IMG/VR virus record: IMGVR_UViG_3300036852_000353
Span: 80,435 to 111,555 of that record
Source: a virus
Length of the DNA stretch: 31,121 nucleotides
Reading direction: 5' to 3' (one strand)
Shown here: positions 1 through 31,121 of the stretch, one piece after another
Numbering within the stretch: position 1 is the first letter of the stretch
Layout of the letters: each line of letters opens with the position of its first letter
The notes under the pieces: model-generated
The model's input: the letters and a program-made list of their open reading frames with translations, nothing else
Told to the model about the DNA's origin: nothing
Database searches by the model: none
Position numbers and translations under genes: made by a program

Positions 1-1856
1 GCGATGGTTCCCTTGCCGGAACGTTCCGGGCCCTGCAGCATCAGGGCTTTCTGCAGATCGGTCCGGCCGGAGATGATGTAGCCGAACCATTCCTGGATCA
101 TGCTGATGCTGGCCGGGTCGTGCTCGAACGTCTCCTCCAACCACGCTTGCCACTGTGGACAGATGGCTTTCCCGTCGTAGGCGAAGGGGACACTGGAGAA
201 CGTGAAGTAGGACGGGTCCGCGGGCGCAAGTTCTCGTCCGGCAACGCGCAGCAGACCGTTGGTGCAAGAGACGGCCAGATCGTGGACACCCTCGCCGATC
301 ATTGTGTTCTGCTGGGTGTCGTCACGCAGGTTGACGGCGGCACGCAGTGCCTTGTCGAGGTTGTTGATGTTGGCGTTGCCGGGGTTCCACGGAACCTCGG
401 CCCACTCCTTGGTCTGCTTGTCCTGGGCCATCATGTAGGCACGGTCCATGCGCTGGTACAGCCATGAGGTGACGTCGGCGTCCGACATGACGGACCAGCA
501 GGAGCCGTCCCAGCGCACCCACATGTCCTGCCAGCGCATGAGGGTGGGCTTGCCATTATGCAGGAAGAAGGCGTCTCTGAGTTCGGTGGCGACACTGTAA
601 GGCTTCTTGTCGCTCGGAGCGCGGAAGTCATCATCGATTCCGGGAAGCCTGACATCGGTGAGCATTTCCGTCTGCTCTACGGGTGCGGCCACCGCCTGCA
701 CGGAGGGTTCCTCCGTTTTCGGGACATCGACTGCCTGTTCCACGACGGCGGCACCTTCGACCACCTGTCCGTTGCCGTCCACCTGTCCGCCCCACATGTC
801 CTCACGGGTCTCGGTGCGGGTGAAGTTCTTCCAGACGAACGGCTGCTTGAGGCCCGCCTTGGCACTGTTGACGGTGGCGCGGACCTCGGACTCATCGAGT
901 CCGGCGTCCAGGCCCGCGGTGGTGAACTCCCGCTCCACGTCCACCGGATCGAGCTGCCCGGCCCCGGCGTACTGGTAGGACATGTAGGCCAGGCGGTTGA
1001 GCGCGTTGTTCCGCTCGAACGTCGTGGCGCGCATCTCGGCGAGGTGGTGTTCGAAGCGGGCGCGGGCGTCCTTGGCGGGCTCGCCGCTGAACTGGACGGT
1101 ACGCCGCGCGGGCTTGGGAGGCACCGGGCAGGCGGCCTCCAGCTCGTCCAGGGTGTAGCGCTCGCCGGAGGACATGTACGCCGTACGGCGCCGGTTGTTC
1201 CAGTCCTTGGCGTTGATGGTGCCCGGGATCCGCAGCACACGTGCGAGATCGCGGGCCTCCGTGCCGTACTTGTACCCCATCTTCGCGGCGGTCGCCTCGA
1301 TGCGCTGATGCCACCGCCGGGAGAGCGCGCTGACACGCATGCGCAGCTCGGGGTCGGTGATGTCGAGCGGCTCGGCCAGCTTGACGATGTGGTAGAAGCC
1401 GCCGCCGGAGTGCACGGTGAGGGACGCCTCGGGCAGACCGGAGACGTCGTACACAGCCTGCGCGGCGGCGGCATCCGGCGGCAGCTTGTCGGCCGCGTGG
1501 CCAACGGTGCCGAAGTCCAGGTCCGTCCACAGGGCAATGAGGCTGGCCGACTGGTTGATCCGTCCGCGAGCATGGGGGTTGTCGGGGGTCCGCGGGTCCT
1601 CGGTCAGCGTCGTGATGCGGGCGTAGATGCTCTGCTGACCGTCGACGTTGCCTGCGACCTCGACGAAGGTGACGGCCTGCTCGATGCCCTCTTCATCGGT
1701 GGGGAAGAACCGCCCCGACTTCTGGTGGGGCGTCGTCCAGATCTGGAGAAGACCCGGGACACCGAGGTACATTTCCGTCAGATAAGCGCGAACCGTGTCC
1801 CGGTCGACCGTCAGGGAGGGTGATGCAACGTGACGCTGGTCAACATCCGTACCCAT
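1..1856 (-). CDS. Primase-helicase (AEP primase N-terminus + D5/P4-type SF3 helicase), 3' end runs off the window; possible upstream in-frame TTG start at 1982
   Basis: Translated by hand (absent from ORF track because it is truncated): AEP-like motifs WTDLDFG, VHSGGGFYHIVK and DLARVLRIPGTIN; D5-type segment IQEWFGYIISGRTDLQKALMLQGPERSGKGTI (Walker A) at the window edge. Confidence 0.9.
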   Translation of the reverse strand, partial: MGTDVDQRHVASPSLTVDRDTVRAYLTEMYLGVPGLLQIWTTPHQKSGRFFPTDEEGIEQAVTFVEVAGNVDGQQSIYARITTLTEDPRTPDNPHARGRINQSASLIALWTDLDFGTVGHAADKLPPDAAAAQAVYDVSGLPEASLTVHSGGGFYHIVKLAEPLDITDPELRMRVSALSRRWHQRIEATAAKMGYKYGTEARDLARVLRIPGTINAKDWNNRRRTAYMSSGERYTLDELEAACPVPPKPARRTVQFSGEPAKDARARFEHHLAEMRATTFERNNALNRLAYMSYQYAGAGQLDPVDVEREFTTAGLDAGLDESEVRATVNSAKAGLKQPFVWKNFTRTETREDMWGGQVDGNGQVVEGAAVVEQAVDVPKTEEPSVQAVAAPVEQTEMLTDVRLPGIDDDFRAPSDKKPYSVATELRDAFFLHNGKPTLMRWQDMWVRWDGSCWSVMSDADVTSWLYQRMDRAYMMAQDKQTKEWAEVPWNPGNANINNLDKALRAAVNLRDDTQQNTMIGEGVHDLAVSCTNGLLRVAGRELAPADPSYFTFSSVPFAYDGKAICPQWQAWLEETFEHDPASISMIQEWFGYIISGRTDLQKALMLQGPERSGKGTI

Positions 1857-1978
1857 CAGGTTGACAACGGGGCCCCGCTCCCCCAAAAATGGTTCTCGTC
1901 GCAAGTTGACACGATGCGTCGAGACGGAAGATGCTGGCTGGTTTAGCCTGCTAACATCTGTCTCATCCGGAATAGTCG

Positions 1979-2056
1979 TCAATTCCCTGCCTCCGCCCTC
2001 TGCGGCGGGGCGGCGGGCATGGTGAGGTGATTGATAGGCCGGTAAGTTGTAGGCAT
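1979..2056 (-). CDS. Putative 25-aa leader peptide (MPTTYRPINHLTMPAAPPQRAEAGN) upstream of the primase
   Basis: AAAGGA RBS upstream; its TGA overlaps a TTG (TTGA) that is in frame with the primase. Confidence 0.45.
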   Translation of the reverse strand: MPTTYRPINHLTMPAAPPQRAEAGN

Positions 2057-2113
2057 CAACGCGGGCGTCCTTTGTCCCAGGGTGGACCCGGTGCTGTGAA
2101 CACCGGAGCTCCG

Positions 2114-2143
2114 ATCATAGCCCTCGGGAGACCCGCGTGTCAG
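2114..2143 (-). promoter_or_regulatory. Sigma70-type promoter for the leader/primase
   Basis: CTGACA (2143-2138), 18-bp spacer, TATGAT (2119-2114) on minus strand. Confidence 0.55.
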
Positions 2144-2177
2144 GGGCGGTTCAGGAGTTCACTCCCGAACCGCCCCT
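2142..2177 (-). terminator. Stem-loop, probable terminator
   Basis: AGGGGCGGTTCGGGAG / CTCCTGAACCGCCCCT stem with one G-U pair, downstream of gene 2240-2542. Confidence 0.6.
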
Positions 2178-2239
2178 AACGTTTGTCCCCGTGTCAAGAG
2201 GGAGTCGGTACCTCGTTTTGGCGGTTTGTCGACATGTCG

Positions 2240-2542
2240 TCAGTCGACTGCGTGCAGCGGCACCGTCGCACTGCCGAGCAGCTCCCGGTGGTACGCCTCC
2301 CCCAGCACACCGGCCTCCGGCAGGTCACGCAGCCGGGTCTGACGCAGCATCGGCTGGAAATCCCCCTCGATGATCTCCTTCATCGACTGCGAGGCCTGCC
2401 ACAGACCGGCGTTCATCTGCGACATCCGATAGTCGGGGCGGTCGGGGTCGGCGTGCTTGTCCTCCCATCGCTGGATGGTGGTGAGCACGGCCTCGACGAC
2501 GAGCCGCATGGCTCTCAGCATGGGACGGGGCATGGTCTTCAT
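2240..2542 (-). CDS. Hypothetical protein
   Basis: ATG 2542 preceded by CCGACAAGGAAGG motif; start trimmed from ORF track. Confidence 0.7.
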   Translation of the reverse strand: MKTMPRPMLRAMRLVVEAVLTTIQRWEDKHADPDRPDYRMSQMNAGLWQASQSMKEIIEGDFQPMLRQTRLRDLPEAGVLGEAYHRELLGSATVPLHAVD

Positions 2543-2577
2543 AGGGTGGTTCCCTTCCTTGTCGGTGGTGCGATGTT

Positions 2578-2991
2578 TCACGTGGAACCAGCGATGCGCC
2601 GGAGCTTCTTCAGAGCAGCCCTCGACGTGCTTGTCAGGGCGGACTCCTCGACATCGCCGATCAGCTTCAGCAACGCCCGCGCTTCCTCATACCTCAGCGG
2701 CTTCAGCGGCCGGGGCCCTCGGTTGCCGCCCGAGTGGGAACAGCGCGTTCGCCGGTCACTGAACTCCGGGTCTAGCTCGCTGCGCCACTGCCGGTAGTCG
2801 TCCTGCGCAACGAGGTTGTTCAGAGTGACAGTGACTTCTGCGCCACACAGAAGACAACGCGCTGGCCAGCGGGCGTTTGTGTCGCCGGGGTACTCTGCGG
2901 TGGACGCGTACTCGTTGCGGTCCAGTACTGCGGAACGCTCCGCCTCGCTCAGATCACGTGCGTAGTTGCGTGGCCGGTCAATGTACGCCAC
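2578..2991 (-). CDS. Hypothetical protein, possible Zn-ribbon
   Basis: YPG..WPARCLLCG motif plus distal CSH; stop codon lies inside a parS site. Confidence 0.75.
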   Translation of the reverse strand: MAYIDRPRNYARDLSEAERSAVLDRNEYASTAEYPGDTNARWPARCLLCGAEVTVTLNNLVAQDDYRQWRSELDPEFSDRRTRCSHSGGNRGPRPLKPLRYEEARALLKLIGDVEESALTSTSRAALKKLRRIAGST

Positions 2992-3002
2992 GGTTCTCCT
3001 CT

Positions 3003-3233
3003 CTATGTTTCACGTGGAACATCGACCGGCTCGTTCTTGATGACGATCCGGTGGGTGCGCTGGCCGTCGGCGTACTGCGCCGTGACCAGCAAGTCACCGG
3101 TGCCTGGGTCGTTCTCCATGGACAGAATCTGGCCGCCGGACGTCTCAGGGTGTGCGGACAGTTCGTTGCGGATCTTCGTACGCAGCTCGATGAATGCGTC
3201 TCGGCTGTTCATGAGTTCCTTGTAGGTAGGCAC
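3003..3233 (-). CDS. Hypothetical protein
   Basis: 76-aa ORF ending VPRET (parS-encoded). Confidence 0.75.
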   Translation of the reverse strand: MPTYKELMNSRDAFIELRTKIRNELSAHPETSGGQILSMENDPGTGDLLVTAQYADGQRTHRIVIKNEPVDVPRET

Positions 3234-3394
3234 TACGCCTCGACGATCTCCAGGAAGAACAGCTCGCCGCTACTCTCATCCTCCACGCCGATCACTTCCT
3301 TGACACCCGTGCCGTCGATGGGTGACGCGTTGAGGGTGCTGGTCTCGCGGTTGATGGTGCGGATCAGCAGATCGCGCAGATCGCTCTTGGTCAT
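3233..3394 (-). CDS. Hypothetical protein
   Basis: GAAAGGAA RBS before ATG 3394; stop overlaps next start. Confidence 0.7.
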   Translation of the reverse strand: MTKSDLRDLLIRTINRETSTLNASPIDGTGVKEVIGVEDESSGELFFLEIVEA

Positions 3395-3431
3395 GGTGTT
3401 CCTTTCGGCGGTGGTCTTCCTGGTGGATGTT

Positions 3432-3911
3432 TCACGTGGAACATGGCGCGATGCCGCGCTCGGCACGGAACTCGTTGATGGCCGCGGTGCAGCAGACCGG
3501 CTCGCCGATCACGCTGAGGCCATCCTCCTGCCCGAACTCCGACACCTCGCTGTTGTTCCACAACTCCTCCCACTGGCGATCGCAGTGGGAGCAGTAGTCA
3601 TACCCGTCAGACTCGATGCGCGCCTCGATGACGTTCGGGTGCTGCAGCATGCCGCCGCGCAGCACTTCGCAGCGCTTCTGGTAATCGCCCTCAATGTCAC
3701 GACTGATAAGGCTGTCGCTCATGGAGAGACCCATGCCGACGTCACCGAGGCGTTTCGGCAGGATGGTCAGCTCGAACTGCTGACCCCAGACCAGCCCTTC
3801 GAGGGGGTCGCCCCACGTGTCTTTGAATCCGAGGCTGGCGATGGACATGTGGGTCTTCTGGGGACGCACGACTGCGACGACCTGCCAGTTGTCCCGCTTG
3901 GTTTTCTTCAT
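3432..3911 (-). CDS. Hypothetical protein with CxxC and CC motifs
   Basis: AAGGAG RBS; YCSHC and PVCC motifs; stop within parS. Confidence 0.8.
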   Translation of the reverse strand: MKKTKRDNWQVVAVVRPQKTHMSIASLGFKDTWGDPLEGLVWGQQFELTILPKRLGDVGMGLSMSDSLISRDIEGDYQKRCEVLRGGMLQHPNVIEARIESDGYDYCSHCDRQWEELWNNSEVSEFGQEDGLSVIGEPVCCTAAINEFRAERGIAPCST

Positions 3912-3914
3912 GGA

Positions 3915-4220
3915 TCACTCCTTGGTTTCACGTGGAACATCGCCCTTGCCGTGTGCTGTGGTTGTAGCGGATCCGGCCTTGTACCCGGCCGCCCACATAC
4001 GGGCGAGGAGATCCCGAAGCAGTGCGGCCTTGCTGCCAGGACCGTTGAGCAGGTCCAGCATGAGCGAAGACCGAGTCACTGCCACGGCTGCTGCACACGC
4101 CATCGCGTGGAGTTCATCGCGCTCGACGGGGCAGCCGGGCGGCAAGCTGATCCAGTCCTGGCCGTCCAGCATGGCGTCGAAATAGGAGAAGGCGATGTCA
4201 CCAGCACTTTCCGTGCTCAC
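3915..4220 (-). CDS. Hypothetical protein
   Basis: GTGA overlap with upstream gene; GGAGG RBS; ends VPRETKE. Confidence 0.7.
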   Translation of the reverse strand: MSTESAGDIAFSYFDAMLDGQDWISLPPGCPVERDELHAMACAAAVAVTRSSLMLDLLNGPGSKAALLRDLLARMWAAGYKAGSATTTAHGKGDVPRETKE

Positions 4221-4408
4221 GCTTCCTCCGATGTTTCACGTGGAACATTCGCGGCGCCGTTGCCGACGAGGTGGTTCCAGAACTGTTCGGAGTGGCTGGG
4301 ATCACCGCCGTACTCCGCCCAGGCCTCGACGATGGTGGCCTGCAGCATGGCGACCACCGGGTAGGGCATCTCGGCGGGCGGTATGATGACGGCGGGGATT
4401 TCAGGCAT
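4217..4408 (-). CDS. Hypothetical protein
   Basis: AGGAG RBS directly after parS; ends VPRETSEEA. Confidence 0.7.
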   Translation of the reverse strand: MPEIPAVIIPPAEMPYPVVAMLQATIVEAWAEYGGDPSHSEQFWNHLVGNGAANVPRETSEEA

Positions 4409-4435
4409 GTCGGCTCCTATGTTTCACGTGGAACA

Positions 4436-5251
4436 TCAGCCGATGCTCCGGGCGGCCAGCTCGCGTGCGGCCTCGCGGTAGGCCTTCGCGCCCTTGCCGG
4501 TCGTGTCATAGGTCAGGATCGTCTCGCCGTGGCTGGGCGCTTCGCCCATCTTGGTCGAGCGGGGGATCTTGGCCTCCATGATCTGCTCGGGGAAGTATGC
4601 GCGTACCTCCTTCGCGACCTCCCGGGACAGCCGGATCGACGGGTTGAACATCGTCAGCAGCACCAGGGAGATGCGCAGCTCCTGGTTGAGATGCTGCTGC
4701 ACAGTGCCAATCGTCTTCATCAGCAGGCTGACGCCTTCCAGCGCGTAGTACTCGCACTGGATCGGCATGAGGACCTCCCGCCCAGCCGTCAGCGCGTTGA
4801 CGGTGAGCAGACCCAGGCTCGGTGGGCAGTCGATGAGGATGTAGTCGAACGGCATCTCACTGGCCTCGATGGCGTTCTTCAGCCGGTTCTCCCGGGAGAC
4901 CAGAGAGACCAGCTCGATCTCCGCACCGGCGAGGTCGATGTGGGACGGCACGCAGTAGAGATTCTTCGAGAACGCCGTCTCCTGCATGACGTCGTCCAGC
5001 GGCTTGCTGTCGATGAGGACGTTGTAGACGGACAGCATGTCGTCGCTGTGATGGTCGATCCCGAGTGCGGTGGACGCGTTGCCCTGCGGGTCGAGATCGA
5101 TGATCAGGACGGCGTTGCCGTACTCAGCGAGCGACGCACCGAGGTTGACCGTGCTGGTGGTCTTGCCGACGCCGCCCTTCTGGTTGGCGACGACGAGGAT
5201 GCGGGTCTGCTCCGGGCGCGGCAGGAGGGTGCCGGGGATTCCGGTGGTCAT
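4436..5251 (-). CDS. parA: ParA/Soj-family partition ATPase, chromosomal type
   Basis: Deviant Walker A NQKGGVGKTT, IDLDPQGNAS, Walker B YILIDCPPSLG, PIQCEYYALEG, EAPSHG. Confidence 0.97.
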   Translation of the reverse strand: MTTGIPGTLLPRPEQTRILVVANQKGGVGKTTSTVNLGASLAEYGNAVLIIDLDPQGNASTALGIDHHSDDMLSVYNVLIDSKPLDDVMQETAFSKNLYCVPSHIDLAGAEIELVSLVSRENRLKNAIEASEMPFDYILIDCPPSLGLLTVNALTAGREVLMPIQCEYYALEGVSLLMKTIGTVQQHLNQELRISLVLLTMFNPSIRLSREVAKEVRAYFPEQIMEAKIPRSTKMGEAPSHGETILTYDTTGKGAKAYREAARELAARSIG

Positions 5252-5314
5252 GGTGGTGTCCTTTGCTGGTGGTGATGTTTCACGTGGAACATCGAATGTT
5301 CTGGGCGGCCAGCC

Positions 5315-5626
5315 TCAGCCGACGTAGACGATCGTGTCGGCGCGCATCAGGAACGCGGTGGGGGTCTCGCCCTCGCAGGTGCCCCAGCACTCTTCGTTGC
5401 CAGTGCAGCCATCGGGACAGGAAGGCGCGGCGGCGGAGACGATCTCGACCGTTGTGTCTTCACGTTGTGCCGTGGTCAGGGGGATGAGCCAGTGGTCTTC
5501 GCCGTAGAAGCGGTGGTCATCGACTCCTTCCAGAGCGAAGACCGTCGCGGTCCACGGGGCGGTGGTGCCATCGCCTCCCATCTGGTGGTGGTAGGCGGCG
5601 GTGATCTTTCCGGAGTAGCCGGGCAT
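5315..5626 (-). CDS. Hypothetical protein, Cys-containing
   Basis: GAAAGGAA RBS; CPDGC..CWGTC. Confidence 0.75.
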   Translation of the reverse strand: MPGYSGKITAAYHHQMGGDGTTAPWTATVFALEGVDDHRFYGEDHWLIPLTTAQREDTTVEIVSAAAPSCPDGCTGNEECWGTCEGETPTAFLMRADTIVYVG

Positions 5627-5663
5627 CGTGTTCCTTTCAGTGGTGATGTTTCACGTGGAACAT

Positions 5664-5945
5664 TCAGTTGTCATCGGTGTTCCGGCCGACGAGATTCGAC
5701 AGCAGCTCAATGATCTGGGCCTGGTTGCGGTCGATCTTCGAGTTCAGTTCACGGACCTCATCAGTGAGCCTCCCTACCTTCTGGTCCAGGCTGTCCACCT
5801 TCTGGTCGACGTTGCTCACCTTGAGCTGGAGCGTCGTCAGCTCGCTCTTGATGATCCCGAACTCACGAACGTTCTGTGCCTGAGCCTCTTCGAACCGGCG
5901 AGTCAGCGCAGCGATCTCGGCCTGTGCGATCTCGTCTTCGGGCAT
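5664..5945 (-). CDS. Coiled-coil protein
   Basis: Heptads VDQKVDSLDQKVGRLTDEVRELNSKIDRN; AGGAG RBS. Confidence 0.8.
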   Translation of the reverse strand: MPEDEIAQAEIAALTRRFEEAQAQNVREFGIIKSELTTLQLKVSNVDQKVDSLDQKVGRLTDEVRELNSKIDRNQAQIIELLSNLVGRNTDDN

Positions 5946-5976
5946 GGTGTTCTCCTATGTTTCACGTGGAACATCG

Positions 5977-6162
5977 TCAGTCGTCGGGGTTGCACTGGTG
6001 GCTGTAGACCACCATCCGCGCATCGGACTTGCCGAAGGAACCGAGACCGTGCAGGTCGTAGACCATGCCGGTACGGAACCCGCACGGGGTGTGGATGAGA
6101 TGGACCAGGTGCGGGAAGTAGCCGCCGCCGCTCTCGGCCCGCCAGTCAGGTGGTAGTTGCAT
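5977..6162 (-). CDS. Hypothetical protein
   Basis: GAGGAG RBS; bounded by parS on both sides. Confidence 0.7.
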   Translation of the reverse strand: MQLPPDWRAESGGGYFPHLVHLIHTPCGFRTGMVYDLHGLGSFGKSDARMVVYSHQCNPDD

Positions 6163-6183
6163 GAGTGTCTCCTCGTCGATGTT

Positions 6184-6498
6184 TCACGTGGAACGTTCGC
6201 TGGCCCGCTCCGCCTTCAGTTCCTTCTCGTACTGAGTGAGAGCGGTAGCGTAGGAGTCGAGGCGGCGGCCGACGGCCTGGTTCGTAAGGTCACCACGGCG
6301 CTTCCACCCATCCTGGGTGTGGCAGACGGCGTCCTTGGGTGCGCCTTCCTCCTCTGCCTCTATACAGGCACGGGCGACATAGTCAGCGCGCAGACCGCCA
6401 TCGACCAGATAGGCAACGAGGTAGCGGTAGCCGCGGTGGCGGGCGGGGTTGGTGACGTGCTGGTCGCCGGTCCCATAGGGCGGCTTGAAGGTGGGCAT
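6184..6498 (-). CDS. Hypothetical protein
   Basis: GAGAGGA RBS; stop within parS. Confidence 0.75.
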   Translation of the reverse strand: MPTFKPPYGTGDQHVTNPARHRGYRYLVAYLVDGGLRADYVARACIEAEEEGAPKDAVCHTQDGWKRRGDLTNQAVGRRLDSYATALTQYEKELKAERASERST

Positions 6499-6507
6499 GA
6501 TGTCCTC

Positions 6508-6732
6508 TCAGTCGGTGGATGTTTCACGTGGAACATCGGACAGCTCGCCATCCCCCAGCGTGAAAGCACGTGGAGTACCGGCATTCCAGGCGTCGATGAA
6601 CGGCTGCGCCCTGGCCTGCATGCCATGATGCTTGAACCGGTGGAAAGCCACGCCGTCAGTGCCCACCCAGAAGAGGGTGCCGTCGTACACCCCAGGCTGC
6701 TCCACGCCATAGGCGATCTCGCGCTCAGCCAT
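6508..6732 (-). CDS. Hypothetical protein
   Basis: GGAG RBS before ATG 6732 (MAEREIAY...); ends VPRETSTD. Confidence 0.7.
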   Translation of the reverse strand: MAEREIAYGVEQPGVYDGTLFWVGTDGVAFHRFKHHGMQARAQPFIDAWNAGTPRAFTLGDGELSDVPRETSTD

Positions 6733-7000
6733 CGCCCGGCTCCGATGTTTCACGTGGAACATTGGCGATGGATCGGTCCCAGCCCTCTCGCCAGGGAGAA
6801 GTGCTGGTGTAACCCAGCTCAACAGAGAGCGCTTCGGCGAGATCCGAGACGATGCGGTAGGCATCGTCGGACAGCTCCTCCCACCTCTCGTCGCTCTCGT
6901 CGATCTGCTCGTACTCCGCCTGCTGGCGGTCGGCGTCCCAGTCCACGACTTGCTGAAGTAGGAGGCGGACGGAGGGGGTGAGTTCACCGATCTTGTTCAT
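6725..7000 (-). CDS. Hypothetical acidic protein
   Basis: ATG 7000 (MNKIGEL...); ends VPRETSEPGDG. Confidence 0.7.
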   Translation of the reverse strand: MNKIGELTPSVRLLLQQVVDWDADRQQAEYEQIDESDERWEELSDDAYRIVSDLAEALSVELGYTSTSPWREGWDRSIANVPRETSEPGDG

Positions 7001-7157
7001 GGGCGGTGCTTTCTGTTGGTGTTTCACGTGGAACATCGTTGTCGGGTGGGATGACCAACTTCGGCAGGCGGACGCCAGGGTCCGGAGTAATCAGGCCGAA
7101 GGCCCAGCCCAGGAGGCGGCACCAGTAGTGGGCGATCGCCTCCCTGAGTTCACTCAC
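6984..7157 (-). CDS. Hypothetical protein
   Basis: GGGAGG RBS before GTG 7157; contains VPRET. Confidence 0.6.
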   Translation of the reverse strand: MSELREAIAHYWCRLLGWAFGLITPDPGVRLPKLVIPPDNDVPRETPTESTAHEQDR

Positions 7158-7404
7158 CGGCGCCTCCCGATGTTTCACGTGGAACATCGGCCCGACGGAA
7201 GTACTCCGCCCACACCTCACGTTCCTCGTCCGTCATGGTGGTGTCAGGCTTGCGGTGCAGGAACACCGTGTGGCCGCAGACGCCGCCAACGGTCATGTAG
7301 GTGCAGCCGGGAGCACACTCCATGATCGTGACGTCTTTTGTTTCGTCGCACTCGTCCGCCGGGCAGACTGGCCACGCCTTCCAGGCGTCGAGCGGCTCAC
7401 TCAC
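7150..7404 (-). CDS. Hypothetical Cys-rich protein
   Basis: GGAG RBS before GTG 7404; CPADEC, CAPGC, CGH. Confidence 0.7.
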   Translation of the reverse strand: MSEPLDAWKAWPVCPADECDETKDVTIMECAPGCTYMTVGGVCGHTVFLHRKPDTTMTDEEREVWAEYFRRADVPRETSGGAGE

Positions 7405-7732
7405 CGGCGGACTCCGATGTTTCACGTGGAACATTGCTCTGCTCGCGAAGCGCGTAGTAGAGCCGCTTCGCAGTGGCGTTGTCATTCACGAAGGTGCGCA
7501 GAGCCTGCTGAGCTGCCGGTGTACGGACGCGCTGCTGGTGGGTCCAGAAGAGGGCGAGCGCGATCCCGATGTCCTGCTCGGTCATCTTCACGCGCCACTT
7601 GTGACCGCTGTTATGCGCACGGTGGAGTGGCCCGACGAGGTCAGCGGTCGGCCCCACATGCCTGCTCTCGGGGCTGCTGGTCATGTTGAGCAGGATCTGG
7701 AACTGCCCGGGGGTCAGGCTGATTTCTTCCAT
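7397..7732 (-). CDS. Hypothetical protein
   Basis: AAGGA RBS before ATG 7732; ends VPRETSESAGE. Confidence 0.75.
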   Translation of the reverse strand: MEEISLTPGQFQILLNMTSSPESRHVGPTADLVGPLHRAHNSGHKWRVKMTEQDIGIALALFWTHQQRVRTPAAQQALRTFVNDNATAKRLYYALREQSNVPRETSESAGE

Positions 7733-7757
7733 GGGTGTCCTTGGTAGTGGGGATGTT

Positions 7758-8012
7758 TCACGTGGAACATTCAGGAGCTGGATCCTGATTGTTCCAGTAG
7801 TCGTTGTCCTGGCGGGCAGCTTCCCGCGGGGTGAGGCCGTCCCCCTCGGCGATGCGCTTGCGCTGGACGTAGACGAGGCGTTCGGCCCGGATGTCCTCAT
7901 AGAGGCGCCCCTCCCACCACACGCACATGCTGCATCCGGTGCAGTAGTCGTGATCGTAGGGATCTTCCCAGTCGCCGTACTTCAGGCCATAGGGGTCAAA
8001 GGTTGTGGTCAT
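7758..8012 (-). CDS. Hypothetical protein
   Basis: AAGGAGG RBS; CTGCSMC; stop within parS. Confidence 0.75.
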   Translation of the reverse strand: MTTTFDPYGLKYGDWEDPYDHDYCTGCSMCVWWEGRLYEDIRAERLVYVQRKRIAEGDGLTPREAARQDNDYWNNQDPAPECST

Positions 8013-8051
8013 AGCCCCTCCTTGCAGCGGGCTTCCTTGTCGGTGGTGTGG

Positions 8052-8429
8052 TTACAGCGGGCACTTCTCGCAGTGCATGGGCTTGCCGTCGGACTTGCGG
8101 ACCAGCTGGCCGTCGCGGATCTCGTAGGGGTCGATGATGTCGGCCGCGATTTCGAGTACGTGAATGGTCTGGGGAACAATGCTGGAGTCTTCGAACGCGC
8201 TCTCCGCCGTCTTCACGTGGTGCGCCTCCTCGCGGAGCTTCTCCGCCTCACGGTGCGCACGGTCGTCCTCGACCCAGTTGAGCAGGCCGTGGAGGTAGTC
8301 GTCGTCCTCGCTGCCGCCCTCGACCGCCTGGTAGCCGTTGTGGTCCTTGGGGTGGTGGGCGATCTCCTGCCTGGCCGTGCGCGCCGTCTTGTTGACGAAG
8401 TTGTAGACCAGGTCACGGGCTACGCTCAT
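8052..8429 (-). CDS. Hypothetical protein
   Basis: GGAGGAG RBS; ATGA overlap. Confidence 0.8.
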   Translation of the reverse strand: MSVARDLVYNFVNKTARTARQEIAHHPKDHNGYQAVEGGSEDDDYLHGLLNWVEDDRAHREAEKLREEAHHVKTAESAFEDSSIVPQTIHVLEIAADIIDPYEIRDGQLVRKSDGKPMHCEKCPL

Positions 8430-8734
8430 GTCTCCTCCTTCTCGTATCCCTCGCCACGGAGGTCGGCCTTCGCGATGATCTCGCTGGCCACGTCGACCGC
8501 GGCCAGGAGCGTGCGGTCGCAGAACTCCCCGAAGAAATAGGAGTGGCCGACGCTGTATAGGTGCCAGCCGGTCTGTGAGCCGGGCTCCTTACGGGAGCGG
8601 GCCCGCTTCTCCAGTTCGTAGACCATGCCGAACACCTCGGTCTGCCGGTTGCCGTTGGGCAGGCAGATCCAGCCGAAGCCGTTGTCGGCCTCGATGTAGC
8701 GGACGTTGTCGGCCTGTCGGTAGCGGGCCATCAC
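8426..8734 (-). CDS. Hypothetical protein
   Basis: AGGAG RBS; coupled to neighbours. Confidence 0.8.
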   Translation of the reverse strand: MMARYRQADNVRYIEADNGFGWICLPNGNRQTEVFGMVYELEKRARSRKEPGSQTGWHLYSVGHSYFFGEFCDRTLLAAVDVASEIIAKADLRGEGYEKEET

Positions 8735-9057
8735 TTCTCCTGCGGCAGACGGACGACGACGTCATAGAACGTGATCTCACGGTCGTCGTCCTCATGGACT
8801 TCAGTGCTGGTCCCTACTGAATCCACCTCGACCCACACGCCAGCTAGGCAGATCTCCTGGCCTTCCCCGAAAGCCATGGGTTGACGGCTCTCGGTCCAGC
8901 CCAGCGACGTGCGCGTCGGCTGACCGTTCGTATCGAAGATCGGGTAGGAGTACTCAGCGAGGTGCGTGTAAGGGTCCGGCGATTCATTCATGAACCTGGA
9001 GTCAGAGATCTTCCTGATGGGATCAGGAAGCTGATCTCGGAAATAGTCCGGCAGCAT
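8731..9057 (-). CDS. Hypothetical protein
   Basis: GGAGG RBS; start uncertain (9057, 9060 or 9072). Confidence 0.7.
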   Translation of the reverse strand: MLPDYFRDQLPDPIRKISDSRFMNESPDPYTHLAEYSYPIFDTNGQPTRTSLGWTESRQPMAFGEGQEICLAGVWVEVDSVGTSTEVHEDDDREITFYDVVVRLPQEK

Positions 9058-9088
9058 CACGCCTCCGTACACCGGCGGTAGCGGGCCA

Positions 9089-9547
9089 TCAGACGCTGTC
9101 CACGATGCGCTGCCAGTCCTCGATCAGCCGGTCCGGCGGCGCTTGCTTTAGGGCGTAGGTCTCGGTGAAACGCTCCAGCAGCTCACGCGACGCGTGCCCA
9201 CGACGGGCATGGATGCCGTGGTTGGGTGCACCACAGGTGCATGCTTCGGGGTTGGTGTGCCGGTAGAAGATGTGGGTGGTGAGATGATGATCCCTGCCGA
9301 CGGATTCGATCTCCACCACGTCGTCCGGGTTCCCGCGCCGGTACCAGAGGTGCCCGGCCTTCGGCTCCACCGGAGCGGAGAGCGCCGTCAGGCGGCCCTC
9401 GATCTTGCCCTGCGACAGGATGGCGTCGAGCATGCCACGCACCACTGACAAGCCGTCGACGTCGTCTACCGTGTCTTCAGTGATCAAGCTCAAGACGTTG
9501 TCGTACAGCTTCTCGGTCCTGAGGTGGCGCTGGATCTGGCCGGTCAT
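9089..9547 (-). CDS. Hypothetical protein
   Basis: AAGGAGG RBS; ATGA overlap. Confidence 0.8.
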   Translation of the reverse strand: MTGQIQRHLRTEKLYDNVLSLITEDTVDDVDGLSVVRGMLDAILSQGKIEGRLTALSAPVEPKAGHLWYRRGNPDDVVEIESVGRDHHLTTHIFYRHTNPEACTCGAPNHGIHARRGHASRELLERFTETYALKQAPPDRLIEDWQRIVDSV

Positions 9548-9774
9548 GATTCCTCCTTGGTCTCGGCCCAGGCGGTGAACGCCTGACCGATCTGATCGGC
9601 CTTGTCAGGGCTGAGCACCAGCTCCTTGATGCCGGGGTCCACGGTGATGGCGTGCCGCGAGAACCAGAAGACGGTTCCCGAATGATCGGGGGTGACTTCC
9701 ACCTCGACACTTTCGCCCTGCCGGATCAGCTCGACGATCTCCTCGGTGGTGAGGCGTCCGTTCTTGTCGGGCAT
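9544..9774 (-). CDS. Hypothetical protein
   Basis: TGATG coupling. Confidence 0.75.
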   Translation of the reverse strand: MPDKNGRLTTEEIVELIRQGESVEVEVTPDHSGTVFWFSRHAITVDPGIKELVLSPDKADQIGQAFTAWAETKEES

Positions 9775-10100
9775 CAGAGCTTCACCATCCGGCGGTCCGC
9801 CGCCATGCGTTCACGGGCGGCGGTCTCGCTGTCGAAGTCGTACGTCCACTTGCGAGCGCCGAGCCAGGTCTCCACGGCGTACCGGAACTCGCCGGAGCGG
9901 GGGTCGCGGTAGTAGGTCAGATCGACCTCACATTCGGGGCCCTGGGACCAGTGCTTCTGATACTCCGATGCCACGAAGGTGATCAGACGTCCCTGGGCGA
10001 TGGCTTCGATGATCTCCTGCGCCTCCTCGTCGGTGACGTCGGGCTCCTCGTAGTTGCCGTAGGTGGCGCTCTGGATGATGCGCTTGTCCGGCAGGGTCAC
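9774..10100 (-). CDS. Hypothetical protein
   Basis: AAGGAGG RBS before GTG 10100 (GTGA overlap). Confidence 0.75.
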   Translation of the reverse strand: MTLPDKRIIQSATYGNYEEPDVTDEEAQEIIEAIAQGRLITFVASEYQKHWSQGPECEVDLTYYRDPRSGEFRYAVETWLGARKWTYDFDSETAARERMAADRRMVKL

Positions 10101-10396
10101 TGCCGTTCCTCCTTCTTCGGCTTGATGATGTCGTCGAGTTCGTGCAGGTTGAGGGGCTCGTAGCCGAGTTCCTTCTCCAGCTCGGCGGTCTTCTGGCGGC
10201 TGGCCTCCAGCTGCCGCTGCCGTTTGGTCTCCGGGTCCACTGTGAACACGGACCAGAAGATCCAGGGCACCATCACGCCCACACCTGTGGCGTAGGCGAT
10301 GGTCAACAGCGGGTTGTTGTGCAGGTGCGGGGTGAAAAGGGAGGACCAGGCGGCTGGCATCACGAGCCAGATTCCCTTGAGGCGGGGGATCTTCAT
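10097..10396 (-). CDS. Small membrane protein
   Basis: Two hydrophobic segments then charged tail; coupled to PadR gene. Confidence 0.75.
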   Translation of the reverse strand: MKIPRLKGIWLVMPAAWSSLFTPHLHNNPLLTIAYATGVGVMVPWIFWSVFTVDPETKRQRQLEASRQKTAELEKELGYEPLNLHELDDIIKPKKEERQ

Positions 10397-10719
10397 GAGG
10401 CCCTCCGCCTCTTGATGTCGGCGCGGTCCTTGACCGTTTCCTGCCGGGCGACGGCCCAGCCCTCGGAAGTGAGGGCGTAGTAGCGCCGGGGCGGCCCGCC
10501 CCGGCTGCGGGGCCTGTAGCTGGGCTGGCCACGGCGTCCCTCCCGTCGCGAGATCAGCCAGCCTGCTTCTTCCAGGCGGTTGAGGATGGGGTATGCGGTG
10601 CCGGGGGCCAGGCCGGTGGCATGGATGACCTGGCGGCCGTACAGCTCGGTGTCCGGGTCGTCGTGGTCCTTGAGGAACGCGGCCAGGACCATGCGGGTTT
10701 GCAGGGTCAGGTTAGGCAT
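10393..10719 (-). CDS. PadR-family winged-helix transcriptional regulator
   Basis: ELYGRQV..GLAPGTAYPILNRLEEAGWL..RRYYALTSEG signature. Confidence 0.9.
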   Translation of the reverse strand: MPNLTLQTRMVLAAFLKDHDDPDTELYGRQVIHATGLAPGTAYPILNRLEEAGWLISRREGRRGQPSYRPRSRGGPPRRYYALTSEGWAVARQETVKDRADIKRRRAS

Positions 10720-10725
10720 GTGGGG

Positions 10726-10731
10726 AGACTA
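10726..10731 (-). promoter_or_regulatory. -10 element TAGTCT giving a leaderless PadR transcript
   Basis: TAGTCT 6 nt before ATG, no RBS. Confidence 0.55.
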
Positions 10732-10761
10732 CTCTATCTATCGAGTTTGGGTGGAAGGGGA

Positions 10762-10784
10762 GGCGGCCGGTTGCCCCGGCCGCC
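10762..10784 (-). terminator. GC-rich hairpin
   Basis: GGCGGCCGG-N5-CCGGCCGCC just after stop at 10797. Confidence 0.5.
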
Positions 10785-10796
10785 CCTGTGTGCAGG

Positions 10797-11099
10797 TCAG
10801 TTGTCGATGCTGCCGTTCATGTGGCCGTCGTCGTAGTAGTCCAGCATGTCACGGTCCTCCTGCGGCAGGCTGTCGATCGCGCTGCTCAGGACGAGCGCGG
10901 TGTAGTCGTCGTCCTTCACGTCCTTGCAGGCGGCAGGCTTGCCCTTCTCGTCGTTGTACAGCTGCGCGGTGATCGCCTTCTGGCAGGCCTTCAGGGTGTC
11001 CTCGTACGACGGCTTGCCCAGCCAGACCATGACGCCGGTGATACCACCGGCGAGCGTGACGGCGACGGCCAGGGCGAGCACAGCGGTGCGGCGATGCAT
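10797..11099 (-). CDS. Secreted or membrane-anchored protein
   Basis: Basic N-terminus + hydrophobic stretch; two Cys. Confidence 0.8.
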   Translation of the reverse strand: MHRRTAVLALAVAVTLAGGITGVMVWLGKPSYEDTLKACQKAITAQLYNDEKGKPAACKDVKDDDYTALVLSSAIDSLPQEDRDMLDYYDDGHMNGSIDN

Positions 11100-11109
11100 G
11101 ACGTCTCCC

Positions 11110-11682
11110 CTAGTCCCAGCCGCCGAGCAGGCCCGGACTCAGCTGCGCGTCACAGATGTTGTAGCCGCCGGAGGCGTGGCCCTTCTTCGTCTTGCCGTCG
11201 ACGGTCACCGAGCAGTTGATGTCGCCGGAGCCCTGGAGCTGGGCGTTCAGGGTGTAGTACAAGGCGTCCTTGTCCAGCGGCAGGGTGGCCGTGAAGGTGC
11301 CGTTCTTGAAGGATCCCTTGCGGCTGTCGGAGTCCGAGCCGTAGCTGATGTCGAGGGAGCCGAGGGCGCCTGCGGGGGCGTTGCCCCAGACCTTGAAGGT
11401 GACGACGTCCGGCTTCTTCACCGGCGCCGGGGTGTGCTTCTTCGTCGGCTTGGTGGCGGTGTGCTTCGGCAGCGGGGTGTCCTTCGTGGCGGCCGGGGCG
11501 GCGCTGCTGGCGTTCTTCGGGCCGTCGTCATCGGAGGAGGTGATCGCGGCCACGAAGCCGCCGAACACAATGAGGGCCACGACGCTGCCGCAGCCGATGG
11601 CGGCGATCTTGCCCGCCGTATTCTTCTTCGGGGGCCGCGGCGGCTGTGGCGCCCACTGCTGGTAGTTGGGGTCGTAGGACAT
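11110..11682 (-). CDS. Membrane-anchored protein with MmpS-like C-terminal domain
   Basis: Pro-rich N-terminus, one TM helix, linker, then NAQLQGSGDINCSVTVDG..C. Confidence 0.75.
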   Translation of the reverse strand: MSYDPNYQQWAPQPPRPPKKNTAGKIAAIGCGSVVALIVFGGFVAAITSSDDDGPKNASSAAPAATKDTPLPKHTATKPTKKHTPAPVKKPDVVTFKVWGNAPAGALGSLDISYGSDSDSRKGSFKNGTFTATLPLDKDALYYTLNAQLQGSGDINCSVTVDGKTKKGHASGGYNICDAQLSPGLLGGWD

Positions 11683-11728
11683 GGTGCCTTCCTTGTCGGT
11701 GAGGGTGGTGTGCAGACTATCGGTTCGG

Positions 11729-12181
11729 TCAGCGACGGTTGCGCCGCTTCGACCACTTCTTGTGACGGGGCAGGTGGCGCATGTTCAGCCCCTTGGTCTC
11801 CTGCTCGGCGGCCTCGGCAGCGGCAAGGACGGCAGCCTTGATGGCCTTGTACTCAGCCTTGCGGGGCTTGGCCTCGCGGACGACCTGGATGACCTGGTCG
11901 AGGGTGTAGTGGTAGACGCGCAGCCCCTTGCGGCGCCGGACACTGCGCTCGACGGGCGCCCCGGTGATGGCGTCCCGCAGCTTGACGATCTGGTGCCGCT
12001 TCTCCCTGGACGTCATCTTGGTGCGGTGGACCTTGGCCGGGCGCAGCTTCAGACGCTTGCGGGCGGTGTCGCAGGAACCATCGACGAAGTCGCGGGCGAG
12101 GGGCGCGTCCACGCCGGAGAGGCGCATGACGTGGGTGACGAACGAGCGGGGCCGGTCGGTGGTGTGGCTGGCGGCAGCCAT
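11729..12181 (-). CDS. Highly basic hypothetical protein (possible nucleic-acid binding)
   Basis: GAAGGG RBS before ATG 12181; Arg/Lys-rich. Confidence 0.75.
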   Translation of the reverse strand: MAAASHTTDRPRSFVTHVMRLSGVDAPLARDFVDGSCDTARKRLKLRPAKVHRTKMTSREKRHQIVKLRDAITGAPVERSVRRRKGLRVYHYTLDQVIQVVREAKPRKAEYKAIKAAVLAAAEAAEQETKGLNMRHLPRHKKWSKRRNRR

Positions 12182-12264
12182 GATGGTACCCTTCTGATGT
12201 TTGGTGTTGATCACCGCGCGCCTTGGCGGGCGGTGCCATCTACGTCGGTGGATGGAATGTGCAG

Positions 12265-12298
12265 CGAAGCCCCCGGGACGCCGATCCCGGGGGCTTCG
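12265..12298 (-). terminator. 14-bp stem-loop, probable terminator
   Basis: CGAAGCCCCCGGGA-N6-TCCCGGGGGCTTCG, intergenic. Confidence 0.7.
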
Positions 12299-12332
12299 TG
12301 TTGTGTGTCCGGTTGTGGTGTACCGCTGGGCG

Positions 12333-12584
12333 TCAGGTCTTCTCCTGTGCCTGCCGGTGCGCAGGCAGGGCCAGGGCGATGTCCACCACCTCCTCCAGGG
12401 TGCTGCGCAGCACCCACGGATCGTTCGGGCTGTTGTAGGGGCGCACCCCCCAGCGCTGGTAGTACCCGTTGCTCATGAATCTGCGGACGGTGGCGGTGTA
12501 GACGTCGCTGCCCGTGGGCCTGACGTGGTAGACGTACGTGCCGTCCTTGTGGAGGGTGCAGTTGTCCCGTTTCAGTCGGGTCAT
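12333..12584 (-). CDS. Hypothetical protein
   Basis: AAGGAAG RBS before ATG 12584. Confidence 0.75.
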   Translation of the reverse strand: MTRLKRDNCTLHKDGTYVYHVRPTGSDVYTATVRRFMSNGYYQRWGVRPYNSPNDPWVLRSTLEEVVDIALALPAHRQAQEKT

Positions 12585-12606
12585 GATGGCTTCCTTGACA
12601 GTCTGC

Positions 12607-13134
12607 TCAGACAGACGCGGAGGCGCGGCGCTGTTCGATGGCCTCACGCCAAAGCTGCGTCAGGATGCCGTAGTTCTGGGGAGACCATTCGTGATCGTCC
12701 AGGCGGAATCCGTACGCGGTGTAGGCGTCCACGTCGAGGCCGAGCAGTTGCATGCCGTGCTTCCAGGCCCAGCCGTCCGCTTCCTTGCCGCTGTCATGGG
12801 CATACAGCTGCGCCGAGACACAATGGCTTCCCGAGCCGATGTCGAGCGTGCCGGGGTCCACCTCGGTGTGCCAGGAGGGGCGTGTCCTGTTCAGGTACGC
12901 GATGCCCCCGGGGACACGCATCTCAAAGCCGGTGGTGGCAGTGGTCATGGTCATTCCTTTCAGCTCGCCGTCGTCATGCACGGACGGCTCCTTCTCATCC
13001 GGATCCAGCAGCCGGGGCGCCGAGACCAGCATGCCCAGGAACACCACGGCAGCGATCAAGTCCGCGTACCACAGCATGCCCTGAGCGATCAGTTCAGGCG
13101 TCGGCTTGACGGTGTAGGTGTACATACTGGACAT
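12607..13134 (-). CDS. Hypothetical protein with N-terminal TM segment; possible internal start at 12948
   Basis: Single frame; internal AAAGGA RBS before MTT at 12948. Confidence 0.6.
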   Translation of the reverse strand: MSSMYTYTVKPTPELIAQGMLWYADLIAAVVFLGMLVSAPRLLDPDEKEPSVHDDGELKGMTMTTATTGFEMRVPGGIAYLNRTRPSWHTEVDPGTLDIGSGSHCVSAQLYAHDSGKEADGWAWKHGMQLLGLDVDAYTAYGFRLDDHEWSPQNYGILTQLWREAIEQRRASASV

Positions 13135-13139
13135 GGCAG

Positions 13140-13619
13140 TCAGGTGCGGCCGGGCTTGGTGAAGACCCACACGTCGTCACCGTCGTTCACGTCGTCAACC
13201 CAGATCTCAGAGTCACCCATGACGGCGCTCTTGATCCTGCTGCGGCCGTGGTCGTTCAGCCAGTTCCAGCGCACCTGACCGCAGCGCTCTTCGAGGTACT
13301 CGTTCATCGGCCAGGCGAGGTCGGCGTAGCGGGCCGTGAAATGACAGCCCATCTCCTTGACCTGGCCGGGAGTGAGGAACATGCCGCCGTAGTGCTTGCG
13401 AGCGGCCTTCAGTGTGGCCAGGACACCGTCCTCGGTGTCCACACCCTTCCACTCCAAGCTGTAGACGAACTTGAGGGCCACGGCAGCAAGCAGGACGTCA
13501 GGGTTCTTCCCGTCCATCACGGCGTCAACGTCTTCGTCCCTCCACGGCGTGCCGTACAGCTCGGAGTAGAGGACGGACCAGACGGCGGGGATGCTGAAGC
13601 GGGTGTCGTCGGCATTCAT
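13140..13619 (-). CDS. Acidic hypothetical protein, paralog of 18340-18783 (possibly ArdA-like)
   Basis: CGACAAGGAAG motif upstream; shares F..YADL....YLEE....W..D and V[WY]VF..PG. Confidence 0.75.
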   Translation of the reverse strand: MNADDTRFSIPAVWSVLYSELYGTPWRDEDVDAVMDGKNPDVLLAAVALKFVYSLEWKGVDTEDGVLATLKAARKHYGGMFLTPGQVKEMGCHFTARYADLAWPMNEYLEERCGQVRWNWLNDHGRSRIKSAVMGDSEIWVDDVNDGDDVWVFTKPGRT

Positions 13620-13642
13620 GGTGCCTTCCTTGTCGGGGTCAG

Positions 13643-13658
13643 TGTTTCACGTGGAACA
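13643..13658. repeat. parS: parS site
   Basis: Exact TGTTTCACGTGGAACA, intergenic. Confidence 0.9.
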
Positions 13659-13669
13659 TCCACGCGGGG

Positions 13670-13795
13670 TTACTTCTTGGGTGCGGGCGGCGGGGTTGGT
13701 ACGCCGGGGCAGGTGTAGATCTTGCCGTCCCCCGACGGCCAGTCATGGCCGGGGTGCGGGCTGGAGTTGGGACACCGGCCGGGTCCAGCAGACAT
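13670..13795 (-). CDS. Small Cys/His/Pro peptide (41 aa)
   Basis: GAGAGGAA RBS; MSAGPGRCPNSSPHPGHDW..YTCPG. Confidence 0.6.
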   Translation of the reverse strand: MSAGPGRCPNSSPHPGHDWPSGDGKIYTCPGVPTPPPAPKK

Positions 13796-13806
13796 GTGTG
13801 TTCCTC

Positions 13807-14157
13807 TCAGAACGGCGGGCAGCCGTCGGGGTAGGTGTGTTTGCAGGTGCCGTCGCAGTCCGGGTGATGGCCCGGGACGACGGCGATTTGGCGGGGGACC
13901 GGTGCAGCCGGAGCGTGCCACTTCGGATCACCCAGCAGCGAGCACGCAAAGCCGCCGATGACGGCGTCCGTGCTCTTGTCGAAGGTGTCGACCCAGCCGT
14001 AGCCGTCGCATTCAGGGCAGCGTTCCGGCTCGTGGAAGACACCGTCCGGGTTGGCGCCACAGGACACCTCGTTGGCGGCCAATGACACGGGCGGGTCGTC
14101 CTTGGTCAGCTCGTCGGAGCAGTGGATACAGCGTCGAGGAGTCACAGGCTCATTCAT
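13807..14157 (-). CDS. Cys-rich, putative Zn-binding protein
   Basis: CIHC, CPECDGYG and HPDCDGTCKH motifs. Confidence 0.7.
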   Translation of the reverse strand: MNEPVTPRRCIHCSDELTKDDPPVSLAANEVSCGANPDGVFHEPERCPECDGYGWVDTFDKSTDAVIGGFACSLLGDPKWHAPAAPVPRQIAVVPGHHPDCDGTCKHTYPDGCPPF

Positions 14158-14497
14158 CGGAACGGCCAGCGAGGATGTGGTCGGCCAGCGCGAGGGCGGC
14201 AGCACGCGAGCTCGCACCATCGAACGCGCGATTCCACTTGCACTCGTCACGCAGCAGCTGGGACAGCAGCGGCAGGGATGCGGGGCCGAGGGCGAGGAAC
14301 ACCTCGGCGGCGCCGCCCCAGAAGAACTGGGCAACCGTCTGAGTCGGCGACTGGGTCTGTGTGCAGACCAGCCCCACCCGGAAGTCACGGTCGTGGATCA
14401 GGTCGGTGGGGATGTGCTTGCTGCCCGCGTGCAGGTGGTCGAGGTAGTCGGCCGCCTCGATCAGGCGGGCGCTGTCTTGCGTAGCGTCGGTCGTCAT
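14150..14497 (-). CDS. Hypothetical protein
   Basis: CGACAAGGAAG motif upstream. Confidence 0.75.
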   Translation of the reverse strand: MTTDATQDSARLIEAADYLDHLHAGSKHIPTDLIHDRDFRVGLVCTQTQSPTQTVAQFFWGGAAEVFLALGPASLPLLSQLLRDECKWNRAFDGASSRAAALALADHILAGRSDE

Positions 14498-14515
14498 CAC
14501 GCTTCCTTGTCGGTG

Positions 14516-14531
14516 TGTTTCACGTGGAACA
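14516..14531. repeat. parS: parS site
   Basis: Exact 16-mer, intergenic. Confidence 0.9.
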
Positions 14532-14538
14532 TCGTCGG

Positions 14539-14868
14539 TCAGTCGAGGTAGTCGTGGGCCCGCAGATCGGGGTGGACGGCAATGGCGTTGACCACGGCGA
14601 CCACGTCCCCGCCGCGGCGGTGGCGGCCAAGGGCGGTTGTCACCTGGTCGGCCGTCAGGCCACGCTCCAGCAGTGCACCGTAGAGCGTTGCCCGGAGGTC
14701 AGCCTGAACAGCGTCCAGACCCATCACACCCGCCTGGTGCACGGCGCCGATCATGTAGATCAAGTGCAGGCGCTCCTTCTCTTCGAGTTTGGAGTCCTCC
14801 GGGTGGGGACCGGCGGCACGGCGCAGACGGTCGAGGATGTGGCCGGGAGCGGCGGAAACGATCATCAT
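14539..14868 (-). CDS. Hypothetical protein
   Basis: AAGGAGG RBS; ATGA overlap. Confidence 0.75.
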   Translation of the reverse strand: MMIVSAAPGHILDRLRRAAGPHPEDSKLEEKERLHLIYMIGAVHQAGVMGLDAVQADLRATLYGALLERGLTADQVTTALGRHRRGGDVVAVVNAIAVHPDLRAHDYLD

Positions 14869-15056
14869 CCCTCCTTTTTGTGATTGAGGTAGCCGATCAC
14901 GGTGGAAGCAAGTACACCCACGGCCAGGAGGACGGCGACCAGGAGGATGATCAGGACCCAGGCGCCGATCCCGAGGCCGATCCCGCAGCCCTGCGGGTCG
15001 GCCTTGCGCATGTCGGGCGGGCACCAGAAGTCGTGGTACCAGCCGGGGATGATCAT
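14865..15056 (-). CDS. Small membrane protein
   Basis: Long hydrophobic segment; GGAGG RBS. Confidence 0.75.
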   Translation of the reverse strand: MIIPGWYHDFWCPPDMRKADPQGCGIGLGIGAWVLIILLVAVLLAVGVLASTVIGYLNHKKEG

Positions 15057-15247
15057 GCGTCGGCCTCCAGCATCTCGACGAAGCCGTCCCAGGCCAGGCA
15101 GTCGCCCTGATGGAAGTGGGCGTTGACGTAGGCGACGGCGACGAAGTCCGTGATCTCACCGACCGGGATGTGCAGGTGGTTGGCGGTGTAGTGGTAGGCC
15201 GCCTCCAGCTGCTGGCGGGTGCAGTTGCGCAGGATGTTGATGATCAC
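15053..15247 (-). CDS. Hypothetical protein
   Basis: GGAG RBS; GTGA overlap with upstream stop. Confidence 0.7.
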   Translation of the reverse strand: MIINILRNCTRQQLEAAYHYTANHLHIPVGEITDFVAVAYVNAHFHQGDCLAWDGFVEMLEADA

Positions 15248-15546
15248 GATGTGTACTCCGTACTGTCGGGCGCCCACCCATTACCGTGCTCGCGGTTCAT
15301 TCCCTTGATCCGATTCGCCTGCTGTGTGATCCGCTCGGCGTAGGCCAGCGCCGCATCCGGGGTTAGGAGCAGCTCCAGCTCCCGGCCGTCCGGTGCGATG
15401 GTCGGCAGACGCACAAGGCGCGCCCACGGCCCATTGAGGGTCGAGGCGTTGGGCTCAAGCGTCTCGGGGTTGTAGCACGCCCAGTTGACGGCGCTCCATA
15501 TGCCGCCGGGCAGGGTGGTGCGCCAGGGTGTCTTCTGTCTGGCCAT
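15244..15546 (-). CDS. Hypothetical protein
   Basis: AAGGAG RBS; TGATG coupling. Confidence 0.75.
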   Translation of the reverse strand: MARQKTPWRTTLPGGIWSAVNWACYNPETLEPNASTLNGPWARLVRLPTIAPDGRELELLLTPDAALAYAERITQQANRIKGMNREHGNGWAPDSTEYTS

Positions 15547-15881
15547 CAGCTCTCCTTCGGTACCTCGATGTCGGGCAGCACGGCGAGGACCAGGCGGCGT
15601 GCCCAGGCGTCGGCCTCCTGAACTTCCTCCCAGTGCACCTCATCGCCCCAGGTCCATACGGCGTTCGTGCCGTAGTGCTCGTATTGCTCCTTGACGATGT
15701 CGATGATCTCGTCGAGGGACAGGTGATCCGGCAGTGGCTCGTCCTCGTCGGTTCTGTTGCGCCAGTACTGCGAGCACAGGCCGGTGACCAGAGCGCTGAG
15801 TTCGAACTCCCACTTGGTGCGGGGCTCGATCCAGCGGCACGGAATGGTGCCGTCGAACTTGGTGCCCCGGTGGATCTTCAC
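15546..15881 (-). CDS. Hypothetical protein
   Basis: GGAGG RBS before GTG 15881. Confidence 0.75.
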   Translation of the reverse strand: MKIHRGTKFDGTIPCRWIEPRTKWEFELSALVTGLCSQYWRNRTDEDEPLPDHLSLDEIIDIVKEQYEHYGTNAVWTWGDEVHWEEVQEADAWARRLVLAVLPDIEVPKES

Positions 15882-15882
15882 G

Positions 15883-16056
15883 TCATTCCTCCAGACGGCT
15901 GCGGTCGTGCTCGATGTTGTGCTCCGGCGCCAGCGCACCAGTCAGGCTGATGCCACGGAGGCCAGCCATCGCGTAGGCGTACTCGGCTTCCTCACCGCAG
16001 CCTGCGTCGTCGGGCTCGTCGGGGTGGATGGGGCAGGGATCAAGGTCCGTGGTCAT
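15883..16056 (-). CDS. Hypothetical protein (57 aa, below ORF-track cutoff)
   Basis: MTTDLDPCPIHPDEPDDAGC...; fills the gap; ATGA overlap. Confidence 0.65.
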   Translation of the reverse strand: MTTDLDPCPIHPDEPDDAGCGEEAEYAYAMAGLRGISLTGALAPEHNIEHDRSRLEE

Positions 16057-16292
16057 GACTGTTGGTACCTTTCGTTGAACAGGTGGCGAGCGAACCGGCT
16101 CAGCTCGAACTCGACTTGGTGATGCACTCGCTCCGTGGCGATGTGCGTCGACAGGTCGGCCTCAACAGGGAGCACGCTCACCACTCCCTTGATCATCTTC
16201 AAGGCGTTGATGATGTGCTCGGCGTCGTCGTCACGGATGTCGTCGGCCGGAGTGACGACGTATCCGGCGTGACGGGTGGTCACGATGATCAC
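16053..16292 (-). CDS. Hypothetical protein
   Basis: GTGA overlap. Confidence 0.75.
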   Translation of the reverse strand: MIIVTTRHAGYVVTPADDIRDDDAEHIINALKMIKGVVSVLPVEADLSTHIATERVHHQVEFELSRFARHLFNERYQQS

Positions 16293-16549
16293 CTCGGATC
16301 GTGGGTCGGTTCGGCGGGAACGTGGCGGGCGTTGTGCAGCAACGCTTGGCGGGCGCGCTCATTGAGGCGCTCTTGCCCTGCGGCCTCCCGGGCGTCGTGC
16401 TCCTGGTCGATGTCAGCGAACAGGTCGGCGTCATCAAGGGTGTTGATGGCCTTCGCGATGGCGGCGTACACGCCGATGGCGCCGTCCCTGGCGATCTGCC
16501 GCAAGGCGTTGAGGGCGTTGATCTGCTCGTCGATGGTGGGCTTGGACAT
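16289..16549 (-). CDS. Hypothetical protein
   Basis: AAGGAG RBS. Confidence 0.8.
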   Translation of the reverse strand: MSKPTIDEQINALNALRQIARDGAIGVYAAIAKAINTLDDADLFADIDQEHDAREAAGQERLNERARQALLHNARHVPAEPTHDPR

Positions 16550-16567
16550 CAGTTCTCCTTTTCTCTT

Positions 16568-16852
16568 TCAGATACGGCGACGGCGACGTTCTAGAACAAC
16601 CGACCCCTTCGGGACGACATGCGCCCGTGGATCACCGTCCTTCATGTCGATGTAGTCCACCGTCGGACCGGCGCCCCGGCGCGTCTCGCGTTTGCTCCAC
16701 GGCAGTTCCGGGAACGCCTCACGGGCCCGCTTCAGGCGACGCTTGATCGTTCCCACGCTCGTGCCGAACTCATCGGCCAGGGCGAGGAGCGATGCACCGG
16801 CCAGCCAGCGCAGAGCAACATCCTTGGGCGTCAGGTCAGGGCGCTGGGCCAT
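16568..16852 (-). CDS. Helix-turn-helix DNA-binding protein
   Basis: WLAGASLLALADEFGTSVGTIKRRL HTH pattern; GAGGAGG RBS. Confidence 0.8.
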   Translation of the reverse strand: MAQRPDLTPKDVALRWLAGASLLALADEFGTSVGTIKRRLKRAREAFPELPWSKRETRRGAGPTVDYIDMKDGDPRAHVVPKGSVVLERRRRRI

Positions 16853-16869
16853 GTCAGTCCTCCTCTCGA

Positions 16870-16885
16870 TGTTTCACGTGGAACG
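16870..16885. repeat. parS: parS site
   Basis: TGTTTCACGTGGAACG directly after the stop at 16886. Confidence 0.88.
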
Positions 16886-17092
16886 TCAGTCGTCGTAGTG
16901 CATCCGGATGCGCTCGCCGGGGTCGAACTCGGAGACCGTGCCGTTGCCCCACTGAATGAGGATCCGGCCGCGGTCGTTGGTGACCGGCTCGCCCGCCTGC
17001 CAGGTCAGGCGCCCAAACGCGCACCAGTCGCCCATCTTGATATCCCTGGCTGCCTTGGTCTCGGGCCGGGTGGTGTCGGTGGTGTTGTTCAT
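16886..17092 (-). CDS. Hypothetical protein
   Basis: CGACAGGAA RBS before ATG 17092. Confidence 0.7.
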   Translation of the reverse strand: MNNTTDTTRPETKAARDIKMGDWCAFGRLTWQAGEPVTNDRGRILIQWGNGTVSEFDPGERIRMHYDD

Positions 17093-17116
17093 GACTATTC
17101 CTGTCGGTGAATGCAA

Positions 17117-17156
17117 GGACGCGACCGCGCATCCTGCGTGATGCACGGCCGCGTCC
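17117..17156 (-). terminator. 17-bp stem-loop
   Basis: GGACGCGGCCGTGCATC-N6-GATGCGCGGTCGCGTCC with two G-U pairs on the minus strand. Confidence 0.6.
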
Positions 17157-17173
17157 GGTCCTATCGTGTCAGC

Positions 17174-17395
17174 TCACATCGCCTGCTGGCACGCCTGGTT
17201 GAAGACGAAACGGACCAGGGCACGTGCCTGCATGACGGCGTCAGACAGGCTGCGGGCCTCGGCGCCATCGTCGAAACGGAAATGCATGCCGTCCTGGTGA
17301 ACGATGAGTGCGCGGCCGTCGGTGAGGTCGGCATAGACCTCCTCGTAGGCTTCCAGCTTGGCGCCAAGATGTTCGATGTCGATGATCGTGTTCAT
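17174..17395 (-). CDS. Hypothetical protein
   Basis: GAAGGA RBS before ATG 17395. Confidence 0.7.
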   Translation of the reverse strand: MNTIIDIEHLGAKLEAYEEVYADLTDGRALIVHQDGMHFRFDDGAEARSLSDAVMQARALVRFVFNQACQQAM

Positions 17396-17459
17396 GATGT
17401 CCTTCGAGTTGACGGAGCAGGCCCATTCTTTCAGGTCCCACTGACAGCGTGGGCATCTT

Positions 17460-17750
17460 TCAAGCGGGCACCCTCCCGCTGCCGCAGCAGTGACCACATT
17501 CCTTCGTGGGGAGGTCGGTGACGTGCTTCCACGTCCGGCGGCGGATGATCTCGCGGCATGTGCTGGGGCAAATGCCGTACATGCTGGCCAGAGCGAGCAT
17601 GCTGATATTGCCCTCGGCGTACCACTGCCTCAGCTCACGCACCTTCGCCTCCGTCATCTTCGCGAGGGGGTGACGCTCGCCGGGCGGGGCGCCCTTGCGC
17701 AGCCCCCTGGTCCTGCCAGGCGGGTACGCCTCAGTCGTCGAAGTGTCCAT
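17460..17750 (-). CDS. Stand-alone HTH domain of the type found C-terminal to phage HNH endonucleases
   Basis: GERHPLAKMTEAKVRELR..LASMYGICPSTCREIIRRRTWKHV. Confidence 0.75.
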   Translation of the reverse strand: MDTSTTEAYPPGRTRGLRKGAPPGERHPLAKMTEAKVRELRQWYAEGNISMLALASMYGICPSTCREIIRRRTWKHVTDLPTKECGHCCGSGRVPA

Positions 17751-17783
17751 GCTTCTTCCTTGTCGTGCAGCAGGTAACCGGCG

Positions 17784-17969
17784 TCAGCGCTGAAGCATGT
17801 GATGGAACCAGTCCTCGGCGGCCATGCCGTCGATGCACCAGCCGTACGGGCCCGCGGTGATGTCGCCGGGCTCCACCTTGAGACCCTCACGGGCGGCGAT
17901 CTCCTGGATGTCCCGCCGGGTCCACTCGGAGGGCGGCTTGTCGCTCCACCGGGAGGTGTCAGACATCAT
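17784..17969 (-). CDS. Hypothetical protein
   Basis: AAGGGGG RBS. Confidence 0.7.
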   Translation of the reverse strand: MMSDTSRWSDKPPSEWTRRDIQEIAAREGLKVEPGDITAGPYGWCIDGMAAEDWFHHMLQR

Positions 17970-18255
17970 CGCCCCCCTTGCTTTCGAGTGGCTCCCCGAA
18001 CGTCATGACAATGCCGCCTGCGTAGATCTGCTGTGTGATGCGGGTGTGGGCCACGCGGGCCTGATACCTGGGGCGGCTGTCCGTATGGACCTTGCCGTCA
18101 TACAGGTCGCGGGCCACGGCAAACGCCTCGTCGAAGTCGTGGGTCTCGTTGTGCATACGGCCCACCGGCCCCTTGAACACCTGTCCGGTGAACTCCCACC
18201 AGGTGTCATCGCCCAGCTTCTGGTACTGAACGCTGTAAGTGGTCTCGATCTCCAT
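17959..18255 (-). CDS. Hypothetical protein
   Basis: GAAAGGA RBS before ATG 18255. Confidence 0.75.
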   Translation of the reverse strand: MEIETTYSVQYQKLGDDTWWEFTGQVFKGPVGRMHNETHDFDEAFAVARDLYDGKVHTDSRPRYQARVAHTRITQQIYAGGIVMTFGEPLESKGGDDV

Positions 18256-18322
18256 CGTGGTGTCCTTTCGTAGATCCAGAGGGGCCGCCGTGCGCGACGG
18301 GGGCCCGTGCCAGGACCGGCGA

Positions 18323-18338
18323 TGTTTCACGTGGAACA
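18323..18338. repeat. parS: parS site
   Basis: Exact 16-mer just after the stop at 18340. Confidence 0.9.
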
Positions 18339-18339
18339 T

Positions 18340-18783
18340 TCAGGTCGTGCGAGTGAGGAACGCGTACTGCCCGCTCCCCGGCCTGGCGAAGACGTACACC
18401 GCGCCGTTGGCCTCGACCATCAGCTCGTCCTCGCCAACCATGCCGTCCCACACAGGGGCGTCATCCTTGAACCACTCGACCTCGGTGCCCGGGTAGTTCT
18501 CCTTGATGTACTGCTCCTTGAGCATGTCAAGGTCTGCGTAGGCGCACATGAACGCCCTCGCCAGATCAATGAACGCGTCCGGCTCCCAGCTTCTCCATGC
18601 CACGGAAGCGGCCTCGATGGCTGCCGCCACCACACCTTCATTCCCGTCGACCTGCTCGACATCCATGTACACCTTGAGTATGGCCGCTTCGAGGTCGTAC
18701 TCCGGTTCGTGCTCTGTCCACCCGCCGCCCGAGACGTTCCGGAACGCCTGACGCCAGTGGTCGGCGGTGTAGTCGTCGGTCAT
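18340..18783 (-). CDS. Acidic hypothetical protein, paralog of 13140-13619 (possibly ArdA-like)
   Basis: GAGAGGA RBS before ATG 18783; shared motifs with 13140-13619. Confidence 0.78.
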   Translation of the reverse strand: MTDDYTADHWRQAFRNVSGGGWTEHEPEYDLEAAILKVYMDVEQVDGNEGVVAAAIEAASVAWRSWEPDAFIDLARAFMCAYADLDMLKEQYIKENYPGTEVEWFKDDAPVWDGMVGEDELMVEANGAVYVFARPGSGQYAFLTRTT

Positions 18784-18801
18784 GGTCGTATCCTCTCTCG
18801 A

Positions 18802-18817
18802 TGTTTCATGCGGGATG
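18802..18817. repeat. Degenerate parS site
   Basis: TGTTTCATGCGGGATG, 11/16 match; same orientation, junction position and CTCTCGA flank as the site at 16870. Confidence 0.55.
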
Positions 18818-18818
18818 C

Positions 18819-19250
18819 TCAGGCCCGGTACAGACCCAGGCACCAGTCGTTGACCGCCTCGGCATACACCCTGACAGGCCAGGATACGGCTGCGTCCTGG
18901 GTGACGTGCCAGGGCCAGCTCTTCAGACCCGTCAGGGCGATGGCCCATCCGTCGCAGTGAAAGCCGGGTTCGTACAACTTCATCTCGTCCGACCATCCGG
19001 AACCGGCCCGCAGGGCAACCCAGTCCTTGGCGATCTTCAGACAGGCCTCGGCCTGCTCGCGGGTCAGCTGCGGGGTCTCGTCCTCGCTCACAGGAGTTCC
19101 TTCCTGATCTTCTAGTTCCTCGCGGACGGCGTCCATGGCCGCCTCCAGCCCGTCGTCCCAGCCGGAACGGTAGTGATCCGAGCCGTCGGGCGGCGGGCTC
19201 TTGAGGGCAAAGATGGCGCGGGTGAGGCGCTTGATCAGCTCCTCGTTCAC
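18819..19250 (-). CDS. Hypothetical protein (possibly two fused modules)
   Basis: GGAGG RBS; GTGA overlap; internal AGGAAGGAA before VSEDET. Confidence 0.7.
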   Translation of the reverse strand: MNEELIKRLTRAIFALKSPPPDGSDHYRSGWDDGLEAAMDAVREELEDQEGTPVSEDETPQLTREQAEACLKIAKDWVALRAGSGWSDEMKLYEPGFHCDGWAIALTGLKSWPWHVTQDAAVSWPVRVYAEAVNDWCLGLYRA

Positions 19251-19684
19251 GTCGCACTGCCCTCCGCTTCCTCAACGGTGACCAGGCCGTACTCCTTGGC
19301 CTGCTTGTCGGTCAGGGACGCCTGCCAGAAGTAGCCGCAGCGCCATGCCGGGCCGTGCGGGTCGGAGGGGTCACATCCGGCGCCGTTGTTGTAGCCAGTG
19401 GAGACCACACGGCACACCCAGCGGCGTGTGAACAGGTCCCGCATCGTGGCGGCGGGGTTCTCGAACGGCATGTCGTCGTAGTCGCCGTCCAGGTGACGCA
19501 ACACGTGCTTGATGGCGTTGCCGTTGGGGCTGTCAATCGCGTCCAGGTAGGCCGTGGCCTTCGCGATGCGGTCCTCCAGCAGCACCGCGCGGGGTGCCAC
19601 CTTGGCCTTGATGGTGGTGATCAGCTCCTCGGCCAGCTTCGCGGCGAGGGCCTTCTCGTATTCGGTGCTGATGATGGCGGTCAT
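19247..19684 (-). CDS. Hypothetical protein
   Basis: CGACAAGGAGG RBS. Confidence 0.8.
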   Translation of the reverse strand: MTAIISTEYEKALAAKLAEELITTIKAKVAPRAVLLEDRIAKATAYLDAIDSPNGNAIKHVLRHLDGDYDDMPFENPAATMRDLFTRRWVCRVVSTGYNNGAGCDPSDPHGPAWRCGYFWQASLTDKQAKEYGLVTVEEAEGSAT

Positions 19685-19980
19685 GATCGCTCCTCCTTGT
19701 CGCTGCCATACATGTGGTCATAGGTGGCGCGGGCCGTAAAGCCGTCCTGCCACATCGCCGTCATGAGCTGCTGGACCTTTTGCGCCTGCTCCGGGGTCAG
19801 GACCTTGCGCAGGGGCCCGAAACTCTTGAACATCAGCTCCGCCCGGTAACCGGCGACTCCCAGAAGAGCCGTGCGATCAACGCCCGCGACGTTGCCTGCC
19901 GCGTCGGGATGAGCCCCCTGAGCCTGGTCGTACTCCCAGAGAGCAGCATGCAGTTTGAGCATGTCTGTACGAGTAGTCAT
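19681..19980 (-). CDS. Hypothetical protein
   Basis: GGGAG RBS; ATGA overlap. Confidence 0.75.
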   Translation of the reverse strand: MTTRTDMLKLHAALWEYDQAQGAHPDAAGNVAGVDRTALLGVAGYRAELMFKSFGPLRKVLTPEQAQKVQQLMTAMWQDGFTARATYDHMYGSDKEERS

Positions 19981-20240
19981 CGCTTCTCCCATTCCGTGGC
20001 GGGGTGGCCCACCAGATAGAGGTGCGAGCCGTCGAACCTGAACCGCCGCTCGTACACGCGATCATCCGGGGCGGCTTTCCCCTCCGCCTCGCTGTAGCTG
20101 ACAGCCTCGATGGCCACCACGGGGTAGCCGGTCGCCCCGTGCACGTTGCCGGTGCGGATCTCCACGTAGCCGATGCCGTCGGGCAGCAGCACACGCAGGG
20201 TCTTGTCCGTCATGGGCAGGGTGGGGATCTGATCAGTCAC
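19977..20240 (-). CDS. Hypothetical protein
   Basis: Overlaps both neighbours. Confidence 0.7.
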   Translation of the reverse strand: MTDQIPTLPMTDKTLRVLLPDGIGYVEIRTGNVHGATGYPVVAIEAVSYSEAEGKAAPDDRVYERRFRFDGSHLYLVGHPATEWEKR

Positions 20241-21114
20241 GGAGACCCATGCTCCTTTCGATCATGTCGCCTTCTTCGTCCTCGGCGGCCAGGCACAGTT
20301 CGCACTGGTTCTCACCGGAGCCGCACTCGTCGCCAGTCTGGCCGCTGGGGCAGCGCTCCACCTGAGATGCGGCGATGATGGTCATGCTGTCGGCACGCTT
20401 CCAGACCGGCTGGACACCAGGCCGGAGGAATTGCACATCGAGCCAGAGACCGCCCTCCCCTTCGTCGTGCTTGACGGCGCGGATGTAGCCCTGCTCGCCG
20501 TGCCGGTTCTCCACGTACACCCGGGGGCCGGTCGGCTCGCGCTTCACCGGCTTCGGCGGGGGCGGGCACTCGGGCCCGTCGGGGTGGACCTCGACCCGGT
20601 TGTCGGCGAAGGCAAAGGACTCGTAGTCCGAGTAGGAGCCCGGCTGCCATTCCCGCTGCCACCGGTACTTGGTCCGGTCTGCGGCGTAGCCAGAGATGCG
20701 GCCAGCGGACGGGTTCATGCGCTCCGGCTTGCGCGTCTCCTCGTTGTAGACCAAGTCGGAGACCAGGACGCGTGTGCCGACCGGCAACAGCTCGTGCTTC
20801 GGCTCCGGCGGCGGGTCGGCGTAGGCGCAGTCCTCGGTGTGCCGCTCGGCGCAGGCGGGTCGGCGGGCCTCCTTGGACCTGCACTCCTTGAGCGGCGGGC
20901 GGGGGAACACCTCACGCCAGGCGTCCAGCTCATGGAGCCTGCCGTCCGTCGCGGCGTCCACCTGCATCACCACGGCGGCAGTGTGCGCATACGAGGCGGA
21001 GACCAGCGCCGACAACATCGTTGCGATCTTGTCGCACCCCTCCGATTCAAGGGCCGTGAACACCTCCTTCACCGACTCTTCGAAGTGCTCCGGGCCGGTC
21101 TTTGCGCTACTCAT
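20233..21114 (-). CDS. Hypothetical multi-domain protein (293 aa) with Cys clusters and Pro linkers
   Basis: GAGGAG RBS; ATGA overlap. Confidence 0.85.
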   Translation of the reverse strand: MSSAKTGPEHFEESVKEVFTALESEGCDKIATMLSALVSASYAHTAAVVMQVDAATDGRLHELDAWREVFPRPPLKECRSKEARRPACAERHTEDCAYADPPPEPKHELLPVGTRVLVSDLVYNEETRKPERMNPSAGRISGYAADRTKYRWQREWQPGSYSDYESFAFADNRVEVHPDGPECPPPPKPVKREPTGPRVYVENRHGEQGYIRAVKHDEGEGGLWLDVQFLRPGVQPVWKRADSMTIIAASQVERCPSGQTGDECGSGENQCELCLAAEDEEGDMIERSMGLRD

Positions 21115-21443
21115 GATGTCTCCTCGGGGCGGCGGTCGCCCAGGTAGATGCGGCCGTTGTCATAGGTGATCAACGAGGCGTCGGGGGCGCGCATCACATA
21201 CAGGAACTCACCACCCGACCAGGCGGTACGCCACCCGGCTTTGCGCAGGTGATCCCAGACAGTCGCGGTCCCCTTGTTGCCGTCCTCGTCCTCCTGCCCG
21301 GCGAAGAAGGCATCCGGCGCGCCGGGCATGGCGGCGAAGGGGTTGTGGTCAGGGGCGAGGATGTCGATCACATCACCCGCGGTCGTCGCATACAGCAGAT
21401 CGCGCAGCTGCTCGCTGATGGTGCCCCAGAACGTGTCGGCCAT
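21111..21443 (-). CDS. Hypothetical protein
   Basis: AAGGAG RBS before ATG 21443. Confidence 0.75.
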   Translation of the reverse strand: MADTFWGTISEQLRDLLYATTAGDVIDILAPDHNPFAAMPGAPDAFFAGQEDEDGNKGTATVWDHLRKAGWRTAWSGGEFLYVMRAPDASLITYDNGRIYLGDRRPEETS

Positions 21444-21445
21444 GG

Positions 21446-21640
21446 TCAGGGCTCCTTGGTCATCAGGACCGAACACCCCATGCAGGTGCGGTAACCGTGG
21501 TGAGCGATCAGGTCGCGCGCGCTGTCATGGTCACCGGCCGTACAGACCTCGCCACCGCAGAAGGCGGCACCATCCCCACGGGTGCGGTGAATCTGCATGT
21601 CGTTGCCCTGGCCGTAGCCGGGCTCGGGGGAATGCTGCAT
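21446..21640 (-). CDS. Small Cys-containing protein
   Basis: GAGGAG RBS; FCGGEVC..TCMGC. Confidence 0.7.
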   Translation of the reverse strand: MQHSPEPGYGQGNDMQIHRTRGDGAAFCGGEVCTAGDHDSARDLIAHHGYRTCMGCSVLMTKEP

Positions 21641-21642
21641 GG

Positions 21643-21873
21643 TCAGATCTCCTCAATGCGGAAGCGGTAGCCCGATCCCTCATGCAAAACGTCCGCATTC
21701 AGGGGGTGCCGGGACAGCTCCAGTGCGAACCGGCGGGCATCGGCGGGCTTGACCATCGCGTTGTCGATGAGCACATACGCGGCGGCGAAGATCAGACCGC
21801 GCATGCTGGTGAACGGTGTCTCGTGTCGCCGGGCAGTGCCATCGGGAAGGGTGCGGTGGAGGATGTAGGGCAT
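21643..21873 (-). CDS. Hypothetical protein, member of local 'F..L...PLG..H..G..FR' family
   Basis: GAGGAG RBS; ARRFALELSRHPLNADVLHEGSGYRFRI. Confidence 0.75.
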   Translation of the reverse strand: MPYILHRTLPDGTARRHETPFTSMRGLIFAAAYVLIDNAMVKPADARRFALELSRHPLNADVLHEGSGYRFRIEEI

Positions 21874-22274
21874 CAGGGCTCCTCGGTGGTGTAAGACACG
21901 CCCCGCCGGAACAGACGGGACGAGATGTGACGGCGCTCGGCAAAGCGTTCCATGGCCTGCTTGCCAGAGGTGAACACCTCTTCGGTGTTCATGAGTTGCA
22001 AGGGCGTCTCGCTGTCGCCCAGCCAGACGTTCACCATGTGATCGACCATCCACACGTCGGCGGTCCACGTACGGAAGAAGCGGCGGTAGGTCAGCTCGAA
22101 GAGGTGCACGTGGAGTTCGTACTCCCACCGGGGGCGGTCGCCCACGTAGTAGTGGGCGACCTGCTTGACCGACCTCACGTCCACCAGGTGGCGGCTGTCG
22201 GTCTCCAGGAAGCTCAACGACCGGGCGTCCCGGTCGGCCAGCCAGCGGCGGGCGTCACCACCAGGGGCGAACAT
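21873..22274 (-). CDS. Hypothetical protein
   Basis: GAGGAG RBS; TGATG coupling. Confidence 0.75.
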   Translation of the reverse strand: MFAPGGDARRWLADRDARSLSFLETDSRHLVDVRSVKQVAHYYVGDRPRWEYELHVHLFELTYRRFFRTWTADVWMVDHMVNVWLGDSETPLQLMNTEEVFTSGKQAMERFAERRHISSRLFRRGVSYTTEEP

Positions 22275-22693
22275 CAGGGCTCCTCGGTGTGGGCGGTGTT
22301 GGCGGGCAGGCAGGCGGTCATACTCCGGGACCAGGTGAAACAGCCCAGACAGAACGCGTCGTCCAGGTGGGCGTAGGCGTGATCGGTCGGCAGCACCAGG
22401 CGCCCGCAGCACGGGCACGGGTGCGGGGCCTGGTCGGCGGCGTCACGCCGCATGGCGATTCCCCACCCCTTGTGCTCGTACGTCTGACCGAGCGGCGTTC
22501 TGCTCAAGTCCTCGACGAAATGCGACAGGACCAGGTCACTGGGCGGGTACTCCTGATCCGAAGCCCACTCTCGCAGCACGTCGTACGCCTCGACGGCCAC
22601 GCGATACAGGGTGGGCAGCTCCGTGTACACCTCGGCCTTGCCGAAGGCGGCCGGTTCGATGGGCGGGTGGATGACGGACAGGACGTAGCTCAC
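22274..22693 (-). CDS. Hypothetical protein, local family member with C-terminal Zn-finger
   Basis: FVEDLSRTPLGQTYEHKGWG; CPCCG..FCLGC. Confidence 0.75.
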   Translation of the reverse strand: MSYVLSVIHPPIEPAAFGKAEVYTELPTLYRVAVEAYDVLREWASDQEYPPSDLVLSHFVEDLSRTPLGQTYEHKGWGIAMRRDAADQAPHPCPCCGRLVLPTDHAYAHLDDAFCLGCFTWSRSMTACLPANTAHTEEP

Positions 22694-22705
22694 AGGGTCT
22701 CCTCC

Positions 22706-22897
22706 TCAGTCGGTCGAGCGGCCATCGAGCTGCGACAGGTCGATGGTGCGGGACTCCACGCCCGGCATGGGGTGGTGGACCTCGAACACATCGTCGATGG
22801 AGTCCGGGTCGAGCTGACGGGCCCGCGCTGTGCGGGCGGCCTCTTCGTGGGTGTCGGCTTCCACCTGGATCTCCCAGACCACGGTGAACTCGGGCAT
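22706..22897 (-). CDS. Hypothetical protein
   Basis: AAGGAGG RBS; FTVVWEIQVEADTHEEAA. Confidence 0.75.
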   Translation of the reverse strand: MPEFTVVWEIQVEADTHEEAARTARARQLDPDSIDDVFEVHHPMPGVESRTIDLSQLDGRSTD

Positions 22898-22899
22898 GA

Positions 22900-23355
22900 T
22901 CAGACCTCCTTCGTGGCCAGGCGCTGGCCGTTGAGCTTCTTGCACGGGCGGATCCGGCCCTCCCGCAGGAAGTCGTACCAGCCGTCAAAGAACTCCCCGC
23001 CGGGGCCAAGGCTGTCCTGGCGCAGGAACTGACCGGCCTCGATCACACCCCACTGGCGGTCGTAGTAGTTGAACACCTTGAGGCCCGGCGTGATCGCGGC
23101 GCCGTCGGCGGTGAAGTCGGCGGCCAGGATGCGGAAGTCGTAGCCCGACGGGTGGCCCCAGATGGTGCCCAGCGGGCGGCGGGCCAGGGCATCGGCGAAC
23201 AGTCGGGCGTTCGCGCTGCCCGCGGCGCCATCCGCGATCAGAATGGTGCGGGCGGCGAGCGCGGTACGCCCGAACGTGACGAACGTGGTGGGGTGGGCCA
23301 GAATCGTGTTCACAGGGGTGCGGTACACGAGGAGATAGCGTTTCGGCGCAGGCAT
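22900..23355 (-). CDS. Hypothetical protein, local family member with extra C-terminal domain
   Basis: CGACAAGGAAG motif; ARLFADALARRPLGTIWGHPSGYDFRI. Confidence 0.8.
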   Translation of the reverse strand: MPAPKRYLLVYRTPVNTILAHPTTFVTFGRTALAARTILIADGAAGSANARLFADALARRPLGTIWGHPSGYDFRILAADFTADGAAITPGLKVFNYYDRQWGVIEAGQFLRQDSLGPGGEFFDGWYDFLREGRIRPCKKLNGQRLATKEV

Positions 23356-23382
23356 GTCGGTGCCTTCCTTGTCGTGGTGGGT

Positions 23383-23634
23383 TCAGGCGATCCCGATCCG
23401 GTCGGCCATGATCCCCAGCCGGTCGATCACGGCCTGACGGAACGGCTTCTCCGGGCATGCGTACTGGCGCGTGCTGCCGTCAGCGGTCGTCCCCTCGATG
23501 TGTCCCGCGTAGCCGTTCTCGGTCTCCCACACCGTGCCGATGCGGGTGCCGTCGGCGGACAGGCCCCAGGTGGGGTAATTCGGGTTGCCGCTCCGGTAGT
23601 TGATGGCGTGATCAGTCACTTCCAGCGTGGTCAT
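23383..23634 (-). CDS. Hypothetical protein
   Basis: GAGGAG RBS. Confidence 0.8.
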   Translation of the reverse strand: MTTLEVTDHAINYRSGNPNYPTWGLSADGTRIGTVWETENGYAGHIEGTTADGSTRQYACPEKPFRQAVIDRLGIMADRIGIA

Positions 23635-23741
23635 GGTGGTACTCCTCTTCGGGGGTCAGCGGCCGGTCGTGACGATGCGGCAGCGGCCAGCCAGACGACG
23701 GGGCGGCTCACCCCACGGATACGGGAGTCGGCGGCGGCGCA

Positions 23742-23912
23742 TCATCCGGGTGCCCACAGCCACCCGGTAACACAGATGACGGCCAGGACGGCAACGACGA
23801 TTGTGCTGTAGATCTGCACGTCGGTGGGCTCCGTCTTGCAGACCTTCATCCATGCCCACCGCACCAGGAGCAGGGGCGGGCTCACGACGGCCAGAAAAAC
23901 GACCATCCACAT
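23742..23912 (-). CDS. Small two-TM membrane protein
   Basis: GGGAG RBS; TGATG coupling; two hydrophobic segments. Confidence 0.7.
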   Translation of the reverse strand: MWMVVFLAVVSPPLLLVRWAWMKVCKTEPTDVQIYSTIVVAVLAVICVTGWLWAPG

Positions 23913-24214
23913 CAGTCGACGTCTCCCGACGCAATGTCGGTATTGCGGGCGTCGATCCACACCCCGGCTCGTTCGGCCAGCCACTCGCGGGTGACATCCT
24001 CGGGTCGCATGCCCTCAACGTTGAGGTCGATCAAGAACGGCCAGTCGTCTCGGCTGACCCGGTCCCCGACCGGGATCACGCGGTTCTCGTCCACGAACAT
24101 CTCGCGGATGTAGATGTAGCCGCTGCCCCAGTAGGCGAACTGCCAGATGGCGCCCCGACTGTCGGGGAGCGCAGCCGTGGCGGGGCTGGCCGGTGTGTAC
24201 GTGCTCATGATCAC
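23912..24214 (-). CDS. Hypothetical protein
   Basis: GGAG RBS; coupled. Confidence 0.75.
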   Translation of the reverse strand: MIMSTYTPASPATAALPDSRGAIWQFAYWGSGYIYIREMFVDENRVIPVGDRVSRDDWPFLIDLNVEGMRPEDVTREWLAERAGVWIDARNTDIASGDVD

Positions 24215-24831
24215 TCCGCGGGGTCGTCGGTGAGCGGGACCAGGTCCAGCACGGCGGGCGGGAGCGCAACAGCCAGCTTCGCGGCCTCACTGCCCGCCTT
24301 CAGGGCGCGGGCGTCGTGCCCCTCGGCCTCGGCACGCAGAGCGGCGGCCTTGCCCTCCTCGCTGGCCTGCATGCCCCGGTGGTACAGGTAGCGGCTCAGA
24401 TCCATCCAGCCGGGCGTCTGCACGTCGAAGGTGTCCAGCGCCCGGACGGTCTCCTCCCACATCAGATTGAACGTCTTGGTGTGCCGGTCGACGGGGCCGC
24501 GCCGGTCGTTGCGGAACCCGCCCCCGAAGGGGACGTAGCCGTCCCGGTGCCAGCGCCCCTCCCGATAACCATTCGCGTACTCGATGTGCGTGCGGTCCTC
24601 GAAGAAGACCTTGTAGTGCACGGCGTAGGCACGCCCGCGGATCGTCCAGTGATCGGCAGCGTCCGGGTCGGCCTCGAACGCGGGATCGGACGCCACACGC
24701 AGCATGGGCCGCAGGTCGGTGACGTTGCCGCGCTCGGTGTCGTGGTAGCTGTACGGATCGGCCTGCTCCACCGCGATGTACAGCGGGCCGTACAGGGTGG
24801 CGAATGTGACGGGGGTGGTGATGGTTTTCAT
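24211..24831 (-). CDS. Hypothetical protein (206 aa)
   Basis: GAGAGGA RBS. Confidence 0.85.
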   Translation of the reverse strand: MKTITTPVTFATLYGPLYIAVEQADPYSYHDTERGNVTDLRPMLRVASDPAFEADPDAADHWTIRGRAYAVHYKVFFEDRTHIEYANGYREGRWHRDGYVPFGGGFRNDRRGPVDRHTKTFNLMWEETVRALDTFDVQTPGWMDLSRYLYHRGMQASEEGKAAALRAEAEGHDARALKAGSEAAKLAVALPPAVLDLVPLTDDPAE

Positions 24832-24863
24832 ATCGGTGTCCTCTCTTGGTCATGCTGCGAGGG

Positions 24864-24888
24864 GAATGCACACCGGGGGTGTGCACTC
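24864..24888 (-). terminator. Stem-loop
   Basis: GAGTGCACACC-CCC-GGTGTGCATTC, intergenic. Confidence 0.45.
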
Positions 24889-24904
24889 GGGTCACGCGGC
24901 ATGC

Positions 24905-25156
24905 TCAGTAATCCTCGTCCCAGCGCTCACCGGCGTACGTCGGGTCGAACCCGCCCGGGGGGACGTCGGAGAAGGGTGCGTACCGGCGGATGATGTCCTC
25001 CTGCTTCTTCAGCCGCTCCGCCCAGTGCCCGTCACAGCGGGGGAAGGAGCGGCCCGTGCCGGACAGCGGCATGCGGTACTCGACCGCGCCGGAACATTGG
25101 TTGTTGTGCCGGTCGAGACACTCCAGCGGCTCGGCGGATTCGTTGGTGTCGGTCAT
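24905..25156 (-). CDS. Hypothetical protein with Cys/His motif
   Basis: GAGGAG RBS; CLD..CSG..RCDGH. Confidence 0.8.
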   Translation of the reverse strand: MTDTNESAEPLECLDRHNNQCSGAVEYRMPLSGTGRSFPRCDGHWAERLKKQEDIIRRYAPFSDVPPGGFDPTYAGERWDEDY

Positions 25157-25168
25157 GATCCGTTCTCC

Positions 25169-25471
25169 TCAGCTGCACTCGGGGCACGGTGCCCCGGCGG
25201 AACAGACGGTGCTGCCCAAGGCGCACACCCTCTCGGTACGGAAGCTGATGCCCAGCACGCTGTGGGTGACGGTCTCGCCCAGGGGGCAGGCGGCCACCCG
25301 CTCGGCGAACGTCTGCGCCCCGCCGTCGCTGACATCCAGACCAGCGGCACGGGCCCGCTCCTCGACCAGCATCCGCACGGTACGGATGGTGTCACGGCGG
25401 TTGTCATACGGGCTGCGCAGGGACTTGACCTCACGGCCATTGCCGCGGGTGAAGTACAGGTTGTAGGGCAC
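25169..25471 (-). CDS. Hypothetical protein, local family member
   Basis: GGAGG RBS; AQTFAERVAACPLGETVTHSVLGISFRT. Confidence 0.75.
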   Translation of the reverse strand: MPYNLYFTRGNGREVKSLRSPYDNRRDTIRTVRMLVEERARAAGLDVSDGGAQTFAERVAACPLGETVTHSVLGISFRTERVCALGSTVCSAGAPCPECS

Positions 25472-25473
25472 GG

Positions 25474-25656
25474 TCAGGCCTCCCCGTCGGCGGGCGTGGA
25501 CGCAGCGGCCACGACGGCGGCGAACCGCTCGGGCGGGATGCTCACCCAGCGGGACTCGCCCCCGGGGCCGCGGACCTTGATCGCCGGAAGCTCCAGTTCG
25601 TCGTCAATGGGACGGGCCTTGTTCAGCTCACGGGCGATGTACTCGTTGTCGGCCAT
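25474..25656 (-). CDS. Hypothetical protein
   Basis: GGAGG RBS before ATG 25656. Confidence 0.7.
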   Translation of the reverse strand: MADNEYIARELNKARPIDDELELPAIKVRGPGGESRWVSIPPERFAAVVAAASTPADGEA

Positions 25657-25658
25657 GG

Positions 25659-26060
25659 TCAGTCCTCCAGCTTCGGACGGCGGGGAAAGCGGACCTCGTT
25701 GCCGTCGGCGTTCGTGATCACGGCGGTGGCGCCGTCTGTCTCCGCACGGACGACGGCCAGGCGTGCATCCGTGAGCGTCAGGTTGTGGAGCGTCCCGGCA
25801 AGGTCCCCGCTGGTCACGGTCACGGTGTACGGGCCGGACTCGTGCGCGATGTAGGCGGCGACGGCGTCCCATGCATTCCAGTTGGCCATGCCAATGTGAT
25901 GGCCGTTGTGGCTGATGTGCAGATACCAGCCCGCCCCGTTGTTGCGGACCGTCCAGCGGCCGGGGGCGGCGCCCGTCACCTCCAGCACCGCACAGCGCCA
26001 CGACGGGTCCGGTCCGTCGTCGGGGTGCCACGTGGCGGGGGGCTTGACAGTGACAGTCAT
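25659..26060 (-). CDS. Hypothetical protein
   Basis: GAGGAG RBS. Confidence 0.78.
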   Translation of the reverse strand: MTVTVKPPATWHPDDGPDPSWRCAVLEVTGAAPGRWTVRNNGAGWYLHISHNGHHIGMANWNAWDAVAAYIAHESGPYTVTVTSGDLAGTLHNLTLTDARLAVVRAETDGATAVITNADGNEVRFPRRPKLED

Positions 26061-26062
26061 GG

Positions 26063-26524
26063 TCAGAACTCCTCAACGGGGCAGCGGCCGTAGTGCTCGG
26101 CGCGGTAGGTGTCCGTGCACTTCACGCAGTGCTGGAAGTACCCGCCCCGCTTGTACACGTAGGGGCGGGTGATGGACTCCCCGCAGTACGCGCCGATGTT
26201 CGCCGGGGTGTCACGGCGCAGGTGAATGATGGTGCCGCTCTCGGTGAGCAGGCCGAAGCGCTGCCGGGGGATGCAGTCGAAGCCAGTCCCGTAGCGGCGG
26301 GCGATGTCCTCGGCCACGGCTTCGGCGGACCAGCCCTTACCGGCCGCCCCGGTGGCCAGGCAGCGCCAGCCTGCGACCTGATGGCCGATGACAGCCCAGC
26401 GCTGGGCGGCGGGATCGACCAGGACCAGGGCACGCATGCCGTTCGCCTCACGCTCGATGCGGTGGCGGTAGGTGTAGGGGCCCAGGTCCTCGTGGACGAG
26501 AGCCGCTCCGGGTTTCATGGTCAT
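26063..26524 (-). CDS. Hypothetical protein with C-terminal H..YCG..CxxC Zn motif
   Basis: GGGAG RBS; IIHL..AYCG..HCVKC. Confidence 0.78.
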   Translation of the reverse strand: MTMKPGAALVHEDLGPYTYRHRIEREANGMRALVLVDPAAQRWAVIGHQVAGWRCLATGAAGKGWSAEAVAEDIARRYGTGFDCIPRQRFGLLTESGTIIHLRRDTPANIGAYCGESITRPYVYKRGGYFQHCVKCTDTYRAEHYGRCPVEEF

Positions 26525-26526
26525 GG

Positions 26527-26658
26527 TCAGGCTCCCAGGTAGGGCCGCACGGAGCGGCGGAACGTCTGACGGTCGGCGCGCTTGAGCTGGCGGCGGCGCA
26601 CGGTCAGGTCACGGCGGCGCAGGTGGAGGCGGTCACGGTAGTAGTGGCGGCGGGTCAT
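26527..26658 (-). CDS. Arg-rich 43-aa peptide
   Basis: GGAAGGA RBS; MTRRHYYRDRLHLRRRDLTVRRRQLKRADRQTFRRSVRPYLGA; GC-rich third positions. Confidence 0.65.
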   Translation of the reverse strand: MTRRHYYRDRLHLRRRDLTVRRRQLKRADRQTFRRSVRPYLGA

Positions 26659-26682
26659 GGCGGAATCCTTCCAGGGACGGGA

Positions 26683-26919
26683 CTAGGCGTCGGCGGTATC
26701 GGCCAAGGGGGCGGGGGCCTCGGCCGTCTCGTACAGGGCGAGGGTTTCGCCACCGGTCGGCGTCATGATCCGGGTCAGGGTGACTGACTGGCCGGACGCG
26801 TTCGTGTCGGTCCAGATGTAGACCGGGTAGCCGTGCTCGCGGGCCCATGTGACACCGCCCGTGACGACCGTGGGCAGGACGAAGCTGGAGCCGCGCCAGT
26901 GGATCTCGGTGATGGTCAT
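26683..26919 (-). CDS. Hypothetical protein
   Basis: AGGAGG RBS; ATGA overlap. Confidence 0.75.
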   Translation of the reverse strand: MTITEIHWRGSSFVLPTVVTGGVTWAREHGYPVYIWTDTNASGQSVTLTRIMTPTGGETLALYETAEAPAPLADTADA

Positions 26920-27140
26920 GCCGTCACCTCCTGAGGGATATCGGCCAGCGGGACGGACACGGCCCGGTTGTTGTCGCGCAGGTGCACGCGGGGGGTGCCG
27001 TCGTCCTCCTCCAGCACGCCCACGAAGGCCACGGTGTAGCCGGGGTGGGCGTCGGGGAACGGCTCGAAGGTGGCGCCGGGGGCGAGGAGACGGCCGTTGT
27101 AGGTGATCTCGTGGGTGTGCGGGTCGGTGGTCAGGGGCAT
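26916..27140 (-). CDS. Hypothetical protein
   Basis: CCGACAAGGAAGG motif upstream. Confidence 0.78.
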   Translation of the reverse strand: MPLTTDPHTHEITYNGRLLAPGATFEPFPDAHPGYTVAFVGVLEEDDGTPRVHLRDNNRAVSVPLADIPQEVTA

Positions 27141-27196
27141 GGGAGTGCCTTCCTTGTCGGTGTAACGGAGAGGTAACTTTGTTGAAGGTTGAACGT

Positions 27197-27230
27197 AGTG
27201 ACCTCCCCGTTACATCACGGGAAGGTCACT
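27197..27230 (-). terminator. 14-bp stem-loop overlapping the stop of the RHH-wHTH gene
   Basis: AGTGACCTTCCCGT-N6-ACGGGGAGGTCACT. Confidence 0.55.
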
Positions 27231-27636
27231 GCTTGGGGTTGCGGAGACGGATGCCCCGGTAGATGTAGGTCAGCCGACCGTCACGGCGGACACGGGCGGA
27301 TGAGACGCCGGGGCATGCGGACTGAATCGCAGCACCGAATACCGAGGCATGCTGAACGCGCATGTCATCCGCGGAGCCGTAGTCACGGAACGCCTCATAC
27401 AGAGTGCGGGACGCAATCTCATACTCCGGAGAGCATTCGCACAGGTCAGAGACGAAAGAGACCAGGGGGTCCATGGGAATTCCGGGGGCTGTCTCCTGCT
27501 CGGGGATACCCAGGTGGGCGCGGATAGCGGCCAGGATTACCGCGTTCATGGTGGTGCCCTGGTCGGCTGCCGCGAGCCGGATTTGACGGTGAAGGTCGGT
27601 GGTGAGTGGGACTTTGTGGAGCACTCGATCAGTCAT
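27226..27636 (-). CDS. Ribbon-helix-helix domain fused to a P4/D5-primase C-terminal winged-helix-like domain
   Basis: N-term KVPLTTDLHRQIRLAAADQGTTMNAVILAAIRAHL (Arc/ParG-like RHH); C-term DPLVSFVSDLCE..LYEAF..FGAAI..RRDGRLTYIYRGIRL. Confidence 0.75.
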   Translation of the reverse strand: MTDRVLHKVPLTTDLHRQIRLAAADQGTTMNAVILAAIRAHLGIPEQETAPGIPMDPLVSFVSDLCECSPEYEIASRTLYEAFRDYGSADDMRVQHASVFGAAIQSACPGVSSARVRRDGRLTYIYRGIRLRNPKQ

Positions 27637-27695
27637 GTTCTGAGCGTACCGGCCCTGTGGGGCAGCACTCCCAGATAGTTGGCGTGTGCATCTAT

Positions 27696-28005
27696 TGTTC
27701 CGACCCCCATCCTGTTGTGTTCCGAGTGAGGATGTCGAGGTCGGAACAGTGTTTTCCCAGGTCACAGGGTGTTTGTTCCGAGTGTTCCGAGTGTTCCGAG
27801 TGGAAACGAAGGCAATGCGTGAGAAGGGGTCAGATAACAGATAGGTAACGGTAACGAATAGGTAACGCACGCATGCGCACGTATAAGGAACCTAGAGATT
27901 GGTCGGAACACCCGGAAACCTCGGAACACAGGTGGGGTGACCTGCGCAGATGGTGTTCCGACTTACCTGTTCCGACCCCGGAACAGGGTCGGGTACCTCG
28001 GAACA
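27696..28005. repeat. Iteron-like octamer cluster, putative replication origin
   Basis: TGTTCCGA at 27696, 27718, 27774, 27783, 27792, 27954, 27968; TCGGAACA at 27741, 27903, 27921, 27998; CCGGAACA at 27978; A-rich central spacer with GGTAACG x3. Confidence 0.7.
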
Positions 28006-28040
28006 GGGGCCGGACGTGGCGGCGTCAACCCGGGGTGGCT

Positions 28041-28046
28041 TACGGT
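28041..28046 (+). promoter_or_regulatory. -10 element TACGGT, probable leaderless start at 28054
   Basis: TAnnnT 7 nt before ATG with no RBS. Confidence 0.4.
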
Positions 28047-28053
28047 CCGGGGC

Positions 28054-28662
28054 ATGAGCGAGAGTGTGGCCCCGGCCGATCCGGGTCTGGCCGTGATCGA
28101 GCGGCTGTGCTGGCATCTGTCGGGGTGGAACGTCGAGCAACGCGACGTTGACCGGCTCCTGGCCGAGATACAGGTGTACGCGGCAGGGGCGGGCAGTTCC
28201 GGCGCAGCGGCGCCGTTGGCCAGCGGGGGTGAGGGGGCTGAGATGGCGCCTGACGCCCCCCTGAGCGCTGCGGAAGCCCCCGCCGGGCCCGTGGAACCGT
28301 CCGGGCCCGTGCAAGAGGCGCAGGTGCCCGTACAGCGCGTCCACGTGACAGGGACGCTCGCGCTGGTCTGCCCCGGGGGGCACGCGCCAGCCGCACAACC
28401 GGCGTCGCACAAGCGGCAGGCACCGCGCACGCGCAGGCGGGTACCCGCAGCGCAGCGCAGACGGCAGCCCGCCTCGCCGGACACACACGACCCGTCGCAG
28501 CCCGAGGACTTCCGCACCTGCCGGGAATGCCGGGAAAGCAAGGCCATCGGTGAATTCGTCCGGGATGTTCACGGACGGCGCGGACGTAAAACGGTGTGCC
28601 GGGACTGCGAGAACACCCGCAAGCGCACCGCACGCCGCGCGAAGAAGCAGACGGCCGCCTGA
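28054..28662 (+). CDS. Protein with C-terminal CxxC..CxxC zinc finger
   Basis: RTCRECRESKAIGEFVRD..GRKTVCRDC, resembling Zn modules attached to phage endonucleases; low-complexity linker. Confidence 0.75.
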   Translation: MSESVAPADPGLAVIERLCWHLSGWNVEQRDVDRLLAEIQVYAAGAGSSGAAAPLASGGEGAEMAPDAPLSAAEAPAGPVEPSGPVQEAQVPVQRVHVTGTLALVCPGGHAPAAQPASHKRQAPRTRRRVPAAQRRRQPASPDTHDPSQPEDFRTCRECRESKAIGEFVRDVHGRRGRKTVCRDCENTRKRTARRAKKQTAA

Positions 28663-28943
28663 TGGCGATGATCCGCCGCTACGGGCAGTTCCCCGCCCTG
28701 TTCGTGCCCGACGAAGGAGAAGTGGTCCGCGCGGCACGCTCACCTGCCGGGCCCTACCTGCGGGCCGTCGTGGTCAAGGTACGCCGCGCGTCAGAGGACT
28801 ACATCCGCATTGACTTTGTGTGGCTGGAGTCCTGGCCCGTCTCCCCGAGCGGCACCGGGCACCGTGCGGGGGAGAAAGGCCATGTGGAGATCCACCGGGA
28901 CGACACCATCCCGCTGATCCGGCGCCTGCCCGTCAAGCCGTGA
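28662..28943 (+). CDS. Hypothetical protein
   Basis: TGATG coupling to upstream gene. Confidence 0.7.
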   Translation: MAMIRRYGQFPALFVPDEGEVVRAARSPAGPYLRAVVVKVRRASEDYIRIDFVWLESWPVSPSGTGHRAGEKGHVEIHRDDTIPLIRRLPVKP

Positions 28944-29006
28944 CAGGGGCGGGGTGGCCACGGCCCACAGGGGGCTGCACTTCCCCGCCCGTACGTCAGG
29001 CAACGC

Positions 29007-29435
29007 TCACGCCACCGGCGTGATCTTCAGGTGGTAGGCGCGCACGGGGCCGTGCAGCCACGTCGAGTAATCCACCGGCCGTCCGTCGTCCGTCCGCAGC
29101 CGTGGGCTACCGTCGTCGTTGACGTTCACCGGGAACCGGTCGAGCATGATCCGGTCGCGTTCCTGGGAGAACCCCTGGACATACCAGGGAGTCACCCTGC
29201 ACCCGTCATCGATCAAGTAGATGGCCTTGAATGCGTCAGGCTCGGCATTCCAGCCGACCACCACGTAGCGGACGCTCCCCTCGGCCGACGTCCACACTTC
29301 CAGCAGCGAGTGGGCAATCCGGCGCGGCACGGGCTCATAGTTGTCCATGGCGCAGCAGAAACCCACGGTGTGAGTGAATGTCTCCCCCGTGTGCGGGTTG
29401 GTCCAGCCGACCGGCTTGTCATCGGTGTAGCTCAT
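29007..29435 (-). CDS. Hypothetical protein
   Basis: GAGGGAG RBS before ATG 29435. Confidence 0.78.
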   Translation of the reverse strand: MSYTDDKPVGWTNPHTGETFTHTVGFCCAMDNYEPVPRRIAHSLLEVWTSAEGSVRYVVVGWNAEPDAFKAIYLIDDGCRVTPWYVQGFSQERDRIMLDRFPVNVNDDGSPRLRTDDGRPVDYSTWLHGPVRAYHLKITPVA

Positions 29436-29437
29436 GA

Positions 29438-29740
29438 TCAGATCTCCCTCTCCAGCCGAACCGTCTCCACGCTGCGCACGTCGAACCGAGCGGTCAGCGT
29501 GCCGTGTTTGCGCAGCCATACCGGCTGCCTGCGCAGCTTGTACGCCTGCGTGACCTCCATCGACCCCGTGCCGGGAATCCGGCACAGGCCCGGGTACGAC
29601 AACACCCACTGAGCCGCCGTGCTCGGCGACGATGCCTTGACGTTCACCGCGGCCACCGTGACGTGCGTGAACGCACGGTTCACCGCGCGCACGTTGACCC
29701 GGTACACCGAGTGCGGCGGACTGTCCGAAAGAATCGGCAT
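29438..29740 (-). CDS. Hypothetical protein
   Basis: AGGAGGGG RBS. Confidence 0.75.
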   Translation of the reverse strand: MPILSDSPPHSVYRVNVRAVNRAFTHVTVAAVNVKASSPSTAAQWVLSYPGLCRIPGTGSMEVTQAYKLRRQPVWLRKHGTLTARFDVRSVETVRLEREI

Positions 29741-29770
29741 GACTTCCCCTCCTGTGACTGTGCGGACATC

Positions 29771-29802
29771 CGGCCCGCCGTTCCCTGCGGAACGGTGAGC
29801 CG
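29771..29802. terminator. Imperfect stem-loop
   Basis: CGGCCCGCCGTTCC-CTGC-GGAACGGTGAGCCG, intergenic. Confidence 0.4.
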
Positions 29803-29815
29803 AGACCCGTACAGG

Positions 29816-30172
29816 TCAGGCGTAGTGAGTCCAGCGCTCCCCGTCGCGCTCACGCCATGCGACCGCGTGACCGTTCGGGCACGAACCAAACGTGCACCCC
29901 CACGACTCGACAGAGCATGACGCGCCGAACCCGACGAGCCACCGCCCGCCGTCGTCGTCCACCAGGGAGCGCACGCTCCGCGCATACCAGCGGTCACCGA
30001 TCGTCGCCGGTCCAGAGACGATCTGATACCGGACGTCGTCGCCCATACCGAGGTGATTCTTCGGACGGAAGTGAACCAAGTGCTCGCCTTCCACACGGAT
30101 CGTCAGTCCCATGTCCGCGCGGGTGATGGGCGTCTTGCCGTCCCACTCGTACGGCAGTCTCTTTCTCATCAC
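29816..30172 (-). CDS. Hypothetical protein
   Basis: GGGAGGG RBS; coupled. Confidence 0.75.
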   Translation of the reverse strand: MMRKRLPYEWDGKTPITRADMGLTIRVEGEHLVHFRPKNHLGMGDDVRYQIVSGPATIGDRWYARSVRSLVDDDGGRWLVGFGASCSVESWGCTFGSCPNGHAVAWRERDGERWTHYA

Positions 30173-30471
30173 TCACCCTCCCGTTCCGGCGCGATCCTCG
30201 TGCAGTACGACCCGAACGCGTCGAACGCGTCCACCTCGCCCGTGTAGCCGATGCTCGGCACGTGCACGGTCACCCGCCTACCTTCGATGGCCCGGATATA
30301 CCCCCACGTGGCGCGGTGCGGGTTGATATACCCGTAGTTGTTCGGCGGGTAGAACGCTGCGAGGTGGCCGATGTACGGCTTCAGCGCTTCAGTGATCTCC
30401 TCGGCGCTGAGCCCCTGCTGGGTGCTCAGGTACACCGTGCCGTCCGTGCTGGCCACGTACTTTGGAATCAT
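30169..30471 (-). CDS. Hypothetical protein
   Basis: GGGAGAG RBS before ATG 30471. Confidence 0.75.
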   Translation of the reverse strand: MIPKYVASTDGTVYLSTQQGLSAEEITEALKPYIGHLAAFYPPNNYGYINPHRATWGYIRAIEGRRVTVHVPSIGYTGEVDAFDAFGSYCTRIAPEREGE

Positions 30472-30486
30472 GTCTCTCCCCAATCC

Positions 30487-30520
30487 GGCACGGAGTGCCA
30501 CCTAAGTGACACTCCGTGCC
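30487..30520. terminator. 15-bp stem-loop
   Basis: GGCACGGAGTGCCAC-CTAA-GTGACACTCCGTGCC, followed by ATTTTT on plus. Confidence 0.5.
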
Positions 30521-30586
30521 ATTTTTCCGCTGTGACACGACGTGTCGTGTCGGGACTACACCAGTTGAACGCGTTCAACTCCACAC

Positions 30587-30600
30587 CGAACGACCGTTCG
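30587..30600. promoter_or_regulatory. LexA (SOS) box-like site
   Basis: CGAAC-GACC-GTTCG matches Gram-positive/actinobacterial CGAAC-N4-GTTCG; intergenic. Confidence 0.55.
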
Positions 30601-30657
30601 GTACGCGTTACGGATCATCCAGTGATCAAACTTGACTAGCCACCGGTGGGGCAGGCG

Positions 30658-31086
30658 CTAGATGCGGTAGCCGAGCTGTGCGCACGTGAGGGTGGCGTCT
30701 TGGCCTGCCCAGCGGTTGACCTGCTCGTTGTTGCGGTAGGTGTCGTAGGTGACGTCACCGGTGAGTTCGCGGGTGGCGGTCATGATGCCGCCGTGGCGGT
30801 GGGCGTAGCGGCAGATGCCGCGCTGGGTGGTGTAGTCGTCGTGCTCCTGGCCGCGCTTGCCCTCGGGCACGGCGTTCCACAGGCGGGCGGCGTCCTTGGG
30901 CGTGCCGTGGGTGAGGCAGGCGTGGTCATAGGCGGGCTGTCCGCGGTAGCCGGTGTCACAGACGGAGGCCATGAGGGGGTGGGTGGGGGTGGGTGCTGCT
31001 TGTGCGCTGGGGGTGGTGGCGGTGAGGAGGGTGATGAGTCCTGCGCCGATGCCTGCGAATGCACGCCGGATACTGATCATGTGCAT
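30658..31086 (-). CDS. Secreted protein with signal peptide
   Basis: MHMISIRR + hydrophobic core + AQA-A cleavage motif; four Cys; GACAAGGAAG RBS. Confidence 0.82.
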   Translation of the reverse strand: MHMISIRRAFAGIGAGLITLLTATTPSAQAAPTPTHPLMASVCDTGYRGQPAYDHACLTHGTPKDAARLWNAVPEGKRGQEHDDYTTQRGICRYAHRHGGIMTATRELTGDVTYDTYRNNEQVNRWAGQDATLTCAQLGYRI

Positions 31087-31121
31087 GTCACTTCCTTGTC
31101 TGTTGGTGCCCGCTCGTGGAT

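Follow-up and report, generated by a model that had tools for sequence, protein, structure and literature searches.

ParB is a CTP-dependent sliding clamp. The stoperators of mycobacteriophage L5 are asymmetric 13-mers that occur genome-wide and are bound by the phage repressor. In phi29, five parS sites are bound by Spo0J, on which delivery of the phage DNA to the prespore depends (Meijer et al. 2005, as cited in PMC2731898). SGI1 bears parS copies that mimic those of the IncC plasmid and uses them for partition and for displacement of its helper (PMC10954446). CTPase-less ParB-like proteins also exist in actinomycetes, such as ParT of SCP2 (PMC12260392). A first-pass annotation of the locus described here took as its premise that phage par systems normally use their own centromeres, but phi29 and SGI1 provide precedents for host-type parS (PMC2731898; PMC10954446). 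Here we analyzed a window of 31,121 nucleotides (positions 80,435 to 111,555 of IMG/VR record IMGVR_UViG_3300036852_000353) from a 111-kb soil actinomycete phage, in which parS copies are arrayed at gene junctions. We infer that the host is an actinomycete.

Distribution of parS copies in the phage genome

The whole window contains 20 copies of TGTTCCACGTGAAACA, as read on the gene strand, while the number expected by chance is 0.00 (100 shuffles). The first-pass annotation had called for a scan of the full element, and the motif scan of all 111,555 bp shows that these 20 copies are the only ones present, all within 15.8 kb (Table 1). They share a single orientation (20/20) and read TGTTCCACGTGAAACA on the minus strand, the strand on which the genes run. 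The site exactly matches TGTTNCACGTGAAACA, a 16-bp near-palindrome that is the chromosomal parS consensus, in agreement with its earlier identification as the sequence bound by chromosomal ParB/Spo0J; 16-17 of the 20 sites are exact, and the remaining 3-4 have one mismatch each, at the outermost base. As judged from their sequence, the repeats are canonical chromosomal-type parS.

The core array (2574-7769) comprises 16 sites, 13 exact and three with an outermost-base mismatch (2574, 3924, and 6180), at an average density of one per 325 bp, and four sites (13643, 14516, 16870, and 18323) lie outside it. The gene model places 18 consecutive small genes in 2240-8012 with parS at 16 of the 17 junctions, the sole exception being the overlapping junction at 3233; the count, the exception, and the uniform orientation within this genome are all as the first-pass annotation had described. 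A start codon follows 11-33 nt downstream of the site in 18 of the 20 cases. The earlier statement that the sites never lie mid-gene holds as to junction placement, but about eight sites run into the final codons of the preceding ORF, where they are invariably read in the frame giving (D/N)VPRETS. At four sites the TGA within the motif is the stop codon of the upstream gene. The parS motif here thus doubles as gene-cassette boundary, stop codon, and shared C-terminal peptide.

Table 1. Positions of the parS sites, parA, and the early gene block within the window
Feature	Position	Strand	Basis
parS, GGTTCCACGTGAAACA on gene strand; TGA is upstream ORF stop	2574..2589	-	motif scan, one outer-base mismatch
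parS, exact	3006..3021	-	motif scan
parS, exact; TGA is stop of upstream gene	3428..3443	-	motif scan
parS, one outer-base mismatch	3924..3939	-	motif scan
parS, exact; read as ...NVPRETSEEA, tail of 63-aa ORF	4232..4247	-	motif scan, sequence
parS, exact; directly follows parA stop codon	4420..4435	-	motif scan
Soj-type ParA ATPase, 271 aa	4436..5251	-	PF13614 E 3e-61, alignment, tree
parS, exact; 24 nt upstream of parA start	5276..5291	-	motif scan
parS, exact	5647..5662	-	motif scan
parS, exact	5958..5973	-	motif scan
parS, one outer-base mismatch; TGA is stop of upstream gene	6180..6195	-	motif scan
parS, exact	6520..6535	-	motif scan
parS, exact	6746..6761	-	motif scan
parS, exact; 19 nt upstream of ATG at 7000	7020..7035	-	motif scan, sequence
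parS, exact; 13 nt upstream of GTG at 7157	7171..7186	-	motif scan, sequence
parS, exact	7418..7433	-	motif scan
parS, exact; TGA is stop of upstream gene	7754..7769	-	motif scan
Outlying parS, exact; 23 nt upstream of gene start	13643..13658	-	motif scan
Outlying parS, exact	14516..14531	-	motif scan
Outlying parS, one outer-base mismatch; 17 nt upstream of small HTH gene 16568-16852	16870..16885	-	motif scan
Outlying parS, exact	18323..18338	-	motif scan
Array of 18 small early genes (ParA and 17 without Pfam family), one leftward block, upstream of D5-type primase-helicase	2240..8012	-	gene model, Pfam, promoter/terminator scan

Pfam gave no family for 17 of the 18 array genes, the array genes matched only function-less PHROGs families, and PDB sequence searches with an HTH gene and an array gene common to all four phages described below returned nothing useful. 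A promoter and terminator scan of the array showed neither an excess of such signals nor any overlap with the motif, which rules out the motif as a sigma-70-type promoter or intrinsic terminator. Without such an excess the block looks polycistronic, and a single roadblock would affect all genes downstream of it.

Conservation of the array in related phages

The same architecture, which the first-pass annotation had proposed to look for in related phages, is found in three uncultured relatives of 102-117 kb, with the site again at gene junctions (15, 24, and 32 copies); the comparison of the four phages therefore covers 91 sites (20, 24, 32, and 15). The 14-bp core is invariant in these 91 sites save for four with T at the asymmetric position, and the conserved palindrome reaches about 22 bp (cgATGTT...AACATcg), past the canonical 16 bp. 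The flanking genes are shuffled among the four phages, with a median amino-acid identity of 51% for orthologous pairs, and the arrays differ in gene order and content, yet every boundary retains the same 18-22 bp. Among orthologue pairs, the downstream gene retains its site in 24 of 56, and the upstream gene in 4 of 35. This pattern supports strong selection on the array, so far as sequence comparison can tell. The stoperator-like orientation claimed at first is a strong bias in three phages (75 of 76 sites sense, one palindrome) but not a rule, since the relative G406 has 10 sense, three antisense, and two perfectly palindromic sites, all at junctions, and the likeness to stoperators is weaker for it. 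Over the four phages, 85 of the 88 asymmetric sites point with transcription.

No site was found in any of 17 smaller portal-relatives, indicating that the array is particular to this clade. The plasmid collection contained no similar array, with only ParA genes and one small gene in common with Streptomyces plasmids, and megablast of the array against GenBank phages gave no match. The closest cultured matches are distant (portal, 46.6%, Streptomyces phage Dagobah; primase, 35%, phage Yara), and a primase search of 401 Streptomyces genomes revealed no prophage of the clade, the D5-like proteins being at most 53% identical and most of them near 40%. On the host side, Actinotalea (all 7 sites) and Kineococcus (3) have the C variant as their own chromosomal parS, clustered at parAB, and Streptomyces has mostly the T palindrome parS and a few C variants. 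Each actinomycete chromosome searched has 7-13 near-consensus parS, compared with 15-32 per phage genome. An unpublished genome (G425) also came up in this comparison, and none of the conclusions depends on it.

ParA and the search for ParB

The ParA encoded within the array has intact motifs (Walker A KGGVGKT, DLDPQGN, DCPPSLG, and IPR), and PF13614 covers it over the full profile (E 3e-61), as expected of a deviant Walker-A ATPase; its catalytic and IPR motifs are conserved in the alignment. An intact Soj-type ParA is present in three of the four phages, and the fourth keeps its parS array without ParA, which shows that ParA is not essential to the array. The phage ParAs are 61-63% identical to Streptomyces ParA and group together as a single clade nested among the chromosomal ParAs of the class Actinomycetes, within which the tree does not place them further. 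On this phylogenetic evidence, the phage ParA is of actinomycete chromosomal origin.

The scan of the element for parB, also proposed in the first-pass annotation, yielded none by PF02195, tblastn, or hhalign. The PF02195 profile search gave no match at E<=1 in this phage (G000) and only noise in the relative G001, where a weak ParB_N match (E 0.018) was set aside, as the ORF concerned has no Pfam hit. With six actinomycete ParBs as queries against all four phages, the best tblastn E-value is 0.25, and when six selected families of early proteins, four of which occur in all four phages, were compared with ParB by hhalign, the probability stayed below 1%. A cognate ParB (ParB_N CTPase and HTH) on the same element, as in type I ParABS, was thus not found in these searches. 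The parA-linked 63-aa ORF was discounted as a centromere binder, since its product is acidic and owes its sole basic residue to the parS-encoded tail. A ParT-type protein, ParB-like in structure without sequence similarity, could escape sequence searches. Either a ParB or a repressor encoded by the element had been named as evidence against use of host ParB; ParB was not found, but HTH proteins conserved across the clade are present as candidate binders. The complex predicted for the phage ParA dimer and ATP with the N-terminal 40 residues of an actinomycete ParB scored 0.00, which speaks neither way on binding.

Proposed loading of host ParB and possible functions of the array

The first-pass annotation proposed a "super-centromere" built from the host motif, and this is still the best reading, given the parS consensus, four phages in which no ParB was found, and the conserved array; from these we infer binding by host ParB. 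Without a ParB of its own, the phage would have host ParB load on the array and form a partition complex, and its genome would be handled like a chromosome, a reading to which we assign a probability of roughly 0.5. After loading at the 20 sites, host ParB would spread and bridge, so that some 16 kb of early DNA would become a single large partition complex, no poorer in sites than its counterpart on a host chromosome. The phage Soj-type ParA, or host ParA for the ParA-less relative, would position or segregate this complex, and the phage genome would be distributed like a chromosome, either carried as a plasmid would be in multigenomic hyphae or taken along into spore compartments, as happens to phi29 through Spo0J. 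The sites may lie at junctions because a rigid sequence of 16-22 bp would be tolerated nowhere else in so compact an early operon, and they would tend to stay linked to the gene that follows, forming a parS-RBS-gene module. Both orientations and the perfect palindromes in G406 are as expected for a symmetric dimeric binder. However, 16 of 17 junctions far exceeds the need of a centromere and hints at a per-gene role, co-orientation with transcription is not required by symmetric ParB, and the conserved phage HTH proteins could bind the palindrome.

A more elaborate form of the host-ParB reading is possible but doubtful: in a ParB-less phage partition system, host ParB would replace the centromere-binding protein, the centromere would be denser than that of the host, and the captured chromosomal ParA would be kept, while the same ParB, covering the early operon, would serve as a developmental switch. 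A rise of ParB in sporulating hyphae would then damp the early genes and bring the genome into spores, and the phage would otherwise be lytic.

It is unlikely that the array is instead a sink, in which the replicated sites would titrate host ParB off the oriC-proximal parS and disturb the segrosome, SMC loading, and sporulation-linked segregation, with phage ParA interfering with host ParA. The excess of near-perfect phage sites (15-32) over those in the actinomycete chromosomes searched (7-13) is consistent with titration, as is the position among early, host-takeover-type small genes, and extra parS copies of SGI1 destabilize its helper plasmid via ParB titration (PMC10954446). However, the intact DNA-binding ParA of three of the four phages is easier to reconcile with active positioning than with passive titration. 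What the phage would gain is also doubtful, since parB-null Streptomyces remains viable and retains sporulation.

A transcriptional role, in which abundant ParB (e.g., in sporulating hyphae) at each junction would block or silence transcription of the early operon and the lytic program would be deferred, with or without partition, seems distinctly unlikely. It could explain why the site lies 11-33 nt upstream of nearly all start codons, follows the downstream gene more often than the upstream one (24/56 vs 4/35), and is strongly co-oriented in an apparently polycistronic block lacking a promoter or terminator excess; phi29 likewise pairs host-factor repression (Spo0A) with parS/Spo0J (PMC2731898). 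Yet a simpler cause of the orientation bias is the C.A mismatch of the sense C variant, which makes the mRNA hairpin beside the RBS less stable (-5.8 vs about -10 kcal/mol), and shared descent of the sites may also account for the bias. The three reversed and two palindromic sites of G406 do not fit such a gate, and silencing by chromosomal ParB is mild in general.

The 18-22-bp palindrome could also be an operator for a dimeric phage regulator, similar to the L5 stoperators or the conserved inverted repeats of phiC31, with the parS resemblance secondary or mimicry only. The phages encode candidates (a Cro/CI-type HTH_3 protein in all four, a PadR-like protein, and the small HTH protein at 16568-16852), the conservation past the 16-bp parS is in line with such an operator, and the junction placement and orientation bias are stoperator-like. 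We consider this quite improbable, because chance cannot produce an invariant 14/14 agreement with the universal parS core, such sites would be bound by host ParB anyway, no candidate resembles ParB by hhalign, the PadR-like gene was not detected in G406, and the sites, unlike stoperators, are not genome-wide. Very improbable is a selected function as a recombination linker, in which identical direct repeats would be short homology boundaries for single-gene cassette exchange, duplication, or deletion between co-infecting relatives (integron-like without attC): the shuffled arrays with constant boundaries and the travel of the site with the downstream gene suit it, but it leaves the exact host parS identity and the non-drifting core unexplained and is probably a by-product aiding array growth.

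If host ParB does load on the array, this would be the most extreme known viral borrowing of bacterial chromosome-segregation machinery, and ParA and parS would be heritable as a working pair without ParB. It would also make available a compact "super-parS" array of natural origin in which to study ParB loading, sliding, transcription collisions, and SMC recruitment, and would suggest how phages whose actinomycete hosts are multigenomic and sporulate could survive dormancy.

Comparison with known systems

As with the L5 stoperators, a short site recurs many times in narrow gaps between genes and mostly faces the same way relative to transcription, but here the site is a near-palindrome identical to parS, restricted to the early region, and reversed in 3 of the 13 asymmetric G406 sites; the stoperator combination of an own repressor with genome-wide spread is not seen, the sites occupying 16 of 111 kb. 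Like ParA-ParT-parS of the Streptomyces plasmid SCP2, it would be an actinomycete partition system departing from the rule of ParA with a ParB CTPase, whereas SCP2 encodes ParT with its own 18-bp site and the searches here found no ParT-like or ParB-like protein (PMC12260392). The parABS of cluster A mycobacteriophages, which have extrachromosomal prophages, likewise gives an actinophage partition functions for plasmid-like maintenance, but it consists of a complete ParA-ParB with its own adjacent parS, in contrast to host chromosomal parS without ParB here (PMC7157519). SGI1 is also a mobile element without a full Par system that bears the centromere of another replicon, is partitioned via the ParAB of that replicon, and can destabilize the ParB donor through its extra sites; it differs in having two sites that mimic a plasmid parS rather than a dense chromosomal parS array and its own ParA (PMC10954446).

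The Bacillus phages phi29 and Nf are a further close parallel: without a ParB, they carry copies of the host chromosomal parS that recruit the host ParB homologue and move the phage genome via the chromosome segregation machinery (Meijer et al. 2005, as cited in PMC2731898). As far as its sequence indicates, the present phage likewise bears host chromosomal parS without a ParB. The sites of phi29 number five and are scattered, and it lacks a ParA (PMC2731898), compared with 15-32 junction sites here and a phage Soj-type ParA in three of the four phages; the hosts are Bacillus and probably an actinomycete, respectively. The use of host parS was thus known before in a small form, as in phi29, and what is new here is the dense junction array together with an orphan ParA.

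parS sites mark nearly every gene junction of the array

Scanning for TGTTTCACGTGGAACA at two mismatches or fewer identified 20 parS sites in the window, all in a single orientation, against a chance expectation of 0.00 matches in dinucleotide-preserving shuffles. The whole 111,555-bp genome of the phage (G000) was searched, and no further copies lie outside the window. The surrounding genes are transcribed from the minus strand; read in that direction, the site is TGTTCCACGTGAAACA. The gene model, which combines codon-bias prediction with the sequence itself, fills the array with 18 consecutive small genes and places parS at 16 of their 17 junctions, the sole exception being the overlapping junction at 3233. 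The site counts and coordinates of the first-pass annotation are correct, and the array is real and highly non-random. In 18 of the 20 cases the 3' end of the site lies 11-33 nt before the next start codon, and a GGAG-type ribosome-binding site mostly sits between the two. The description of the sites as never mid-gene needs one refinement: about eight run into the end of the upstream ORF, invariably in the frame (D/N)VPRETS, and at four the upstream gene takes its stop codon from the TGA within the motif. A promoter/terminator scan found no such signals accompanying the motif.

Positions of the features in the window, in G000 and in its relatives
Feature	Position	Strand	Basis
Array of 18 small genes	2240-8012	-	gene model
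parS sites, main array (16 copies)	window 2574-7769	- (gene strand)	motif search
Outlying parS sites	window 13643, 14516, 16870, 18323		motif search
Soj-type ParA, 271 aa	4436-5251	-	PF13614, E 3e-61
93-aa coiled-coil protein	5664-5945	-	
Tad2-like (Thoeris anti-defence 2) domain protein	G000 6696-6944 (genome coordinates)	-	PF11195, E 1.4e-7
PadR-like winged-helix protein	window 10393-10719	-	PF03551, E 2.5e-8
Tyrosine recombinase	G000 18074-19006	-	PF00589, E 4e-11
HTH_3 (Cro/CI-type) protein	G000 23841-24308	-	conserved in four large phages
Iteron cluster TGTTCCGA x11	G000 window 27696-28005; G006 about 52,700-53,400		
Iteron cluster GTGTTCCG x10	G001 about 8,900-9,400		
ParA of G006	2849-3646 of its stretch	-	

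G000 is a large siphovirus-type actinophage. Its record is complete and circularly assembled (127-bp terminal overlap, 64.6% GC), with the window as its final 31 kb; its portal is 46.6% identical to that of Streptomyces phage Dagobah, and one ORF of 1,192 aa is tape-measure-sized. A D5-type primase-helicase gene lies directly downstream of the array, and the genome also encodes an SF1 helicase, a family A DNA polymerase, an SNF2 helicase and a PD-(D/E)XK nuclease. The array is the promoter-proximal portion of a very long run of small leftward genes that lack a Pfam family, as is typical of early genes. The tyrosine recombinase, kept in G000, G001 (84%) and G006 (67%), could be an integrase or the dimer-resolution enzyme of a plasmid-like prophage; no prophages of the clade were found in 401 Streptomyces genomes. 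The Tad2-like protein is conserved in all four phages compared below. At the DNA level, the coiled-coil gene of the array has homologues of about 70-73% in plasmids of S. goshikiensis and S. antimycoticus, which hints that phage and Streptomyces draw on a common gene pool.

The array is conserved across a clade of large phages

Three related uncultured large phages belong to the same clade as G000 (primase 44-72% and portal 68-79% identical) and show the same parS-at-junction architecture.

parS sites and ParA in the four large phages
Phage	Genome	parS sites	Orientation	ParA
G000	111.6 kb	20	all sense	yes
G001	116.7 kb	24 + 2 degenerate	23 sense, 1 palindrome	yes
G006	104.3 kb	32	all sense	yes
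G406	102.4 kb	15	10 sense, 3 antisense, 2 palindromes	no

The 14-bp core GTT(C/T)CACGTGAAAC is invariant in all 91 sites, mismatches being confined to the outermost bases, and a weaker palindromic extension surrounds it (cgATGTT...AACATcg). The inter-site genes, in contrast, differ in order and content, and orthologous pairs adjoining sites have a median amino-acid identity of 51%. An invariant core among shuffled and diverged genes is strong evidence that the site is under selection or is continuously homogenised. The upstream site is common to 24 of 56 orthologue pairs and the downstream site to only 4 of 35, so parS, ribosome-binding site and gene tend to travel as a module led by the site. 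The array is a feature of the large-genome clade: seventeen smaller portal relatives (24-58 kb; portal identity 53-57% in the larger records and 67-76% in three fragments) have zero parS sites, and five of these records are at least 91% complete.

Across the four phages (window 2574-18338 and the relatives' sites), upstream proteins often end in a parS-encoded tail, nearly always in the same frame. About 46 of 88 sense sites yield tails such as ...(D/N)VPRETS plus a few acidic residues, the motif TGA is used as the stop (after ...CST) at 18 sites, and the VPRETS tail is common to dozens of unrelated early proteins.

The motif is a chromosomal-type parS, and ParA is present without ParB

The phage motif matches the chromosomal consensus TGTTNCACGTGAAACA letter for letter, as the first-pass annotation had recognised. 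In four Streptomyces genomes, the perfect palindrome TGTTTCACGTGAAACA predominates among the sites near parAB, alongside a few C variants. All seven chromosomal parS sites of Actinotalea solisilvae, clustered at parAB, are exactly the phage C variant, and the Kineococcus vitellinus chromosome likewise uses it, so the phage site is a genuine centromere variant native to some actinomycetes. Its identification as a host-type parS is well supported by sequence and by comparison. G000 carries 20 near-perfect sites, compared with 7-13 in each of the six published-genome chromosomes searched.

No encoded ParB was found in G000 or its three relatives. The ParB_N model had no match in the six frames of G000, even at E<=1; tblastn of six actinomycete ParB proteins against the four phages gave a best E of 0.25; and profile comparison of six selected small early-protein families with ParB gave <1% probability. 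A weak ParB_N match in G001 (E 0.018) was rejected, as Pfam does not confirm it.

The one recognisable gene of the array encodes ParA; one parS directly follows its stop codon and another lies 24 nt before its start. The three phage ParAs share 66-69% identity and form one clade (SH-aLRT 98) within chromosomal ParA of the class Actinomycetes, the tree placing them to the level of the class rather than of a lineage inside it. The closest identities are to Streptomyces (61-63%), and the Walker A, DLDPQGN, DCPPSLG and IPR motifs are intact. The G006 protein has KGGVAKT instead of KGGVGKT in Walker A; this still fits the deviant Walker A pattern, and the block is invariant in every other position.

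Host ParB is the predicted ligand of the array

The most economical reading is that host ParB would load on the phage sites. The first-pass annotation proposed such a hijack, and the predicted recruitment is well supported by the parS identity, the clade conservation and the lack of a detectable phage ParB; phage HTH proteins qualify it as alternative candidate binders. We prefer segregation or hitch-hiking, with a probability of about 0.5, to titration, transcriptional gating, a phage operator or a pure recombination linker.

The sites could instead form an operator system for a phage-encoded DNA-binding protein, a reading ranked below segregation. Four proteins come into question: the HTH_3 protein, a candidate repressor found in all four phages, whose gene lies antisense between the terminase and portal genes; the PadR-like protein, with homologues in G001 and G006 and none detected in G406; a small HTH protein with a parS site ahead of its own gene; and an RHH plus winged-helix protein beside the iteron cluster. 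PadR operators have the form ATGT-N8-ACAT, and the extended phage motif is spaced as ATGT-N10-ACAT. The iteron core, TGTTCC, is identical to the half-site that the C variant forms in the phage parS. Cross-talk between the origin-binding protein and parS is possible; the cluster is missing from G406, which has no ParA either. Actinomycete plasmids can employ CTPase-less ParB-like proteins such as ParT (PMC12260392), and proteins of this kind might escape sequence searches. Any phage binder, however, would have as its target a sequence to which host ParB binds in any case.

With parS at nearly every junction, the sites exceed the needs of a centromere. This allows for action at individual genes, for example by ParB as a roadblock or silencer, or for a structural role of parS as a recombination boundary; both rank below segregation. 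All 20 G000 sites are co-oriented, and 85 of the 88 asymmetric sites in the four phages are sense. The reversed and perfectly palindromic copies of G406 are also located at junctions. These copies fit a symmetric dimeric binder and weaken an orientation-dependent, stoperator-like mechanism. Common descent of the modules is an available explanation of the bias. RNA folding may also contribute: in mRNA, the sense C variant places a C.A mismatch in a hairpin adjoining the ribosome-binding site and so weakens it; the predicted free energy is -5.8 kcal/mol for this variant, compared with -9.8 for the mirrored form (G.U wobble) and -10.3 for the perfect palindrome, with a mean predicted difference of about 2.7 kcal/mol across 75 native contexts. 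Titration, in which the array would draw off host ParB, likewise ranks below segregation.

Comparison with known systems

Mechanisms in which an element exploits a foreign ParB by carrying centromere copies are already known. In phi29, five parS sites to which host Spo0J binds help the genome to enter the prespore (PMC2731898), and SGI1 carries two mimics of IncC parS, so that the plasmid ParAB serves SGI1 partition and the plasmid is destabilised (PMC10954446). Host-type parS cores also occur at 5-7 copies within 6-14 kb in four viral contigs of low GC content (36-39%), including the 169-kb IMGVR_UViG_3300038443_000757 with seven sites in 6.4 kb; phages with several host parS copies are thus not limited to actinophages. 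The examined stretches of these contigs contain no ParA or ParB. No similar array was found in the collections of cultured phages and plasmids searched. Compared with the five sites described for phi29 and the two IncC mimics of SGI1, this clade has 15-32 chromosomal-type sites, one per gene junction. This density is new, as are the conservation of the array across a phage clade, the pairing of a captured chromosomal-type ParA with the array while ParB is absent, and the weaving of the site into genes as stop codon, common C-terminal tail and cassette boundary. The array is relevant to both the ParABS and the actinophage fields.

Follow-up and report, generated by a model that had tools for sequence, protein, structure and literature searches.

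The DNA considered here is a stretch of 31,121 nucleotides (the 'window', whose numbering is used unless genome positions are stated). It forms the final 31 kb (positions 80435–111555) of a complete virus record of 111,555 bp, with 64.6% G+C and a terminal repeat of 127 bp. The terminal repeat and the large genome are in line with a circular assembly. The element, so called in an initial annotation of this DNA, is a virus rather than a plasmid.

The parA gene and its genomic setting

The central gene of the locus is parA (4436–5251, minus strand), which starts with ATG, ends with TGA at 4436–4438 and encodes a Soj-type ParA ATPase of 271 aa. The reading frame is uninterrupted over its 271 codons and an in-frame start further upstream is impossible. 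The product matches the Pfam families AAA_31 (3e-61) and CbiA (2e-25) and PHROG 164, annotated as 'ParA-like partition protein' (1e-54), and its closest solved structures are ParA/Soj proteins, namely 8RAY (3e-70) followed by the Soj proteins of H. pylori and T. thermophilus. The characteristic motifs are intact: the deviant Walker A NQKGGVGKTT with its signature lysine, the Walker A' IDLDPQGN and the Walker B LIDCPPSLG. Judged by family, motifs and structure matches, the phage ParA is an intact ATPase of the Soj (chromosomal) type.

Both neighbours of parA are small. Downstream lies an ORF for an acidic product of 63 aa (4217–4408, minus strand), whose C-terminus reads through a copy of the parS site as NVPRETS; its homologues occur in relatives at varying positions and it is thus not a fixed partner of parA. 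This ORF takes the place of parB, which is absent from beside parA, where the host operon carries it. Upstream lies an ORF for a Cys-rich product of 103 aa (5315–5626, minus strand), without a homologue beside ParA in relatives. Neither ORF matches a Pfam or PHROG family, so that their earlier description as tiny, unrelated neighbours stands.

On a larger scale, parA does not form an autonomous par cassette but is embedded in a long, tightly packed run of co-directional early genes, at the end of which stand those for the primase and the helicase. The first large gene downstream of the parS array encodes a D5/P4-type primase (5' part at 1–1982, minus strand), followed in relatives by the helicase. 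The genes of the parA region look early-expressed. Among the ~40 early proteins scanned against Pfam and PHROG, the sole recognisable DNA-binding domain is the HTH of a PadR-like regulator (10393–10719, minus strand), conserved in relatives. Within the early region, a strong GC-rich hairpin with a stem of 15 bp (12264–12299) may mark a transcription boundary. Elsewhere in the genome, at 18.1–18.7 kb (G000:C1:18101–18673; L285:1474–2517; minus strand), lies a gene for a tyrosine-recombinase/integrase-like protein of 347 aa, also conserved in the related genome G406, which may serve in integration or as a dimer resolvase; the search for a serine recombinase found none.

The parS sites of the phage, of its relatives and of the host

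Two copies of a 16-nt parS site, reading TGTTCCACGTGAAACA on the gene strand, bracket parA (both on the minus strand). One (4420–4435) abuts the stop codon and the other (5276–5291) lies 24 nt upstream of the ATG, and the placement of parS directly past the stop and just before the start given in the initial annotation proves correct to the base. These two copies belong to a far larger set. The 14-nt core of the site occurs in 20 exact copies in the window, all in one orientation and all within 2574–18338, detected by a looser two-mismatch search for which the chance expectation is 0.05; the rest of the 111,555-bp genome holds none. The dense part of the array (2574–7769, minus strand) comprises 16 co-oriented copies at small early-gene junctions with parA inside, and the core search adds four co-oriented copies (at 13643, 14516, 16870 and 18323; span 13643–18338, minus strand). 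Each of the 16 copies of the dense part stands 5–30 nt ahead of the next start codon, and the motif often overlaps the 3' end of the ORF before it, being translated there as (D/N)VPRETS. An example of such an in-frame peptide at the C-terminus of the upstream ORF is found at 4233–4246. In relatives, neighbouring small-gene modules are also seen fused via (D/N)VPRETS, as in a 190-aa ORF made of three modules (L081:7814–8386).

The 16-mer is exactly the laboratory parS used for the ParB proteins of B. subtilis and H. pylori, according to a comparison with the literature, and it also belongs to the repertoire of the presumed hosts. Each of five Streptomyces genomes contains 16–22 sites matching GTTNCACGTGNAAC, mostly as the perfect palindrome, and in the three genomes with sites listed in full the exact C variant of the phage makes up roughly 10–25% of them. 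In other words, Streptomyces chromosomes naturally carry the phage 16-mer as a minor variant of parS. The likeness extends beyond the site: across 166 sites of the phage lineage the flanking bases, (G/A)AT...ATCG, agree with those most common around the host sites. With 20 sites against 16–22 on the host, one phage genome equals a whole Streptomyces chromosome in ParB loading sites.

Where the phage sites depart from those of the host is in their uniformity. All but four of the ~190 sites of the lineage share one asymmetric variant and one orientation. A perfect palindrome is found once among these ~190 sites, and not at all in the array of the present phage, versus about 80% of sites in the hosts; its near-absence implies selection against the palindrome. 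This uniformity of variant and orientation is beyond what ParB binding alone accounts for. A coding constraint has been ruled out by hand, as neither the palindrome nor the reverse variant adds a stop in the frame used. As for the mRNA strand, the predicted hairpin of the C variant, with its C·A mismatch, has −3.4 kcal/mol, compared with −7.4 for the reverse variant (G·U) and −7.9 for the perfect site. One hypothesis, which fits both the base and the orientation, is that the asymmetry avoids an mRNA hairpin before ribosome-binding sites.

The association of ParA with the array is conserved. Both occur together in all nine related loci examined (L001, L081–L085, L286, L377 and G406), and in five of them (L081–L085) parS brackets parA at the same positions as in the window. 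In every relative with available DNA, the sites are of this asymmetric variant and are oriented alike with respect to transcription. Copy numbers are 11 in L001, 26 in L081, 18 in L083, 20 in both L084 and L085, and 28 in L377; L082 has 20 copies plus three inverted ones, the latter in true intergenic gaps, and the whole of G406 has 23 copies plus one perfect palindrome. Of the inverted copies of L082 (L082:5376–5425 and 7313–7356), two pair with a sense copy 22–30 nt off, giving long inverted repeats that could act as terminators. The order of genes around ParA is shuffled among L001, L081–L085 and L286, with the motif always at junctions, and families F5, F9 and F10 (AcrVA2-like) lie upstream of ParA in some relatives and downstream in others. 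The parS repeats may double as candidate recombination points for cassette exchange.

Ancestry and remodelling of the phage ParA

The proteins nearest to the phage ParA are 19 metagenomic ParAs of 258–297 aa with 65–97% identity; that of the relative L081/L295, for instance, is 67% identical. Next come the chromosomal ParAs of Streptomyces, Kitasatospora and Streptacidiphilus, with 61–64% identity over 99% of the length in the case of Streptomyces. ParAs from plasmid records reach at most 58%, the best being mislabelled replicons of megabase or chromosome size, and those of viral contigs outside the own lineage at most 49%. The resemblance to the chromosomal rather than the plasmid ParA of Streptomyces, initially noted, is thereby upheld. 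Phylogeny gives the same picture. In a tree of 110 rows, the 21 short ParAs group in a single clade (SH-aLRT 87) nested in the actinomycete chromosomal clade (SH-aLRT 100). A tree joining this clade with the Streptomycetaceae surpasses the free quick tree by 25.6 lnL (p-AU 0.79); the comparison with plasmids is that of the identity ceilings given above. The position of the clade and its AU-tested grouping identify parA as of Streptomycetaceae-type chromosomal origin.

This origin is the part of the proposed capture of a chromosomal ParA that stands. The capture is not a recent one, since a diversified clade of 21 members on phage-like DNA, down to ~65% identity, implies a capture that is old and lineage-wide. 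The context is phage-like for all eight ParA relatives whose surroundings were fetched. Pairwise dN/dS values in the ParA lineage (0.27–0.65) indicate purifying selection, the ratios being probably inflated by a strong GC3 bias that depresses dS.

Since its capture the protein has been altered in two regions and preserved in a third. The N-terminus is short, as had been remarked at the outset: 24 residues precede the Walker A motif in the window ParA, versus 38–144 in Streptomycetaceae ParAs, and no longer in-frame start is available. Short N-termini are general in the clade, with 13–27 residues before Walker A in 18 of the 19 members scored and 51 in the remaining one (P0005). In Mycobacterium smegmatis, ParA contacts DivIVA through its N-terminal segment, which is needed neither for dimerisation nor for binding to ParB, and the ParA of Streptomyces coelicolor interacts with Scy, a protein of the polarisome (PMC7379644).

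The second altered region is the DNA-binding patch, formed in B. subtilis Soj by R189, K201, R215 and R218, equivalent to R182, R194, R208 and R211 of T. thermophilus Soj (PMC6393308). According to work cited in PMC6393308 and PMC7379644, R189 and R218 are the positions at which mutation releases B. subtilis Soj from the nucleoid. In the register verified on the 1WCV alignment, the equivalent of R189 is Arg in all 89 chromosomal ParAs sampled and Ser205 in the window ParA; across the clade, 16 of 21 members have Ser or Ala there and one more has a gap. Close by, 88 of the 89 chromosomal ParAs keep Asp203, against Asn or His in 17 of the 21 clade members. At the equivalent of R218, 11 of 21 carry Gln, and the window ParA has Lys234. 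The full basic patch for non-specific DNA binding is thus incomplete in the window ParA at the R189 position. With the conserved DNA-binding Arg gone, a classical partition role as a nucleoid ratchet is not assured. As the protein retains three of the four basic residues of the patch (R217, R231 and K234), together with an Arg at 207, its DNA binding may have been reduced without being abolished. In two other members of the clade, P0015 (from L081) and P0019, Walker A reads KGGVAK instead of KGGVGK, and ATP turnover may be altered.

The preserved region is the one that faces ParB. In the complex of H. pylori ParA with a ParB peptide, the contact is made by loop L23 (Leu50-Gly51-Phe52; PMC11229316). 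This loop reads DPQGNASTALGIDHH in the window ParA and is identical in 15 of 16 Streptomycetaceae ParAs and in six other clade members, while in other actinobacteria it differs by one to three residues.

Candidate partners and roles of the ParA–parS pair

A ParB encoded by the phage would be the obvious partner. No ParB-like ORF had been noticed in the 31 kb, and this was confirmed for the window in six frames; beyond it, searches of the complete genome with PF02195 (ParB_N) and TIGR00180, again in six frames, gave zero candidates, although the same models scored in most of 14 control genomes (10 and 13, respectively). The relative G406 (116.7 kb, 92% complete) likewise yielded no ParB with both models in six frames; a 12-bit, sub-threshold ParB_N candidate was rejected, the ORF having no supporting domain. 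Neither a GLGRGL-type ParA-activating peptide nor a GERRxRA box (Box II) is present in any frame of the phage genome, and no ParB Pfam domain is found among the called genes at six related loci. An all-against-all comparison of eight related loci revealed no fixed partner gene beside parA; an apparent partner, family F2, was discarded as partly an artefact in which the translated motif joins two unrelated small-protein families. No centromere-binding protein of the phage's own (ParB, or the RHH/ParG type beside ParA) is recognisable, and a non-homologous binder may take this place.

The natural source of ParB is then the host. Since the 16-mer is a natural Streptomyces parS variant, canonical host ParB should load on phage DNA, and we infer, with good support, that the phage borrows host ParB. 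The reading preferred here, in which we place about even confidence, is that the phage ParA, the host-type parS array and host ParB act together to localise or disperse phage genomes within hyphae or into spores. The phage would possess a two-part device, consisting of a diverged, N-terminally trimmed ParA and of 11–28 host-type parS sites at early-gene junctions, without a phage ParB. Host ParB would load on these sites and build ParB complexes on phage DNA; the phage ParA, with its ATP motifs and a contact loop identical to that of the host, would act on these complexes of host ParB and phage DNA; and phage genomes would be placed or spread in multigenomic hyphae or carried into spore compartments. 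Such a process would amount to a phi29-like exploitation of the host segregation machinery with the addition of a motor owned by the phage. As for the organisms concerned, the best explanation, which taken as a composite has an even chance of holding, is a lineage of uncultured soil actinophages of ~105–117 kb with Streptomycetaceae-type actinomycetes as hosts. Searches of 50,697 phage records, by megablast with the region and by tblastn with ParA and the primase, gave only distant matches to cultured phages.

Other roles can be envisaged for the same components. The phage could be a plasmid prophage, that is a low-copy extrachromosomal lysogen in which ParA acts with host ParB on parS for segregation at division or sporulation. 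The retention across the lineage of a partition-type ATPase and of centromere-like sites would fit, as would a large genome whose terminal repeat is consistent with circular assembly and a conserved tyrosine-recombinase gene that could serve as a dimer resolvase like Cre of P1. However, parA has neither promoter nor terminator of its own in a consensus scan (the consensus suits Streptomyces poorly) and sits inside a packed early-gene array, its sites are scattered over 20 gene junctions instead of forming a compact centromere, and its product has lost the DNA-binding Arg. In addition, a primase query of 401 Streptomycetaceae genomes found no close prophage or replicon, with only distant domain-level primase matches, and the related contigs all resemble free phage genomes. 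Plasmid-like partition is on these grounds rather unlikely. A different use of host ParB is suggested by the size of the array and the loss of Arg at the R189 and R218 equivalents in the clade. A nucleoid-blind ParA, stripped of the polar-tether N-terminus and of the invariant DNA-binding Arg while still bearing the ParB-contact loop of the host, might in combination with a centromere-sized array re-route host ParB, and possibly ParA and SMC, to phage DNA, which we consider unlikely. Were it true, host segregation and sporulation would be shut down or phage genomes driven into spores, and it would represent a virus-encoded take-over of the bacterial mitotic apparatus. In a more hostile version, judged improbable, the array would strip ParB from the host origin while the trimmed ParA caps ParB or forms inactive heterodimers with host ParA. 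The effects, to which the same low probability is attached, would be blocked segregation, tip anchoring or sporulation, or a diversion of ParB-dependent SMC loading to phage DNA. For this version speak the match between the 20 phage sites and the 16–22 of a Streptomyces chromosome, the loss of the N-terminal segment that corresponds to the DivIVA-binding part of mycobacterial ParA (PMC7379644), the change of Asp203 to Asn and the same Arg losses in the clade. The parA-region genes also look early-expressed. Yet Streptomyces can do without ParAB in vegetative growth, which makes the benefit to a lytic phage doubtful, and the window ParA keeps three of the four patch residues (R217, R231 and K234) and Arg 207, so that its DNA binding may be only weakened.

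Finally, the motif might have little to do with ParB. It would then be an expression or recombination element of the phage that resembles parS, either a PadR-like 'stoperator' or a cassette junction, with ParA as unrelated cargo. Its strict orientation to transcription, its location 5–30 nt before start codons, the in-frame read-through as (D/N)VPRETS in many ORFs and the shuffled gene order around ParA with the motif at junctions are what such an element would display, and the conserved PadR-like regulator could in principle read an ATGT...ACAT palindrome. PadR operators, however, are described in the literature with a spacing unlike that of the phage motif, and the PadR operator idea ranks low because the flanks of the motif match the host parS consensus. 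With 16 nt identical to bona fide parS and host-like flanks, host ParB would bind regardless. Moreover, the motif always accompanies a chromosomal-type ParA (nine of nine loci), whose gene is bracketed by it. An element independent of ParB is accordingly very unlikely.

Borrowing of host ParB has a precedent. In the work of Meijer et al. (2005), cited in PMC2731898, the Bacillus phage phi29 carries five parS sites, uses host Spo0J and is entrapped in spores. The likeness to the present phage lies in a chromosomal-type parS on a phage genome, the lack of a phage ParB, a spore-forming host and the exploitation of host ParB to move phage DNA, this last point being for the present phage what its sequence suggests. 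The differences are that phi29 has five sites and is described without a ParA of its own, whereas this lineage typically has 20 or more and encodes one, that the sites of this phage lie at gene junctions and nearly all share a single asymmetric form and direction, and that the host belongs to another phylum. Plasmid prophages such as P1 and N15, the mycobacteriophage RedRock and other cluster A phages possess self-contained parABS modules (PMC7157519). They share with the present phage a ParA-family ATPase and centromere repeats on the phage genome, but have their own ParB, an element-specific parS and an autonomous operon, in contrast to the absence of ParB, the parS of the host and the chromosomal-type ParA within an early-gene array found here. 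With the chromosomal ParA–ParB–parS system of Streptomyces, whose ~20 parS sites cluster near oriC, there is agreement in site sequence, approximate site number, loop L23 and 61–64% of ParA residues. That system differs in its sites, which are for the most part perfect palindromes and are scattered across ~200 kb (G005 being an example), in the N-terminal extension of 38–144 aa and the invariant DxR arginine of its ParA, and in the parB that follows parA. To our knowledge, the use of host ParB by a virus is experimentally documented for phi29 alone, and no paper found in the literature describes a phage ParA that goes together with an array of host-type parS sites.

If the preferred reading holds, a whole lineage of large actinophages would invest beyond phi29, with a parS set the size of that of the host chromosome and a remodelled ParA of its own. 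The lineage offers natural experiments on what ParA needs, the nucleoid-binding Arg and polar N-terminus being lost and the ParB-contact loop kept, on the coexistence of ParB–CTP clamps with dense transcription and on the spread or persistence of phages in multigenomic, sporulating hyphae. In practical terms, the device could yield a compact tool for tagging or positioning DNA in Streptomyces by recruitment of host ParB. Overall, the data suggest that hitch-hiking on host ParB in a 'parS-only' or 'ParA plus parS' form may be common among mobile elements.

Sites of the parS type were also seen outside the lineage. Short parS-like matches occur in cultured phages of Microbacterium (65 records), Arthrobacter (40), Gordonia (26) and Bacillus (36, including phi29-like phages), counts in which palindromic sites can score on both strands; in the Arthrobacter phage VroomVroom they are found at seven places. 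Scans of viral and metagenome collections also revealed dense, non-coding tandem arrays on unrelated DNA, seen on metagenome contigs of 23–52% G+C (L333, L346, L334, L403, L373 and L329), that of L333 having 23 copies with a 42-bp period. These non-coding tandem arrays are unlike the gene-junction arrays of the phage lineage, and no ParA or ParB lies near them in the stretches fetched. They may be CPR chromosomal centromeres in some cases and mobile elements riding on host ParB in others. A last group comprises IMG/VR contigs of ~11 kb (3300045988_004033, _013850, _000615 and others; L121, L142 and L153) with two parS sites per end, 42 nt apart and in inverted orientation, an arrangement that suggests small linear elements with terminal parS.
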